A stretch of DNA of 64,000 nt, taken from NCBI GenBank assembly GCA_900542005.1, contig UQLW01000011.1, positions 6,099-70,098 on the forward strand, written 5' to 3'. Both the position numbers and the translations under genes were made by a program. The notes beneath the pieces were generated by a model that was not told the origin of the DNA, made no database searches, and saw only the letters and a program-made list of their open reading frames with translations. The DNA comes from an uncultured Eubacteriales bacterium. GTDB lineage: Bacteria; Bacillota; Clostridia; Christensenellales; UMGS416. Positions 1-64,000 of this stretch are shown piece after piece (within the stretch, counting starts at the first letter, position 1; each line of letters begins with the position of its first letter).

Positions 1-9
1 GTGCATCCG

Positions 10-561
10 TCAGGATTCCATCTGCCTCCCGATAAAATTGGCGGCGGTTTGCGCCACCTTCAGCTCCGCGTCTGCCATCGCGCTGCCGGCTTCGCGGTCC
101 ACCAGGGCCACCGCGCCAATGACCTCGCCTTCGCTTAAAATCGGCACGATCACCTGGCAGACATAGACGGCGTCCTCCTCAGCGGAGGTCATGGCAATGG
201 TTTTGCCCTCGCCGGCATTGAGATGGATCGTTTTGCGGTCGGCCATCGCCTGCTCCAGCGGCAGGCTCAGGCCCTTGTCGATGTAGTCCTTGCTCCGGTT
301 GCCAGCGGCGGCCAGCACTACGTCGCGGTCGGTGATAATGGCCACATGCCCCACAATGCGATGCAGCGATTCGGCAAACTGCCGGGCGACGTCGCCCATT
401 TCGCCGATGGGAGAATATTTTTTGAGAATGACTTCGCCTTCACGATCGGTATATATTTCCAGGGGATCCCCCTCACGGATCCGCAAGGTGCGCCGGATCT
501 CCTTGGGGATGACTACGCGCCCCAATTCATCGATGCGCCGGACAATGCCAGTAGCTTTCAT
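10..561 (-). CDS. spoVT: Stage V sporulation protein T (AbrB/SpoVT-type DNA-binding domain plus GAF-like domain)
   Basis: 183 aa. The N-terminus MKATGIVRRIDELGRVVIPKEIRRTLRIREGDPLEI is the AbrB/SpoVT swapped-hairpin motif. Length matches SpoVT. Confidence 0.9.
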   Translation of the reverse strand: MKATGIVRRIDELGRVVIPKEIRRTLRIREGDPLEIYTDREGEVILKKYSPIGEMGDVARQFAESLHRIVGHVAIITDRDVVLAAAGNRSKDYIDKGLSLPLEQAMADRKTIHLNAGEGKTIAMTSAEEDAVYVCQVIVPILSEGEVIGAVALVDREAGSAMADAELKVAQTAANFIGRQMES

Positions 562-598
562 TCAAAAAGCCTCCTACGGAAAGTTGTTTTTGCACTGG

Positions 599-628
599 TA
601 GTATCAACCTTCCCGGAGGCTTTTATAC
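599..628 (-). promoter_or_regulatory. Forespore-type (sigma-G/sigma-F-like) promoter candidate for spoVT
   Basis: The minus strand reads GTATA-N18-GATACTA, against the sigma-G consensus GHATR-N17/18-CATXHTA (one mismatch). The -10 lies about 38 nt upstream of the spoVT ATG. Confidence 0.45.
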
Positions 629-757
629 ATTTCAGGCGGTGATTTCCATGAGGGGAGACAGGCTTTCCCAACTTCAAAAGTTGTCGGTATTCGCCTGCCC
701 ATAGCGCTTATCGAGACTCCCTGCCGTTTTATAGCGCTTTCTGCTGGCGGGGAGCTT

Positions 758-1969
758 TCAGGAAAGGGGCGTCTGCAGGGATTGCACCAGGCGATCCTTC
801 ATCCCCTCCAGCGCAGCCCTCGAGCCGGGCTTGAGCGAGGATTGAATGGTTACGGCCGGCTCCAACAGACGCATATCCGCCATTTCGCCGATCAGCCCGG
901 CCATCTGACGGGCGCTGACCGGCGCCCAGGTCCCGTTCTCAATCAGGGCGACAGTACGGCTTTCAAGGTTTAGCGCCCTCATGTCGTGGATGAGGTTCAT
1001 TATTGGCGGATAAATGCCGTTATTATAGGTTGGAGACGCCAATACGAGATGGCTGCACCGGAAAATTTCGGCAATGAGGGTGGAGACATGGGTGCGGGAA
1101 ACATCATAGACGGCGGCAGGGTGCCCCGAAGCGGCCAGGGAGGCCGCCAACAGGGCCGCGGCGTTCTCCGTATTGCCATACATGGAGCCATAGATGATGA
1201 CGGCAGCCTGCTCCTCCGGCACATAGCGGCTCCAGCGGCTGGTTTGATCCAGGAGCTTGTCCAGGTCCCTCCGCCAGATCCGTCCGTGCAGCGGGCAGAC
1301 CATACAAAGCTCAAGCCCGGAAAGCTTCTTCAGCGCGGCCTGGACCTGGGGCCCATATTTGCCCACGATATTGGCATAATACCGCCGGGCCTCCGGCAGC
1401 CAATCCCGTTGCATATCCACCTCATCGCTGAAAAGCTTCCCATCCAGCGCGCCAAAGCTGCCGAATGCATCGGCAGAGAAAAGAATCTTTTCCCGCGACT
1501 CATAGCTCATCATCACCTCCGGCCAATGAACCATGGGCGTGAGGTAAAAATGCAGCGTATGGCGGCCCAGCGGCAGCGTGCTGCCGTCCTTCACCTCCAG
1601 GGTGCGGCCGGTTATATCGATGCTGTAGAATTGGCGGATAAAGGCCAGGGTCCGGCTGTTGCCCACAAGGGTCAGGTGAGGGTAGCGCAGCAGCAGCGAT
1701 TCGATATTGGCGCAGTGATCCGGCTCCATGTGCTGGATAATCAGGTAATCGAGAGGACGTCCCTGCAGCGCATGCTGCACGTTTTCCAGAAACTGCTGGG
1801 AGATGGAGGCGTCTACCGTGTCGATCAGGGCCGTCTTTTCATCCTGGATACAATAGCTGTGGTAGGCGATGCCCTGCGGGATAGGGAACAGATTTTCAAA
1901 AAGCGCCAAGCGGCGGTCCTCGCCGCCCACCCAGAGAATTCCGTCGGTCAGGTTTCGTGTGTTGTGCAT
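758..1969 (-). CDS. FprA-family flavodiiron protein (metallo-beta-lactamase-like domain plus flavodoxin domain)
   Basis: MHNTRNLTDGILWVGGEDRRLALFENLFPIP..., an HMEPDH di-iron motif, and a C-terminal flavodoxin-like region (AAVIIYGSMYGNTE). Start placed at the internal ATG at 1969, which has AAGGGAG 9 nt upstream. The longer track ORF (to 2098) adds an Arg/Gly/Pro-rich stretch that does not look coding. Confidence 0.85.
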   Translation of the reverse strand: MHNTRNLTDGILWVGGEDRRLALFENLFPIPQGIAYHSYCIQDEKTALIDTVDASISQQFLENVQHALQGRPLDYLIIQHMEPDHCANIESLLLRYPHLTLVGNSRTLAFIRQFYSIDITGRTLEVKDGSTLPLGRHTLHFYLTPMVHWPEVMMSYESREKILFSADAFGSFGALDGKLFSDEVDMQRDWLPEARRYYANIVGKYGPQVQAALKKLSGLELCMVCPLHGRIWRRDLDKLLDQTSRWSRYVPEEQAAVIIYGSMYGNTENAAALLAASLAASGHPAAVYDVSRTHVSTLIAEIFRCSHLVLASPTYNNGIYPPIMNLIHDMRALNLESRTVALIENGTWAPVSARQMAGLIGEMADMRLLEPAVTIQSSLKPGSRAALEGMKDRLVQSLQTPLS

Positions 1970-2324
1970 AGCAGACGCTCCCTTCGCTTGTTGTTTTCCG
2001 GGCGCCCCGGCGCGATCCCCAGCGGGCTTTCTCCGGATTTGGCTTGCATCGTTCAGATAAGCATGGCTTGCCCTTCGATTCACAGGCCAAGCAAACACCG
2101 GCGGGAATGCTTCCCTTTATCCTTTCCTCCAGGATGAAGCCGGCAAGCCGGGCCTTGGATTGCCGGGCGCTTACCTGCGCTTTGCCTTCTTGTATGCAGG
2201 GTATAGTTTTTCCAGCCGGATATTCTTTACTCCCGGAGAAGGCTGGCCTGCGGGATGCAGGAAAAAGATCAATGGGATATGCGATGAAAAGGCAAGAAGA
2301 GGGCAGAATAAAAACGCGAAGGGA

Positions 2325-2353
2325 TTGCCTTTGTGCTGGAAAAAGTTTATAAT
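2325..2353 (+). promoter_or_regulatory. Sigma-A-type promoter candidate for eno
   Basis: TTGCCT (2325-2330), 17-nt spacer, TATAAT (2348-2353), about 80 nt upstream of the eno ATG. Confidence 0.5.
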
Positions 2354-2361
2354 CATTATAG
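2347..2361. promoter_or_regulatory. PerR/Fur-like 7-1-7 inverted repeat
   Basis: TTATAATCATTATAG matches the Bacillus PerR box TTATAATNATTATAA at 14 of 15 positions. It lies in the fprA/eno divergent intergenic region and overlaps TATAAT hexamers on both strands. Confidence 0.35.
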
Positions 2362-2362
2362 A

Positions 2363-2378
2363 GTTAGTTAAAACTAAC
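2363..2378. promoter_or_regulatory. Perfect palindrome GTTAGTTAAAACTAAC, an operator or 5-prime RNA hairpin candidate
   Basis: 7-2-7 perfect inverted repeat starting exactly 9 nt after the eno -10 hexamer. The same GTTAG-N6-CTAAY arrangement occurs 9 nt after the suf -10 (7605-7620). Confidence 0.4.
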
Positions 2379-2414
2379 CATAAAAGGGCGCGGCCTGCGC
2401 CCAGCGCCCCATAG

Positions 2415-3728
<1,314 letters not shown>

Positions 3729-3927
3729 CGGCCCTGGTATGCTGCGCTTCCCCAGGGCGCCGGAGGAAGGATGCAGCGTGTTTTTCTGGGCTTTGCCGCT
3801 GGCGTGATGGCAGGCTTCCACACCGCGATGATGCTGGACGCGGCGTTGGGGCAGGCGGCGCTGGTGAGCAGGGCGGAGCCGGGGGGTACCCGGCTCTTAT
3901 TATCGGCGGCAGAAAGGAGTGAAAACC

Positions 3928-4383
3928 ATGCCTTGGGCCTATGCGCTCTTGGATGGGGGCGTGATGTCCATGTTTTTTGCCCTGCTGGAGGCTGCGGCAG
4001 GGCTGCTGGAGAGGCAGCGTTGGGGCAAGGGCGGCAGCAACGCCCTGCCGGGAGCAAGCCGGGCGCAGACAGCCTGGCAGAGAAGCGCCAGATCCAAGTG
4101 CCTGCTGGCCATGGTGCTGCTGCCGCTGCTTTATGGGGCGGGCCGCGCCCTGCAGGCGGGGTATCCGGGGTTTGGCCTGCTGCTGGCCGCCGCCTATAGC
4201 CAATGGCTCATGATCGGGCTGACGCACGCCCTGCTGGTGAAGCCGCTGCTTGCTTCGCCTGCTATCGATGGGCGCCAGCGGGCCGGGTTGCCGGGCGTTC
4301 CGGCCGCCTGGCTGCTGGCGCTGTGCCTGATGCTGGCCCTGGTACAGGCCTGCCTGGCATGGCTGCCCCAGGCGGCGGGATAG
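3928..4383 (+). CDS. Hypothetical membrane protein
   Basis: AAAGGAG lies 7 nt before the ATG at 3928. G/C dominates the third codon positions. Leu/Ala-rich hydrophobic segments. No recognisable family. Confidence 0.5.
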   Translation: MPWAYALLDGGVMSMFFALLEAAAGLLERQRWGKGGSNALPGASRAQTAWQRSARSKCLLAMVLLPLLYGAGRALQAGYPGFGLLLAAAYSQWLMIGLTHALLVKPLLASPAIDGRQRAGLPGVPAAWLLALCLMLALVQACLAWLPQAAG

Positions 4384-4397
4384 CGGGGGCAGGCCCG

Positions 4398-4426
4398 TTG
4401 ACATTCCCTAAAGAAACCAATAGAAT
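4398..4426 (+). promoter_or_regulatory. Sigma-A-type promoter candidate
   Basis: TTGACA, 17 nt, TAGAAT, about 34 nt upstream of the GTG start at 4460. Confidence 0.5.
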
Positions 4427-4459
4427 GGGAGAAAACACGGAAAAAGGGGGAATGCTGCG

Positions 4460-5743
4460 GTGAATGTCCACACAACGAGCGAGGAGCGCAACCAGAGACG
4501 GCAGAGGATGCTGGAGGAGTATGGCATAGCGCATCCCAGCCGGCAAGAAGTGGAATATGCCGACTGCGCAGGGGAGAGGGCCTACGAAGCGGCGCTGCGA
4601 TGCCCACAGGGGCGAGTGGCACCGCCGGGCCGATTCGACGACCTGAAGCTGGCGGTAGAAGCCCTGAGCGGCGGCGCCAATACGGTGCTGCTGGATGATA
4701 TCGGTATGCCCAGCATCATGGTGGCGCTGCCCTGGATGCGCAACGCAGACCTGTATGAGGGCGGGGATGAAGGCCTGCATCCCGCCTGGATCGCCTGCGG
4801 TAAACCGCAGAAGGTGCTATATGTTTCCAAATATATGAATATGGTGGAGAACCAGCGGGCTTATTCGCTGCCCATGCGGGAGCCCTACAGCTTTGTGACC
4901 TTTGACGAGGCGAACCGGTTTTGCCTAAACAAGGGGAGGGGCTGGCACCTGATGACCAACAGCCAGTGGGCGGCGATCGCCGCCTGGTGCCGGAAGAACA
5001 AAACCCTGCCCAGAGGGAACACGGGCAGCCGGGGCGAGGATTGGCAGCATCCGCACCTGAAGGCCGTGCCCGCCAGGCCCTATTATGGGCAGGAGCTTAC
5101 GCTCACGGGCAGCGGTCCGGTACAGTTTCAGCATAATCACCAGGCCTCGGGGATTTGCGATCTGGTGGGCAATATGTTTGAATGGGTCGGCGGCCTGCGG
5201 CTGGTGGACGGGGAAATCCAGATTATGCCGGATGGATATGCCGCCGCCTACAGCGACGAAGCCTTCCGGGCAGACAGCCATCACTGGCGGGGCATTACCG
5301 CAAAAGGAGAGCTGGCGGCCCACGGGGAGCGGGATACGCTGAAGCTGGATGGCAGCGTACCGGGCGACAGCGAGGAACGCGATCATTTGCTGGAAAAGGG
5401 CCGTCCGATCCTGCGGACGCAGCTGCAGAATCGTTCCTATCTGGGGCCTGACAGGCAGGGGAACCAGGGATATACGGAATGCTTCTTCGCTGACCTGGAG
5501 GCGGAAGAAAGTCTGGCCGTCCCGCCCCTGCTCCGGCAGCTTGAGATTTTTCCCGATCAGGCCTGCCGCAGGGAGGATGGGATCCTTGTGGTGCGCAACT
5601 ATGGCGAGCGGATCGCTGTGCGCGGCGGGAAGGCTGGAAGCTTTGAGCGGGCGGGGATCAGCGCGCTGCATTTTTATAATCCACGCACCTATGACGGAAG
5701 CGCGACCATCGGCTTCCGCTGCGCCTATGTGGGCCTGGAATAG
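4460..5743 (+). CDS. FGE-sulfatase (SUMF1/EgtB/PvdO) domain protein
   Basis: 427 aa. FDEANRFCLNKGRGWHLMTNSQWAAIAAW and GICDLVGNMFEWVGG resemble the formylglycine-generating-enzyme fold motifs. GTG start with AAGGGGGA 8 nt upstream. No signal peptide seen. Confidence 0.6.
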   Translation: MNVHTTSEERNQRRQRMLEEYGIAHPSRQEVEYADCAGERAYEAALRCPQGRVAPPGRFDDLKLAVEALSGGANTVLLDDIGMPSIMVALPWMRNADLYEGGDEGLHPAWIACGKPQKVLYVSKYMNMVENQRAYSLPMREPYSFVTFDEANRFCLNKGRGWHLMTNSQWAAIAAWCRKNKTLPRGNTGSRGEDWQHPHLKAVPARPYYGQELTLTGSGPVQFQHNHQASGICDLVGNMFEWVGGLRLVDGEIQIMPDGYAAAYSDEAFRADSHHWRGITAKGELAAHGERDTLKLDGSVPGDSEERDHLLEKGRPILRTQLQNRSYLGPDRQGNQGYTECFFADLEAEESLAVPPLLRQLEIFPDQACRREDGILVVRNYGERIAVRGGKAGSFERAGISALHFYNPRTYDGSATIGFRCAYVGLE

Positions 5744-5774
5744 ACCGGCCGCAGACAAAGACAGAGAGTTCCAT

Positions 5775-5820
5775 GCCCCCCTTCCGCCGTTTATCCGGCG
5801 GAAGGGGGGCATTCATTTTG
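5775..5820 (+). terminator. Rho-independent terminator candidate
   Basis: 15-bp GC-rich stem (GCCCCCCTTCCGCCG / CGGCGGAAGGGGGGC), 6-nt loop, followed by ATTCATTTT. Confidence 0.6.
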
Positions 5821-5827
5821 GCCGTGA

Positions 5828-5860
5828 AACAACAAAGGAAGCAGGCGAAAGCCTGCTTCC
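5828..5860 (-). terminator. Rho-independent terminator for the suf operon
   Basis: GGAAGCAGGC-GAAA-GCCTGCTTCC hairpin followed on the minus strand by TTTGTTGTT. It sits about 70 nt after the stop at 5929. Confidence 0.6.
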
Positions 5861-5928
5861 AGAAGACAACGCCGGCCGCTCCAAAGGGAGCAAGCCGCCC
5901 AGGGGCCGGTCGCGGCAGCGGCGGGCCG

Positions 5929-6849
5929 CTACCCCTTCAAAAAGCCCTCAATGATCTTTTGCTCGGCCTCTTCCTCAGTGAGGCCGAAGGTACGCAGCTT
6001 CAGAATCTGCTCGCCGGCAATTTTTCCGATCGCCGCCTCATGGATCAAAGCCGCGTCTACGCTGCCGGCAAAAAGCTCCGGCGCGGCGTTCACCGTGCCC
6101 TGTCCCACCAGGATCGCGTCGCATTCCGAATGCCCTGAGCAGCGGGCGTTGCCCCGGATGCGGGAGTGGTATTGCTGGTTGGAGCGGTCCTTGGCCACGG
6201 AGCGGGAGATAAGATCGACGCCGCTGTCTTCGCCGTCCAGATCCACGGTGAATTCAGTCTGCGCCTGCTGGCTTCCCTCGGTCAGAATGCGTTCATGAAT
6301 GACAAGGCGGGCTCTGGCCGCCAGCTGAGCAGTGGTTTTGCGCATCGTTGTATCGACGCCGCCAATCTGTACGGTATCCATCTCCAGTATGGCGTCCTCG
6401 TCCAGCCGGGCGTCCGTTACCGGGTCAATGCGGCGCAGGCCCTTCCCGTTCCCCGTGCCGATATGCTTTTCTTCATACCGCACATGGGCGCCTTTCTCCA
6501 GGAAAAAGCGGTGGATGCCATTATGGCGTGCCTCCTCTTCGCCTTCCACATGTACGCCGCAGCCGGCCACAATGGTGACATCGGCGCCAGCGCCTACATA
6601 AAAGTCGTTATAGACGAGATCGTCCACGCCGCTGTGAGTTACGCAGGCGGGAATATACACCGTTTCGCCCTGCGCTTCCGGCAGGATATGGATGACAAGA
6701 CCCGGCCCGTCAGCCTTTGATTCAATTTTGATGTGCTCGGTCGACTGCCGTCCGGCGCAGCCTCCGTTCTCCCGGATGTTGAAGGCGCCGTTAAAGGCAC
6801 CCTTAAAGCCTGAGATCAGGTTCAGCAGATTGACAGTGATGCTATTCAT
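5929..6849 (-). CDS. SufB/SufD-family Fe-S assembly scaffold protein (short form)
   Basis: About 306 aa from the MNSITVNLLN start. The C-terminal IHEAAIGKIAGEQILKLRTFGLTEEEAEQKIIEGFLKG is a typical SufB/D tail. Overlaps sufC by 8 nt. Confidence 0.8.
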   Translation of the reverse strand: MNSITVNLLNLISGFKGAFNGAFNIRENGGCAGRQSTEHIKIESKADGPGLVIHILPEAQGETVYIPACVTHSGVDDLVYNDFYVGAGADVTIVAGCGVHVEGEEEARHNGIHRFFLEKGAHVRYEEKHIGTGNGKGLRRIDPVTDARLDEDAILEMDTVQIGGVDTTMRKTTAQLAARARLVIHERILTEGSQQAQTEFTVDLDGEDSGVDLISRSVAKDRSNQQYHSRIRGNARCSGHSECDAILVGQGTVNAAPELFAGSVDAALIHEAAIGKIAGEQILKLRTFGLTEEEAEQKIIEGFLKG

Positions 6850-7573
6850 GGGGCTGTTCCTCCTTGCCCAGCGGGCAGCGGGTGATGCTTTCATCCGCCA
6901 GCAGGGCCGGCAGCACCTGCTGCCGGGGGCCCTGCGACCGTACACGTCCGTCGGCGATTACCACGATTTCGTCGGCTATATTCAAAATGCGCTCCTGGTG
7001 GGAGATGATGAGAAGGGAACCGGAAAGGCCGCTCTGCAGGCGCTTAAAGGTATCAATCAGGCTGGCGAAGCTCCAAAGGTCGATCCCTGCCTCGGGCTCG
7101 TCAAATACGGATATGCGCGCGCCGCGGGCCAGGACCGTGGCAATTTCAATGCGCTTGATTTCACCGCCGGACAGGCTTGCGTCTGTCTGGCGGCCTGCAT
7201 ATTCCGGCGCGCACAGCCCGACCTGCCCCAGGAGGCCGCAGAGCTCGGATTCACTCAGGCTGCGGCCTGCGGCCAGCTCCAGCAGGTCCCGTACTGTGAG
7301 CCCCTTGAAGCGGACGGGCTGCTGGAAGGCGAAACTGATCCCCTTCCGGGCCCGCTGGGTTACATCCAGCGGGGTGATATCCTCTCCGTCCAGCAGAATC
7401 TGACCGCTGCTGGGGGTGAGGATGCCCGCGATCACCTTGGCCAGCGTGGTTTTGCCACCCCCATTGGGGCCGGTTACGACGGTAAGCTTCCCGTCGGGTA
7501 TCGTAAGGTCCAGGGGATGGAGGATTTCCCTGCCTTCCGGCAGATTCCATGCAATCCCTTTCAAAATGAGCAT
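6842..7573 (-). CDS. sufC: SufC-type ABC ATPase
   Basis: 243 aa. Walker A GPNGGGKTT, signature LSGGE, Walker B ISVFDEPEAGID. GAAGGAGG RBS. Confidence 0.85.
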   Translation of the reverse strand: MLILKGIAWNLPEGREILHPLDLTIPDGKLTVVTGPNGGGKTTLAKVIAGILTPSSGQILLDGEDITPLDVTQRARKGISFAFQQPVRFKGLTVRDLLELAAGRSLSESELCGLLGQVGLCAPEYAGRQTDASLSGGEIKRIEIATVLARGARISVFDEPEAGIDLWSFASLIDTFKRLQSGLSGSLLIISHQERILNIADEIVVIADGRVRSQGPRQQVLPALLADESITRCPLGKEEQPHE

Positions 7574-7604
7574 GTGACGCCTCCTTCAGGATAAAAAGAT
7601 GGTA

Positions 7605-7620
7605 ATTAGCAGGTGCTAAC
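7605..7620 (-). promoter_or_regulatory. GTTAGCACCTGCTAAT inverted-repeat element downstream of the suf -10
   Basis: On the minus strand, GTTAG-N6-CTAAT starts exactly 9 nt after TATACT. Geometry and half-sites match those at eno (2363-2378). Confidence 0.4.
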
Positions 7621-7629
7621 TATGAGTCT

Positions 7630-7658
7630 AGTATAACGCTCTTGATGGCTATAATCAA
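7630..7658 (-). promoter_or_regulatory. Sigma-A-type promoter candidate for sufC-sufB/D
   Basis: Minus strand TTGATT, 17 nt, TATACT. A 7-7-7 inverted repeat TCTTGAT/ATCAAGA (7640-7660) overlaps the -35. Confidence 0.5.
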
Positions 7659-7685
7659 GACTAAATTAGTCGGGATTAAAAAAGA

Positions 7686-7733
7686 GATAGAGGGGAAAGG
7701 CTGCACTCCTGGCCTTTTCCCCTCTATCTTTTT
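7686..7733. terminator. Bidirectional rho-independent terminator
   Basis: 16-17 bp stem GATAGAGGGGAAAGGC / GCCTTTTCCCCTCTATC with T-runs on both strands. It starts immediately after the stop of the small minus-strand ORF. Confidence 0.8.
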
Positions 7734-7735
7734 AT

Positions 7736-7843
7736 TCAAGGACGGCGAAAACCTCCCCGGCGGCGGTAACGGTCCAGCGCCCGGCAGAGAAGATAACCGG
7801 CGGCGCCCAGGACAATCATCCCGGCAACCAAGATGGCATCCAT
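7736..7843 (-). CDS. Small single-TM peptide (35 aa), not in the ORF track
   Basis: MDAILVAGMIVLGAAGYLLCRALDRYRRRGGFRRP. The GGGGGG Shine-Dalgarno ends 6 nt before the ATG. The stop abuts the strong terminator. One hydrophobic helix plus a basic tail. Confidence 0.45.
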   Translation of the reverse strand: MDAILVAGMIVLGAAGYLLCRALDRYRRRGGFRRP

Positions 7844-8033
7844 AAACATCCCCCCTTATAACCCTAGCTTAAAGGATTTAGCCTCAAAGCGCCGTTATAA
7901 AATGGCGCTGGGCATAAAGACTGCGTTAGCTATCGGAGGACCTTAATATGATCTTAACGAACCATGTGCAATCTTTAATTCTTTTTAATCACCGGACACC
8001 TACAATAGGAAGCACTACAACAGGAGGCAGAGG

Positions 8034-9389
8034 ATGGAGTCACAGAATATACATAAGGGGCTTGGACGGCTGTCCTCCACAAAGCTCATCCTGCTCGGGT
8101 TTTGCGCCATCATTCTGATCGGCACCGCCCTGTTAAGCCTGCCCGCCGCATCTCGAAACGGCCGGGCAGGCCTAACGGACGCCTTTTTTACCGCTACCTC
8201 GGCTACCTGTGTGACAGGGCTGGTTCGGTTTGATACCTATACCCATTGGTCCCTGTTCGGCCAGGTGGTCATCCTGTGCCTCATTCAGATCGGAGGCATT
8301 GGCTTTATGACCATTGCCCTGTCCCTGCTCTCCTTGACCAAGCGCAAGATCGGCCTGGCTCCCCGGGTGCTGATGCAGGAATCCATCGGCGCGCCTCAGG
8401 TAGGCGGGATGATCCGTATGACCAAGTTTATTCTGGGCGGCACCGCGCTGGTAGAGGGGCTGGGCGCCCTGCTGCTGAGTTTTTATTTTTGTCCCAGGTT
8501 CGGCCTTGCAAAGGGGCTGTACTTTTCGGTATTCCACTCGGTTTCCGCCTTTTGCAATGCCGGATTTGACCTGATGGGCGGCGAGGCGCCCTTCTCATCC
8601 CTTACGCTTATGCGCGATCAGGCGTATGTGAACCTGGTGATTATGGCGCTGATTGTGATCGGCGGGCTTGGCTTTTTCGTGTGGCGCGATCTTGTCGCCA
8701 ACCGTTTCGCTTTTACCCATCTTAAGGTGCATACCAAAATCGTGCTGGCCGTAAGCGGCAGCCTGATCCTGCTGGGCGCGGGCAGCATCCTGCTGCTGGA
8801 GCAGGGCGGGCAGGCGTTTGCCGGGATGCCGCCGGGGGAGCAGGCGCTGGTTTCGCTGTTTCAGTCGGTCTCCGCCCGGACGGCGGGCTTCAACAGCGTG
8901 GATCTGTCGGGCCTGACAGAGGGCAGCCAGTTGATCCTGGTGCTATTGATGCTGATCGGGGGCTCGGCGGGCTCTACCGCCGGCGGCATGAAAACGACCA
9001 CCTTTGCCGTACTGCTCAAAAGCGTTGACACCACCTTCCGGCGCAGGAAATCCGTTGAGCTTTTCGGCCGCCGTATGGAGGAGGGCATTGTCCGAACGGC
9101 GGCCTGCATTGCGATGCTCTACATCACCCTGTCGCTGGCGGTTGCCCTGGTGATCGCCCATATCGAAGGCGTGAGCCTGATGGCCGCCCTGCTGGAAAGC
9201 GTATCGGCCATCGGGACCGTCGGCTTATCCACGGGCATTACGCCCCATATCGGGCTGGTATCCAAAATGCTGCTGGCGATGCTGATGCTTTTCGGCCGCG
9301 TCGGCTCCATCACGATGCTGCTGGCTTTTTCTTCAGAGCGCACCGCGTCGGCTTCCAAGCTGCCGGTGGAAAAAATACAGCTGGGATAG
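8034..9389 (+). CDS. ktrB: TrkH/KtrB-family potassium uptake membrane subunit
   Basis: 451 aa polytopic protein with repeated pore-loop-like TGF/NAGF/TAGF/TVGLSTG motifs. CAGGAGG RBS. Confidence 0.85.
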   Translation: MESQNIHKGLGRLSSTKLILLGFCAIILIGTALLSLPAASRNGRAGLTDAFFTATSATCVTGLVRFDTYTHWSLFGQVVILCLIQIGGIGFMTIALSLLSLTKRKIGLAPRVLMQESIGAPQVGGMIRMTKFILGGTALVEGLGALLLSFYFCPRFGLAKGLYFSVFHSVSAFCNAGFDLMGGEAPFSSLTLMRDQAYVNLVIMALIVIGGLGFFVWRDLVANRFAFTHLKVHTKIVLAVSGSLILLGAGSILLLEQGGQAFAGMPPGEQALVSLFQSVSARTAGFNSVDLSGLTEGSQLILVLLMLIGGSAGSTAGGMKTTTFAVLLKSVDTTFRRRKSVELFGRRMEEGIVRTAACIAMLYITLSLAVALVIAHIEGVSLMAALLESVSAIGTVGLSTGITPHIGLVSKMLLAMLMLFGRVGSITMLLAFSSERTASASKLPVEKIQLG

Positions 9390-9404
9390 AGAAAGGATCA
9401 AAGG

Positions 9405-10049
9405 ATGAAATCCGTACTTGTGATAGGCTTGGGACGCTTCGGGCGGCATATCGCCCGCAGGCTCATTGAAGAGGGCAATACGGTGCTGGCCGTGGAGAAG
9501 GATGAGGAACGGGCCGACGCGGTGGCAGGATTCATAAAAAACGTGCAGATTGCCGACGCTACCAAGGAAGAGTTTATGGAATCGCTGGGGATCGGCAACT
9601 TTGACCTCTGCGTAGTGGCCATTGGCGATGACTTTCAAAGCGCGCTGTTGACCACGGTGCTGCTGAAGGATCTGGGCGGGAAGTTCATCCTGGCCCGGGC
9701 CAGCCGGGATACCTATAAAAAGCTGCTGCTCCGCAACGGCGCGGATCAGGTGGTCTATGCGGAACGGGAGATGGCCGAGCGGCTGGCGGTGAAATACGGC
9801 GCAAAGAATGTATTCGACTATATCGAGCTGGCGCCCGGCTACGCGATCTATGAAATCGCCGTTCCTGCCTCCTGGTATGGCAAAAGCATCCTGGATAAGG
9901 CGGTGCGGACCCGTTACCGTGTGAGCATTCTGGCCACCAAGAAGGGGGGAACCATCGCGCCGCTGCCGCATCCAGATCATGTGTTCACACCGGGAGAAAG
10001 CCTCATGGTGATGGGCGCGCAAGAGGATATACGGGCACTGACCAAATAG
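9405..10049 (+). CDS. ktrA: TrkA/KtrA-family potassium uptake peripheral subunit (RCK, NAD-binding)
   Basis: 214 aa. VLVIGLGRFGRHIARRL Rossmann motif. Immediately downstream of ktrB. Confidence 0.85.
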   Translation: MKSVLVIGLGRFGRHIARRLIEEGNTVLAVEKDEERADAVAGFIKNVQIADATKEEFMESLGIGNFDLCVVAIGDDFQSALLTTVLLKDLGGKFILARASRDTYKKLLLRNGADQVVYAEREMAERLAVKYGAKNVFDYIELAPGYAIYEIAVPASWYGKSILDKAVRTRYRVSILATKKGGTIAPLPHPDHVFTPGESLMVMGAQEDIRALTK

Positions 10050-10057
10050 ACAAAAGG

Positions 10058-10083
10058 GCCGCAGCCGGGCTTTGGGCTGCGGC
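10058..10083 (+). terminator. Hairpin after ktrA (weak terminator candidate)
   Basis: GCCGCAGCC / GGCTGCGGC 9-bp stem with an 8-nt loop. No clear U-tract. Confidence 0.3.
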
Positions 10084-10322
10084 ACCCTGCGCTTAGGCTT
10101 GCTTTAGGGGATATACACGATCCTTATAGGGGCTTAATCCCCCGTATGATAAAATTATATTTTAGACCGGCGCCTTCAGGCCTGGGCATGAGGACGCCTG
10201 AGGGAAGGCGCGGCCCCCGCCCGTGGTCAGCCGCGCTGGACGGCGTCCCACCGTCGCGGTACAATAAAGAAAGCGCCCCGCAGCGGCGCAGGCGCGCGGG
10301 CCTGTGGAAGGAGAATCTGCCC

Positions 10323-11222
10323 ATGCATCAAAACACCATAGCCTGGCAGCAGGAGATAGCGGCGCCTGCTATGAAGGGCGTGCCCAGTCCAGACGTCCAT
10401 CTGATCAACATGGTCTATGCGCTCAGCCTGGAGCTGACGGCAAATCCGACGATTTGCGTCGACGGGGCAGACGGGCTTTGGATCTATTACGAGGGAGCCT
10501 GCTTTGCCTGCGAGGAGCTGCTGCAGGAGTACGGCCTTTCTCTGGCGGTCATTTCGCGCCGCTATCCGCTGCGGTTCTATGGCAACGCCGGCGGGCTGGA
10601 GAGCGTGGAGCTGGAAAGCGCCCTTTCGGCCGACGGCCAACGGCTGACCCTGATGAAGAAAAATGTTTCCGGTCAGGATTTTGACCAGATCAGCAACCTC
10701 TGCCTGCGGATAAAGGCAGGCTCTGCCCCCTGCCGGGATGCGATCAAGGCAGCGCTGTCGGCCCTGGATTACCGGCGGGATTATCTGGCGCTGCGCCGCA
10801 CAAGCTACGCGCAGCAGGCGCTGGCCGATGCGGGGGAGCTGAACCCGGATACCTATTACCGGTACATCCCCCTAAGCGGCGATGGGGAGGCAACCGCGGC
10901 GGCAGTCAATCTGCCGCTGGAGCGTCAGGTCGAGCTGTGGCTGCTTCTTTTGCAGGATCATATTTCCGTCCTGGAGCTGTCCTATGTGCTGGAGGCTGTG
11001 GAGCGGGAGGTGCTGTACAGCTATTTTACCTGGGAGCTGTCTCTGCGCCTGGCCATGTCAAAATCCGGCTGCAGGGTCTGCTATGGCCCGGAAGGCTTCC
11101 AGCTGATAGACGGCGAAGGCAAACGGCTGCGATACGGCTTTAACAAGGGAAGCGATGGGGAACGGCTGCTGCTCAAGTTCCTTTTCCCGGCTATACCGGC
11201 TTCCCGGCAGCAATCTTTATGA
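10323..11222 (+). CDS. Hypothetical protein, no recognisable domain
   Basis: 299 aa from the ATG at 10323 (GAAGGAGA 8 nt upstream). Good G/C third-position bias. The upstream part of track ORF 10146.. is Arg/Pro-rich and looks non-coding. Confidence 0.55.
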   Translation: MHQNTIAWQQEIAAPAMKGVPSPDVHLINMVYALSLELTANPTICVDGADGLWIYYEGACFACEELLQEYGLSLAVISRRYPLRFYGNAGGLESVELESALSADGQRLTLMKKNVSGQDFDQISNLCLRIKAGSAPCRDAIKAALSALDYRRDYLALRRTSYAQQALADAGELNPDTYYRYIPLSGDGEATAAAVNLPLERQVELWLLLLQDHISVLELSYVLEAVEREVLYSYFTWELSLRLAMSKSGCRVCYGPEGFQLIDGEGKRLRYGFNKGSDGERLLLKFLFPAIPASRQQSL

Positions 11223-11311
11223 AATCTTTATGCGGGAGGAAAAAGGATAACGCCATGCTAACGGCGTTACCGGTATAAAGATAGTGCAAGCATAGGGAAG
11301 GAGGAAGCGGC

Positions 11312-14017
11312 ATGACCCAGACAAGGGCGACGCCCGATGAGCTGCTGCGGCGGATGGAGCAGCAGCAGCGCGATAAGAACCGGGGAAAGCTGAAAATTTT
11401 CTTTGGATATGCCGCCGGCGTAGGGAAAACCTATGCGATGCTGGAGGCTGCGCATGCCGCCCAGATGCAGGGCGTCGATGTGGTCGCAGGCTATATTGAG
11501 CCCCATACGAGGCCGCAGACCATGAAGCTGCTGGAGGGCCTGGAGCAGATCCAGCCGCTGCTTATTCCCTATAAGGGCATCACGCTGAGGGAATTCGATC
11601 TGGACAGCGCCATCCGCCGTCATCCGCAGCTGATTTTGGTCGATGAGCTGGCCCACACCAATGCCGAGAGCTGCCGCCATGTCAAGCGCTATCAGGATAT
11701 TGAGGAGCTGCTGAAGGTGGGCATCGACGTCTATACCACGGTCAACGTGCAGCACATTGAAAGCCTCAACGATATCGTCGCTTCGGTGACGGGCGTGCAG
11801 GTGAGGGAGCGTATTCCGGATCACGTCTTTGACGACGCCGACCAGGTCGAGCTGGTGGATATTGAACCGGAGGATCTTATCAAGCGGCTGAACGATGGGA
11901 AGGTATACGGGAAAACCCAGGCTGAACGGGCGCTGGGGAATTTCTTTACGGTTGAAAACCTGATTTCGCTGAGAGAAATCGCCCTGCGCCGCAGCGCAGA
12001 CCGTGTCAACCGCCTGGCTGAGCGCGCCAAGCAGGCCTCAGCCCAGGGCGGCCATTATACAGACGAGCATATCCTGGTATGCCTATCGCCCGCGCCGTCC
12101 AATGCGAAGATCCTGCGGACGGCGGCGCGCATGGCCAACGCCTTTAAGGGCCGGTTTACCGCGCTGTTCGTGCAGACGCCGGCCTTCAGCCATATGTCCA
12201 AGGAGAACAAGCTGCGCCTGCAGGCCAACGTCAAGCTGGCCCGGCAGCTGGGCGCCCGCATTGAGACGGTATACGGCGATGATGTGCCCTTTCAGATCGC
12301 GGAATTCGCCCGGCTGACGGGCGCCAGCAAGGTGGTGGTGGGCAGAAGCAACACGCAGCGGCGGCTGCTGATGCTGGGGCGGCAGCGCTTTATCGACAGG
12401 CTGACCGTCCTGGCGCCGAATCTTGATATCTATGTGATCCCGGAAATCAAGCGGCAGCCCTTCCGGGAGGCCCGTTACCGGGCAAAGCCGGTCTTTACCC
12501 TGCAGGACACGCTGAAAAGCTGCCTGCTCCTGCTGGGCGCCACGCTGCTGGGCTGGATCTTTGAGCGGCTGGGCTTCAGCGAGGCGAATATTATTACCGT
12601 CTATATCCTGGGTGTGCTGGTGACGGCAATTGTGACCTCTAACCGCAGCTACAGCATCTTTTCGGCACTGCTGAGCGTGATTGTCTTCAATTTCCTCTTT
12701 ACGGATCCCCGGTATTCGCTTACAGCCTATGATTCAGGCTATCCGGTTACCTTCCTCGTCATGTTCCTGGCCGCCTTCCTTACCGGCTCCCTGGCGGCGC
12801 GGATCAAAAGCCAGGCTAAGCAATCGGCCCGCACAGCCTACCGCACGCAGCTGCTGCTGGAGACAAACCAGCTGCTGCAGCAGGAGAAAACGCCGGAGGG
12901 GATTGCCGAGGCCACAGCCCGCCAGCTCATGAAGCTGTTGGGGAAAAGCGTGGTCTTCTACGGCGTAAAGGACGACGCCCTGACTGAGCCGCGGATTTTC
13001 AGCGCGGGGAAGGAGGACGAGCGCCTGGAGCGGCTCATGACCGACAACGAAAAGGCGGTCGCGCAGTGGGCTTTCCGGAATAACAAGCATGCGGGCGCCA
13101 CCACCAACACCCTGGGAAGCGCACAGGGGCTTTACCTGGCGGTGCGCGGCTCCGACGGCGTATATGGCGTGATGGGCATCGCCCTGCAGGGCGGAAGCCT
13201 GGATGCCTTTGAAAACAACCTGGTTTTATCCATGCTGAGCGAATGCGCCCTGGCGCTGGAGCGGGATCTATTCAGCCGCAAGCGGGAGGAGGCGGCCATG
13301 CAGGCAAAGAACGAACAGCTGCGGGCCAACCTGCTGCGCTCCATCTCCCATGACCTGCGTACGCCGCTGACCAGTATTTCGGGTAACGCCGGGGTGCTGC
13401 TTAACAACGCCGGCACCCTGGACGACGCCAAGCTGCACAAGCTGTATATGGATATATATGACGACTCCATGTGGCTCATCAACCTGGTGGAAAACCTGCT
13501 GTCGGTGACGCGCATTGAGGATGGTACCATGCACCTGACGATGGAAGCGGAGCTGCTGGAGGAAGTGATCACCGAGGCGCTGCGCCATATTAACCGCAAG
13601 AGCACGGAGCATACCATCCGTGTGGTGCCCCCGCAGGGCTTTGTGATGGCGCGCATGGACGCGCGCCTGATTGTGCAGGTAATCATCAACATTGTGGATA
13701 ACGCCATCAAATATACCCCGGTAGGCTCGGAAATTGTCATCCGTGCGGTGACAAAGGGCAAAACGGTGGAAGTGAGCATTGCTGATGACGGCCCCGGCAT
13801 ACCGGACGAGGCCAAGGCCCGCATCTTCGATATGTTCTACACGGCCAAGGCCACCAAGGCGGGCGCCGACAGCCGGCGCGGCCTGGGCCTGGGGCTGGCG
13901 CTGTGCAGGTCGATTATAACGGCACACGGCGGCACGATTGCGGTGGAAGACAATCATCCCCATGGTACGATATTCCGGTTTACCTTGCAGGCAGAGGAGG
14001 TCAGCATCCATGAATAA
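11312..14017 (+). CDS. kdpD: Sensor histidine kinase KdpD (KdpD N-terminal domain, USP-like, 4 TM, GAF-like, HisKA, HATPase)
   Basis: 901 aa. N-terminal GKLKIFFGYAAGVGKTYAML P-loop, H-box ISHDLRTPL, and G-boxes near the C-terminus. Confidence 0.92.
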   Translation: MTQTRATPDELLRRMEQQQRDKNRGKLKIFFGYAAGVGKTYAMLEAAHAAQMQGVDVVAGYIEPHTRPQTMKLLEGLEQIQPLLIPYKGITLREFDLDSAIRRHPQLILVDELAHTNAESCRHVKRYQDIEELLKVGIDVYTTVNVQHIESLNDIVASVTGVQVRERIPDHVFDDADQVELVDIEPEDLIKRLNDGKVYGKTQAERALGNFFTVENLISLREIALRRSADRVNRLAERAKQASAQGGHYTDEHILVCLSPAPSNAKILRTAARMANAFKGRFTALFVQTPAFSHMSKENKLRLQANVKLARQLGARIETVYGDDVPFQIAEFARLTGASKVVVGRSNTQRRLLMLGRQRFIDRLTVLAPNLDIYVIPEIKRQPFREARYRAKPVFTLQDTLKSCLLLLGATLLGWIFERLGFSEANIITVYILGVLVTAIVTSNRSYSIFSALLSVIVFNFLFTDPRYSLTAYDSGYPVTFLVMFLAAFLTGSLAARIKSQAKQSARTAYRTQLLLETNQLLQQEKTPEGIAEATARQLMKLLGKSVVFYGVKDDALTEPRIFSAGKEDERLERLMTDNEKAVAQWAFRNNKHAGATTNTLGSAQGLYLAVRGSDGVYGVMGIALQGGSLDAFENNLVLSMLSECALALERDLFSRKREEAAMQAKNEQLRANLLRSISHDLRTPLTSISGNAGVLLNNAGTLDDAKLHKLYMDIYDDSMWLINLVENLLSVTRIEDGTMHLTMEAELLEEVITEALRHINRKSTEHTIRVVPPQGFVMARMDARLIVQVIINIVDNAIKYTPVGSEIVIRAVTKGKTVEVSIADDGPGIPDEAKARIFDMFYTAKATKAGADSRRGLGLGLALCRSIITAHGGTIAVEDNHPHGTIFRFTLQAEEVSIHE

Positions 14018-14705
14018 ACCCTTAATCCTGATTGTGGAGGACGATACGGCGGTTCGGAACCTGATCGCTACGACGCTGGAAACCCAGGATTACCGATTCC
14101 ATACCGCGCAGACCGGCGCCCAGGCGGTATTTGAGGCCGTTTCGCAAAAGCCCGATATCATCCTGCTGGATCTGGGGCTGCCGGATATGGATGGCGTGGA
14201 TATCATTAAAAAGATCCGTTCCTGGTCGACAAAGCCGATTATCGTCATCAGCGCCCGAAGCGAGGACCGAGATAAGATCGAAGCGCTGGACGCAGGCGCC
14301 GATGATTATTTGACCAAGCCCTTCTCCGTGGAGGAGCTGCTGGCCCGGCTGCGGGTTACGATCCGGCGGCTTAGCTACGGCGAGACGCAGCAGGCGGAGG
14401 AGACAGCCTTTGCCAATGGCGAGCTTACGATCGACTATGCCTCCGGCTGCGCCTTCCTGGGCGGGCAGGAGCTGCATCTGACGCCCATTGAATATAAGCT
14501 GCTGTGCCTGCTGGCAAAGAACGTGGGCAAGGTGCTTACCCATACCTACATCACCCGGGAGATATGGGGTACCTCCTGGAACAGCGACGTGGCTTCGCTG
14601 CGGGTCTTTATGGCCACGCTGCGCAAGAAGATTGAACCCGACCCCTCCCAGCCCAAGTATATCCAGACCCATGTGGGCGTAGGATACCGGATGCTCCGGC
14701 TGTAG
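14010..14705 (+). CDS. kdpE: OmpR-family response regulator KdpE
   Basis: 231 aa from MNKPLILIVEDD. Receiver domain plus winged-helix C-terminus (YIQTHVGVGYRM). 8-nt overlap with kdpD. Confidence 0.9.
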   Translation: MNKPLILIVEDDTAVRNLIATTLETQDYRFHTAQTGAQAVFEAVSQKPDIILLDLGLPDMDGVDIIKKIRSWSTKPIIVISARSEDRDKIEALDAGADDYLTKPFSVEELLARLRVTIRRLSYGETQQAEETAFANGELTIDYASGCAFLGGQELHLTPIEYKLLCLLAKNVGKVLTHTYITREIWGTSWNSDVASLRVFMATLRKKIEPDPSQPKYIQTHVGVGYRMLRL

Positions 14706-14739
14706 GCGACGGTATTTTGATGAGGGAACCATAGAACAA

Positions 14740-14768
14740 GGGCCGCGGGATATTCCCGCGGCCCCTTT
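14740..14768. terminator. Bidirectional terminator between kdpE and the convergent sugar operon
   Basis: GGGCCGCGGGA / TCCCGCGGCCC stem with a short loop, followed by CTTTGA. Confidence 0.55.
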
Positions 14769-14838
14769 GATGCTGCCCTGAAAGGCTGCTGCGCAGCATG
14801 CAGGCCCAAGGACACAGCACAAGGCTGTGCCTAAAAAG

Positions 14839-15714
14839 CTATTTCCTCTCCAACTGATCTCGAAGGTAGGCGACCGAGTCAGCGGCCCACTGATCGAGCA
14901 GACCCGCATCCGCCCCGCCGGACAGGTCGCGCCAGACCTTAATATCCGCGCCAACCTGTCCACCCATCTGGACGAAGGGCTCCATCACCACGGCGCCGCT
15001 ATACCCGATATCGCGGAGCGCGGAGCCGACTTCAGCCCAGGGGATCCGGCCGCCGGGCCGGGGCGGGCGCCGGTTGGCCTCGCCCACATGGAAGTGGCCC
15101 AGATGGCTGCCGGCCAGGCGAATCGCCTCTGGAATCGAATCCTCCTCGATGTTCATATGGAAGGTATCCAGCATAACCCTGACGTTGGCCCGGCCGACCG
15201 CCTGCACATAGTCCACCGCTTCCCGCGCATCGTTGATGAGATAGCCTTCAAAGCGGTTCAGGCTCTCCATATTCAGCGTAATGCCGTAATCCTCTGCCAA
15301 CGCAGCCAGCCGCTGCATACCGGCCACGCTTCGCGCCCAGTCGCCGGCTTTGTCCGGTATCCGGCTGTAATCTACAGGCCAGTAGGAATAAAGGGCGCCG
15401 CCCAGGCTGCGGATGCCGGCCAACTGCATCTTGTGGAAGGTAACGCGGTAGAAATCCAAGGCAGCCGCCACAGCTTCAGGGTCAGCGCTGGCCAGGTTGT
15501 GCTCCGGCCGGGGGCCATAGCCTCCGGTCAGCTCGATCCCCTGCAGGGCCGCCTCCTGGCCCAGCTCGCGCAGGGCCCCGTCCGGCTGCTGGAACATGGC
15601 CCCGCAGGCCACCTCGAGGATATCGAAGCCAAGCCGCTTGACCCTGGACACATAGGGCAGAAAATCCCCGCCCCAGGCCTTCTCCCAATAGGCGTAGTAA
15701 ATCCCATAGCGCAT
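14839..15714 (-). CDS. D-psicose (D-allulose)/D-tagatose 3-epimerase-family ketose epimerase
   Basis: 291 aa. The MRYGIYYAYWEKAWGG N-terminus, ESLNRFE and DTFHMNIEE are hallmark motifs of the DPEase/DTEase TIM-barrel family. Confidence 0.8.
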   Translation of the reverse strand: MRYGIYYAYWEKAWGGDFLPYVSRVKRLGFDILEVACGAMFQQPDGALRELGQEAALQGIELTGGYGPRPEHNLASADPEAVAAALDFYRVTFHKMQLAGIRSLGGALYSYWPVDYSRIPDKAGDWARSVAGMQRLAALAEDYGITLNMESLNRFEGYLINDAREAVDYVQAVGRANVRVMLDTFHMNIEEDSIPEAIRLAGSHLGHFHVGEANRRPPRPGGRIPWAEVGSALRDIGYSGAVVMEPFVQMGGQVGADIKVWRDLSGGADAGLLDQWAADSVAYLRDQLERK

Positions 15715-15719
15715 GGCGA

Positions 15720-16745
15720 TCAGGCCTCCATATCGATGATGACCTTCATCGCCTTATCCTTTGCCTGCTCAATGAGCGTATAGGCGCTGGCATAGTCGGA
15801 GAAAGGCACATGGTGGGTTATGAGCGCGTCGAATTCGATCAACCCATCGCCGACCAGGCGGATGGCTTCCCGGTAATCCTCCACCCGGTACATGGCCGAT
15901 CCGGAGATGCGCAGCTCATGGTCCTGTACGAAGCCCATATCGATGGCACAAAGGTCGGGCACCACGCCGACGACCAGGATATCGCTTCCCTTGCGGGCGA
16001 TATCCACCGCCTCTTTGATGGTGCGGGAGCTGCCGATGCACTCGATGATGACGTCGGCCCCATCAGCGCCGAAGGCCTGGAGGATGCCGTCCTTCAGGGA
16101 GATTTCCTTGGGGTTCATGGCGGAAATGCCGCAGCGGGCCGCCGCCTCGAGGCGATAGGCGGAAATTTCCGAAAGAAGTACAGCGCGGGCGCCCATCGCC
16201 TTGGCGGCCTGGGCGGTCAGGTTCCCGATGGGGCCGCCGCCAATCACGCATACGCGCTTGCCCGATACCCCGCCGGGTATACGGCGGACGGCGTGGACAG
16301 CTACGGCCAGCGGCTCGATCATGGCGCCATGGTCATAGCTCATGGTTTCCGGCAGCTTCAGGGCCTTGGCCGCCTCGGTCACGAAGTATTCGCTGGCCAT
16401 GCCGGTGGTCTGGAAGCCCATCACCTTCAGCGATTCGCAGTCGTTATAGAGGCCGTGGGTGCAGGGATAGCAATGGCCGCAGACCACCTGGGGCTGGATG
16501 GTGACAAGGTCGCCGGGGACGAAATCGGTAACCTCGGAGCCGACGCGGGTAACCACCGCGGAAACCTCGTGCCCCTGTACCACAGGATAGGAGGTATAGG
16601 GGTGCTTGCCATACCAGACATGGATGTCGCTGCCGCATACGCCGATGCGCTTCATCTTCACCTCAATCTGATCGGGCTTTATCTCGGGGATGGGCACATC
16701 CTGGTAGATGATTTCGCCGGGCTTGACCATAACGGCTTGTTTCAT
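15720..16745 (-). CDS. Zn-dependent medium-chain polyol/alcohol dehydrogenase
   Basis: 341 aa. GVCGSDIHVW, GHEVSAVV and a GGGPIGNL Rossmann motif. Stop is 5 nt upstream of the epimerase start. Confidence 0.8.
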   Translation of the reverse strand: MKQAVMVKPGEIIYQDVPIPEIKPDQIEVKMKRIGVCGSDIHVWYGKHPYTSYPVVQGHEVSAVVTRVGSEVTDFVPGDLVTIQPQVVCGHCYPCTHGLYNDCESLKVMGFQTTGMASEYFVTEAAKALKLPETMSYDHGAMIEPLAVAVHAVRRIPGGVSGKRVCVIGGGPIGNLTAQAAKAMGARAVLLSEISAYRLEAAARCGISAMNPKEISLKDGILQAFGADGADVIIECIGSSRTIKEAVDIARKGSDILVVGVVPDLCAIDMGFVQDHELRISGSAMYRVEDYREAIRLVGDGLIEFDALITHHVPFSDYASAYTLIEQAKDKAMKVIIDMEA

Positions 16746-16771
16746 GGGGGGCCTCCTTTGCCTTTTTTGCC

Positions 16772-16800
16772 ATTATGCGGAAGAAAATCCGGTAAGTCAA
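16772..16800 (-). promoter_or_regulatory. Sigma-A-type promoter candidate for the dehydrogenase-epimerase operon
   Basis: Minus strand TTGACT, 17 nt, CATAAT. Confidence 0.45.
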
Positions 16801-16891
16801 TCGGCTTTGGGCACCGCGCCAAAGGATTCCATGATCTGGACAAAATCATCCATAGTAAAGAAGGGGGAATTATTCTGTCAAGGGTAAGGGC

Positions 16892-16919
16892 TTGACAAAG
16901 GGCGGTAAATGGGTATAAT
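16892..16919 (+). promoter_or_regulatory. Sigma-A-type promoter candidate for ylxM-ffh
   Basis: TTGACA, 16 nt, TATAAT. Confidence 0.55.
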
Positions 16920-16975
16920 AAATCTGTCAAGGCTTCAGCCTTTACAGACTTGCTGGCAGAGGAACAGGAATCGGC

Positions 16976-17329
16976 ATGGAAAAGCACGTCAGGATCGGGT
17001 GGCTGCTGGATTTCTACGGCGGCCTTTTGACCGGGCGGCAGCGCCAGATGCTCGCCAGCTATTATGACGAGGATCTATCCTTGGCAGAGATTGCCCAGGA
17101 ACAGGGCGTAAGCCGCCAGGCGGTGCACGACGCGCTCCGCCGGGGCGAAGCGGCGCTGGAGGGCCTGGAGCAGCGGCTGGGGCTTCTCAGCCGCCATTTG
17201 GCGCTGGGCGAGGTGCTTGCCCGGGGTCAGCGCATTCTGGAGGAGGCTGAGCCGGATACGGAAGCGCTTCGCCGCGTGCTGGATCAGGCGGTGCAGATAT
17301 GGGAAAGGGAGGGCGAACATGGCCTTTGA
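16976..17329 (+). CDS. ylxM: YlxM/UPF0122 putative DNA-binding protein associated with ffh
   Basis: 117 aa. LLDFYGGLLTGRQRQMLASYYDEDLSLAEIAQEQGVSRQAVHDALRR is the YlxM signature. Conserved position before ffh. Confidence 0.88.
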   Translation: MEKHVRIGWLLDFYGGLLTGRQRQMLASYYDEDLSLAEIAQEQGVSRQAVHDALRRGEAALEGLEQRLGLLSRHLALGEVLARGQRILEEAEPDTEALRRVLDQAVQIWEREGEHGL

Positions 17330-18650
17330 GAGCTTAAGCGAAAAGATTCAGGCGGCAATGAAGAAGATCACAGGCCGCGGGCGTATCTCCGAGGGCGACC
17401 TGAAGGCTGCCATGCGGGAGGTGCGCATGGCCCTGCTGGAAGCGGATGTGAACTACACGGTAGTCAAGGATTTCGTGAAGCGGGTCTCGGAAAAGGCGCT
17501 GGGCGCCGATGTTACGGCTTCGCTTTCGCCCGGCCAGATGGTCATAAAAATCGTCAACGATGAGCTTGTCGGGCTGATGGGCCCGGCGGCCGCCAAGCTG
17601 ACCTTCTCCTCCCGGCCGGTCACCGTCTATATGCTCTGCGGCCTGCAGGGCGCCGGTAAAACCACCATGGCCGGCAAGCTGGCCCTTCACCTGCGCAAGG
17701 TGCAGGGGAAAAAGCCCCTGCTGGCGGCCTGCGACGTATACCGGCCGGCGGCCATCGAGCAGCTGCGCGTGGTGGCGAAGAATATCGACATCCCCTTCTT
17801 TGAGATGGGGCAGTCCGACCCGGTTGAGATCGCCCAGAAGGCGGTGGAGCGGGCCCGGTATATGGGCTATGACGTGGTAATCCTGGATACGGCCGGCCGC
17901 CTGCATGTGGACGAGGCGCTGATGGACGAGCTTGACCGGATGCGCAAGGCTGTACAGCCCCAGGAGATCCTGCTGGTGGTAGACGCCATGACCGGCCAGG
18001 ACGCGGTGAATGTGGCCCAAAGCTTCAACGAGCGCCTGGGCGTGGACGGCGTGATTCTGACCAAGCTGGACGGCGATACCCGCGGCGGCGCGGCCCTCTC
18101 CGTCAAGGCGGTTACGGGCAAGCCCATTAAATTTGCCGGTATCGGCGAGAAATCCAGCGACCTGGAGCCCTTCTACCCCGACCGGATGGCTTCCCGCATC
18201 CTGGGGATGGGCGATGTGCTGACGCTGATTGAAAAGGCGCAGCAGAGCTTCGATGAGAAGCAGGCCGCCGAGCTGGAGAAAAAGATGCGGGAATCCTCCT
18301 TTACGCTGGAGGACTTTCTGCAGCAGTTCGAGCAGATGCGAAAAATGGGCTCCCTGACCGACCTTCTGGGCATGCTGCCCGGCGGGAACAAGATCAAGCC
18401 CGAGGACATCGACGAAAAGGGCATCGCCCGGACGGAGGCGATCATTCGCTCCATGACGGTGCGGGAGCGGCGTAATCCCGACATCCTCAACGCGTCGCGG
18501 CGCAAGCGCATTGCCGCCGGCAGCGGCACCACGGTGCAGGATGTGAATCGCCTGATCCGCCAGTTTGAACAGGTGCGCCAGATGATGAAGCAGTTCACCG
18601 GGAAGGGTGGGCGGCGTCGGGCGCTCAGGGGGCTGAAGCTTCCCTTTTAA
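17319..18650 (+). CDS. ffh: Signal recognition particle protein Ffh
   Basis: 443 aa from MAFESLSEKIQ (GGGAGGG RBS). GLQGAGKTT, DTAGR and TKLDGDTRGGAALS GTPase motifs, plus a Met-rich M domain. Confidence 0.96.
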   Translation: MAFESLSEKIQAAMKKITGRGRISEGDLKAAMREVRMALLEADVNYTVVKDFVKRVSEKALGADVTASLSPGQMVIKIVNDELVGLMGPAAAKLTFSSRPVTVYMLCGLQGAGKTTMAGKLALHLRKVQGKKPLLAACDVYRPAAIEQLRVVAKNIDIPFFEMGQSDPVEIAQKAVERARYMGYDVVILDTAGRLHVDEALMDELDRMRKAVQPQEILLVVDAMTGQDAVNVAQSFNERLGVDGVILTKLDGDTRGGAALSVKAVTGKPIKFAGIGEKSSDLEPFYPDRMASRILGMGDVLTLIEKAQQSFDEKQAAELEKKMRESSFTLEDFLQQFEQMRKMGSLTDLLGMLPGGNKIKPEDIDEKGIARTEAIIRSMTVRERRNPDILNASRRKRIAAGSGTTVQDVNRLIRQFEQVRQMMKQFTGKGGRRRALRGLKLPF

Positions 18651-18705
18651 GGCTTTCATCCGCATAGCGGTGAAATAGAAATCATATTTGGAGGTACGAT
18701 CCCAA

Positions 18706-18948
18706 ATGGCAGTAAAGATTCGTCTCAAGAGAATGGGCTCCAAGAAGAACCCCTTCTATCGCATTGTGGTGGCCGATGTGAAGGCTCCCCGCGACGGCCG
18801 CTTTATCGACGAGGTGGGCTATTATAACCCCCTGACCGAGCCCGTAGAGCTGAAGGTGGACGCTGAAAAGGTGACCAAGTGGATGAAAACCGGCGCCCAG
18901 CCCACGGATACGGTGCGCGCCCTGATCAAGAAGGCCGGTATCGAGTAG
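18706..18948 (+). CDS. rpsP: 30S ribosomal protein S16
   Basis: [24 protein letters not shown]. 80 aa. Confidence 0.95.
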
Positions 18949-18951
18949 GAT

Positions 18952-19197
18952 ATGGCCGTGAAAGCGAATGTAGAGGAATTGGTTCGCTACATCGCCCGTT
19001 CCCTGGTGCAGGAGCCTGACCAGGTGGACGTCAAGACGGTGGATAGCGACAAGACGGTAGTGCTGGAGCTTCGGGTTGCGCCCGATGACATGGGCCGGGT
19101 AATCGGCAAGCAGGGCCGGATTGCCAAGGCCATTCGCACGGTGGTGAAATCGGCCACTGCCAACGAAAAAAAGAAGTACACTGTGGAGATCCTGTAA
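18952..19197 (+). CDS. KH-domain RNA-binding protein (YlqC-like)
   Basis: 81 aa. GRVIGKQGRIAKAIRTVV KH motif. Conserved position between rpsP and rimM. Confidence 0.88.
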   Translation: MAVKANVEELVRYIARSLVQEPDQVDVKTVDSDKTVVLELRVAPDDMGRVIGKQGRIAKAIRTVVKSATANEKKKYTVEIL

Positions 19198-19734
19198 ATG
19201 ACACAGTCCTTATCACCCACGCTGGCCGTGGGTGTTATTGTCCGCCCCCATGGGATACGGGGCGAGGTGAAGATCCAGCCCCTCACGGATCGGGCGGAGG
19301 ATTGGCTGGATTTGCGCGCGGTGGAGTGGACAGACCGCCAGGGCGCGCGTATCTGCCGTAGGGTAAAGCATCAGCGCCTGCAGGGCGGCATGGTAATCGC
19401 CCAGCTGGAGGGCGTCTATGACCGCGACGCTGCCGAGGCGCTGCGGGGCACGGAGCTTAAGGTGCCCAGGGAGCAGGCGCCCCAGCTGGAGCAGGGCAGC
19501 TATTACATTGTGGATCTGATCGGCTGCCAGGTGGAGGATGAGTCGGGCCGCCTGCTGGGACAGGTGACGGAGGTGCATCAGCCCGGAGGCAACGATGTCT
19601 ATGAGCTCCATGGATCCGGGGGCGTTTACCTGATGCCGGCAATCCGCGAGGTTGTCCGCCAGGTGGATGTGGAGCAGCGCCGCATTGTGGTGGATTCGGT
19701 GCGCTTTTCTGAGGTAGCTGTCCATGAAGATTAG
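19198..19734 (+). CDS. rimM: 16S rRNA processing protein RimM
   Basis: 178 aa. VGVIVRPHGIRGEVKI and YYIVDLIGCQV motifs. Synteny. Confidence 0.9.
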   Translation: MTQSLSPTLAVGVIVRPHGIRGEVKIQPLTDRAEDWLDLRAVEWTDRQGARICRRVKHQRLQGGMVIAQLEGVYDRDAAEALRGTELKVPREQAPQLEQGSYYIVDLIGCQVEDESGRLLGQVTEVHQPGGNDVYELHGSGGVYLMPAIREVVRQVDVEQRRIVVDSVRFSEVAVHED

Positions 19735-20461
19735 CATTCTGACGCTGTTTCCTGAGGTGTTCAGCGCATATTTTGCCAGCTCGGTGCCGGGCCGCGCGCT
19801 GGAGAAGGGGCTCTTTGAGCTGGAGCTTGTCAATATCCGCGATTATTCCACCGATAAGCACCATCGCGTGGATGACGCGCCCTTTGGCGGCAGCGCGGGC
19901 ATGCTGATGGGGCCGCAGCCCCTTTTCGACTGCATTGAGGACGTAAAGCGCCGGCACGAGCCTGGTACACCGGTCATCTACCTTTCCCCCTGCGGCAGGG
20001 TGTGGGATAATGTACGCGCCCGCGAGCTGGCCGGCTCCGAAGCGGGGCTTATCCTGCTGTGCGGGCACTACGAGGGCGTCGACCAGCGGGTTATTGATCA
20101 GCTGGTCGACGAGGAGATCTCCATTGGCGACTATGTGCTGACTGGCGGGGAGCTGCCGGCCATGGTGCTGGTCGATACGCTGATCCGCTTTATCCCTGGC
20201 GTAGTGGGGGCCAGCGACGTGCACCTGGAGGAATCCTTTGAGGGCGGGCTGCTGGAATATCCCCAGTATACCCGGCCGGCCGATTTCCGGGGGCTGAAGG
20301 TGCCCGAGGTGCTCCTGACGGGCAATCACGCCTGGCTGGCCGCCTGGAGGCGGGAGCAGTCGCTGCTGAAGACCCAAAGGCTGAGGCCCGATCTGCTGGA
20401 AAAGGCGCCGCTCACCGATAAGGAGCGGCTATGGCTGAAAGATCAGGAGAAAGAGCGGTAA
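19724..20461 (+). CDS. trmD: tRNA (guanine37-N1)-methyltransferase
   Basis: 245 aa. ILTLFPEVF, GHYEGVDQRV, SIGDYVLTGGELPAMV. Confidence 0.95.
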   Translation: MKISILTLFPEVFSAYFASSVPGRALEKGLFELELVNIRDYSTDKHHRVDDAPFGGSAGMLMGPQPLFDCIEDVKRRHEPGTPVIYLSPCGRVWDNVRARELAGSEAGLILLCGHYEGVDQRVIDQLVDEEISIGDYVLTGGELPAMVLVDTLIRFIPGVVGASDVHLEESFEGGLLEYPQYTRPADFRGLKVPEVLLTGNHAWLAAWRREQSLLKTQRLRPDLLEKAPLTDKERLWLKDQEKER

Positions 20462-20587
20462 TTTGTTGATAAAGCGCCGGTAAACCTCTTGCGCTTGTCC
20501 CAAATTTCTGATAAAATGATGCTTGTTGTGAACACGGACGGTCCTCTGCTAAGCTGGCATGAACGTCTATGATGAAGGAGGATCCCC

Positions 20588-20935
20588 ATGATTGATATTC
20601 GCACTATCGAACAGGAGCAGCTTCGTACGGATATCCCCGATTTCCGTGTCGGCGATACCGTGCGCGTCGAAGTGAAGGTCGTTGAAGGCACCCGCGAGCG
20701 CCTGCAGGCCTACGAGGGCGTGGTCATTGCCCGCCACAATGGTTCTATCCGCGAAACCTTTACGGTGCGCCGCACTTCCTATGGCGTAGGTGTGGAGCGT
20801 ACCTTCCCCCTGCACAGCCCCCGTATCGCCGAGATTAAGGTGATGCGCCGTGGTAAGGTGCGCCGCGCGAAGCTTTACTATCTGCGCGAGCTGACGGGCA
20901 AGGCTGCCAAGGTAAAGGATAAGAACAACTACTAA
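20588..20935 (+). CDS. rplS: 50S ribosomal protein L19
   Basis: 115 aa. [19 protein letters not shown]....[11 protein letters not shown]. Confidence 0.96.
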
Positions 20936-20942
20936 TTGGATA

Positions 20943-20974
20943 AAAGAAAGGCCCCCTAGCAGGGCCTTTCTTTT
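20943..20974 (+). terminator. Rho-independent terminator after rplS
   Basis: AAAGAAAGGCCC-CCTAGCA-GGGCCTTTCTTTT. Confidence 0.8.
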
Positions 20975-21004
20975 ATGGAGACGGATGACGAAGACCGGCG
21001 GTTC

Positions 21005-21033
21005 TTGACAAAGGCGGCCGGTGGAGGCACAAT
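21005..21033 (+). promoter_or_regulatory. Sigma-A-type promoter candidate for pduL
   Basis: TTGACA, 17 nt, CACAAT. Confidence 0.4.
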
Positions 21034-21061
21034 AGAACTATCACCAAAGGAGGATCAAATC

Positions 21062-21640
21062 ATGTCTGAAAAGTCATTTCTGGTAGAGGTTTCCGCCCGC
21101 CATGTGCATCTGACCCAGGAGGATGTGGAAAAGCTCTTCGGCGCGGGCAAAACGCTGACCTATGTGCGCGACCTGTCCCAGCCCGGCCAGTTTGTATGTG
21201 AGGAGCGCGTGGAGGTTGTGGGCCCCAAGCGCACGCTGAGCAATGTCGTAATCCTGGGCCCTGTGCGCGCCCAGAGCCAGGTTGAGGTTTCGCTGACGGA
21301 CTGCTTTACCCTGGGCGCTGTAGGCCCTGTGCGGGAAAGCGGCGACCTGGCGGGCTCCGCCCCCATCACCCTTAAGGGGCCGGCCGGCGAGGTGGAGCTG
21401 AAGGAAGGCCTGATCGTGGCCAAGCGCCATATCCATATGACGCCTGCCGACGCCGAGGAGATGGGCGTCAAGGATAAGGATATCGTGATGGTGCGGGTGG
21501 ATACCGACCGCCCGCTCATTTTCGACGACTGCGTGGTGCGCGTCAGCCCCAAGTTTGCGTTGGCCATGCATGTGGACACGGACGAGGCCAACGCCGCCTT
21601 GATCGGACGTAAGGGCTGCCAGGGCCATATCGTCCGCTAA
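21062..21640 (+). CDS. pduL: PduL-type phosphate acyltransferase (phosphate propanoyl/acetyltransferase)
   Basis: 192 aa from MSEKSFLVEVSARHVHL (AAAGGAGG RBS). The duplicated SARHVHL / AKRHIHM motifs are typical of PduL. Confidence 0.85.
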   Translation: MSEKSFLVEVSARHVHLTQEDVEKLFGAGKTLTYVRDLSQPGQFVCEERVEVVGPKRTLSNVVILGPVRAQSQVEVSLTDCFTLGAVGPVRESGDLAGSAPITLKGPAGEVELKEGLIVAKRHIHMTPADAEEMGVKDKDIVMVRVDTDRPLIFDDCVVRVSPKFALAMHVDTDEANAALIGRKGCQGHIVR

Positions 21641-21730
21641 AAGGGGATCGGATCAACCCCAAGCGCGCTGTTAGGGCCGGCTTCATAAAGACGTGGCCCC
21701 AAGCCGCCTGAAAACACACAAAAAAGCATA

Positions 21731-21784
21731 AAACCCACTATGACGCTTTCAAAACGGAAAGTTGGCATAGTGGGTTTTCTTTAC
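21731..21784. terminator. Bidirectional terminator between pduL and the HIT gene
   Basis: AAACCCACTATG / CATAGTGGGTTT stem with an internal sub-stem. T-runs on both strands. Confidence 0.7.
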
Positions 21785-21810
21785 AAAACCCGATTTGCGA
21801 AAAGGAAGTC

Positions 21811-22305
21811 CTAGGACTTCCCGCAATCCCGGGATTGATATACTGGCAACAGCCTATCGAGTTCTCTTGACAATGCGTTTTTCATTTCGTCAAGCTCATC
21901 ATCTGAGGGCCTTGCTTCGGGTGAGTTCATTTTTTCTATCGGATACCACCATACCGGGCCGCCCTTTTTGCCGCATTCATACCCAGCAAGGTCACCGTTA
22001 TATCTTGGGAAGAGATGCCAATGCAGATGTGCATCCCCGTTCCCAAGAAGCTCGCAGTTCATTTTATCCGCACCAAAGGCCCTATACACAGCTTCCGATA
22101 CAATAGACATTTCTTCAAGGAATTTCAACTTATCATCATGTTTCAGATAAAACAATTCCGTTTGATGTTGCTTGCATAGAAATAGGGTATACCCCTTAAA
22201 GTGCTGAAAATCGCCTATAACGACATAACCAGTTTCAAGCTCCCGGACAAAATAAGGATTGGCGCCTCTTTGAATCAGCGCAATTCTATCACAGATTAAA
22301 CACAT
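21811..22305 (-). CDS. HIT-family (histidine triad) nucleotide hydrolase/transferase
   Basis: 164 aa. HLHWHLFPR histidine-triad motif. The gene is visibly more A/T-rich than its neighbours. Confidence 0.8.
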   Translation of the reverse strand: MCLICDRIALIQRGANPYFVRELETGYVVIGDFQHFKGYTLFLCKQHQTELFYLKHDDKLKFLEEMSIVSEAVYRAFGADKMNCELLGNGDAHLHWHLFPRYNGDLAGYECGKKGGPVWWYPIEKMNSPEARPSDDELDEMKNALSRELDRLLPVYQSRDCGKS

Positions 22306-22513
22306 AAAAAAGCCCCCGCTTCTTCAAAATGAAACTGTATCTCAATCCTACCATATCCTGCGCATAGAAACAAGAAAAGCCACCTCCCTATGCAGCCCTC
22401 CCGATGCGCGCTTTTTGTTTCGATGAGGCCTACAGGCGGTAGATTGCTGAATGGCCAGCCTGCCATGGAATTTGTTTTTCAACAAGAAATTATCGAAAAG
22501 CAATAAATAATGA

Positions 22514-22542
22514 TTGAAATACGATGCATTCCATGGTATCCT
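22514..22542 (+). promoter_or_regulatory. Sigma-A-type promoter candidate for the DUF2975-HTH-membrane operon
   Basis: TTGAAA, 17 nt, TATCCT. Confidence 0.4.
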
Positions 22543-22568
22543 ATGAGGGAAAGAAAGGAGTGTGCCCC

Positions 22569-23024
22569 ATGAATTGGAATCAGAACCGATCGGTTAAGCT
22601 TTCGCAGGGCTGCCTTATCGCCTTTGCGGCGCTGCTGGCAGCGGCCGATATTGGCGGGTACTGGCTGACGCGCTGGGCCGTATCCATCTCCCGCACGCTG
22701 CATGGAGCCTGGGATGGCGCGCTGCTGATGACGACCCTGTATACCTGCAGCGTATTGGCTTGGGTGCTGCTTTTTGCGCTGTGGCGGCTGCTGCGGAATA
22801 TGCAAAGGGGTGTGGTGTTTGACGCCGGGAACGTCCGCTATCTTCGGATTACCAGCTGGTGCTGCTTTGGCGCCTGCCTGATATGCTTTGCCAGCAGCTT
22901 TTATTGCCTGCCCATTCTGCTGATCGCCATTGCGGCCGGCTTTATGGGGCTCATCGTCCGCATCGTAAAGAATGTTTTTGAGCAGGCGATTACGATGAAG
23001 GATGAACTGGACCTTACTGTATAG
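22569..23024 (+). CDS. DUF2975-like four-TM membrane protein
   Basis: 151 aa from MNWNQNRS (AAAGGAG RBS). Hydrophobic segments and immediate pairing with a YozG-type HTH gene, as in the B. subtilis yoaS-yozG arrangement. Confidence 0.6.
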   Translation: MNWNQNRSVKLSQGCLIAFAALLAAADIGGYWLTRWAVSISRTLHGAWDGALLMTTLYTCSVLAWVLLFALWRLLRNMQRGVVFDAGNVRYLRITSWCCFGACLICFASSFYCLPILLIAIAAGFMGLIVRIVKNVFEQAITMKDELDLTV

Positions 23025-23033
23025 GGGGCGGGT

Positions 23034-23285
23034 ATGAGAATTGTCGTGAACCTGGACGTTATGATGGCAAAGCGGAAGATATCCGCCGGCGAGCTGGCCG
23101 AGCGGGTGGGCATTACCCCGGCCAATCTCTCCATATTGAAGAATAACAAGGCCAAGGCTATCCGGTTTTCCACGCTGATGGCGCTTTGCCATGAGCTGGG
23201 TTGCCAGCCGGGCGAGCTGCTGGAATTTATCGATGATGACATGCCTTCGCAGAAGGCAACAGACAGGGAGGGACCGATGACATGA
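23034..23285 (+). CDS. YozG-like Xre-family HTH transcriptional regulator
   Basis: 83 aa. MRIVVNLDVMMAKRKISAGELAERVGITPANLSILKNNKAKAIRFSTL is the characteristic short Cro/C1 HTH. Confidence 0.85.
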   Translation: MRIVVNLDVMMAKRKISAGELAERVGITPANLSILKNNKAKAIRFSTLMALCHELGCQPGELLEFIDDDMPSQKATDREGPMT

Positions 23286-24574
23286 GCCAGTCATATGAGC
23301 CGCTGTCCGGCCAGACCGTGGACAGACAGAAGCCGGCAGCGCGGCCAGCGCCGGCGCTTTGGGAGCGTATTGCCCTTTGGGTCAGCTATGGGGCTGCCCT
23401 GCTGTATACCTATTGCGACATTAGCGCCTACCAGGGCGGGACGGCGGCGCTGGCCGCCTTTGCCCTGATCCTTACCGTGGGCACAGAGCTGGTCTGCCGG
23501 AAGCAGAAAAGAAGCTGGGAGAGCTATGTCTGGCTGGGCTGCCTTTGGGTGATCGTGGCCGGCTGCCTTATGGGGCGGAATCAGGTATGGGGAGAGAAGG
23601 CCTGGCTCTTTCTGCACCTTTTCGCCGTATACTATGTATTGGTCCGGTCCGGACGGCTGCTGGAGGGCGAAACCGGCCGGTTTTTCCTCCTGGACGGACT
23701 GAACGCCTTGATCATTTTCCCCTTAAAGCGGTTGTTCCTCAGGGCTCAGGTGCTATGGGATACGCTGGCCTGCGCGATACGGCCCAAGGGGAAGGATGGA
23801 GGATATGGACGCCTGGGCACGGCTGCGGCTATCCTGGTTGCCATGCTGCTCTTCTGGGGAGCCTTGGCCCTGCTTTCGGCGGCGGACGATACCTTCGACC
23901 GGGTGCTGGGCGGCCTGATCCGGAGAATACGCATCGACCATATGGGGGAATTCGTGCTGCGGCTGATGGTCAGCCTGCCCGTTGGCGCGTATCTGTATGG
24001 CCTGGTGGCCGGTACGCAGCGGGAGAGCCCAGCGCTGCTGGCCCAGCGGGGCAGCTCGATCCTCGCCGGTATGTCGGCGCTCCGCCGGGTACCCTCCGGT
24101 GTCTGGACAGGGCTGATGGCCGGATTTGTCCTGCTGTATATGGTCTTTTTCGGCATCCAGGGGGGCTATCTCTTCGGCGCCTTCACCCATACGCTTCCGG
24201 CAGATTTTACGGTGGCCCAATACGCCAGGCAAGGCTTCTTCGAGCTTTGCTGGATCGTGGGATTGAATTTTACCCTTTTAGCGGCCGTGATGGCCAGCGG
24301 CAGCCAACCGCTGCGGCGGCATAAACCGGCCAAAATCATGGCCACGATCCTGCTGGCCCAATGCATGCTGTTCGCTTTGATCGCCTTTTCCAAGCTTTAC
24401 CTCTACATCAGCTGCTTTGGGTTTACGCCGCTTCGCCTGCAAAGCAGCTGGCTGGTAACCGTTATTGCCGCGGGGTGCCTTGCCAGCCTGTATGGCCTCT
24501 GGTCCGGCAGAAAGGTCTCCGGCAAATGGCTCCTGTTCAGTGCGGTTTCCCTGGCGCTGCTGCATCTGGTATAG
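23282..24574 (+). CDS. Polytopic membrane protein of unknown function (DUF4153/DUF4173-like, family not verified)
   Basis: 430 aa with many hydrophobic helices. ATGA overlap with the HTH gene. Confidence 0.55.
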   Translation: MSQSYEPLSGQTVDRQKPAARPAPALWERIALWVSYGAALLYTYCDISAYQGGTAALAAFALILTVGTELVCRKQKRSWESYVWLGCLWVIVAGCLMGRNQVWGEKAWLFLHLFAVYYVLVRSGRLLEGETGRFFLLDGLNALIIFPLKRLFLRAQVLWDTLACAIRPKGKDGGYGRLGTAAAILVAMLLFWGALALLSAADDTFDRVLGGLIRRIRIDHMGEFVLRLMVSLPVGAYLYGLVAGTQRESPALLAQRGSSILAGMSALRRVPSGVWTGLMAGFVLLYMVFFGIQGGYLFGAFTHTLPADFTVAQYARQGFFELCWIVGLNFTLLAAVMASGSQPLRRHKPAKIMATILLAQCMLFALIAFSKLYLYISCFGFTPLRLQSSWLVTVIAAGCLASLYGLWSGRKVSGKWLLFSAVSLALLHLV

Positions 24575-24595
24575 GGCGGGCTTGAAGCATCGTGA

Positions 24596-24624
24596 GGCTG
24601 CGGCATCCTTTCCGCAGCCTTTTT
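24596..24624 (+). terminator. Rho-independent terminator
   Basis: GGCTGCGG-CATCCTTT-CCGCAGCC followed by TTTTT. Confidence 0.8.
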
Positions 24625-24772
24625 GATGGGATGGAGGATGGCTGCGCGGCGGGGGAGCGGCGAAAACCTCTGGCACAAGGGAACAGGAGGCTGCTTGTAT
24701 TTCCCAAATGGATCGAGTACACTAGACCGTATAAGGATAAACCGCCCCCAGAACTATTCAGGAGGATCAAGC

Positions 24773-26002
24773 ATGAATACTCGGATGGATCGTGCGCGAT
24801 TGAACATCGGCGCTTATTTCCTGGCCCCCTATGCGAGGGATGAAAGGCATGTCCGCGAGGTTGCCGAATGCGGTATCGATTTTATCGTATGCATGGACCC
24901 CGACCGGCCCGCCCTCGACCGGATGCACCGGTACGGCATCGGCGCGATCGTGACCCAGGTGCTGCCGGGCTGGTGGGGCGGCGATGGAGACAATGCCGGA
25001 AAAATGGAGGAAACAAATCCAATATCGGGCTATGAGGCTGCGGCCGCTGCCTTTGAAGACCATCCGGCCATTTGGGGTATCGATGCGGGCGACGAGCCTT
25101 CGGCGCTGGATTTCCCCTATTACGGCCGGGTCATGGATCTGGTGGAGCGCAGCTTTCCCCATCAGTTTGCTTATTTGAATCTATATCCTAACTATGCTTC
25201 GGTGGCGGTCAATACGGCCAATGAAACGGTCAACCAATTGGGGACGGCCACCTATGCCGAGCACATCGATCAGTATTGCCAGCATGTGGGGACCGATTAT
25301 ATCTGTTATGATTTTTATATGTATTCGGCCAGCGTGGAGGGCGCCTATGAGAACCTTAGGATCGTTTCAGAGGCATGCCTGCGTACCGGACGAAGCATGT
25401 GGATCGTATTGCAGGTGAATTCAAGCCGCGAAGCGGAATGGATCACGGAGAACCAGCTGCGCTTCCAGGCCTATTCCGCCCTGGCCTTTGGCGCGGAAAA
25501 TATCATCTGGGGGTGCTATACGGCCGGCTGGTGGTATAACCAGGTGCTGGACGAGAACGGTGAAAAGACCCAGCAGTATGACAAGCTTAAAGCGGTCAAT
25601 GCCGAGCTGCATACGCTGGGCGGGGCCTATATGGGCTACCGCCGGGTATCGACGCATTTTGTGGGCTTCCAGGGCGACCCTGTGATGGATAAGGTCCGCC
25701 AGGCGCCGGTTAGCGCCCTGAATACGGGGATTTTCTCCGGCCTGCGCGAGGAGAAGGGCGGCAGCCTGCTGGTAGGACAGATGGTTTCGCGGGCCGGGGA
25801 CGGCTCCTATGCGCTGATGGTCTGCAACGCGGCAGATCCCTTGGATACGGCGGCTTCCACGGCCTATGTGCGGTTCAAGGCGGACGGCCGCCAGATACGG
25901 ATCATAACCGGCGCGGGCGAGATAACGCCCCAGAGGCAGGCCGACGGCAGCTACCGCTTCCCGCTGCCCAGCTGCGTGGGCGCGCTGGTGATCGCCAGGT
26001 AA
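24773..26002 (+). CDS. Hypothetical cytoplasmic protein, possibly a TIM-barrel glycoside-hydrolase-like fold
   Basis: 409 aa from MNTRMDRARL (CAGGAGG RBS). IWGIDAGDEPS and YLNLYPNYAS resemble GH clan-A style motifs, but the family is unassigned. Confidence 0.35.
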   Translation: MNTRMDRARLNIGAYFLAPYARDERHVREVAECGIDFIVCMDPDRPALDRMHRYGIGAIVTQVLPGWWGGDGDNAGKMEETNPISGYEAAAAAFEDHPAIWGIDAGDEPSALDFPYYGRVMDLVERSFPHQFAYLNLYPNYASVAVNTANETVNQLGTATYAEHIDQYCQHVGTDYICYDFYMYSASVEGAYENLRIVSEACLRTGRSMWIVLQVNSSREAEWITENQLRFQAYSALAFGAENIIWGCYTAGWWYNQVLDENGEKTQQYDKLKAVNAELHTLGGAYMGYRRVSTHFVGFQGDPVMDKVRQAPVSALNTGIFSGLREEKGGSLLVGQMVSRAGDGSYALMVCNAADPLDTAASTAYVRFKADGRQIRIITGAGEITPQRQADGSYRFPLPSCVGALVIAR

Positions 26003-26090
26003 ATACGGCAACGCATGCGGAGGGCCGGAGGCTGGGAAAGATTGGCGCCTCGGGAGCCTTTTAAGCGTTTTGCCTGGCGGTGAATAGGCA

Positions 26091-26136
26091 AGAAGCAGGA
26101 AACACCGGCCCATATGGGCCGGTGTTTCCTGCTTCT
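26091..26136. terminator. 46-nt perfect palindrome (22-bp stem) between convergent genes
   Basis: AGAAGCAGGAAACACCGGCCCA TA TGGGCCGGTGTTTCCTGCTTCT. Weak flanking U-tracts. Confidence 0.55.
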
Positions 26137-26171
26137 TGGTTGGCTGTAAGGCGGCGCGCCTGGGATATAGG

Positions 26172-27968
26172 CTATAGCGCCTCCAGGAACTGATATTGAG
26201 CGCGGGTGAGCTCATAGTATTCGCCCTTTTTAGCCATCAGCTCGTCATGGGTGCCGGCTTCCATGATCTTGCCATGATCCACCACCATAATGTTGTCGGC
26301 GGAGCGGATGGTGGAAAGCCGGTGAGCGATGACAAAGGAGGTGCGGTTCTTAAGCAGCACATCCAGCGCGCGCTGAATCAGAATTTCCGTATGGGTATCG
26401 ATGGCGGCCGTCGCCTCATCCAGGATCAGGATTTTGGGATCGGCCAATAGCGCGCGGGCAAAGGCAATGAGCTGCTTCTGCCCCACAGATAGCCGGGAGC
26501 CGCGCTCGTTTACCTGGGTATTATAGCCGTCCTCCATCCGCAGGATGAAGTCGTGGGCATGGACAGCCTTGGCCGCCTCGATGGCTTCTGCCTCGGTGGC
26601 ATCCTTACGGCCATAGCGGATATTGTCCATAATGGTACCGGAGAAGATGAAGGTATCCTGGAGCATGATGCCCATTTGCCGGCGCAGGGAAGATAGCTCC
26701 ACGTCGCGGACATCGTGGCCGTCTACCTTGACGGCGCCGCTGTGTACGTCATAGAACCGCGTGACAAGGTTGATAACGGTGGATTTGCCGGCGCCAGTAG
26801 GGCCGACCAGGGCGATGGTCTGGCCGGGCTCCGCCACGAAGGAGACGTCGTCCAGCACCACCTGCTGCGGATCGTAGCCAAAGGTTACATGATCGAACTC
26901 GACCCGGCCCTGGATGGGCGGCATCTCGGGCGCGCCGGGCTTGCTGTCCACGGAGATGGGGGTATCCATGATGTCATAGATGCGCTCCAGCGAGGCCATA
27001 GCGACGAGGATCTGATTGTACAGGTTGGCCAGGCCGTTGAGCGGGGCCCAAAAGCGGCCCAGGTACCAGATCATCGAAAGCAGCGTACCGACCGTAAGGT
27101 TCATAGCGGGATCCTGCATCCACCGCACGCCAAAGGAATAGATCAGGATGGAACCCAGCATGGAAATGATCTCAAAGGTAGGCCAGAACAGGTTATTGAT
27201 CCGGATGGCGGCCATCCAGGAGCGGTGAATATCCGCGTTGGTCTCCCGATAAATGGAGGCGTTCTCCTCCTCCCGGACATAGGCCTGGGTGACCCGCACA
27301 CCGGAGAGGCATTCATGCAGGTAACCGTTCATATTGGAAATCTTATGCCGGACCCTGCGCCAGGTGCGGGAGATGTGGGGCTTGAGGATGAAGATGAGGG
27401 CAAAGAGCAGCGGAAGGACCGAGAAGGAGACAAGGGCCAGCCGCCAGTCCAGAAAGAGCATGAGCCCAGCCACCATAAATACAGTCAGGATATTGCTCAG
27501 GGCGTTCACCAGGCCGTTGGCGAAAAGATCCAGCAGCGAATTGACGTCGTTGATGACGCGGACCATGATTTTGCCGGCCGAGCGGTTATCAAAGAAATCG
27601 AAGCCCAGGTTCTGGATGTGGTTGAAAAGATCCTCCCGCAGCGTTGCCAGGGCTTTGCGTCCGGCGATATCCATCAGCAGCACCTTAAAGCGAACCGCCA
27701 GCGCCGCGATGGTAGAAAAGGCAACCATCGCCAGGGCGTACCACTTCAGCACGGCATACCGCCCCTCGTTTACTGCGTCGACCGCGTCGCCCATCAGCAA
27801 GGGAGAGGCCAGACTGGTGGCGGAGGCGATGAACATCCACAGGATCGCAATGACCACGCTTTTCTTATAGGGGGCCAGATACCGGAACAGACGGCGCAGA
27901 TAGGCAGCGTTAATCGGCGCCTCCAGCACCTCGTCGTCCGTCATTTTCATCCGCTTGATTCTAGGCAT
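26172..27968 (-). CDS. ABC exporter, fused permease-ATPase (multidrug/lipid exporter type), subunit 2
   Basis: 598 aa. Six N-terminal TM segments, Walker A GPTGAGKST, LSVGQKQ, ILILDEATAAID. Confidence 0.88.
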   Translation of the reverse strand: MPRIKRMKMTDDEVLEAPINAAYLRRLFRYLAPYKKSVVIAILWMFIASATSLASPLLMGDAVDAVNEGRYAVLKWYALAMVAFSTIAALAVRFKVLLMDIAGRKALATLREDLFNHIQNLGFDFFDNRSAGKIMVRVINDVNSLLDLFANGLVNALSNILTVFMVAGLMLFLDWRLALVSFSVLPLLFALIFILKPHISRTWRRVRHKISNMNGYLHECLSGVRVTQAYVREEENASIYRETNADIHRSWMAAIRINNLFWPTFEIISMLGSILIYSFGVRWMQDPAMNLTVGTLLSMIWYLGRFWAPLNGLANLYNQILVAMASLERIYDIMDTPISVDSKPGAPEMPPIQGRVEFDHVTFGYDPQQVVLDDVSFVAEPGQTIALVGPTGAGKSTVINLVTRFYDVHSGAVKVDGHDVRDVELSSLRRQMGIMLQDTFIFSGTIMDNIRYGRKDATEAEAIEAAKAVHAHDFILRMEDGYNTQVNERGSRLSVGQKQLIAFARALLADPKILILDEATAAIDTHTEILIQRALDVLLKNRTSFVIAHRLSTIRSADNIMVVDHGKIMEAGTHDELMAKKGEYYELTRAQYQFLEAL

Positions 27969-29757
27969 TTTCCATCACCTTCCCTTCGCCCAGGATGGAT
28001 TGATAGTCTCGGTATTGGTCCATGAAGATGTCGTAATACAGCCCCTTCTTGGCCAATAGCTCGTCGTGCACGCCGCGCTCGGCGATAGCCCCATGATCCA
28101 GCACGATGATCTCATCGGCGTTCTTCACCGAGGAGATGCGGTGGGAGATGATGAAGGTCGTGCGGTTCTTGAGCACCTTCTTCAGACCGGCCTGGATGGC
28201 CGATTCAGTCTCCATGTCGATGGCGCTGGTGGAATCATCCAGGATCAGGATCTTAGGATCCAGGGCGATCGCCCGGGCGATGGCTACGCGCTGCTTCTGA
28301 CCGCCGGAGAGGCCCATGCCGCGCTCACCCACCACGGTGTCATATCCATCATCCAGCTGGTCAATGAATTCCTTGGCCTGAGCGATTTCGGCCGCCTGGC
28401 GGACGGCCTCCTCGGTGAGGTCGGGGTTGCCAAAGGCAATGTTGCCCTCCAGCGAATCGGAAAAGAGGAAGGTTTCCTGGGGCACATAGCCCAGCTGGCG
28501 GCGCAGCTCCTTGAGCTTATATTGCTTCACGTCGATGCCATCGATGGTGACCGCGCCGCTTTGACATTCATAGAAGCGGCCCAGCAGGTTGACAATGCTG
28601 GTCTTGCCGCTGCCGGTAGCGCCCATGATGGCTACCGTGTGGCCGGCCGGCACATCGAGGCAGATGTCCTTCAGCACGGGCTCGTCGTCGTAACGGAAGT
28701 CAACATGGTCGAAGACCACATGGCCCTGGAAGCTTTTGGGGAATTGGGGATTGTCGCATTCCTTGATCTCCGAGCCAATATCCATATAATAGAAGATGCG
28801 CTCGCCGGAGGAGGAGCATTGGCTGATCATATTCAGGATATTCACAAGCTGGCGCATGGGATCGGTAATCATCCAAAGATAGCCGAAAATCGTAACCACA
28901 TCGCCGGGCGTAAGGGAGCCGCCCTGGGCCAGCATGCCGCCCACCAGCAGCACCGCGGCGGGGAAGGCGGAGGCGATGAATTCGATGATGGGATGGAAGT
29001 TGCTCCAGATGACGGAGATACGGATGCCGCAGTCACGATGCTTGCGGTTTTCGTCGGCAAATTCTACCTTTTCCTGCTGCTCCTGGGAATAGGCTTTCAC
29101 CACGCGGATACCGGAGATGTTTTCCTGGGCCTTGGTGTTCAGCACAGCGCCCTGATCCCGGATTGCATTAAAGGCCGGCCGGATGGTGCGGTCAAACTTA
29201 TACCCCACAAAGGCCAGGATGGGCGTGAGCACAAGAAACAGGACGGCAAGCTGAGGCGCGATGAGGAAAATCATAATCATGGCGCCGATAAAATGGAAGG
29301 ATTGCTCCACAATGGTGATCAGGCCGCCGGCGATAAAATTCCGGATGGCCTCTACGTCGCCAGTGAGACGGGACATGATCTCGCCGATGCGGTGATGGTC
29401 GTAAAAGCGGAAGGGCAGCTCGTGCAGGTGCTCGAACAACGTCTGCCGGATGGTAAAAATCACGTTTTGTGAAATGTTCTCAAACACCAGGCCCCTTAAA
29501 TACATAAGAAGCGCGATGCAGGAGAACAGCACGGCGTAGATGGTGAGCATCCGTGGCAGCAGCCCATAGTTGCCGGCACTGATCACATCGTCTACGATGA
29601 TGCCGCTGATCTTCGGCGCGTAGAGTCGTCCCGCCTGCAGCACCAGGATCATGAGAAATCCGATGATCAGGCTTTTTTTGTGCGGCGCCAGCATACCCAG
29701 GATTCGTTTGATAATGTTGATGGTAATTCCCCCCTTTTGCTCGCGGCGGCGCTCCAA
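27961..29757 (-). CDS. ABC exporter, fused permease-ATPase, subunit 1
   Basis: 598 aa. GATGSGKTS, LSGGQKQRVAIARA, ILILDDSTSAID. 8-nt overlap with the downstream partner. The exact start (TTG at 29757) is uncertain. Confidence 0.85.
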   Translation of the reverse strand: MERRREQKGGITINIIKRILGMLAPHKKSLIIGFLMILVLQAGRLYAPKISGIIVDDVISAGNYGLLPRMLTIYAVLFSCIALLMYLRGLVFENISQNVIFTIRQTLFEHLHELPFRFYDHHRIGEIMSRLTGDVEAIRNFIAGGLITIVEQSFHFIGAMIMIFLIAPQLAVLFLVLTPILAFVGYKFDRTIRPAFNAIRDQGAVLNTKAQENISGIRVVKAYSQEQQEKVEFADENRKHRDCGIRISVIWSNFHPIIEFIASAFPAAVLLVGGMLAQGGSLTPGDVVTIFGYLWMITDPMRQLVNILNMISQCSSSGERIFYYMDIGSEIKECDNPQFPKSFQGHVVFDHVDFRYDDEPVLKDICLDVPAGHTVAIMGATGSGKTSIVNLLGRFYECQSGAVTIDGIDVKQYKLKELRRQLGYVPQETFLFSDSLEGNIAFGNPDLTEEAVRQAAEIAQAKEFIDQLDDGYDTVVGERGMGLSGGQKQRVAIARAIALDPKILILDDSTSAIDMETESAIQAGLKKVLKNRTTFIISHRISSVKNADEIIVLDHGAIAERGVHDELLAKKGLYYDIFMDQYRDYQSILGEGKVMENA

Positions 29758-30154
29758 AGCGGGCCGGCGCCCTCCTCAAAGCGATGCCCCCGCCGCTTCC
29801 TTATGACTTACCCGTCATGGAAAGCATACCCAATTCCGTTTGGGCTGACCATAGAGATGATGCACGAATTGGTGGTTAATTTTATACAGGGCGTGAGAAG
29901 TGTCGGATGCCATACCCTGAAATGACTGTAAACATGGAATGAAATGACCAATCCAACCGCTGTCATCTGAACGGTTTGCTGCGTCCATGGCGTGTCTGAT
30001 TATTATACACCTAAATGCTTTTCTTGGAAGCGATAAATTCTTTTTATATCCTACGAAATTTGGAAAATTATGCGCAAAGCGCCAGGATGGCCTGGTCATG
30101 GGCGGGGGGACTATGGTAGGATGAGAACCATCGGAGAAGAGGGAGCGAAGACGG

Positions 30155-31399
30155 ATGAAACGATTTTTTACCGGCCCCGTGCGGGAGGGCTGCTATCATC
30201 TGCACTTTTTTTTGACGGCATTGTCCTCCTGCGCCTATGGCAGCTTTCTCAATGTGTATTTGGGCGATCTGGGCTATGGCGCCATGGTAATCGGGCTGTT
30301 CTCCACGGTTCCCTCCCTGCTGGGGCTGCTGCTGCAGCCGCTGCTGGCCGCCTGGACCGACCGCACCCGCCGCAAAATGGGCGCGATGGCGTGCCTGACA
30401 GCGGTCAGCGCCGGCGCCATGGCGCTCATGCTGCTCCTGCGGCCCCGATATGGCCCTGATTCCTTTTCCGCAGGCGTGCTGATGGCCGTTCACACCGGCT
30501 ACCTGGCCTTCAGCGGAGCGGCCAACGCGCTGAATACGGCGGTGCTGATGCGGCACCTGTCGGCGCAGGGAGCCTCTGACCGGTATGGGCGGATCCGCGT
30601 CAGCTGGACGGCGGGCTTTGCGGTGGGCGGCGTATGGGTGGGCAGGATCAGCCAGGCCGACCCTGCTGGCTTTATTCCCTTTGCCGTGGCGGCGGCGCTG
30701 CTTTCGCTGGCTGTGCTGCCGCTTTTGCCGTGGCGGCAGGTGGAGCGTCTCCGGGCGGCGGAATCCGGCCCCAAGGGCCGGGTATCCTTTCGCAGCCTGC
30801 TGGGCTATCGGGAGCTGTGGTGCCTGACCGGCATCGTGTTCATGATCGCCCTGGCCAACTCCTTCACCTATACCTTTTTGCCCACCTTTTTCATGACCCT
30901 TCCAGGCGCAGACAACGAGGCCTTTGGCTGGTGCATCTCGCTGCGCACCGTGACGGAGGTCCCCGTGCTGCTGGGTATGGGGTGGATTATGGGGCGGTTG
31001 GGCGTCAAAAAGACGCTGCTGATCCCGGCTGTGTCTACGGTAATCCGGTGGCTGCTGGTAGCGCTTTTCCCTACGCCGGGCGTGGTCCTGGCGACCCAGC
31101 TGCTGCACGGCTTTGGATATGTCGTCTATTCGGTAGCCATGACCCGCTATGTGGCCGACACGCTGCCTGATGCAATCGGCGGCACCGCGCAGAACCTGGT
31201 GGCCCTGCTGACCGTCACCCTGCCAACCCTGGCAGGGGGGCTGCTGGGCGGCCTTGTCATCGAAACCTGGGGGCTGGGCTATATGGCCTGCATCGGCGGG
31301 ATGATCGCCCTGGATATCCTGGCGCTGGCGGCCCTTATCGTCCTTTTGCTCCGGCGGCCTGATGATGCTTGTGAAAAGGACAAAGGTATGATAGGATAA
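30155..31399 (+). CDS. MFS transporter
   Basis: 414 aa with about 12 hydrophobic helices. LLQPLLAAWTDRTRRK loop 2-3 motif. Confidence 0.8.
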   Translation: MKRFFTGPVREGCYHLHFFLTALSSCAYGSFLNVYLGDLGYGAMVIGLFSTVPSLLGLLLQPLLAAWTDRTRRKMGAMACLTAVSAGAMALMLLLRPRYGPDSFSAGVLMAVHTGYLAFSGAANALNTAVLMRHLSAQGASDRYGRIRVSWTAGFAVGGVWVGRISQADPAGFIPFAVAAALLSLAVLPLLPWRQVERLRAAESGPKGRVSFRSLLGYRELWCLTGIVFMIALANSFTYTFLPTFFMTLPGADNEAFGWCISLRTVTEVPVLLGMGWIMGRLGVKKTLLIPAVSTVIRWLLVALFPTPGVVLATQLLHGFGYVVYSVAMTRYVADTLPDAIGGTAQNLVALLTVTLPTLAGGLLGGLVIETWGLGYMACIGGMIALDILALAALIVLLLRRPDDACEKDKGMIG

Positions 31400-31553
31400 A
31401 CCCGGTAAGCAGATAGAAATATACCGATAGACGAGACCGAAGAGAACCGGATGCCGGCCTGAAAGGGTGCGGGTTTTGTAGCGGACGGCCCCTTGCGTCC
31501 CGGCTCTTGGTAATGGCGTGCGCGCCGCGGAAAAATGAGAAGAGAGGGAGACG

Positions 31554-32915
31554 ATGTTTCGTAGATTGTTGGGCGACCGGCACTTTTACGGAAGGATGAT
31601 GGCGCTGGTGCTGCCGGTGGCGCTGCAGAATTTGCTGTCAAATTCGCTGGCGCTGGTGGATAATATTATGGTGGGCCAGCTGGGTGAGATATCTGTGGCG
31701 GCAGTGGGATTGGCCGGCCAGTGGAGCTATATGATCAATATGTTTTTCTTTGGGGCTTCATCGGGCGCGGCGGTGCTCATCGCTCAATATTACGGGGCCG
31801 GCGACAGCCTGGGCGTGCGGCAGAGCTATGGGCTTTCCATCCTGACGATGATGGCGGTGGCGCTGCCCATGATGGCGGTATCCCTGCTGTTTCCCGAGGG
31901 CTCCATGCGGATATTCTCCCAGGACGAGGCGGTGATCCAGGCGGGCGTCGGTTACCTGAAGGTGATGGCCCTGTCCTATCCGCTGCAGGCGCTGGCCTAT
32001 GGCACCATGTCGGCTATGCGCTCCATCGGCCAGGTCCGGCTGCCGCTGGTGGCGGGCGTGGTTTCCATGCTGGTCAATGTGGCCTTTAATTATGTGCTTA
32101 TTTTCGGCAGGCTGGGCTTCCCGGCCATGGGGGCCACCGGGGCGGCCGTGGCCTCGGTATTTGCCTGCCTTGTCCAGCTTGTCATCATCCTCATTTCAGC
32201 ATACCGGGCCCGCTCCCCAATCCTGGGGCCGCTGCGGCAGATGCTGCCCCGGGGCTGGGGCTTTGTAGGCAAGTACCTGCGCCTGGCCATGCCGGTTATT
32301 CTCAACGAAGGCCTGTGGGGCGTGTGCATGAGCCTGCTTTCCCTCATTTTTGCCCGCATCGGTACCGCCGATTATGCGGCTTATAACATCATGCGCAACC
32401 TAGAGGGCGTGGCCATGAGCTTCTTCTGGGGCATGGGGCCCGCCTGCAGCGTGCTGATCGGTTCCCCCCTGGGCCGGGGCGACCGGCAAACGGCCTGGGA
32501 TAACGCGATGCGGTTTTTGATCCTGGGCCCGGTACTGGCCATCGCGGCGGGGCTCATGGTGATCGTCCTGCGCTGGCCGATTCTAAGCTGCTATCATGTC
32601 TCGCAGGATGTGCTGGACAAGGCGAACCTCTTGCTGATCGTCTTTGGCAGCCTGTTGGTTTTCCGGAATTTCAATTATTTTTCCATTGTCGGCGTGCTGC
32701 GCTCCGGCGGCGATACGACGGTGGCCGCAGCCATTGACCTGGGCTCCGTGTGGCTTATTGCCCTGCCGATGGCCCTGCTGGGGGCGCTGGTGCTGAAGCT
32801 GCCCGGGCATATTGTCTTTATCATGATTACCGTGGCGGATGTTGTGAAGTCGGCGCTCTCCCTTTGGCGGATCCGCACCCGCAAATGGATGAACACGCTG
32901 ACGGCCGCCCAATAA
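31554..32915 (+). CDS. MATE-family efflux transporter
   Basis: 453 aa. LPVALQNLLSNSLALVDNIMVGQLG and a duplicated 6-TM architecture. Confidence 0.88.
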   Translation: MFRRLLGDRHFYGRMMALVLPVALQNLLSNSLALVDNIMVGQLGEISVAAVGLAGQWSYMINMFFFGASSGAAVLIAQYYGAGDSLGVRQSYGLSILTMMAVALPMMAVSLLFPEGSMRIFSQDEAVIQAGVGYLKVMALSYPLQALAYGTMSAMRSIGQVRLPLVAGVVSMLVNVAFNYVLIFGRLGFPAMGATGAAVASVFACLVQLVIILISAYRARSPILGPLRQMLPRGWGFVGKYLRLAMPVILNEGLWGVCMSLLSLIFARIGTADYAAYNIMRNLEGVAMSFFWGMGPACSVLIGSPLGRGDRQTAWDNAMRFLILGPVLAIAAGLMVIVLRWPILSCYHVSQDVLDKANLLLIVFGSLLVFRNFNYFSIVGVLRSGGDTTVAAAIDLGSVWLIALPMALLGALVLKLPGHIVFIMITVADVVKSALSLWRIRTRKWMNTLTAAQ

Positions 32916-32930
32916 GGAAGAGGTATGAGG

Positions 32931-33761
32931 ATGAGTCAGGAAATCGAGCTGGTGGGTAAGATCGGATCCATGGCGCTGATCCGGCGGGAGGATCTCGATA
33001 TCGATTACAACATATTTTCCAGGCTGGGGCACGACCTTCATCCGGGCATGATCTGGGTGTCCTCCGGCGCCACGGAAATCGGCCGCCTGGACTACATGCG
33101 GCGCAACGGCGGCGAGGTGCTCCATGGCGATTCGGAGGAGGATAAATCCGACTATGCGGCGCAGGGCCAGTCCATCCTGATGGAGAATTACCGCCGGTAT
33201 ATTGATCCCAAGTATTCGGTACGGCAGCTATTGGTAGAGCATACGCATTTCAACGATCCGGTCAAGCGGGAACAGATCAAATCCTTCCTCCTGCGGCAGC
33301 CCCGGCAGGGCGCGGTGCCCATCATTAACTATAACGATCCGGTTTCCTTTGAGGAGAACCGGCGGATGGAGCTGGCGACCCTGCGCCATCAGGGGATGCG
33401 GGAGGTCGTGGAGTGTGTGGATAACGATGAGACCGCCTCGGTGATCGCCCGGCTGGTCCGCGCCAAGCTGCTCGTCATCATGACCAGCGTGGAGGGCATT
33501 TACCGGGATCCAGCCGACCCGTCCACGTTGGTGGGGGAGATCACCGGCCGCGATGCTCAAGCGGTTGTGGAAAATATCCGCGCCATGCAGCAGCGCTGCG
33601 TCGGTGCCAGCCGCGCGGGCGCGGGCGGCGCCCGCGCCAAGCTGGAATTTATCGTAGAGCCGGTCTGCGCGGGAACCACGGTCATTATCGGCCATGCCCG
33701 GCACCGGCTGCAGGACCTCGTGGCGGGGCGCGTCCCCTGCACGCGGGTGGGCTGCTGGTAG
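32931..33761 (+). CDS. Amino-acid-kinase-family protein, divergent glutamate-5-kinase (ProB)-like, no PUA domain
   Basis: About 276 aa. VGKIGSMALI, WVSSGATEIG, AAQGQSILM, PIINYNDPVS, DNDETASVIARLV..LLVIMTSVEGIY parallel ProB motifs but with substitutions. Start is ATG 32931 (AAGGAAGAGG upstream) or 32925. Confidence 0.55.
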   Translation: MSQEIELVGKIGSMALIRREDLDIDYNIFSRLGHDLHPGMIWVSSGATEIGRLDYMRRNGGEVLHGDSEEDKSDYAAQGQSILMENYRRYIDPKYSVRQLLVEHTHFNDPVKREQIKSFLLRQPRQGAVPIINYNDPVSFEENRRMELATLRHQGMREVVECVDNDETASVIARLVRAKLLVIMTSVEGIYRDPADPSTLVGEITGRDAQAVVENIRAMQQRCVGASRAGAGGARAKLEFIVEPVCAGTTVIIGHARHRLQDLVAGRVPCTRVGCW

Positions 33762-33824
33762 GGACCGGGCGGAAGGCGCCGCACTGGGCCGGGAAACCTG
33801 GCGCCTTGGCGGAAAGACGGAGTG

Positions 33825-33850
33825 AAAAGGCGGTATATACCGCCTTTTTT
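33825..33850 (+). terminator. Rho-independent terminator
   Basis: AAAAGGCGGTAT/ATACCGCCTTTT followed by a T-run. Confidence 0.85.
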
Positions 33851-33892
33851 CTTCGGTCCTCTTCAGGGAGAGGCCCCGGAGAAATCAAAAAA

Positions 33893-34042
33893 ATGCAAAA
33901 AGAGGCTTTCGGGGGTTGCATATTGGCAATTGACGTGTTAATATGAGTCTACTTGCATGTTGGAAGCATAGTATGTTGCATAAGGCCAGAGGAAAAGGCT
34001 GAATTATACCTTGTAACCAAAGGCCGTCACAGAAAAATGCAA
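33893..34042. repeat. Cluster of five TTGCAT/ATGCAA hexamers upstream of aspB
   Basis: ATGCAA at 33893 and 34037. TTGCAT at 33916, 33953 and 33976. Two copies share TTGCATNTTGG. Confidence 0.6.
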
Positions 34043-34086
34043 GTAATGATAATATAAATTTCATTTTACCGAGGAGGCGTTTTGAT

Positions 34087-35280
34087 ATGGAATTATCCAG
34101 GAAGGCGATGGCGATCGCCGATTCCGTAACGCTGGCGATTGACGCCAAGGCCAAGGCCATGGCCGGCGAAGGGATCGACGTGGTGGGCTTCGGCGCAGGG
34201 GAGCCGGATTTTAATACGCCGCAGTTTATCTGCGACGCCGCGAAAAAGGCGATCGATGAAGGAAAAACGCGCTATACCCCCGTATCGGGCACCCTGGGCC
34301 TGCGGGAGGCGATCTGCGGCAAGCTGGCCCGGGAAAACGGCCTGGCCTACGAGCCCGGACAGATCGTTGTAAGCAATGGCGCCAAGCATTCGCTTTTTAA
34401 TACCTTTCAAGCGCTGCTTAACCCCGGCGACGAGGTCATCATCCCCGCACCCTACTGGGTTTCGTATCCGGAGCTGGTCAAGATCGCCGACGGCACGCCG
34501 GTTTTTGTGCCGACCAGCGAAGAAAACGGCTTCAAGATGCGCCTGGAGGCGCTGCGCAGCGCGGTGACGCCCCGTACCAAGGCGCTGGTGCTCTGCAATC
34601 CCTGTAATCCTACCGGCGCAATGTATACCGCCGAGGAGCTGAAGCCGATTGCCGAACTGGCGGTGGAAAAGGGCTTTTTCGTGATTGCCGATGAAATCTA
34701 TGAAAAGCTGGTGTATGGCGGCCTGCGCTTTACCTCCATCGCCTCCTTGGGGGAGGATATCAAGCGCCAGACCATTGTCATCAACGGCGCCTCCAAGGCC
34801 TTTGCCATGACGGGCTGGCGCATCGGCTACACGGCCTGCGAAAAGCCCATCGCAAAGCTGATGAGCAACCTGCAAAGCCAGGCGACCAGCAACGCCAATT
34901 CAGTGGCCCAGTACGCGATGGAGGCGGCCATGACGCAGCCCTGCCGCGAGCTGCCCATGATGGTGGAGGAATTTGACCGCCGGAGGCTGCTGCTTTGCGA
35001 CGGGATCAACGCCATTGAGGGACTTTCCTGCCGGTATCCTGAAGGCGCCTTTTATGTGCTGATGAACATTACGGGCGTGATCGGGAAAAAATACCGCGAG
35101 GAGACGATTTCAGATTCTATGACCTTTGCGCGCCTCTTGCTGGAGGCTTATCATGTGGCGGTGGTGCCTGGCGTGGCCTTTGGCTGCGAGGGCTATACGC
35201 GGCTGAGCTATGCCACCGGCCGGGAGCGGATTTCCGAAGGGCTTCGGCGCATGGCCGCCTTTGTCCGCGATTTAACATAG
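34087..35280 (+). CDS. PLP-dependent aspartate/aromatic aminotransferase (class I)
   Basis: 397 aa. GEPDFNTP, NPCNPTG and INGASKAFAMTGWRIGY (PLP lysine) motifs. Confidence 0.9.
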   Translation: MELSRKAMAIADSVTLAIDAKAKAMAGEGIDVVGFGAGEPDFNTPQFICDAAKKAIDEGKTRYTPVSGTLGLREAICGKLARENGLAYEPGQIVVSNGAKHSLFNTFQALLNPGDEVIIPAPYWVSYPELVKIADGTPVFVPTSEENGFKMRLEALRSAVTPRTKALVLCNPCNPTGAMYTAEELKPIAELAVEKGFFVIADEIYEKLVYGGLRFTSIASLGEDIKRQTIVINGASKAFAMTGWRIGYTACEKPIAKLMSNLQSQATSNANSVAQYAMEAAMTQPCRELPMMVEEFDRRRLLLCDGINAIEGLSCRYPEGAFYVLMNITGVIGKKYREETISDSMTFARLLLEAYHVAVVPGVAFGCEGYTRLSYATGRERISEGLRRMAAFVRDLT

Positions 35281-35292
35281 GGAGGGTAGAGC

Positions 35293-36708
35293 ATGAGCGA
35301 TCAGGAAAACATGGATTTCGAGCCGGTCTTGCATTTTGACCATAAGACCAATCTGCTGGAGCAGCGGGCCACGCGTTTCCCCCTGCAGGATGTGGCGGAG
35401 CCGAACCTCTTCCGCCATCTGTTCGACTATGAATCGGTCCCCAAGACGGCCTTTAACCACCGGATTATGCCCATGCAGCCGGCAAGGGAGATCTGGCTGA
35501 CCGATACAACCTTCCGCGACGGCCAGCAGTCGACCTCGCCCTTCACGGTGGATCAGATTGTGCGGCTTTTCGACCTGCAGCATAGGCTGGGCGGGCCTAA
35601 GGGGATTGTGCGGCAGAGTGAATTCTTCGTGTATTCGGACAAGGACCGGGAGGCGGTGCAGGCCTGCATGGACCGGGGCTATGAATTCCCGGAGGTCACC
35701 ACCTGGATCCGCGCCACCAAAGGCGATTTCGCCCTGGTGAAGCATATGGGCGTGAAGGAAACCGGCATCCTCGTATCCTGCTCCGATTACCATATCTTTA
35801 AAAAGATGCATAAGACCCGCGGCCAGGCGATGGATGAGTATCTTGGCATCGTGAAATCGGCCCTGGAATACGGGATCATCCCGCGGTGTCACTTTGAGGA
35901 CATTACCCGGGCCGACTACTACGGCTTTGTCGTCCCCTTCGCCAGCGAGCTGATGAAGCTGGCTCAGGAGTATCAGGTGCCCATTAAGATTCGCGCCTGC
36001 GACACGCTGGGCTATGGCGTAACCTATCCCGGCGCAGCCATGCCCCGCAGCGTTCCCGGCATCATCTATGGCCTGCGGCACTACTGCGGCGTACCGAGCC
36101 GCCAGCTGGAATGGCACGGCCATAACGACTTCTATAAGGTGGTTGTCAATGCGGCGACAGCCTGGCTTTATGGCTGCGCCTCGGTAAACTGCTCCATGCT
36201 GGGCATTGGCGAGCGTACGGGTAACTGCCCCCTGGAGGCGATGGCGATGGAATATGCCTCGCTGCGCGGGACGGACGACGGCATGGACCTTTCCGCCATT
36301 ACCGAATATGCAGATTTCTTCGAGCATGATATTGGATATAATATTCCTGCCCATACGCCCTTTGTGGGCCGCTCCTTCAATGCGACGCGGGCGGGTATCC
36401 ATGCCGACGGGCTGCTGAAGGACGAGGAGATCTATAATATTTTTGACACCAATAAGATCCTGAACCGTCCGCCTACGGTGATGATTGGGCCCCACTCGGG
36501 AGCGGCGGGCATTGCTCACTGGCTGAACGGCTACTTTAAGCTCAAGGGCGAGCGGGCCCTGGATAAGCGCCATCCGGTCATCGCCTATGTGAAGGATGCG
36601 GTGGACCAGCAGTATGCCCAGGGGCGCACGACCAACTTTGGCGATGAGGAGCTGGAGCTGCTTGTGCGGGATGCGGACGCTGAACTGTATCGGGAGATTT
36701 CCCTGTAA
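35293..36708 (+). CDS. HMGL-like (isopropylmalate/homocitrate synthase family) acyl-CoA:2-oxoacid condensing enzyme, possibly Re-citrate synthase
   Basis: 471 aa. LTDTTFRDGQQS and HGHNDFY metal-site motifs of the DRE-TIM fold. The assignment to Re-citrate synthase is inference from family and context. Confidence 0.6.
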   Translation: MSDQENMDFEPVLHFDHKTNLLEQRATRFPLQDVAEPNLFRHLFDYESVPKTAFNHRIMPMQPAREIWLTDTTFRDGQQSTSPFTVDQIVRLFDLQHRLGGPKGIVRQSEFFVYSDKDREAVQACMDRGYEFPEVTTWIRATKGDFALVKHMGVKETGILVSCSDYHIFKKMHKTRGQAMDEYLGIVKSALEYGIIPRCHFEDITRADYYGFVVPFASELMKLAQEYQVPIKIRACDTLGYGVTYPGAAMPRSVPGIIYGLRHYCGVPSRQLEWHGHNDFYKVVVNAATAWLYGCASVNCSMLGIGERTGNCPLEAMAMEYASLRGTDDGMDLSAITEYADFFEHDIGYNIPAHTPFVGRSFNATRAGIHADGLLKDEEIYNIFDTNKILNRPPTVMIGPHSGAAGIAHWLNGYFKLKGERALDKRHPVIAYVKDAVDQQYAQGRTTNFGDEELELLVRDADAELYREISL

Positions 36709-36735
36709 CAGCGTAATGAATTTTACAAAAACACA

Positions 36736-36765
36736 AAGAAGGTTCGGGAGAACCTTCTTTTTTTT
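36736..36765 (+). terminator. Rho-independent terminator
   Basis: AAGAAGGTTC-GGGA-GAACCTTCTT followed by TTTTTT. Confidence 0.88.
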
Positions 36766-36870
36766 CAGGTTATAGGTAGATTAGCTATAAAAGAAGGCTT
36801 TCTTTTTAACAGCATATACGGTATAATGAAAGCAATAGATCCCCAAAATCACCATTCGAGGAGGATTGCT

Positions 36871-37284
36871 ATGATCAAAGTAATTTACGGAAAGCGCGGA
36901 TCCGGCAAAACCAAGCGGATTATTTCCCTGGCGAAAGCCGAAGCCGCCGCTTGCAAGGGCCATGTGGTATTCCTAGAAAAGGATAATCGCTGCATGCTGG
37001 ATCTTCCCCATGAGATCCGCTATGTGAACGCTGGAGAATATTCGATTAAGGATCCGGATGTATTTTATGGATTCGTAAGCGGTATGCTGGCGGCCAACTT
37101 CGATATTGTGGATGTCTTTATCGACGCTTTGCCCTCCATTATCGGGTTGACAGCCGACGTAGAGCTTGAAAATTTCTTTAATAAGATGAAGAATCTGTCG
37201 GAGCAGATGCAGGTCAATATGATCATGTCGATCTCCGCAGGCGACGGCGCGCCGCCGGCCTTCCTGGAGCCCTACATCATATAG
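36871..37284 (+). CDS. Minimal stand-alone P-loop NTPase-like protein (137 aa)
   Basis: Walker A GKRGSGKT at residues 7-14. Walker-B-like IVDVFIDA. GAGGAGG RBS. Has its own terminator. Visibly lower GC than neighbours. Confidence 0.55.
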   Translation: MIKVIYGKRGSGKTKRIISLAKAEAAACKGHVVFLEKDNRCMLDLPHEIRYVNAGEYSIKDPDVFYGFVSGMLAANFDIVDVFIDALPSIIGLTADVELENFFNKMKNLSEQMQVNMIMSISAGDGAPPAFLEPYII

Positions 37285-37293
37285 ATCGAATGA

Positions 37294-37329
37294 CCGCCGC
37301 ATCCGCTGATGCGGCGGTTTATTTTTTTG
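37294..37329 (+). terminator. Rho-independent terminator
   Basis: ACCGCCGCATC-CGCT-GATGCGGCGGT followed by TTATTTTTTT. Confidence 0.88.
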
Positions 37330-37333
37330 CCGC

Positions 37334-37362
37334 TTGACAAGGCGGGTATGAAGTGATATGGT
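37334..37362 (+). promoter_or_regulatory. Sigma-A-type promoter for the trpS leader
   Basis: TTGACA, 17 nt, TATGGT. Confidence 0.6.
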
Positions 37363-37368
37363 TTCAGT

Positions 37369-37612
37369 AAATCGTTGAGGGAGAGAAGTAACCGGATCAA
37401 GCGCAGCGAAAGCGAGCCGGGGCAGGTGGAAGCCCGGCGCGGGCGGGCCGGTGAATGGGCTCCGGAGAGCGGACCGAGGGCGTGCTGGCCGGTAGGCTCC
37501 GACGGATTCCCACCGTGAACGGGGAGGCCGGTCAAAGCGCCGGAGCGGATGATACATTTCAGGTGGCATAGCAGGGGAACCTGTCCTGAGTAAGGACGGG
37601 TTCCCCTTTTTT
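37369..37612 (+). promoter_or_regulatory. T-box riboswitch leader (Trp specifier) with intrinsic terminator
   Basis: Stem-I-like GAGAGAAGTA. UGG codons at 37427-37429 (followed by A) and 37456-37458 (GAA-UGG-G). T-box-like CAGGTGGCATAGCAGG at about 37560. Terminator GGGGAACCTGTCC...GGACGGGTTCCCC plus a T-run (37574-37612). trpS lies downstream. Confidence 0.85.
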
Positions 37613-37633
37613 CATGAATAAGCGAGGGGAAGG

Positions 37634-38644
37634 ATGATCGACATGTCTGAACAGCCAATGAAGAAAAAACGGATCTTTTCCGGCATACAGCCCTCGGGCA
37701 ACCTGCACCTGGGCAACTACTTGGGCGCCCTGCGCAATTGGGTGCTGCTGAGCGACGAATACGACTGCTTCTACTGTATCGTGGATATGCATGCCATTAC
37801 GGTGCGTCAGACGCCCGCCGATCTGCGCAAAAGGAGCCTGGAGCTGGCGGCGCTCTTTATGGCCAGCGGCTTGGATCCGGAAAAGAACGTGATTTTTATC
37901 CAGTCCCATGTACCGGCCCATGCCGAGCTGGCCTGGGTGCTCAACTGCAACGCCTACATGGGCGAGCTGGGCCGCATGACCCAGTTTAAGGAGAAGAGCT
38001 CCAAGCAGGGCGACAATATCGGGGCGGGCCTGTTTACCTATCCCACCCTGATGGCGGCGGATATCCTGCTCTATCAGGCGGATCTCGTACCGGTAGGCAG
38101 CGACCAGAAGCAGCACCTGGAGCTGACCCGGGACCTGGCGGTCCGCTTCAATAACGCCTATGGCGATACCTTCGTCGTGCCGGATCCCTATATCCCCAAG
38201 GCCGGCGCGCGGATCATGAGCCTGCAGGATCCCACCAGCAAGATGAGCAAATCCGGCGATTCCACCATCGCCATGCTGGAGGATCCGGCGGTAATCCGCA
38301 AGAAGATCCGCCGGGCGGTGACCGACCTGGATGGCCAGATCCGCTTTGATCCAGAGCAGAAGCCCGGGATTACCAACCTTATCAATATCTATTCGGCGAT
38401 TACCCATAAAACAGCCGAAGAGATTGAACGGGAATTCGACGGCCAGGGATACGGCACATTCAAGGACGCGGTGGCCGATGTGGTCATCGAGGAGCTGACG
38501 CCCATCCAGACGCGGGTGAAGGAGCTGCTGGGCGAAAAGGATTACCTGCTGCGCGTGCTGAACGAGGGCGCCGATAAGGCGGCCTATGTGGCGCGGAAGA
38601 CGCTGAGCAAGGTATACCGCAAGGTCGGTTTTGTGGCGCGCTAA
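37634..38644 (+). CDS. trpS: Tryptophan--tRNA ligase
   Basis: IFSGIQPSGNLHLGNYLG (HIGH region) and KMSKS present. The true start may be 37643 or 37658 rather than 37634. Confidence 0.95.
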   Translation: MIDMSEQPMKKKRIFSGIQPSGNLHLGNYLGALRNWVLLSDEYDCFYCIVDMHAITVRQTPADLRKRSLELAALFMASGLDPEKNVIFIQSHVPAHAELAWVLNCNAYMGELGRMTQFKEKSSKQGDNIGAGLFTYPTLMAADILLYQADLVPVGSDQKQHLELTRDLAVRFNNAYGDTFVVPDPYIPKAGARIMSLQDPTSKMSKSGDSTIAMLEDPAVIRKKIRRAVTDLDGQIRFDPEQKPGITNLINIYSAITHKTAEEIEREFDGQGYGTFKDAVADVVIEELTPIQTRVKELLGEKDYLLRVLNEGADKAAYVARKTLSKVYRKVGFVAR

Positions 38645-38676
38645 GCCAGCGCGCCGCAAAGCCCCGATGGGAGCTG

Positions 38677-38715
38677 ACGGCTGGACGCTGAAAAAGCGTT
38701 CAGCCGTATTTTTTT
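38677..38715 (+). terminator. Rho-independent terminator after trpS
   Basis: ACGGCTGGACGCT-GAAAA-AGCGTTCAGCCGT followed by ATTTTTTT. Confidence 0.8.
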
Positions 38716-38726
38716 GCACAGGCAGC

Positions 38727-38754
38727 TTGACATCTGCATAGAATGTACTATAAT
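38727..38754 (+). promoter_or_regulatory. Sigma-A-type promoter for the metal-resistance operon
   Basis: TTGACA, 16 nt, TATAAT. Confidence 0.6.
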
Positions 38755-38756
38755 AA

Positions 38757-38778
38757 CATATGAACAATAATTCATATG
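38757..38778. promoter_or_regulatory. ArsR/SmtB-type operator candidate
   Basis: Perfect 8-6-8 inverted repeat CATATGAA-caataa-TTCATATG immediately after the -10, upstream of the ArsR-family gene. Confidence 0.6.
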
Positions 38779-38785
38779 AAAGGAT

Positions 38786-39157
38786 GTGATTCAAACGCCT
38801 GAAGCAAATGGCACGGAACGGTGCGAATTTATCCACGTCCACGAAGATATTGTGGAAAAGGTGATGAAACAGATGCCGGAGGAGGAAATCCTCTATGATC
38901 TTGCGGAGCTTTTCAAGATTTTCGGGGATTCCACCCGCATCAAAATCCTGTATGTGCTTTTTGAATCGGAAATGTGCGTATGCGATATCGCCCAGCTGCT
39001 GAATCTATCGCAGTCGGCGGTTTCCCATCAGCTGCGGGCGCTGAAGCAGAGCAAGCTCGTAAAATACCGCCGCGAGGGTAAGACGGTCTTCTATTCGCTG
39101 GCGGATGGCCATGTCCGGACCATCATCGATCAGGGCATGGAGCATGTAGCGGAATAA
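38786..39157 (+). CDS. ArsR/SmtB-family metalloregulatory repressor (CadC/CzrA-like)
   Basis: ELFKIFGDSTRIKILYVLFESEMCVCDIAQLLNLSQSAVSHQLRALK winged HTH with the CVC metal-site motif. The start (GTG 38786) is uncertain. Confidence 0.85.
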   Translation: MIQTPEANGTERCEFIHVHEDIVEKVMKQMPEEEILYDLAELFKIFGDSTRIKILYVLFESEMCVCDIAQLLNLSQSAVSHQLRALKQSKLVKYRREGKTVFYSLADGHVRTIIDQGMEHVAE

Positions 39158-39178
39158 ATGCGATAGGAGGAACGGGAT

Positions 39179-39397
39179 GTGAAAAAGGTTTACAAGCTGC
39201 AGGATCTGGACTGCGCCAACTGCGCCGCGAAAATGGAGGACGCCATCCGCCGGATTGACGGGGTTCAGGAGGCTTCGGTGAGCTTCATGGCGCAAAAGCT
39301 GACGATTACCGCAGACGACGCGCGCTTTGATGCGATCATGAAGGAGGTGGTCAAGGCCTGCCGCCGTGTGGAGCCGGACTGCCTGATCAAGCTATAA
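39179..39397 (+). CDS. Stand-alone heavy-metal-associated (HMA) domain protein
   Basis: 72 aa. LDCANCAAKMEDAIRRIDGV metal-binding motif. GTG start after GGAGGAACGGG. Confidence 0.75.
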   Translation: MKKVYKLQDLDCANCAAKMEDAIRRIDGVQEASVSFMAQKLTITADDARFDAIMKEVVKACRRVEPDCLIKL

Positions 39398-39417
39398 AAG
39401 AAAAGGAGCGATTTCCC

Positions 39418-41274
39418 GTGAGCAGAAAACAGAAAAAGATGCTGGCCCGCATTCTGGTCGCGGCGGTGCTGTTTGGGGTGGCGGCGTGCATTCCAGCCCA
39501 GGGATTTGTCCGTCTTGGGCTCTTTCTTATCCCCTATGGGGTGATCGGGTGGGACGTGCTTTGGAAGGCGCTGCGCAACCTCGTCCGGGGCCAGATGTTT
39601 GACGAGAGCTTCCTGATGGCTTTGGCGACCGTGGGCGCCCTTTGTATCGGCGATTATCCTGAAAGCGTATTTGTCATGCTGTTCTACCAGGTGGGCGAGC
39701 TTTTCCAGAGCTATGCAGTGGGCCGCTCCCGGAAGTCGATTGCCGCGTTGATGGATATCCGGCCGGATTATGCCAATGTGGAGCGCGGAAGCGTGCTGGA
39801 GCAGGTGGATCCGGAGGAGGTTGCTGTCGGAGATGTGATCGTGGTGAAGCCCGGCGAGCGAATCCCCCTGGACGGCGAGATCCTGGAAGGCGCGACCACG
39901 ATGAATACCTCGGCCCTGACCGGCGAATCGCTGCCCCGGGAGGCCGCTGTAGGCGATCAGGTGATCAGCGGCTGCGTGAACCTGACAGGGGTGATCCGCG
40001 TGAAGGTCATCAAGCCCTATGGCGAATCCACCGTCGCCAAGATTCTGGACCTTGTGGAGAACTCCAGCGCCAAAAAGGCCCAAACGGAGAACTTTATCAC
40101 CCGGTTTGCCCGGTATTATACGCCGGCCGTGGTGGTGGGCGCGGTGCTGCTGGCCGCAGTCCCTCCGCTTATGCTGCGGCAGAGCTTCAGCCTGTGGCTG
40201 GAGCGCGCGCTGACCTTCCTGGTCATCTCCTGCCCTTGCGCCCTGGTGATCTCTGTACCGCTCAGCTTCTTCGGCGGCATTGGCGGCGCTTCCAAAAGGG
40301 GAATTCTGGTGAAGGGCAGCAACTACCTGGAGGCCCTGGCCCAAACCCGGCTTGTGGTATTTGATAAGACGGGTACCCTGACCCGGGGGAGCTTCGAGGT
40401 GACCGCCATCCATCCGGATCAGGTATCGGAGGAGGCGCTGCTGGAGCTGGCGGCCCTGGCGGAAAGCTATTCTGACCACCCCATTGCCCAGTCCCTGCGC
40501 GCGGCCTGCTCCAAGGAGCTGGACGCCGGACGCGTGCAGCAGGCGGAGGAGGTGGCGGGCCACGGCATACGGGCGCTGGTGGATGGGCGCCGCGTCTATG
40601 CGGGCAACGGTAAGCTGATGGATGAAGCCGGCGTCGCATGGCGCGAGTGCCACCGGACCGGCACGGTGATCCATGTGGCGGTGGACGGCGAATATGCGGG
40701 CCATATCGTCATCTCCGATGAGGTCAAGCCGGACGCGGCGGAGGCGATCCGCCTTTTGAAAAAGGAAGGCGTGCGCCGGACGGTGATGCTGACCGGAGAC
40801 CGCACAGAGGTGGGCGAGGCCGTGGCCCGCCAGCTGGCTATCGACGAGGTCTATACGCAGCTCATGCCTGCCGGCAAGGTGGAAAAGGTAGAAGCGCTGC
40901 TCAAGGGCAAGGGCCCCAAGGAAAAGCTGGCCTTTGTCGGCGACGGGATAAACGACGCGCCGGTATTATCCCGGGCAGATCTGGGGATCGCCATGGGGGG
41001 CCTGGGCTCTGATGCAGCCATCGAGGCGGCAGATATTGTCCTGATGGACGATAAGCCCTCCCAAATTGCCGAAGCGATGCGTATTTCTAAAAAGACGCTG
41101 CGCATTGTCAAGCAAAATATTGTCTTTGCCCTGGGGATCAAGGCGGCGGTGCTGCTGCTGGGCGCGCTGGGCGCCGCCACCATGTGGGAGGCCGTGTTTG
41201 CCGACGTGGGCGTATCGGTGATCGCCATCCTCAACGCGATGCGGGCGCTGCGGGTGGAGGACGGCGAAGCATAA
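39418..41274 (+). CDS. P1B-type heavy-metal (Cd/Zn/Co-type) translocating ATPase lacking an N-terminal HMA domain
   Basis: 618 aa. CPC transmembrane motif (ISCPCALVIS), DKTGTLT phosphorylation site, GDGINDAP hinge. GTG start with AAAAGGAG RBS. Confidence 0.92.
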   Translation: MSRKQKKMLARILVAAVLFGVAACIPAQGFVRLGLFLIPYGVIGWDVLWKALRNLVRGQMFDESFLMALATVGALCIGDYPESVFVMLFYQVGELFQSYAVGRSRKSIAALMDIRPDYANVERGSVLEQVDPEEVAVGDVIVVKPGERIPLDGEILEGATTMNTSALTGESLPREAAVGDQVISGCVNLTGVIRVKVIKPYGESTVAKILDLVENSSAKKAQTENFITRFARYYTPAVVVGAVLLAAVPPLMLRQSFSLWLERALTFLVISCPCALVISVPLSFFGGIGGASKRGILVKGSNYLEALAQTRLVVFDKTGTLTRGSFEVTAIHPDQVSEEALLELAALAESYSDHPIAQSLRAACSKELDAGRVQQAEEVAGHGIRALVDGRRVYAGNGKLMDEAGVAWRECHRTGTVIHVAVDGEYAGHIVISDEVKPDAAEAIRLLKKEGVRRTVMLTGDRTEVGEAVARQLAIDEVYTQLMPAGKVEKVEALLKGKGPKEKLAFVGDGINDAPVLSRADLGIAMGGLGSDAAIEAADIVLMDDKPSQIAEAMRISKKTLRIVKQNIVFALGIKAAVLLLGALGAATMWEAVFADVGVSVIAILNAMRALRVEDGEA

Positions 41275-41290
41275 CCCTGTAGGAAGAAGG

Positions 41291-41318
41291 GCCGGCTGGC
41301 AGCAGCCGGCTCATTTTT
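41291..41318 (+). terminator. Rho-independent terminator
   Basis: GCCGGCTG-GCAG-CAGCCGGC followed by TCATTTTT. Confidence 0.75.
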
Positions 41319-41342
41319 GTCTGATTCGGCTGGCGGTAAAGG

Positions 41343-41371
41343 TTGTGATCTGTCTATAAATCAGGTACAAT
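41343..41371 (+). promoter_or_regulatory. Sigma-A-type promoter candidate for the GGDEF gene
   Basis: TTGTGA, 17 nt, TACAAT. Leaves a leader of about 100 nt. Confidence 0.45.
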
Positions 41372-41473
41372 AGATACAATATTAAAATTGAAATAGATGG
41401 AGACAACAGGCGTAACGCCGCTGAGCCCCCGGGCGCGGGACAAGGGCGTCCGGGGCGGGCGCAGGGAGGGAAT

Positions 41474-43648
41474 ATGAAAGAGGAGCTTCAGGAGGCTAAG
41501 CGTGCGCTTTCCGGCATGATGCGGGCCTATCTTGTGGATCGCGATGTGGAAGGTACGCTGCGCTTCGCGGCAGAGGACATCTATTCTGTGGGCCTGGGGC
41601 AGGGGACGGCCGCCCTGGGGCGGGAGGCGCTCCAACGCCTGATAGAATGCGAGATTGCCGCAGACCCAGAGCCCTATGAAATCCGCGAGGAGCGCTTCGA
41701 GGCGAAGGCCGCGGGGACGGGCGTAACGGTCCTGTACCGCCTGCGGGTCGGCCGGCCCGGCGAGGCGGAACAGACGATCTGCCAGACGGCCAGCCTGCAG
41801 AAGGAGCAGGGCGCCTATAGGGTCAGCGTGACGCATACCTCATTGGCGCGGCAGAGGGGGAACGGCGGCCCGATGGAGCAGGCGCTGCAGGAGAAGCAAG
41901 CCCAGCTGGAGCAGGCGCGGAGAACGCTGAGGGAATTAACCGACTCCATACCCGGCGGCATCGGGAAAATCGCCCTGGACGATGGGCTAACCCTGATCGA
42001 GGGTAACGAGGCCCTTTTTGCGCTGTACGGGTATACACGGCAGCAGATGATGAGCGAGCTTGGCAACCGGCTGGCAGACGCAATGCCGGCAGATGAGCTG
42101 CGGGCGCTACGGAGCGCGATGGAGGCGGCGCGCAGGGAGGCCGGCGGCTTCTTTGAGGTGGAGAGCCGCATATCCCGCAGGGACGGCAGCCGGGCCGACC
42201 TGCTGATCCGGGGCGCGTGGCTTGGGCATCAGTCTGGCGATATGGTGCGCTGTATGATGGTGGATATCACCGCCAGGAAAAGAATGGAGCGGGCGCTGCG
42301 CCTGAGCGAGGAGCGCTTCCGTGTCGCACTGTCCAAGACCAGCAATACCGTCTTTGACTATCATGTGGCCGACCGGTCGGCCACATGGCCGGAGCCAGCC
42401 ATGGCGGTCCTGGGCCTGCCGCGATCTATGGAGGAGATGCCGGAGGCGATGGTCAAGAGGGGCAGCGTCCTGCCGGAGTTTGCCGATGATTGGCTCAAGC
42501 TATATCAGCGTATCGGCGAGGGGGCGAATACGGCGTCCGGTACCGTTAAAATGCGCGACGCCCAGGGCAGCGAGGTATGGTTCCATATTACCCTGACGGC
42601 GCTGGAGGAAACGGGCCAGGCCATTGGGATCCTGGAGGATGTAACCCGGCAGAAGGAGCGGGAGGTGCGCTACCGTCAGCGGGAGCAGTACCGCAAGGCC
42701 ATGCTGGCAGAGGCGGTGGTATATCTGGAGATGAACGTAAGCCGTAATCAGGTGGAGCTGTGCCAGGGGGATTGGGAATACCTGCCGCCGGAGGCGGCCC
42801 AGTGCCAGTCCTATGACGGGCTGATGACGCTTCTGGCCAATCAGGCGGTGTTCTCCCAGGATCGCGAAGCCTATGAGCAGGCCTATAACCGTCAGCAGGT
42901 CCTGGACAGCTTTGAGGCAGGGGCAATGGAGCTGCGCCATGAGCACCGGTGGGTCCGCCAGGATGGCACGGTGCGCTGGGTGGCCAATATGATGCATATG
43001 CTCCAGGACGCCGACACCGGGGATACCCGGGGCTTTGCCTATATCCGGGATATTGACCGGCAGAAGCGGGAGGAGCTGGCGCTGCGCTACCGTTCGGAGC
43101 GCGACGCGCTGACCGGCCTGTACAACAAGCGGCAGACAGAGCAGATGATTAAGCGTATCCTTCAGACCTCGCCGCCCGATACCGGACACGCTTTTTTCAT
43201 GATCGATATGGATCATCTCAAGAAGGTCAACGATACCTGCGGCCATATGGCCGGCGACGCGCTGCTGGCGGACTGCGCCCGGCAGCTGTCGGGTATTTTC
43301 CGCCATGACGATGTCATTGGCCGCATCGGAGGGGATGAGTTCGTGGTGTTTGTCCGCGACATCGTCTCGCCGGATTTTGTTGCGGAAAAGGCCAGGCAGA
43401 TCGGCCTTGCGCTGGGAGAATCGGCGGAGCAGGCCCGGATGGGCGTGGCCTGTACCTGCAGCGTCGGCGCGGCGCTCTATCCCCGGGACGGCCAGGGCTT
43501 TGAGCGGCTGTATCAGCGGGCGGATATCGCCCTGTATGAGGCCAAGCGCAGGGGGCGTAATCTGTTCGTATTTTACGATCCAAGCTTTGATCACGGCCAG
43601 TGGACGCCGCAGTGGCGCACCGCGATTGATTCAGAGGCGGGGCGCTAG
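41474..43648 (+). CDS. Multi-PAS sensor diguanylate cyclase (GGDEF)
   Basis: 724 aa. C-terminal GGDEF motif (RIGGDEFVVF). PAS-like repeats. The N-terminal ~120 aa is unassigned. Confidence 0.88.
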   Translation: MKEELQEAKRALSGMMRAYLVDRDVEGTLRFAAEDIYSVGLGQGTAALGREALQRLIECEIAADPEPYEIREERFEAKAAGTGVTVLYRLRVGRPGEAEQTICQTASLQKEQGAYRVSVTHTSLARQRGNGGPMEQALQEKQAQLEQARRTLRELTDSIPGGIGKIALDDGLTLIEGNEALFALYGYTRQQMMSELGNRLADAMPADELRALRSAMEAARREAGGFFEVESRISRRDGSRADLLIRGAWLGHQSGDMVRCMMVDITARKRMERALRLSEERFRVALSKTSNTVFDYHVADRSATWPEPAMAVLGLPRSMEEMPEAMVKRGSVLPEFADDWLKLYQRIGEGANTASGTVKMRDAQGSEVWFHITLTALEETGQAIGILEDVTRQKEREVRYRQREQYRKAMLAEAVVYLEMNVSRNQVELCQGDWEYLPPEAAQCQSYDGLMTLLANQAVFSQDREAYEQAYNRQQVLDSFEAGAMELRHEHRWVRQDGTVRWVANMMHMLQDADTGDTRGFAYIRDIDRQKREELALRYRSERDALTGLYNKRQTEQMIKRILQTSPPDTGHAFFMIDMDHLKKVNDTCGHMAGDALLADCARQLSGIFRHDDVIGRIGGDEFVVFVRDIVSPDFVAEKARQIGLALGESAEQARMGVACTCSVGAALYPRDGQGFERLYQRADIALYEAKRRGRNLFVFYDPSFDHGQWTPQWRTAIDSEAGR

Positions 43649-43665
43649 GCAGGCCTCCATGAAGC

Positions 43666-43702
43666 GGCGGGACCGGCAGATTTGCCTTCCCGCCTTGTTT
43701 TT
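43666..43702 (+). terminator. Rho-independent terminator candidate
   Basis: GGCGGGA ... TCCCGCC stem (15-nt loop) followed by TTGTTTTT. Confidence 0.55.
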
Positions 43703-43712
43703 GGTATGATAA

Positions 43713-44888
<1,176 letters not shown>

Positions 44889-44910
44889 ATACAAAATTTG
44901 CGCAAATGAC

Positions 44911-44939
44911 TTGAAAAAATCAGCCCGGCAAGGTATGAT
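44911..44939 (+). promoter_or_regulatory. Sigma-A-type promoter candidate for yajC
   Basis: TTGAAA, 17 nt, TATGAT. Confidence 0.5.
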
Positions 44940-44975
44940 ATTCAAAGTAATCACACGAGAAACGGAGAATGAGAC

Positions 44976-45293
44976 ATGATGACCCAACTGTATTTGGTGA
45001 CAGGATCCGGCGCTTCCACCATTTCCTTTATTGTGATGATGGTGGCGATGATCGCTTTGTTCTACTTTATGCTGATCCGCCCCCAGCAGAAGCAGCAGAA
45101 GAAGATCAACGACATGCTGAACAACCTGAAGGTAGGCGACCGCGTGAAGACCATCGGCGGCCTGTACGGCCGTATTGTCCGCATCAAGGATGAGGTTGTC
45201 ATCCTGGAGGTCGGCGCCAACAAGGTGGAGATGCCCTTCTCCCGCCGGGCTATCGGCACCGTAGAGGATGCCGACGTGGAAAACGAGCTGTAA
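44976..45293 (+). CDS. yajC: Preprotein translocase subunit YajC
   Basis: 105 aa. Single TM, then LIRPQQKQQKK....L..GD.V.T.GG..G.I motif. Confidence 0.9.
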   Translation: MMTQLYLVTGSGASTISFIVMMVAMIALFYFMLIRPQQKQQKKINDMLNNLKVGDRVKTIGGLYGRIVRIKDEVVILEVGANKVEMPFSRRAIGTVEDADVENEL

Positions 45294-45303
45294 GCTGACG
45301 CGT

Positions 45304-45342
45304 ACCGCCGCCGCCGATGTATGTCGCGGCGGTTTTCTTTTT
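45304..45342 (+). terminator. Rho-independent terminator candidate
   Basis: ACCGCCGC / GCGGCGGT stem followed by TTTTCTTTTT. Confidence 0.6.
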
Positions 45343-45358
45343 CCCCAGGGGGAGCGCC

Positions 45359-45387
45359 TTGCGAAAAAGGCGAAAAAAGGCTATAAT
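45359..45387 (+). promoter_or_regulatory. Sigma-A-type promoter candidate for miaB
   Basis: TTGCGA, 17 nt, TATAAT. Confidence 0.5.
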
Positions 45388-45468
45388 TGATGCTGTCGGC
45401 AAAATCCGACTCCAAAGCCCTGCGGTGCGCCTGCCGGGCGCATCATAAGAAGGAGGGACGTCCCCTAC

Positions 45469-46878
45469 ATGACCACCCTTGACTTTTCGCAGCAGCAGCG
45501 GCAATGGGCCTTTATCGAGGCGCTGCGGGACCGGTATGCCGGCGCTGCGGCGCGGTACTATATCAAGACCTACGGCTGCCAGATGAACGAGCACGACTCC
45601 GAAGCGCTGGCGGGTATGTTGAACGAAATGGGCCTATTGCCCACCGACGAGGTGGAAGAAGCCCAGGTGGTCGTCATCAATACCTGCTGCGTGCGGGAGC
45701 ATGCGGAGGTGAAGGTTCACGGCAATGTGGGCGCGCTGCGCTTTTTGAAGGAGGCCAACCCGGAGCTGATGATCTGCGTATGCGGATGCATGATGCAGCA
45801 GGAGCCGGTGGCCAGGGCTTTGGCAGCCAAATACCCCTTTATTGATTTAATATTCGGCACTCATCGGGTGCACTGCTTCCCGGAGCTGCTGGCCCGGGCC
45901 ACGCAGAGCGCCCATACGGTGATGGATATTGCCGACAGCGAAGGCGTGATCGTGGAGCATATGCCGGCCGCCCGGGTAGAGGGCTGCACCGCCTGGGTAA
46001 CGATTATGTATGGCTGCGACAACTACTGCGCCTACTGCATTGTGCCCTATGTGCGGGGCCGGGAGCGCAGCCGCGACAGCGCCGAGATCCTTTCGGAGAT
46101 CCGGCAGCTGGTGGACCAGGGGGTCAAGGAAGTCACCCTGCTGGGGCAGAATGTGAACAGCTACGGCCGTACGCTGGAGAAGCCGGTAACCTTTGCCGGG
46201 CTGCTGAAGCAGATCCACGCGATCGAGGGCCTGGAGCGGATCCGTTTTATGACGAGCCACCCCAAGGATCTCTCCGACGAGCTGATCGAGGCCTTTGGCA
46301 GCTTGCCGAAGCTGTGCCACCATCTGCATCTGCCGGTGCAATCCGGCGATGATGAGATCCTCCGGCGCATGAACCGGCGCTATAGCGCGGCGCAGTATCT
46401 GGAGCTGGTGGGGCGCCTGAGGGCGGCCTGCCCGGATATCGCCCTGACGACGGATCTGATCGTTGGATTCCCCGGCGAGACGCGGGAGCAGTTTGAGCAC
46501 ACGCTGGAGCTGGTGCGCCAGGCAGGGTATGATGGGGCCTTCAGCTTCAAATATTCGCCGCGCCAGGGGACGCCGGCGGCCATGATGGCCGGCCAGGTGC
46601 CGGACGAGGAAAAAAAGGCGCGCCTGGCGGAGCTGAACCGCGTGCTGGAGCAGACGGGACAGCCGCTGCATGAAGCCTATCTGGGGCGCGAGGTGGAGGT
46701 GCTGGTGGAGCGGGTCAACGACCGGCGGCCCGATCAGCTGACCGGCAAAACCTCAACGGCCAAAACGGTAAATTTTGCTGGCCCCGCCCAATGGGTCGGG
46801 CAGCTTGTCAAGGTTAAAATAACAAAGATTAAAGCGCACACCCTCTTTGGCGAGGCTGTGGACGAAAGGAAAGGATAA
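45469..46878 (+). CDS. miaB: tRNA-2-methylthio-N6-dimethylallyladenosine synthase (radical SAM methylthiotransferase)
   Basis: 469 aa. The N-terminal UPF0004 Cys triad, the radical-SAM CDNYCAYC motif and a C-terminal TRAM domain. Confidence 0.93.
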   Translation: MTTLDFSQQQRQWAFIEALRDRYAGAAARYYIKTYGCQMNEHDSEALAGMLNEMGLLPTDEVEEAQVVVINTCCVREHAEVKVHGNVGALRFLKEANPELMICVCGCMMQQEPVARALAAKYPFIDLIFGTHRVHCFPELLARATQSAHTVMDIADSEGVIVEHMPAARVEGCTAWVTIMYGCDNYCAYCIVPYVRGRERSRDSAEILSEIRQLVDQGVKEVTLLGQNVNSYGRTLEKPVTFAGLLKQIHAIEGLERIRFMTSHPKDLSDELIEAFGSLPKLCHHLHLPVQSGDDEILRRMNRRYSAAQYLELVGRLRAACPDIALTTDLIVGFPGETREQFEHTLELVRQAGYDGAFSFKYSPRQGTPAAMMAGQVPDEEKKARLAELNRVLEQTGQPLHEAYLGREVEVLVERVNDRRPDQLTGKTSTAKTVNFAGPAQWVGQLVKVKITKIKAHTLFGEAVDERKG

Positions 46879-46882
46879 AAAA

Positions 46883-47293
46883 ATGAACGTACTGGAGAAA
46901 ACCCGCGAGCTGGGCGAGGCTCTTTACAATTCACCGGAGTATCAGGCCGTCAAGGAGGCCCAGGCGGTGATGGAGGCCGACGAAACGGCTTCCCACATCC
47001 TCAAGGAGCTTTCCGAGCTGGAGGCGGATATCCGGCTGACCATGGAAAAGCCGGAGATGAGCGAGCTCTTCCTCAAGAGCAAGATGGACCGCTACCAGAA
47101 GCTGCAGAAGACGGCCGGCGAGAATCCGCTGATCCAGCAGTACCAGGAGGCGGGCAACACCTTCCAGCAGCTGATGGGCCAGGTGAATTCCATTATCAGC
47201 TATTTTCTGACCGGAGAAACCCCCGACGAAGCGGGCGGCTGCGATGGAAACTGCGCCGGGGGCTGCGCAGGCTGCACGGGCTGCAGCCACTAG
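46883..47293 (+). CDS. YlbF/YmcA (RicA/RicF) family protein with a Cys-rich C-terminal tail
   Basis: 136 aa from MNVLEKTRELGEALYNSPEYQ. Conserved position between miaB and mutS, as for B. subtilis ymcA. Tail GGCDGNCAGGCAGCTGCSH. Confidence 0.8.
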   Translation: MNVLEKTRELGEALYNSPEYQAVKEAQAVMEADETASHILKELSELEADIRLTMEKPEMSELFLKSKMDRYQKLQKTAGENPLIQQYQEAGNTFQQLMGQVNSIISYFLTGETPDEAGGCDGNCAGGCAGCTGCSH

Positions 47294-47320
47294 GACCCCA
47301 AGCGGGAGAGAGAGGATAGG

Positions 47321-49957
47321 GTGAACGAAAAAAGCAAGCTGTCGCCCATGATGCAGCAGTATATGGCGATGAAAGAGCAGTACAAGGATACGCTGCTCTT
47401 TTTCCGCTTGGGCGATTTCTATGAAATGTTTTTTGACGACGCCATCCTGGTGAGCAGGGAGCTGGAGCTGACGCTGACCGGCCGCGACTGCGGCATGCAG
47501 GAGCGGGCGCCCATGTGCGGCGTGCCCTTCCATGCGGTGGACGTATATGTGAACCGGCTGCTGGAAAAGGGCTACAAGGTGGCAATCTGCGAGCAGCTGA
47601 CCGATCCCGCATTATCCAAGGGGCTGGTGGATCGCGACGTGGTGCGGATCATTACGCCCGGCACGGTGATCGAGTCCTCCATACTGGATGAAAAAAGCAA
47701 TAACTACCTGCTGGCGCTGTATCAACAGGGCACGCAGGTGGGCCTGGCCTATGTGGATGTGTCCACCGGCCAGTTTGAGCTCTCCAGCGTATCGGTAGCC
47801 GACGGGGCGCAGCCGCTTCTGGACGAGCTGGTTCGGTTGGCTCCCACGGAGGTATTGGTCAACGAGGCCATGGGCCGGTTCTTTAAGAGCCACGACGTGC
47901 TGCAAAAGGTGCTGGCCTATCCGGTGCAGGTGGAGCAGGACGATAATTTTGAGCAGCTGCAGCTCATGCGGCAGTTCAAGGTGGAGTCCCTCTCAGAGCT
48001 GGGGCTGGATGACCGTTCAGAAGCCTGCGCCGCGGCCGGCGCGCTGCTGGAATACCTGGCGGAGACCCAGAAGAATACGCTGGATCAGATTCAGCGCCCC
48101 AAGATCCACCGGCAGAACGAGTTCATGCTGCTGGACGCCACCACAAGGCGTAACCTGGAGCTGACCGAAACCCTGCGGGGGAAAAACCGGAAGGGTTCGC
48201 TTTTATGGATCCTGGATAGGACCCATACGGCCATGGGCAGCCGGATGCTGCGGCAGTGGCTGGCGCAGCCGCTGCAGAGCCGGCTGGCCATCGAGCTGCG
48301 CCTGGATGCGGTGGAGCAGATCAGCCGCGACCTGGTGAGCAAGGACCAGGTGACCGGGCTGCTGCGCCAGATTAAGGATATGGAACGCATCGCCACACGC
48401 ATCTGCTATGAGACGGTGAACGCCCGGGATTGCGTGGCCTTGGGCAATTCCGTGTCGGTCATCCCGGCGCTGAAGCAGGCGCTGGAGGGTTATGATGCGG
48501 CGATGGTCGCCCAGATCAACCAGGATATGGATCCGCTGGAGGATGTGAGCGACCTGCTGGCCCAGGCTATTGCCGATAACCCGCCGCTGGGCGTCAAGGA
48601 CGGGGGCATCATCCGCGAGGGATATGACCCGCAGCTGGATCAGCTGCGCCATGCCGCCACCCATGGGCGGGAGATGATCGCCTCCATGGAGGCCTCTGAG
48701 CGGGAGGCAACCGGCATTAAAAACCTTAAGATCAGCTATAACCGGGTATTCGGCTTCTATATTGAGGTGACAAAATCCTACCTGGACCAGGTGCCCTACC
48801 GCTATACGCGCAAGCAGACGCTGGCCAACGCCGAGCGCTTCATTACCCAGGAGCTCAAGGAGCTGGAGGAGACGATCCTGGGCGCCGAGGAAAAATCCAT
48901 CAAGCTGGAGTATGAGCTGTTTGTCAAGATCCGCGAGGCCCTGCATGGGCAGATCGCCCGCCTTCAGCGTACCGCCCGGTGCGTGGCCCAGCTGGACTGC
49001 CTGGTTTCGCTGGCCGATACAGCGCTGGAGCACGGCTTTACCAAGCCCACCCTAAACGACGAAGGGGAGCTTGCCATCACGGATGGACGCCATCCGGTGG
49101 TAGAGGCCTCGCTGGAGACAGGGCGCTTCGTGGCCAACAATACCCAGATGGATATGGACAAGAACCGCTTTTTAATCATCACCGGCCCCAATATGGCGGG
49201 CAAAAGCACCTATCTCCGCCAGGTCGCGCTCATCACCCTGATGGCCCATATGGGAAGCTTTGTGCCGGCGCGATCGGCGAATATCCCGCTGACGGACCGC
49301 ATCTTTACCCGCATCGGCGCTACGGACGACCTCTTTATGGGCCAGAGCACCTTTATGGTGGAGATGAGTGAGGTAGCCAATATCCTCAAGCACGCGACCA
49401 GCCAATCCCTGGTGATCTTAGATGAAATCGGCCGCGGTACCAGCACCTTCGACGGCCTGAGCATTGCCTGGGCGGTAGTCGAATACCTCTGCGACCGGGA
49501 CGCGATCGGGGCCAAAACCCTCTTTGCCACCCACTATCATGAGCTTTCTCAGCTGGAGGGAAAGGTGGCGGGTGTGCGCAATTACTGCGTAGCCGTACGC
49601 GAAGCCGGGGATACGGTGGTCTTTCTGCACCGCATTGTGCGGGGCGGGGCCGACAAGAGCTTCGGCGTCCACGTGGCTCAGCTGGCTGGCCTGCCCGAGG
49701 CGGTGGTGCACCGCGCGCGGGAGATATTGGAGCGCCTGGAAGCGTCGAAATTCAACTCAAAGGCGGTGCGCAGCAGCGCCGACGAAGCGGGAAAGCGGCT
49801 GAACCGGCCGGAGGATACCCAGACGCAGCAGATGGACTTCGCCGCCCTGCTGCCCTATCACGATATCCTGGAGGAGATCAAGGCGCTGGACGTGAATCAA
49901 ATGGCGCCCATTGACGCGCTGTACCTGGTGAACCGCCTGAAGGAGAAGATGAAATAA
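47321..49957 (+). CDS. mutS: DNA mismatch repair protein MutS
   Basis: 878 aa. PMMQQY....FFRLGDFYE N-terminus, Walker A GPNMAGKST. GTG start. Confidence 0.97.
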   Translation: MNEKSKLSPMMQQYMAMKEQYKDTLLFFRLGDFYEMFFDDAILVSRELELTLTGRDCGMQERAPMCGVPFHAVDVYVNRLLEKGYKVAICEQLTDPALSKGLVDRDVVRIITPGTVIESSILDEKSNNYLLALYQQGTQVGLAYVDVSTGQFELSSVSVADGAQPLLDELVRLAPTEVLVNEAMGRFFKSHDVLQKVLAYPVQVEQDDNFEQLQLMRQFKVESLSELGLDDRSEACAAAGALLEYLAETQKNTLDQIQRPKIHRQNEFMLLDATTRRNLELTETLRGKNRKGSLLWILDRTHTAMGSRMLRQWLAQPLQSRLAIELRLDAVEQISRDLVSKDQVTGLLRQIKDMERIATRICYETVNARDCVALGNSVSVIPALKQALEGYDAAMVAQINQDMDPLEDVSDLLAQAIADNPPLGVKDGGIIREGYDPQLDQLRHAATHGREMIASMEASEREATGIKNLKISYNRVFGFYIEVTKSYLDQVPYRYTRKQTLANAERFITQELKELEETILGAEEKSIKLEYELFVKIREALHGQIARLQRTARCVAQLDCLVSLADTALEHGFTKPTLNDEGELAITDGRHPVVEASLETGRFVANNTQMDMDKNRFLIITGPNMAGKSTYLRQVALITLMAHMGSFVPARSANIPLTDRIFTRIGATDDLFMGQSTFMVEMSEVANILKHATSQSLVILDEIGRGTSTFDGLSIAWAVVEYLCDRDAIGAKTLFATHYHELSQLEGKVAGVRNYCVAVREAGDTVVFLHRIVRGGADKSFGVHVAQLAGLPEAVVHRAREILERLEASKFNSKAVRSSADEAGKRLNRPEDTQTQQMDFAALLPYHDILEEIKALDVNQMAPIDALYLVNRLKEKMK

Positions 49958-51966
49958 TGGTTCAGGAGAACGCCCGCATCCATGTATTGGCCGATGAGGT
50001 GGCCCGCCAGATTGCGGCGGGCGAGGTGGTAGAGCGCCCCAGCGCCGTAGTGAAGGAGCTGGTGGAAAACGCGCTGGACGCGGGAAGCACGCTCATCACC
50101 GTGGAGATCCAGGACGGCGGCAAAAAGGGGATCCGCGTAAGCGACAACGGCTGCGGCATTGCCCGGGAGGACGTGCCCCTGGCCTTTCAGCGTCATGCGA
50201 CCAGCAAAATCGCCACGCTGGAGGATCTATATCATATCAGCCATATGGGCTTCCGGGGTGAGGCGCTGTATTCGATTGCCGCTGTATCGCGGGTGGAGCT
50301 GACAACCAAGCGGCGCGGGGATGAAGCGGGGCTGCGGGTGACCAATGAGGGTGGCCAGCTGGGCGAAATAACCGACGCCGGCTGCCCGGACGGCACGACC
50401 CTATGGGTGCGGGACCTGTTTTATAATACCCCGGCCCGACTGAAGTTCCTGCGCTCAGCCCAGTCGGAGGCCGGTGCGGTGGGCAGCGTGATGAGCCGGC
50501 TGATCCTGGCCAATCCGTCGGTTTCTTTCCGGTTTATCTCCCATGGCAAGACGGTTTACCATTCCCAGGGGGACGGCAGCCTGCGCAACGCCGTCTATTC
50601 GGTGCTGGGTAAGGAGATTGCCTCCCACATGGTGACGGTGCAGGGAGAGGAAGGCGGGATCCGCGTGGAGGGCTGCGTTGGAGAGCCCGTGGTCAGCCGG
50701 GGCAACCGTACCTATGAGATGCTGTATGTCAATGGCAGGCCGGTCAACCACCCCATGGTCTCCAAGGCGGTGGAGAACGCCTACGGCACCACGCTGATGT
50801 CGCAGAAATTCCCCGTATTCGTACTGAACCTGTCCATGCCCTACGAGTGGGTGGACGTGAACGTGCATCCCAACAAGCTGCAGGTGCGCTTTGCCCAGGA
50901 CCAGCAGGTGTTTTACGCCGTGCAGTCCTGTGTGCGGCGGGCCTTGAGCGGCGTGGAGCAGAAGCCCACGGTGATGCAGTTTAAGGCGGCGGTTATCCCC
51001 TGCGAGCCGGAGCAGAGGGACAAGCCCGCCCAGGATGCGCCTGAAAGGCAGAAGACGCCGGTTTCCCCGGCAGGGTTGCCACAGCCCGAAGGGGCAGCGC
51101 CGCTGGCCCAGAGCTCCCCAAGCAGCCCGTCGCATCCCCAAGGGGCAGCGGCGCTGGCCCAGAAGCCCCAAAGCAGCCCGCCGCAGCCAAGGGAGAAGCC
51201 GCTGCCGCCGCCAGCATCCATGCAGCAGGCTGTGCGGGAATACCGCTCCCAGGTGATCGGAGAGAACCAGGAGGCCTTCGCCTATACCCGGCTGCTGCAG
51301 AAGGCCGAACCCAAGCCCACGCTGGCCAGCGAGCAGGCGCTGCCCTGGAAGGAGCCACAGCAGGAGCAAACCCAGGTGGAGAGCCTGCGGCTGCCGGAGG
51401 GCACGCTCCGGGGCGTAGTTTTCCATACCTATGCCATCATTGAGGCGGGGGATGAGCTATACTTTGTGGATCAGCATGCGGCCCATGAGCGGCTTTTATA
51501 CGACCAGTATATGCAGGCCCTTGAGACGGGGGAGAGCTTCTCCCAGCAGCTGCTGGTGCCTCAGATGCTGGAGGTGACCTATTACCAGAAGACAGCCATC
51601 GAGGAAAATATGGAGCTCTTCGCCCAGCTGGGCTTTGAGCTGGAGCCCTTTGGGCGCAACAGCTACCAGATCCGCGCGGTGCCGCACTTCCTGGGCCAGG
51701 CCCAGCAGAGCGGGTTCTTCCTGGAGGTTCTGGATATGCTCCACAGCCAAACGGGCAACACCCGGGACGAACGGCAGCGCGCGATCATGCAGATGTCCTG
51801 CAAGGGCGCAGTAAAAGGGGGCGAGCCGCTTTCCCAGCAGGAGATGGACCGGCTGCTGGAGGTGCTTCGCCGGGAGGATACGCCGCTTTCCTGCCCCCAT
51901 GGCCGCCCCATCTGCATGAAGCTGACCCGGCGGGAGCTGGAAAAGCAGTTCAAGAGGATCGTATGA
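49957..51966 (+). CDS. mutL: DNA mismatch repair protein MutL
   Basis: 669 aa. IAAGEVVERPSAVVKELVENALDAG GHKL ATPase N-terminus. C-terminal dimerisation domain. Pro/Gln/Ala-rich linker. Confidence 0.96.
   Translation: MVQENARIHVLADEVARQIAAGEVVERPSAVVKELVENALDAGSTLITVEIQDGGKKGIRVSDNGCGIAREDVPLAFQRHATSKIATLEDLYHISHMGFRGEALYSIAAVSRVELTTKRRGDEAGLRVTNEGGQLGEITDAGCPDGTTLWVRDLFYNTPARLKFLRSAQSEAGAVGSVMSRLILANPSVSFRFISHGKTVYHSQGDGSLRNAVYSVLGKEIASHMVTVQGEEGGIRVEGCVGEPVVSRGNRTYEMLYVNGRPVNHPMVSKAVENAYGTTLMSQKFPVFVLNLSMPYEWVDVNVHPNKLQVRFAQDQQVFYAVQSCVRRALSGVEQKPTVMQFKAAVIPCEPEQRDKPAQDAPERQKTPVSPAGLPQPEGAAPLAQSSPSSPSHPQGAAALAQKPQSSPPQPREKPLPPPASMQQAVREYRSQVIGENQEAFAYTRLLQKAEPKPTLASEQALPWKEPQQEQTQVESLRLPEGTLRGVVFHTYAIIEAGDELYFVDQHAAHERLLYDQYMQALETGESFSQQLLVPQMLEVTYYQKTAIEENMELFAQLGFELEPFGRNSYQIRAVPHFLGQAQQSGFFLEVLDMLHSQTGNTRDERQRAIMQMSCKGAVKGGEPLSQQEMDRLLEVLRREDTPLSCPHGRPICMKLTRRELEKQFKRIV
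51085..51186 (+). repeat. Imperfect 51-nt tandem duplication inside the MutL linker
   Basis: Two adjacent 51-nt units with about 8 mismatches by eye, encoding PEGAAPLAQSSPSSPSH / PQGAAALAQKPQSSPPQ. Confidence 0.7.
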
Positions 51967-52931
51967 TGGGGACGAGATTGATCTGCATCGTAGGCCCTAC
52001 CGCCTCCGGCAAGAGCGCCCTGGCTGTCGCGCTGGCCCGCACGCTGGATGGCGAGGTGATCTCAGCGGATTCCATGCAGGTATATCGCGGCATGGATATC
52101 GGCACGGCGAAGATCACCAGGCAGGAGATGGGGGGCGTCGTTCATCATGGCCTGGATCTCTTGGAGCCGCAGGATCGCTATAACGCCTTCTATTTCCAGG
52201 ACTTTGCGCGCCGCAGCATCTCCGGGGTGGCGGAACGGGGGAAAACCCCGATCCTATGCGGCGGTACGGGCCTGTTTGTCCACAGCGTGCTGTTTGCGAT
52301 GGCCTTCACCGAGGCGGGAGAGGATCAGGCCCTGCGGGCGCAGCTGGCCCGGGAAGCCAGGGAAAGGGGGCCGGAAGCCCTGCATCAGCGGCTGCAGGCG
52401 GTCGATCCCGCCAGCGCAGCGCGTATCCATCCCAACAACGTGAAACGGGTAATCCGGGCCCTGGAGGTGTATGCGCTGACGGGTAAGCCGATGAGCAGCT
52501 TTGATGAAGGGGCTTTCGCTGAGCCTGAACCCCTCTACCGGCCGCTGCTGTGGCTGGGTTTGGAGCTTCCCCGGGAGGAGCTGATTCGGCGCATCGACAG
52601 GCGGGTGGACGCCATGATAGCGGCTGGCCTGGAGCAGGAAGCCCGGCGGCTGTGGGAGCAGGGGCTTCGGCCCGAGACGCACACGGCCCTGCAGGGGATC
52701 GGCTATAAGCAATTCGCGCCCTATTTTGCAGGAGAGGCGACGCTGGAGCAGGCCGTGGAGCGGATCAAGATTGAGACACGGCAATTTGCCAAGCGGCAGA
52801 TGAGCTGGTTCAAGCGGGAAAAGCGGATTCGCTGGCTGGACGCTTCCCAGGATATCCGCGAGCTGGCATCCCAGGCGCTGGTATTGTGGGAAGAAGAGCG
52901 GAAGAAGATGGAATGGATGGGAGAAAGATGA
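51963..52931 (+). CDS. miaA: tRNA dimethylallyltransferase
   Basis: 322 aa. IVGPTASGKSALAV P-loop, SADSMQVYRGMDIGTAK. ATGA overlap with mutL. Confidence 0.95.
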   Translation: MMGTRLICIVGPTASGKSALAVALARTLDGEVISADSMQVYRGMDIGTAKITRQEMGGVVHHGLDLLEPQDRYNAFYFQDFARRSISGVAERGKTPILCGGTGLFVHSVLFAMAFTEAGEDQALRAQLAREARERGPEALHQRLQAVDPASAARIHPNNVKRVIRALEVYALTGKPMSSFDEGAFAEPEPLYRPLLWLGLELPREELIRRIDRRVDAMIAAGLEQEARRLWEQGLRPETHTALQGIGYKQFAPYFAGEATLEQAVERIKIETRQFAKRQMSWFKREKRIRWLDASQDIRELASQALVLWEEERKKMEWMGER

Positions 52932-54190
52932 TCAATCATTTGACCGGCATCGCGCCGGAGGCGATTTTGGAAGTGCAGCGGGCAGAGCAGGCATTGATCC
53001 ATGGGGGCGTATTCGCCCGCATGGAGGAGACGGCCCTGACAAACCAGATGAAGGTGATGGAAGCGCTGCAGGAGAACCGGGTGGAAATGCGCCATTTTGC
53101 TTCCAGCACGGGATACGGGTATGACGACATTGGGCGGGATACGCTGGATCGCGTCTATGCCCGGGCCTTTGGGGCGGAGGCGGCCTTGGTGCGCCCGCAG
53201 ATGATCAACGGCACCCATGCGCTGGCACTGGCGCTTTATGGTGTGCTGCGCCCGGGCGATGTGATTTTGAGCGTGACGGGCAAGCCCTACGATACCCTGG
53301 AGGAGGTGATCGGCCTCTCGGGCGAAGCGGATCAGGGCTCGCTGAAGGATTTTGGCATCCGCTATGAGCAGCTGGAGCTGGGCGATGGCGGCGCTATCGA
53401 CCTGAAGGGGCTTGAGGCGAGGCTGGAGGCCGGCCCCGTGCGCATGGTTTACCTGCAGCGGTCCAAGGGATATGACTGGCGGCCCACCATGAGCATGGAG
53501 CAGCTGTCCCAGGTGACGGAGCTTGTACACCGGGTTCAGCCGAAGGCCCTGGTGATGGTGGACAATTGCTACGGCGAATTCGTGGAGGACAGGGAGCCCA
53601 CTGAGGTTGGGGCCAATCTGATGGCCGGCTCGCTGATTAAAAATCCGGGGGGCGGCCTGGCGCCAACCGGCGGATATGTGGCCGGCGACGAAGCGCTGAT
53701 TGCCAAGGTCGCATGCCGCCTGACCACGCCGGGCATCGGGGCCGAGGCAGGCTCCTATGCCGGCGGGTATCAGTACCTTTTCCAGGGCTTCTTCCTGGCG
53801 CCCCATGTGGTGCTGCAGAGCCTGAAAACAGCGGCGCTGATGGCCTATGTGCTCAAGGCCCGGGGATATGATACGATCCCCGCCTGGGATGAACCCAGGT
53901 ATGACATTATCCAGGCGGTGCGGCTGGGGGCGAAGGAAAACCTGGAAGCCTTCTGCCGTGCAATCCAGGCGGCTTCGCCGGTGGACGGCCATGTGGTGCC
54001 GGAGCCCTGGCCGATGCCTGGATATCAGCACGACGTGATTATGGCGGCGGGCACCTTTGTGCAGGGCGCGTCCATTGAGCTTTCAGCCGACGGCCCGATC
54101 AAGCCGCCCTATATCGGTTATATGCAGGGCGCGCTGACCTACGAACATGGCAAACTGGCCGTGATGCGGGTGTTGACCGCGCTGAAATAG
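52928..54190 (+). CDS. YnbB/aluminium-resistance-type PLP-dependent (Cys/Met metabolism) family protein
   Basis: 420 aa from MINHLTGIAPE. STGYGYDDIGRD and GSLIKNPGGGLAPTGGY are characteristic of this family. ATGA overlap with miaA. Confidence 0.8.
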   Translation: MINHLTGIAPEAILEVQRAEQALIHGGVFARMEETALTNQMKVMEALQENRVEMRHFASSTGYGYDDIGRDTLDRVYARAFGAEAALVRPQMINGTHALALALYGVLRPGDVILSVTGKPYDTLEEVIGLSGEADQGSLKDFGIRYEQLELGDGGAIDLKGLEARLEAGPVRMVYLQRSKGYDWRPTMSMEQLSQVTELVHRVQPKALVMVDNCYGEFVEDREPTEVGANLMAGSLIKNPGGGLAPTGGYVAGDEALIAKVACRLTTPGIGAEAGSYAGGYQYLFQGFFLAPHVVLQSLKTAALMAYVLKARGYDTIPAWDEPRYDIIQAVRLGAKENLEAFCRAIQAASPVDGHVVPEPWPMPGYQHDVIMAAGTFVQGASIELSADGPIKPPYIGYMQGALTYEHGKLAVMRVLTALK

Positions 54191-54211
54191 AGCTGAAAAG
54201 CGGACAAAAAG

Positions 54212-54248
54212 AAAGGCTCCTTCAATCATGCCGATTGAAGGAGCCTTT
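54212..54248. terminator. Bidirectional rho-independent terminator
   Basis: AAAGGCTCCTTCAATC-ATGCC-GATTGAAGGAGCCTTT. Strong T-run on the minus strand. Confidence 0.85.
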
Positions 54249-54260
54249 TGCCTTGCAGCC

Positions 54261-54503
54261 TTATCCTAACCGCTCCAGGATCTGCTGCTGAAAGAATTCG
54301 TCGGTCTTTTCCGGGGTGAGGGAATGCAGCTCGCCGTCCACCGTGGTACATACGCCTTCCTGGCAGTGTCCGGTGCAGAAGGTAGCGGCCAGGTCGACCT
54401 TGTCCTGCAGCTGATGCTCAGCGATGAGGGCCTGAAGCCGTTCAACAATTTTCTGGGAACCTCTTAGGTGGCAGGAGCTGCCAATGCATACGGTAACTTT
54501 CAT
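54261..54503 (-). CDS. Thioredoxin-like [2Fe-2S] ferredoxin (NuoE/HndA-type fold)
   Basis: 80 aa from MKVTVCIGSSCHLRGS. Cys pattern C-x4-C ... C-x3-C. Start chosen at the internal ATG with GGAAGAGG upstream. Confidence 0.7.
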   Translation of the reverse strand: MKVTVCIGSSCHLRGSQKIVERLQALIAEHQLQDKVDLAATFCTGHCQEGVCTTVDGELHSLTPEKTDEFFQQQILERLG

Positions 54504-54534
54504 TTTGATGACCTCTTCCACGATTGCCATGCAA

Positions 54535-55173
54535 TCAATTTTCGATGAGTTTGTCGTTGAGACGCTTGGCCAGCACGGCCAGGGAGCAGGCGATGTTCTC
54601 ATAGCGGACCAACACGCCCTCGGGCACGTTGAGATGGACGGGAGCGAAATTCCAGATGGCGAGGATCCCGCTTTCCACCATTTGATCGCACACCTGCTGG
54701 GCGGCGTCAGCGGGGACGGTTATGATGCCGATACGGATTTTCATCCGCTGGCAAAGATCCCTCATCCTGTCGAAGGATAATACAGGCTTGCCTGCAATCC
54801 TTGTGCCGATTAAGGATGCGTCCACATCAAAGGCGGCGACAAGCTCCAATCCATATTCTGAAAAACCACCGTAGGAAAACAGCGCGCGGCCCAGATTTCC
54901 GGCGCCGGCTACAATCGCGCTGCGGGTATCGTTGTAGCCCATGAATTCTTCAATATCGGCGATCAGGCGCTTTGTGACATAACCGATCTTGGGCCGGCCG
55001 CCGGAGCTGACCTGGGCGAGATCCTTCCGTACCTGGACATCATTCAATCCCAACGCCTCGGCAATGGCGGTGGCCGAGATGTTCTCGGAGCCGCCCTCGG
55101 GCAAAGAGCGCAGGTAGTTGAGATAGAGCGGAATACGGTGTAATGTCTGCGTCGAAATGGATTGGAGTTTCAT
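54535..55173 (-). CDS. rex: Redox-sensing transcriptional repressor Rex
   Basis: 212 aa. RIPLYLNYLRSL, ISATAIAEALGLNDVQVRKDL winged helix, and GAGNLGRAL Rossmann motif. Confidence 0.93.
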   Translation of the reverse strand: MKLQSISTQTLHRIPLYLNYLRSLPEGGSENISATAIAEALGLNDVQVRKDLAQVSSGGRPKIGYVTKRLIADIEEFMGYNDTRSAIVAGAGNLGRALFSYGGFSEYGLELVAAFDVDASLIGTRIAGKPVLSFDRMRDLCQRMKIRIGIITVPADAAQQVCDQMVESGILAIWNFAPVHLNVPEGVLVRYENIACSLAVLAKRLNDKLIEN

Positions 55174-55183
55174 GCGTTACACC

Positions 55184-55471
55184 CTATTTCGCAGCAGCCT
55201 GCTGGGCCTCGTATTTCTTGTTGCGGAAGTAGAGGCAGATATCGGTCGCAACCATGATGATATTGGGGAAATAGAACCAGAAAGCCAGATTAAAGGTATG
55301 GGAGAGGAACTTGGAGCCCAGGCCGCAGATATAGCCAAAGAAAATGAAAAGCATAAAGGGCAGGCTCTTTCCCTGGGTAGACTTGGAGCGGACCGATTTA
55401 ATGATGGAGAGGGGCCAGGATACGCCGAAGCTGATGATCATCAGGGTTTCCAGAATGCTAGCTAATTCCAT
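55184..55471 (-). CDS. Small 3-TM membrane protein, PQ-loop/SemiSWEET-like
   Basis: 95 aa with three hydrophobic helices. SFGVSWPLSIIKSVRSKSTQGKS resembles the PQ-loop motif region. Good codon bias, but no Shine-Dalgarno directly upstream. Confidence 0.5.
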   Translation of the reverse strand: MELASILETLMIISFGVSWPLSIIKSVRSKSTQGKSLPFMLFIFFGYICGLGSKFLSHTFNLAFWFYFPNIIMVATDICLYFRNKKYEAQQAAAK

Positions 55472-55545
55472 AATCCAACGCGGCGCGGGCGAAGGACGCC
55501 CGCCGCCGCATCCTCCTTCTTTCTTCGTATTGCTGTAGGTTTGGT

Positions 55546-57153
55546 TTAGATGGTATCGCCGTGACGGGTGTAGTTGGGCAGAAGCTTGGGCGAGACGGCA
55601 TCGCTGTGGATGCCGGCGGCATCGAGCTCGTCATGGAAACGCTGCACATGCTCCAGGGTGAGCTGGCCCACGGTAACATCCTTGGACTTGACGGCGGCGT
55701 TACGGCCGGCGTTACGGCCAAAGACGATGATATCCAGCAGGGAGTTGCCCATCAGGCGGTTGCGGCCATGAATGCCGCCAACGGCCTCGCCAGCCACAAA
55801 GAGATTCTCCACGGTGGTCGTCATGCAGTCGGGGGTGATGTCCAGGCCGCCGTTTTGATAGTGAAGCGTGGGATAGACGAGGATGGGCTCGTAGCGGATA
55901 TCGATGCCATACTTGGCAAACATGCGGTGCATGGCCGGAATACGGGCCATGATGGTACCTTCGCCGCCGATTTTCTCAATCATCGGGGTATCCAGCCACA
56001 CCGCACAGCCGCTGCCGGTATCCAGGCCCTTGCTGCGGCTGGTGCATTCGCGGATGATGGAGGCAGCCGCAACGTCCCGGGTTTCCAGCGGATGCATGAA
56101 GACCTCGCCTTCGGCGTTCACCAGCTTGGCGCCCAGAGAACGGACCTTCTCCGTAACCAGCGCGCCGAAGATCTGCTCAGGATAGGCGGCGCCGGTGGGA
56201 TGGTACTGCAGGGTATCGGCATAGAGCAGCTTGGCTCCCACCCGATAGCCCAGCACAAGGCCGTCGGCGGTGGCTCCATAGTGGTTGGAGGTCGGGAAGC
56301 CCTGATAATGCATCCGGCCAGCGCCGCCGGTGGCAATGATTACGGTCTTGGCCCGGGCGACAAGCAGCTCACGGGTTTCCATGTTCATCAGCACCGCGCC
56401 GGAGGCATTGCCCTTTTCGTCAAGGATGAGCTCGATGGCGGCGGTGAAATCGACCACCGGGATCCCACGGTTGAGCACCTCGTCCCGCAGCGTCCGCATG
56501 ATCTCGGCCCCGGAGTAGTCCTTGGCCGCGTGCATACGCTTGCGGGAGGTGCCGCCGCCATGGGTGGTGACCATGGTGCCATCGGGCGTTTTGTCGAACT
56601 CAACGCCCAGATCGTTCAGCCACTGGATGGCTTCCGGCGCCTCGGTGACGAGCTTATAGAGAAGATCTCGCTTGGCTGCGAAGTGGCCCCCGCCAAAGGC
56701 GTCAAGGAAATGGATGGCGGGGGAGTCGTTGGGCTTATCAGCAGCCTGGATACCGCCCTCGGCCATCATGGTATTGGCATCGCCAATGCGCAGCTTGGTC
56801 ACGATCATGACGTTGGCACCGGCGTTATCCGCCTCGATAGCCGCAGAGGAACCTGCGCCGCCGCCGCCGATCACCAGCACATCCACGTCATAATCCGGAT
56901 GGGCGAGGTCGATCTCATCGGGATTGATTCGGCTGCGGGCCTGAAGCATTTCCGCCAGCTCATGGGGCACCTGCTCGCCCTGGTTGGGGCCGACCTGCAG
57001 GGCTTCAAATTCCTCTTTCTTATAGTCGGGATGATAGGCGGCAAGCAGGTCTTCCTTTTCCTTTGCCGTCATACGGGCCGGCTCATAGGCAATGTTCGCC
57101 TCGCGGGCCGCCTCCACCCTGCGGAGGGACTCGGTAAATTTTTCGGAATACAT
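55546..57153 (-). CDS. Soluble fumarate reductase/succinate dehydrogenase/L-aspartate oxidase-superfamily flavoprotein
   Basis: 535 aa. FAD motif VLVIGGGGAGSSAA starts near residue 92. QYHPTG, EKVRSLG, TLHYQNGG and GRNRLMGNSLLD align with FrdA/SdhA active-site motifs. AGGAGG RBS. Confidence 0.8.
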   Translation of the reverse strand: MYSEKFTESLRRVEAAREANIAYEPARMTAKEKEDLLAAYHPDYKKEEFEALQVGPNQGEQVPHELAEMLQARSRINPDEIDLAHPDYDVDVLVIGGGGAGSSAAIEADNAGANVMIVTKLRIGDANTMMAEGGIQAADKPNDSPAIHFLDAFGGGHFAAKRDLLYKLVTEAPEAIQWLNDLGVEFDKTPDGTMVTTHGGGTSRKRMHAAKDYSGAEIMRTLRDEVLNRGIPVVDFTAAIELILDEKGNASGAVLMNMETRELLVARAKTVIIATGGAGRMHYQGFPTSNHYGATADGLVLGYRVGAKLLYADTLQYHPTGAAYPEQIFGALVTEKVRSLGAKLVNAEGEVFMHPLETRDVAAASIIRECTSRSKGLDTGSGCAVWLDTPMIEKIGGEGTIMARIPAMHRMFAKYGIDIRYEPILVYPTLHYQNGGLDITPDCMTTTVENLFVAGEAVGGIHGRNRLMGNSLLDIIVFGRNAGRNAAVKSKDVTVGQLTLEHVQRFHDELDAAGIHSDAVSPKLLPNYTRHGDTI

Positions 57154-57164
57154 AGAAGGCCTCC

Positions 57165-57839
57165 TTATTTCTCAATTTCGCGGTGGTTATAAAGCTCCTG
57201 CATTTCCTCCACCGGCTTGCCCATCAGCGCCTCGAGAAGCTCGGTAAAGGTACCGTCGTGGATCTCCTGCACACGGTCGGCCAGATGCTGGCTCTTGGGA
57301 GCCAGATACTTTCCGTTCAGGCGGCGCGCAAGCATGGCGACCTGGGGATGGGAGATGCCGGCGGGACACCGGGAGGAGCAGATGCCGCACATGACGCAGT
57401 CAAAGGAAGCCTCGGCGCATTTTTCATATTCGCCGCGCTGGGCATAGGCGATATACTGCATGACGTTCAGGCCCTGCGGGCAGACCTTGGTGCAGGCGTT
57501 GCAGCCGATACAGCTGTAGATTTCCGGATAAAGCTGCATCATAATCTGCTCGGTAGGGGCAACCTTCTCCATGTCGTACACCTGCTTGACCAGGGGGAAG
57601 AAGGGGAGGGTCGCCACATACATATTGTCCTCCACCTTGGTCTGGCAGGCCAGGCACGCCTTTAGCTCGCGGTCGCCCTTGATGCGGTAAATCGTGGCAC
57701 AGGCGCCGCAGAAGCCGTTCCGGCAGCCGCAGCCGCGGATCAGCTGGTAGCCGGCGTATTCCATCGCGCCCATGATCGTCAGGTTCGACGGGACGGAATA
57801 TTTCTTGCCCATCAGAAAGACATTCACCATATTTTCCAT
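57165..57839 (-). CDS. FrdB/SdhB-like iron-sulfur subunit (2Fe-2S plus two Cys4-type cluster motifs)
   Basis: About 224 aa from MENMVNV (AGAGAGGA RBS). CGCRNGFCGAC...C, CIGCNACTKVCP, CVMCGICSSRCP. Confidence 0.8.
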   Translation of the reverse strand: MENMVNVFLMGKKYSVPSNLTIMGAMEYAGYQLIRGCGCRNGFCGACATIYRIKGDRELKACLACQTKVEDNMYVATLPFFPLVKQVYDMEKVAPTEQIMMQLYPEIYSCIGCNACTKVCPQGLNVMQYIAYAQRGEYEKCAEASFDCVMCGICSSRCPAGISHPQVAMLARRLNGKYLAPKSQHLADRVQEIHDGTFTELLEALMGKPVEEMQELYNHREIEK

Positions 57840-57859
57840 CTTCAGATCCTCTCTTACGA

Positions 57860-58696
57860 TCAATATTCGTTGGGCAGCTCGTCAAGCTCGTCACAGCGGA
57901 AGACGGGCCCATCCTTGCAGACATACTTGGAGCCGATGTTGCACCGGCCGCACTTGCCGACGCCGCACTTCATCTTCAGCTCCATGGTGGTGAACACCTG
58001 GGTTTTATCGAAGCCCAGCTCCTGCAGAGAGGCCAGGGTGAACTTAATCATAATGGGCGGGCCGCAGAGCAGAACCGTCTTATCCACAGCGAAGCAAAGC
58101 TCCTTCACATAGCTGGGGACAAAGCCCACATGGCCGTCCCAGCCTTCCTGCTCGCGGTCGATGGTCAGGTATACGTTGACATTCTCCGCCGTGGACCATT
58201 CCTTGCGGATCTCCTCAATATCGACAAGATCATCGGCGGAACGGGCGCCATAGACGATGTCCACCTTGCCATAGTTATCGCGGTTGTGCAGCACATAGCG
58301 GATAACCGAGCGCAGCGGCGCCAGGCCAATGCCGCCGGCAATGAAGAGCAGGTCCTTCCCCTTCAGGTCCGTTTCCACGGGGAAGCCGTTGCCATAGGGG
58401 CCGCGGATGGTGATTTGCTGCCCCACATCCATCTGATGAAGCCAATCGGTCAGGCAGCCGCATTTTTTGATGCTGAATTCCATGTATTCCGTATCGGTAG
58501 GGGAGGAGGTGATGGAAAACATCGCCTCGCCTACGCCGGGTATGGACAGCATGGCACACTGGCCGGGGATATGCTTGAAGCATACGCCGCCCTCCAGCGC
58601 GTTGACCCGGAAGGTTTTGACGTCCGGCGTGTCCACCCGAACGTCGGTCACCACGCCCAGCTTCGGGATCAGCGTTTCGTTTTGCGCGCTATACAT
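57860..58696 (-). CDS. FAD/NAD(P)-binding oxidoreductase with C-terminal 2Fe-2S site (FlxA/AsrB/HydG-like)
   Basis: 278 aa. Ferredoxin-reductase-type FAD and NAD motifs (MFSITS, LLFIAGGIGLAPL). C-terminal CGVGKCGRC...C. Confidence 0.8.
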   Translation of the reverse strand: MYSAQNETLIPKLGVVTDVRVDTPDVKTFRVNALEGGVCFKHIPGQCAMLSIPGVGEAMFSITSSPTDTEYMEFSIKKCGCLTDWLHQMDVGQQITIRGPYGNGFPVETDLKGKDLLFIAGGIGLAPLRSVIRYVLHNRDNYGKVDIVYGARSADDLVDIEEIRKEWSTAENVNVYLTIDREQEGWDGHVGFVPSYVKELCFAVDKTVLLCGPPIMIKFTLASLQELGFDKTQVFTTMELKMKCGVGKCGRCNIGSKYVCKDGPVFRCDELDELPNEY

Positions 58697-59717
58697 CTTC
58701 TTTCACCCCCAAGGTCTTGATGACTTTGACAATATTCATGGAAATGGGGCACTTGTTCAGGCAGCGTCCGCAGCCTACGCAGGAATAAGCGCCATCGTTG
58801 TTGGCGGGGAAATAGACGAGCTTATGCATGAACCGCTGGCGGAAGCGCTCCAGCTGCGTGGTGCGCGGGTTGCCGTGGGCCATCTTGGTGAAGTCCGAGT
58901 ACATGCAGCTGTCCCAGCAGCGGAAGCGCTGAATCCCGTGACCGGTATCATAATCGCGGATATCGTAGCACTGGCAGGTGGGGCAGACAAAGGTGCAGGT
59001 ACCGCAGCCGATGCAGCTCTGGGAGAGCTCCTGCCACTTGGGCGAATCGAACAGCCGGGCGGTGGCCTCGCCGTCGAAGCCCTCCAGGCTCAAATCGTGC
59101 AGGGGGAGCTTCTCAAAGATCGCCTTAGCCTGGTCGAGGGCGGATGCAAGCTCGCCGTCCCCGGCGGGCTCAAAGAGCGCTGAAACCGCTTCCGTTAGGG
59201 CTGCGCCCTTATCCGTCAGGCTGTCCCAGTAGAGGAAGCCGCCGGTTTCCCAGGTAGCGATGTCGCCGGCAGGGTGCAGGGCATCGATGCCAAAGGCGCC
59301 GCAGAAGCAGCTTTCCTCCGGCTCGAAGCAGGCGCGGGTGATGACGGCGCCCTGCTCGCGGCGGGCGGCATAGTAGCTGTCCACGGGATCAGCCAGGAAC
59401 ACCCGGTCCAGGATATCGAAGCTGGCGGCGTCGCAGGCCCGTACGCCGAAGATGACGAAGGGCTGCGGCTCCGTGCGGGTATCCAGAATGGAAATCTGCT
59501 TGCCCTGGGTCTTAAAGGCCATCAGGTTTTCACTTTGAGGGAAGAAGAGATCCTTGGCGGATTTGACCGTGTTAAGGGCGTCAAGCCGCACCTTGGCTTC
59601 GGCAGACCAAAGGCCGTATTCCACCTGGCCGGCCTGCTCTACCGGCAGGTAGAGCGCACGTTCCCGGGAGAGGCCGGCAAAAAGCTCCGGCAGCCGTTCA
59701 ATGGCAAGCTTAAGCAT
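58689..59717 (-). CDS. 4Fe-4S dicluster protein, AsrA/HydB/FlxB-like
   Basis: About 342 aa from MLKLAIERL. CIGCGTCTFVCPTCQC and CVGCGRCLNKCP motifs. TAATG junction with the upstream gene. Confidence 0.75.
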   Translation of the reverse strand: MLKLAIERLPELFAGLSRERALYLPVEQAGQVEYGLWSAEAKVRLDALNTVKSAKDLFFPQSENLMAFKTQGKQISILDTRTEPQPFVIFGVRACDAASFDILDRVFLADPVDSYYAARREQGAVITRACFEPEESCFCGAFGIDALHPAGDIATWETGGFLYWDSLTDKGAALTEAVSALFEPAGDGELASALDQAKAIFEKLPLHDLSLEGFDGEATARLFDSPKWQELSQSCIGCGTCTFVCPTCQCYDIRDYDTGHGIQRFRCWDSCMYSDFTKMAHGNPRTTQLERFRQRFMHKLVYFPANNDGAYSCVGCGRCLNKCPISMNIVKVIKTLGVKEDV

Positions 59718-60703
59718 TATTTTCCCCCCTCCCTGTGCATGACGACGCTGGGTTCGACATCGTCGGTGGTGTAGTCGGTCAGCGGGCCCCGGGATTCGGT
59801 ATCGGCCCCGGCCTGATATTCCCCGTAGAATTCGTTGATATCCTTGATGAACTTGCGGTTGAGAAGGTGCAGCGGGATGTGCTGCGGGCATACCCTGGAG
59901 CATTCGCCGCAGTCGGTACAGCGCCCCGCCACATGGAAAGCCCGGATGATATGGAACATATTTTCTTCAAAGGTGTCGGTGTTGGCTTTGCTGGCTACGC
60001 CGGAGGCATCGTTGTCGAAGACGCACTTGACGCAGGAGCAGGCCGGGCACACATTGCGGCAGGCATTGCAGCGGATGCACTTGGAAAGCTCGCTACGCCA
60101 GAAGGAGAAACGCTCGTCGGGCGTCATTGCCTCCAGATCCTTGACCTGATCGAAGCGATCGGCCGGGGCTTCGGGCATGGGCTCGCCGGTGACGGCTAAA
60201 TCGTCATGGGTGGCAAACTCCTTGCTCTTGCAGCAGCGGCATTTTTCCAGCAGCACCTCGCTGCGGCCGATGGTCTTATCGCCATAGAGGGTATGGACGG
60301 TCAGCTGATCGCCATCCTCCTCGATGGACTCGATCCCCTTGGCGCCCAGCGCCCGGATCTTGTCAATATCCAGCATGCCGCGGCACTCCACGCCCAGCAC
60401 ATAGACGTTCTCCCGGCGTACGCGATGCTCCTTTACCAGCTGGTTCAGGCTGTAGGTATCGCAGGGCTTGAGCAGCGCCAGGATCCTGCCCTCCTTGGCC
60501 GATTGCTGGATAAGATACTTGCTCAGATTGCTTCCGCAGAAGCCGTCATAGACAAAATCTTCCAGATCGCCGGCCCCCTCGAAAACGGCCGGCGTGGGGT
60601 CGTAGAAGAACTCTCCGCGCTTCCAGCCGATCATCCGGTTACAGGTGCCGTCGGACAAAAGCTGCTTGGCCTTCTCGCTGATTATTCCAAAGATTCTTTG
60701 CAT
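59717..60703 (-). CDS. 4Fe-4S dicluster protein, FlxC-like
   Basis: 328 aa. CIRCNACRNVCPACSC and CTDCGECSRVCP motifs. Confidence 0.7.
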   Translation of the reverse strand: MQRIFGIISEKAKQLLSDGTCNRMIGWKRGEFFYDPTPAVFEGAGDLEDFVYDGFCGSNLSKYLIQQSAKEGRILALLKPCDTYSLNQLVKEHRVRRENVYVLGVECRGMLDIDKIRALGAKGIESIEEDGDQLTVHTLYGDKTIGRSEVLLEKCRCCKSKEFATHDDLAVTGEPMPEAPADRFDQVKDLEAMTPDERFSFWRSELSKCIRCNACRNVCPACSCVKCVFDNDASGVASKANTDTFEENMFHIIRAFHVAGRCTDCGECSRVCPQHIPLHLLNRKFIKDINEFYGEYQAGADTESRGPLTDYTTDDVEPSVVMHREGGK

Positions 60704-61137
60704 CTGAGATCCTCCAGCCTCTTATTTTCGCCGAGGGCCTGAATGGTTTGGGCGAATTCATTCATTGTCGTGGAGAATTTAACGCCCTCCGCGGCGGAGA
60801 TCCACTCCACGCGGGTACGCTCCCGCTCAATGCCCAGGTAGTCCAGCATACTAAACAGCAGCGTCATCCGGCGGCGGGCATAGTAGTTGCCCGTGGTATA
60901 GTGGCAGTCGCCAGGATGGCAGCCGGCGATGATGACGCCGTCGGCGCCCCGCTGAAAGGCGCGAAGCACAAAAAGCGGGTTTACCCGGCAGGAGCAGGGT
61001 ACGCGGATCACTTTAACCGTGGCGGGGTAGGAAAGGCGGCTGGTGCCGGCCAGATCCGCGCCCGCATAGCTGCACCAGTTGCAGCAAAAGGCGACGATCA
61101 GGGGCTTAAATTCTTTGTTTTGCGTTTCTAGCGACAT
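60682..61137 (-). CDS. MvhD/FlxD-like hydrogenase iron-sulfur (delta) subunit
   Basis: 151 aa. IVAFCCNWCSYAGADLAG and VPCSCRVNPLFVLRAFQRGADGVIIAGCHPGDCHY are the MvhD/FlpD signature. Confidence 0.88.
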   Translation of the reverse strand: MSLETQNKEFKPLIVAFCCNWCSYAGADLAGTSRLSYPATVKVIRVPCSCRVNPLFVLRAFQRGADGVIIAGCHPGDCHYTTGNYYARRRMTLLFSMLDYLGIERERTRVEWISAAEGVKFSTTMNEFAQTIQALGENKRLEDLRCKESLE

Positions 61138-63113
61138 ATCGCGTCCACCTCCGCCATGATCTGTTTGGTCGAGAAGCCCTTCAGGTCCATTGCGCCGGAG
61201 GGACAGGTTACCGTGCAGGCGCCGCAGCCCTGGCAGATGGCCGGATTGACCTGGGCCACACGGCGCACCTGCGTTTTACCGGCGATGCGGTACTCCTTCT
61301 CCACATAGCTGATGGCGCCATAGGGGCATACCTTTTCGCAGGCGGAGCAGCCGTTGCACAGCATCTCGTCGGAGCCGGCCACGCAGGGGTTGGACAGTAG
61401 CTTATCCTTGGACAACAGGCCGATCACCTTGCTGGCGGCGGCGGAGGCCTGGGCTACCGTCTCGGGGATATCCTTGGGGCCCTGGCACACGCCGGAGAGG
61501 AAGACGCCGGCGGTGGGGCTTTCCACCGGGCGAAGCTTGGGGTGGGCTTCGGTAAAGAAGTTATTGGTATCGATGCTGGCGGTCAGCATGGTGGCTAGGC
61601 CCTTGGCCGAAGGATCGGGCTCGATGGCGGCGGCCAGCACCACCATATCGGCGTCGATGACAATCTGCCGGTCAGCCAGCAGATCGGACCCCTGCACACG
61701 GAGCTTGCCGCCCTGGGGCGATACCTTGCCGACCATGCCCTTGATATAATCGACGTTGTATTCCTCCACCGCGCGGCGATAGAACTCGTCGAAGTTCTTG
61801 CCCGGCGTACGCACGTCAATATAGAAGACGTGCACGTTAACATCGGGATACTTTTCGCGTACCAGCATGGCGTGCTTAGCCGTATACATACAGCAGATCT
61901 TGGAGCAGTAGGGCTTGCCGCAGCCGGAGGTATCGCGGGAGCCGACGCACTGCACAAAGACGATCTCGTGGGGATGCGTGTTATCGGAGGGGCGCAGCAG
62001 CTGTCCCTTGGTGGGGCCGGCCGCGTTCATGATCCGCTCGAACTCCAGGCTGGTGACGACGTCGGGGCTCTGGGAATAGGCGAATTCATTGAAATTCTCC
62101 ATCGAAATGGGCTTAAAGCCTGTAGCTACCACGATCGCGCCGTACCGCTCTTCGACGATTTCATCCTTCTGGGTGAAGTCGATGGCCTTAGCCGAGCAGG
62201 TCTTTTCACACAGGCCGCATTTGCCGGTGCGGAACTTGATGCACTGCTCGCGGTCAATGACGGGCACGTTGGGGATGGCCTGGGCAAAGGGGATGTAGAT
62301 CGCCCCGCGGTTATTGAGGCCCATATTGAACTCGTCCTTGGCCTTGCGGGAAGGGCATTTCTTGGTACAGTCGCCGCAGCCGGTGCACAGGTCGGCGTTG
62401 ACGCTGCGGGCCTTTTTGCGGATGTTGACGGTAAAGTTCCCCACAAAGCCGGAGACAGATTCTACCTCGCTATAGGTATACAGATGAATCTTTTCATGGG
62501 CGGCGGCATCCACCATCTTGGGCGTCAGGATACAGGCCGCGCAGTCCAGGGTGGGGAAGGTTTTATCCAGCTGGGCCATCTTGCCGCCGATGGTGGGGGA
62601 TTTCTCCACGATGTCCACCTCATATCCGGCGTCGGCGATATCCAGGGCGGACTGGATGCCGGCGATGCCTCCGCCAATGACCAGGGCGCGCTTGACCACG
62701 CGGCTCTCCCCGGCGATCAGGGGCTGGTTCAGGTTCAGCTTGGCGATAGCCGTACGGGCCAGGATGATGGCCTTTTCCGTGGCCTCGGCCTTGTCCTTGT
62801 GGATCCATGAGCAGTGCTCGCGGATATTGGCGATTTCCACCATATAGGGGTTAAGCCCTGCGGCCTGCGCGGTTTTGCGGAAGGTGGCCTCATGCATACG
62901 GGGCGAGCAGGAGCACACCACTACGCCGGTCAGCCCATATTCCTTGATGGCGTTGCGGATGCGGGATTGACCGCCCTCTGAGCACATATATTGATAATCC
63001 GTAGCATAGACCACGCCAGGCTCGCTTTTGACGGCCTCGGCAACGGCGGCCACATCCACGGTCGCCGCGATATTGCTGCCGCACCAGCAAACAAAGACTC
63101 CGATTTTCTGCAC
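61128..63113 (-). CDS. hdrA: HdrA-like FAD- and FeS-containing heterodisulfide reductase subunit A
   Basis: 661 aa. VIGGGIAGIQSALDIADAG FAD motif, inserted and C-terminal ferredoxin motifs (CTGCGDCTKKCP, CNGCSACEKVCP, CQGCGACTVTCP), and an N-terminal Cys-rich domain. Confidence 0.9.
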   Translation of the reverse strand: MQKIGVFVCWCGSNIAATVDVAAVAEAVKSEPGVVYATDYQYMCSEGGQSRIRNAIKEYGLTGVVVCSCSPRMHEATFRKTAQAAGLNPYMVEIANIREHCSWIHKDKAEATEKAIILARTAIAKLNLNQPLIAGESRVVKRALVIGGGIAGIQSALDIADAGYEVDIVEKSPTIGGKMAQLDKTFPTLDCAACILTPKMVDAAAHEKIHLYTYSEVESVSGFVGNFTVNIRKKARSVNADLCTGCGDCTKKCPSRKAKDEFNMGLNNRGAIYIPFAQAIPNVPVIDREQCIKFRTGKCGLCEKTCSAKAIDFTQKDEIVEERYGAIVVATGFKPISMENFNEFAYSQSPDVVTSLEFERIMNAAGPTKGQLLRPSDNTHPHEIVFVQCVGSRDTSGCGKPYCSKICCMYTAKHAMLVREKYPDVNVHVFYIDVRTPGKNFDEFYRRAVEEYNVDYIKGMVGKVSPQGGKLRVQGSDLLADRQIVIDADMVVLAAAIEPDPSAKGLATMLTASIDTNNFFTEAHPKLRPVESPTAGVFLSGVCQGPKDIPETVAQASAAASKVIGLLSKDKLLSNPCVAGSDEMLCNGCSACEKVCPYGAISYVEKEYRIAGKTQVRRVAQVNPAICQGCGACTVTCPSGAMDLKGFSTKQIMAEVDAICR

Positions 63114-63139
63114 TTATTTCACTTCCATCCTTTTTGGCA

Positions 63140-63532
63140 TTATTTCTGGTACTTGCGCAGCGCGCTGGTGATCGCCTGCTGGGGAAGCTTGTCGTTGAGC
63201 AGGCCGGGGACGGCGTCAGGCTTCATATGGCTGGCGCCCTGCTGGCGGATGACCGCCACGCGAACCGCCTCGATAAGGCGGGCCGGCTCGACGCTGCGGG
63301 GGCAGCGCTCCACGCAAGCGAAGCAGGAGAGACAGTTCCACAGGCTTTTAGAGGCCATAAGGGCCTCGATATCGCCGCTTTCCACCATGGAGACAAACTT
63401 GTGGGGATGGATATCCATCTCATCGAAGGCCGGGCAGGCGCCGGAGCACTTGCCGCACTTCATGCATTTGCGGGTATTGACCCCGCTGATCCGGCGGATG
63501 GTTTCAGCCAGCTCTTGATCGGTTCCGTGCAC
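63140..63532 (-). CDS. hdrC: HdrC-like 4Fe-4S dicluster subunit
   Basis: 130 aa. CMKCGKCSGACP and CLSCFACVERCP. Confidence 0.8.
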   Translation of the reverse strand: MHGTDQELAETIRRISGVNTRKCMKCGKCSGACPAFDEMDIHPHKFVSMVESGDIEALMASKSLWNCLSCFACVERCPRSVEPARLIEAVRVAVIRQQGASHMKPDAVPGLLNDKLPQQAITSALRKYQK

Positions 63533-63548
63533 AGCAAATCCTCCTTTC

Positions 63549-64000
63549 CTATTTCACGCCCAGGGCCTCGGCCAGAAGCTCGGTAAAGTAATGGACCGGC
63601 AGCTTCTCTGCGGTGGCGTTGGCGTCGAGATTATACATGCAAAGCGGACAGGCGGTGATGAGGGCCTCCGCACCGGCATCCCTGGCCGACGCCATGATGG
63701 CGTTACATTTTTTCTGGACCAGGCCGTTGTTCTCCAGGGTGACGTAGCCGCCGCAGCATTCGTTACGGTAGGCATAGATCACAGGCTCAGCGCCCAGGGC
63801 CCGGATGAAATCCTCCATGATGGAGGGGTTTTCCGGATTGTCAAAGCCGAGCTCCTTGCTGGGGCGCAGCAGCAGGCAGCCATAATAGGCAGCGATCCTG
63901 CGGCCCTTCAGGGGATTGGCCACCTTCTTTTTTAGCCCGTCAAAGCCGACCACATCCCGCAGAAGCTCCAGATAATGGAGCACGCGCGTTTCGCCGGCAT
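63549..64000 (-). CDS. hdrB: HdrB-like CCG-domain subunit, 5-prime end outside the window
   Basis: The reading frame is open to the window edge. YYGCLLLRP, NECCGG and ACPLCMYNLD are CCG-domain motifs. Confidence 0.85.
   Translation of the reverse strand, partial: AGETRVLHYLELLRDVVGFDGLKKKVANPLKGRRIAAYYGCLLLRPSKELGFDNPENPSIMEDFIRALGAEPVIYAYRNECCGGYVTLENNGLVQKKCNAIMASARDAGAEALITACPLCMYNLDANATAEKLPVHYFTELLAEALGVK

Follow-up and report, generated by a model that had tools for sequence, protein, structure and literature searches.

A candidate NADH-linked soluble fumarate reductase operon of the Flx-Hdr type in an uncultured gut Christensenellales-like bacterium

The stretch of DNA analyzed here (64,000 nt; hereafter the window) contains the final 12 of the 14 genes of an operon, mdh-fumC-hdrB-hdrC-hdrA-mvhD-flxC-flxB-flxA-frdB-frdA-transporter-rex-fdx. 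The reductase encoded by this operon, which a preliminary description had left unassigned, is almost certainly a fumarate reductase, judging from the mdh and fumC genes upstream. The reading that we favor, with moderate confidence, is that the operon specifies the reductive pathway leading from oxaloacetate to succinate, in which a soluble fumarate reductase is wired to an NADH-fed, ferredoxin-reducing Flx-Hdr module. An NADH-dependent, ferredoxin-reducing fumarate reductase was proposed in 2019–2020 for the succinate operon of Pseudoclostridium thermosuccinogenes (PMC7282089), and the window operon, as judged from its genes, is a new member of this already proposed design and not a new architecture.

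Extent and gene content of the operon

All 12 open reading frames were present within the window on the minus strand (Table 1), and the junction coordinates agree with the preliminary description of twelve same-strand genes packed with overlaps or gaps of 31 nt or less, apart from one 74-nt gap. The strong terminator that it placed at the operon end was also found; this terminator faces, in addition, a convergent plus-strand gene ending at 54190. The 74-nt gap contains a GC-rich hairpin. The terminator search did not call it, and with a z-score of only −1.8 and no T run it was not counted as a terminator. Its role may be that of a weak attenuator or of an element affecting RNA stability.

The beginning of the operon lies beyond the window end and was read from contig L285, which is 100% identical to window positions 45546–64000 (18,455 bp). 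Upstream of the window, this contig carries an Ldh/Mdh-family gene, a FumC gene, and the full-length hdrB, with a predicted near-consensus promoter (TTGACA-17-TATAAT) located before mdh-fumC-hdrB. The start of hdrB is approximately 331 nt past the window end, and the full protein has 260 aa and two CCG motifs. The upstream lyase passes the model of FumC, the class II fumarase (TIGR00979, 741 bits against a cut-off of 665), and the upstream dehydrogenase has an MDH-type arginine within a GIARKPG loop.

Table 1. Features of the operon in the window, in the direction of transcription
Feature	Position	Strand	Junction with next gene	Basis
hdrB, C-terminal 150 codons only	63549..64000	-	16-nt gap	PF02754 CCG, 43 bits
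hdrC, 130 aa, 2x[4Fe-4S]	63140..63532	-	26-nt gap	Fer4_8 and Fer4_17; TIGR03290 62.6 bits, below cut-off
hdrA, 661 aa, FAD/FeS	61128..63113	-	10-nt overlap	HdrA2 NF040770, 791 bits over positions 1-640
mvhD/flxD, 151 aa	60682..61137	-	22-nt overlap	PF02662, 186 bits; matches MvhD-like tail of HdrA2
flxC-like FeS protein, 328 aa	59717..60703	-	1-nt overlap	4Fe-4S dicluster domains; colinear in all relatives
flxB-like FeS protein, 342 aa	58689..59717	-	8-nt overlap	Fer4_22, 107 bits
flxA-like NAD(P)H-binding flavoprotein with 2Fe-2S, 278 aa	57860..58696	-	20-nt gap	NAD_binding_1, FAD_binding_6, DHODB_Fe-S_bind
frdB-like FeS subunit, 224 aa	57165..57839	-	11-nt gap	Fer2_4, Fer2, Fer4 families
frdA-like flavoprotein, 535 aa	55546..57153	-	74-nt gap	PF00890, 234 bits
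GC-rich hairpin in frdA-PQ gap	55480..55509	-		Fold -29.9 kcal/mol, z-score -1.8; without T run
Small PQ-loop-like membrane protein, 95 aa (85 aa from alternative start)	55184..55471	-	10-nt gap	PF04193, 20.9 bits
rex, 212 aa	54535..55173	-	31-nt gap	NF003994, 284 bits (cut-off 130); PF06971 and PF02629
Thioredoxin-like [2Fe-2S] ferredoxin (fdx), 80 aa	54261..54503	-		PF01257 (2Fe-2S_thioredx), 34.6 bits
Intrinsic terminator, operon end	54212..54248	-		17-pair stem, 3-nt loop, T run

Pfam searches bore out the domain calls made earlier for the operon, with matches to CCG (PF02754) on HdrB, FlpD/MvhD (PF02662) on MvhD, and FAD_binding_2 (PF00890) on FrdA. Fer2_3 (PF13085), likewise anticipated, fell short of its cut-off of 27 on FrdB, with 19.5 bits. 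Full-length HdrB (the L001 copy) aligned with the methanogen HdrB 8rvv_B (E = 1e-38) over both cysteine motifs. In methanogens, the two CCG motifs of HdrB bind the heterodisulfide. HdrA matched M. wolfeii HdrA (5odc_A) over its full length (E = 1.9e-201); in methanogen Hdr, the HdrA-type subunit carries the bifurcating flavin. The real start of flxB is the ATG at 59717 and not the long-ORF start at 59903, giving the 342-aa protein of the L283-L285 gene calls. This protein resembles AsrA and the sulfhydrogenase beta subunit, and the ShyB, HydB, and AsrA models match it below their cut-offs; the FlxA-like protein also matches AsrB and HydG-like models. Since no curated Flx-specific model exists, the Flx proteins were assigned by architecture.

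The Frd pair, its substrate and the transporter slot

FrdB possesses one 2Fe-2S motif and two complete CxxCxxCxxxCP motifs, and it lacks a CCG domain. It resembles classical FrdB/SdhB weakly, its best NCBIfam match is the N-terminus of TfrB (45.8 bits), and its identity in relatives is 79–88%. FrdA carries an 88-aa N-terminal extension, and the C-terminal Sdh/Frd domain (Succ_DH_flav_C, PF02910) was not found in it by the Pfam search. Its residues were read from alignments to E. coli FrdA, NadB, and Sdh and from family alignments. The dicarboxylate residues are all kept (H318, T334, E335, R338, R359, H431, and R466). N127 aligns with the covalent-FAD histidine of E. coli FrdA and M. smegmatis SdhA, and the replacement of this histidine by asparagine is invariant across the FrdA clade; by alignment, this is the state of dedicated fumarate reductases. 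An AlphaFold model of FrdA was of moderate quality (pLDDT 69.5, from a shallow alignment of 33 sequences), and the modeled fold matches Frd/Sdh flavoproteins, but the model is too weak to support a reading of the N-terminal extension.

The neighborhood of the pair is strongly conserved. The block hdrBCA-mvhD-flxCBA-frdBA is colinear and unbroken in all of the 80 closest loci whose contig is long enough, the order including mdh and fumC (mdh-fumC-hdrBCA-mvhD-flxCBA-frdBA) is colinear in the related loci long enough to show it, and frdBA is colinear with hdr/flx also in more distant Clostridia. In many bacterial and archaeal phyla, frdBA adjoins hdrC-hdrB; there hdrC-hdrB-frdB-frdA, with the same FrdA clade, forms a conserved core, often with hdrA-mvhD. 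The co-occurrence of the Frd-like pair with hdr/flx that had been anticipated for related Clostridia is thus borne out, and the earlier suggestion that a soluble Frd-type pair forms the acceptor arm of Flx-Hdr is supported by this colinearity throughout the relatives. Of 54 related loci, 53 have fumC next to hdrB and 47 contain mdh, and the position after frdA is occupied in 70 of 74 loci by an AAE-family permease (48 loci) or a PQ-like protein (23 loci). This arrangement, with fumC directly upstream of hdrB, usually mdh before it, and a permease after frdA, led us to fumarate as the almost certain substrate.

In the window, the position after frdA is taken by the small PQ-loop-like protein, which has two clear hydrophobic segments and one weaker one. 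Its PQ-loop score lies just under the cut-off of 22 bits, a PDB sequence search with it gave no match, and some of its relatives are named PQ-loop proteins in some sources. It is 77% identical to the hypothetical protein that ends the P. thermosuccinogenes succinate operon. From its sequence and place, it is probably the pathway transporter, and it probably exports succinate or imports a C4 dicarboxylate.

Electron path and alternative readings

We infer a physical complex that would work as follows. Malate dehydrogenase and class II fumarase would produce fumarate, and FrdAB would reduce it as a soluble, quinone-independent fumarate reductase with non-covalent FAD. NADH would be oxidized by FlxA, and the electrons would pass via FlxB, FlxC, and MvhD to the HdrA flavin, where the pair would be split. 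The downhill electron would run through HdrC, HdrB, and FrdB to the FAD of FrdA and on to fumarate (E0' about +30 mV), and the uphill electron would be pushed onto ferredoxin. The net reaction would be 2 NADH + fumarate + oxidized ferredoxin -> 2 NAD+ + succinate + reduced ferredoxin. The bifurcating step is read from the gene set, and the Hdr/Flx module probably also makes reduced ferredoxin from NADH. The literature searched contained no biochemical demonstration of a Flx-Hdr-linked fumarate reductase for any organism, and the phrase "bifurcating fumarate reductase" was not found in it.

The same genes could instead encode a non-bifurcating NADH:fumarate oxidoreductase, a plain electron wire that would leave ferredoxin unreduced, with HdrA working as a conventional flavoprotein. 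Taken as a whole, the reaction is strongly exergonic and could proceed without coupling. In addition, hdrCB-frdBA occurs without an adjacent hdrA in Acidobacteriota, Planctomycetota, and others, so that the Frd module does not by itself imply bifurcation. We nevertheless regard the plain wire as unlikely. To carry electrons from NADH to fumarate, a simple NADH-dependent fumarate reductase would suffice, and an Hdr/Flx relay of seven subunits, with a full-length HdrA of the bifurcating type, would be an expensive substitute. The module in Bathyarchaeia has 2-oxoacid:ferredoxin oxidoreductase genes directly upstream, and these would provide a ferredoxin consumer. Furthermore, added H2 abolishes succinate formation in P. 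thermosuccinogenes, a result that its authors regarded as fitting ferredoxin coupling (PMC7282089).

A two-step route through a thiol appears quite improbable. Here Flx-HdrABC would bifurcate onto a disulfide, either of a small thiol or of a DsrC-like protein with its gene elsewhere, and the Frd pair would re-oxidize the thiol via the CCG site, in the manner of archaeal thiol:fumarate reductase, and reduce fumarate. Thiols or DsrC-like carriers have been named as options (PMC7282089, PMC11636981), HdrB keeps a complete disulfide-reductase-type site with all ten cysteines of the two CCG motifs, as in methanogen HdrB, and the best NCBIfam matches for FrdA and FrdB are TfrA and TfrB, the latter being a fusion of FrdB with a CCG domain. 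However, with a single HdrB encoded, the disulfide would be made and consumed at one site, which is redundant. No DsrC-like gene was found in the operon or, in agreement with the preliminary description, in the window (all matches E > 2.8, in a weak test with an approximate DsrC query), nor among the called genes of L283-L285. In type E Sdh and MFR, moreover, CCG proteins have a pure electron-transfer or anchoring function, and full-length HdrB scores best with the SdhE model (153 bits; cut-off 500).

It is very improbable that the substrate is other than fumarate, either with FrdA acting as an L-aspartate oxidase-like flavoprotein beside an aspartase lyase and an AAE aspartate carrier or with the pair reducing another enoate. 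NadB models score nearly as high as Frd models on FrdA, which has a glutamate at the position of NadB Glu121; the lyase exceeds the cut-off of an aspartate ammonia-lyase subfamily (536 versus 510 bits), and the AAE family includes an aspartate:alanine antiporter. On the other hand, the FumC model, an equivalog, gives the lyase a far higher score (741 bits), an MDH-type dehydrogenase precedes it, and NadB works without an FeS partner. A true succinate dehydrogenase, M. smegmatis Sdh1, carries the same glutamate, and P. thermosuccinogenes makes succinate by this route (PMC7282089).

Reverse running, in which succinate is oxidized and reduced ferredoxin helps to reduce NAD+ (confurcation), is hardly credible despite the reversibility in principle of Hdr-type complexes, given that all family members are without the covalent FAD link, which is needed for efficient succinate oxidation in Sdh/Frd enzymes, and that the mdh, fumC, and permease context and the physiology of the characterized relative point to succinate production.

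Rex and relation to known systems

The preliminary description placed Rex inside the operon, and the encoded protein indeed matched the Rex family model and both Rex domains. PDB Rex matches showed a divergent wing, and by sequence the protein is a Rex-family redox sensor of a non-canonical subfamily; the thioredoxin-like ferredoxin gene accompanies rex in relatives. A Rex box of the TTGTGAA type, which had been expected upstream, was absent: searches for canonical boxes (N6/N4 spacings, TTGTGAA-N4-TTCACAA, and the clostridial TTGTTAA-N4-TTAACAA, with up to 3 mismatches) found none relevant in the window and L001. Another palindrome, TATCGATA-N6-8-TATCGATA, overlaps the operon promoter, and further copies lie upstream of rex paralogues, adhE, nfnA-like, and hydrogenase genes; the palindrome is absent from the whole 64 kb window. 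The operon Rex paralogue probably represses the promoter at low NADH/NAD+ through this putative non-canonical operator. Relatives of the window Rex lie in rex-adhE-2Fe2S-hydrogenase clusters, which we take to be the layout of Cthe_0422-0430. Clostridium thermocellum has a second Rex paralogue, the Rex-family protein Rex_1799/Cthe_0422 (PMC8457756). Both this protein and the window Rex belong to the Rex family and are far from characterized Rex, whereas the window rex stands at the end of a fumarate reductase operon. The palindrome offers a testable operator for the uncharacterized second Rex paralogue of Clostridia.

Taken broadly, hdrC-hdrB-frdB-frdA may represent an ancient, distinct class of soluble fumarate reductase of Bacteria and Archaea, with an extended flavoprotein without covalent FAD and with CCG/FeS partners replacing the membrane anchor. 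It would plug into HdrA bifurcation and, in hundreds of quinone-poor gut Clostridia, be fed with NADH via FlxABC-MvhD, with fumarate as a new high-potential bifurcation acceptor, reduced ferredoxin as by-product of succinate fermentation, and a second Rex subfamily acting at the above palindrome. We consider the case for this wider proposal evenly balanced. Should the proposed reaction itself be real, fumarate would be added to crotonyl-CoA, the heterodisulfide, and a few other compounds that drive ferredoxin reduction, and the energy gain from succinate formation in quinone-free fermenters would be explained. Oscillospirales and Christensenellales of animal guts very commonly carry the operon; close FrdA relatives are encoded in at least 589 genome stretches, and with more than 500 species genomes carrying them the operon may shape gut succinate and hydrogen fluxes.

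The Flx-Hdr fumarate reductase was reportedly first proposed for P. thermosuccinogenes by Koendjbiharie and van Kranenburg in a 2019 preprint. Gene for gene, and in unchanged order, the window proteins share 65–88% identity with those of P. thermosuccinogenes (NIOI01000001.1), an organism that makes succinate and co-regulates the operon (PMC7282089). The two operons share the order fumC-hdrB-hdrC-hdrA-mvhD-flxC-flxB-flxA-frdB-frdA-small membrane protein, with the same or nearly the same lengths; the window operon adds mdh in front and rex and the thioredoxin-like 2Fe-2S ferredoxin gene at the end, and its host is an uncultured, high-GC gut bacterium, not a thermophile.

The analogies drawn earlier with archaeal thiol:fumarate reductase (TfrAB) and type E succinate dehydrogenases are apt as resemblance, but membership of either family fails, for TfrAB on NCBIfam cut-offs and domain layout. 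TfrAB, reportedly described by Heim et al. in 1998, is likewise soluble, has neither a quinone nor a membrane anchor, and unites HdrB-type CCG chemistry with a flavoprotein of the Frd type and an FeS protein. However, FrdA reaches 327.6 bits against the cut-off of 718 for the TfrA model NF004900 (model positions 6-415 of 546 matched), lacks the C-terminal domain, and has the extra N-terminus; the CCG domain lies on the separate HdrB, unlike in the TfrB fusion; the window host is without CoM and CoB; and the donor would be NADH via HdrA. In type E succinate:quinone oxidoreductase and MFR (SdhABE), a CCG-domain protein also partners an Sdh/Frd flavoprotein and FeS pair, whereas the window proteins score far below the cut-offs (500), have no quinone or membrane role, and are accompanied by HdrC and HdrA. 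Classical complex II was rejected for the lack of the covalent-FAD histidine, the C-terminal domain, and anchor genes in the operon.

tfrAB and flxABCD-hdrABC occur in the rTCA clusters of Endoriftia (tubeworm symbionts) and Thioflavicoccus (PMC6315080, PMC11636981). The proposal there is similar, in that NADH oxidized by Flx-Hdr would serve to reduce both fumarate and ferredoxin; the context is autotrophic rTCA with korABCD and aclAB, and the likeness is one of gene set. FlxABCD-HdrABC of Desulfovibrio vulgaris, reportedly described by Ramos et al. in 2015, has the same seven protein types (FlxA, two FeS proteins, MvhD-like FlxD, HdrA, HdrB, and HdrC). In the window, hdr comes first, followed by flx in reversed order, and the operon is without DsrC and adh but linked to mdh, fumC, and a soluble fumarate reductase. 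To our knowledge, the acceptor of Flx-Hdr in bacteria without DsrC has been open since that 2015 description, and fumarate would give Flx-Hdr a concrete acceptor in such bacteria.

Extent and conservation of the operon

The twelve minus-strand ORFs listed in the preliminary description are all present, joined by overlaps of 1–22 nt or gaps of 10–31 nt, with a single larger gap of 74 nt separating frdA from the gene for the small membrane protein. Searches against Pfam and NCBIfam bore out each of the domain assignments, and the terminator was found where it had been placed (see the table). A plus-strand housekeeping block converges on this terminator. Antisense ORFs of up to 543 aa mirror real genes; such long ORFs are expected in DNA of about 60% GC, and the conservation seen is wholly accounted for by the minus-strand genes.

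Features of the operon and its surroundings, with Pfam and NCBIfam assignments of the products (window positions unless stated)
Feature	Position	Size	Assignment or description
Twelve-ORF operon	54261–64000, minus
HdrB			CCG domain
HdrC			4Fe-4S dicluster
HdrA			HdrA2 model, 791 bits
MvhD/FlxD			PF02662, 186 bits
FeS protein 1			resembles AsrA and sulfhydrogenase beta subunit
FeS protein 2			accompanies AsrA-like FeS protein
Flavoprotein with FAD, NAD and 2Fe-2S sites			AsrB/HydG-like
FrdB-like protein		224 aa	one 2Fe-2S motif, two full 4Fe-4S motifs
FrdA-like protein		535 aa	FAD_binding_2
PQ-loop-like protein	55184–55471	95 aa	small membrane protein
Possible ORF MRRRASFARAALDYGIS	55458–55512	17 codons	in frdA–PQ gap, start right after GGAGG
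rex–ferredoxin pair	54261–55173
Rex			score above NCBIfam cut-off
Ferredoxin			thioredoxin-like 2Fe-2S type
Terminator	54212–54248		17-pair hairpin and T run
Housekeeping block	45546–54190, plus		radical-SAM/TRAM gene, YlbF-like gene, mutS, mutL, miaA, methionine gamma-lyase-family gene
Antisense ORF (example)	55561–57192, plus
Promoter palindrome	329–352 of contig L285		outside the window, about 2.8 kb past position 64000

The start of the operon lies outside the window. A public contig of the same genome (L285), 100.000% identical to window positions 45546–64000 (18,455 bp), extends 3.1 kb further and carries, upstream of hdrB (full-length product, 260 aa), genes for a class II fumarate hydratase and an Ldh/Mdh-family dehydrogenase, preceded by the promoter TTGACA-17-TATAAT. 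Model tests were run on the copies from a 96%-identical relative (L001): the fumarase passes TIGR00979 (741 versus 665 bits), and the dehydrogenase carries the arginine that marks malate over lactate specificity. These upstream genes and tests led us to conclude that the window cuts the operon, the whole of which is mdh-fumC-hdrBCA-mvhD-flxCBA-frdBA-PQ-rex-fdx.

When one genome of each species was scanned, close FrdA relatives proved to be encoded in at least 589 genome stretches, mostly from uncultured Oscillospirales and Christensenellales of animal guts; the closest (96%) belongs to Candidatus Parachristensenella avicola. Separate conservation of the Frd genes, which the preliminary description had named as counting against its reading, was not seen: the nine-gene core hdrBCA-mvhD-flxCBA-frdBA is colinear in all 80 loci fetched, wherever the contig reaches. 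FrdA and FrdB rank with the most strongly conserved proteins of the set (79–88%), the FumC gene adjoins hdrB in 53 of 54 loci, and the dehydrogenase gene was found in 47 of the 54.

The genes after frdA are more variable. In L001–L080, the position just downstream of frdA is filled by an AAE-family permease (Asp-Al_Ex) in 48 of 74 loci and by the PQ-loop-like protein in 23, and the two hardly ever occur together. Both a succinate exporter and an aspartate:alanine antiporter belong to the AAE family. Since this permease takes its slot in other loci, a transporter role for the small PQ-loop-like protein is supported, and it may be a C4-dicarboxylate transporter. Gene callers place its start 10 codons later (85 aa), leaving the true start uncertain; the possible ORF MRRRASFARAALDYGIS spans a GC-rich hairpin and stops just inside this gene. 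The rex and 2Fe-2S ferredoxin genes are variable accessories, found in 14 and 11 of the 74 loci, respectively. In many Clostridia (L177, L189, L193, L208, L241, and L280), rex lies on one side of adhE and a thioredoxin-like 2Fe-2S ferredoxin gene on the other, with an [FeFe] hydrogenase following. The window's pair looks like this module stripped of adhE and the hydrogenase and attached to the fumarate reductase operon.

The flavoprotein and the predicted electron path

Alignment with E. coli FrdA, M. smegmatis SdhA, and NadB showed that the window FrdA has the full catalytic set: the HPTG histidine (H318), T334, E335, R338, R359, the HYQNGG histidine (H431), and R466. In classical Frd/Sdh enzymes a histidine binds FAD covalently; the window FrdA has Asn127 in its place, lacks the classical C-terminal domain and, unlike those enzymes, possesses a conserved 88-aa N-terminal extension. 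Sdh/Frd enzymes without the covalent-FAD histidine can reduce fumarate but cannot oxidise succinate, and Asn127 would fit a fumarate-reducing enzyme of this kind. The preliminary description had proposed the Frd-type pair as the acceptor arm and left the terminal reductase unassigned; the former is supported, and for the latter fumarate can be assigned as the substrate.

Cluster representatives were searched exhaustively and genomes scanned a second time; FrdA proteins of this form proved to be a coherent clade, with members from Archaea (Bathyarchaeia, Asgard archaea, and Thermoplasmata) and from Bacteria (Chloroflexota, Acidobacteriota, Planctomycetota, Gemmatimonadota, Omnitrophota, Eisenbacteria, and Clostridia). 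Nearly throughout the clade hdrC-hdrB adjoins frdB-frdA, often together with hdrA-mvhD, and the four-gene core is conserved in L081–L159, loci from Bathyarchaeia, Asgard archaea, Thermoplasmata, Acidobacteriota, Planctomycetota, Chloroflexota, and others. It is mainly Clostridia that have the flx genes, a few other lineages showing partial flxA- or flxC-like matches. This distribution suggests that the deep unit is HdrCB-FrdBA, related to archaeal TfrAB but split. Immediately upstream of the module in Bathyarchaeia (L081) are 2-oxoacid:ferredoxin oxidoreductase genes; in an acidobacterial locus (L132), hdrC-hdrB-frdB-frdA stands alone amid unrelated genes. The HdrCB-FrdBA unit did not pass the tests for membership in TfrA and TfrB.

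HdrA is homologous over its full length to the subunit that carries out bifurcation in methanogen Hdr (E 1.9e-201), and HdrB keeps both CCG motifs. Because the potentials of NADH and fumarate are about −320 and +30 mV, respectively, the drop is ample to push one electron onto ferredoxin. Bifurcation at the HdrA flavin is the best-supported model: electrons from NADH would pass through FlxABC and MvhD to this flavin, from which one branch would lead to ferredoxin and the other, by way of HdrC, HdrB, FrdB, and FrdA, to fumarate. The coupling of fumarate reduction to ferredoxin reduction is inferred. The rivals to bifurcation are a non-bifurcating wire from NADH to fumarate, a thiol-mediated step like that of Tfr, a different substrate for the flavoprotein, and reverse operation of the complex.

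Rex and a candidate operator

The canonical Rex box anticipated in the preliminary description is absent from the window and L001; a different palindrome, ATATCGrTA-N6-7-TAyCGATAT, occurs at the promoter, 35–140 nt upstream of mdh. The copy from the genome of the window, ATATCGTTATTATAATATCGATAA (halves ATATCGTTA-TTATAA-TATCGATAA), overlaps the −10 box, and the palindrome recurs in L001 and 14 related loci. Motif and rex were both present in 12 related loci, both absent from 28, and found singly in 3 (motif) and 2 (rex), counts that are not independent, the loci being related to one another. Scanned for genome-wide, the exact palindrome was found at 120 sites, 33 of them with a Rex-family gene 13–334 nt downstream and 16 others with rex within 8 kb. 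Also downstream were adhE or iron alcohol dehydrogenase genes (11 sites), mdh-fumC-hdr operons (about 4), NfnA-like genes (4), and [FeFe]-hydrogenase-like genes (3), the common layout being palindrome-rex-adhE-2Fe2S ferredoxin-hydrogenase. On comparative grounds, the linked genes appear to be a Rex-type regulon.

Of the two Rex paralogues reported from C. thermocellum, one binds the canonical site and the other, Rex_1799, has no known motif (PMC8457756); the literature searched gave none for it. The wing of the window Rex is divergent (VSSGGRPKIGY versus FGGFGQQGYGY). Comparative genomics places this Rex, by inference, in a second subfamily that has an operator of its own; the palindrome, and not the canonical Rex box, is a candidate for it.

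A near-identical palindrome, ATATCGATATCAAGATATCGATAT, was seen in Dyella, Rhodanobacter, and probably related Lysobacterales (L174, L191, L217, L223, L247, L248, and L265), beside a gene resembling, by eye, a LacI-type regulator. Its match to the search pattern is probably fortuitous, the operator being an unrelated one.

Relation to described systems

Published proposals already describe systems like that of the window; no biochemical proof of such a fumarate reductase was found in the literature searched. The succinate operon of Pseudoclostridium thermosuccinogenes encodes a fumarate hydratase, an Flx-Hdr complex (seven genes), a fumarate reductase (two genes), and a hypothetical protein, for which a role as succinate transporter was suggested (PMC7282089). 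A 2019 preprint, as cited there, proposed that succinate formation by this fumarate reductase is coupled to the reduction of ferredoxin. In the rTCA clusters of tubeworm symbionts, tfrAB with flx-hdr has been the subject of a similar proposal. The P. thermosuccinogenes locus, which we reached via the homologue of the window's small membrane protein, has all eleven genes colinear with those of the window and 65–88% identical to them.
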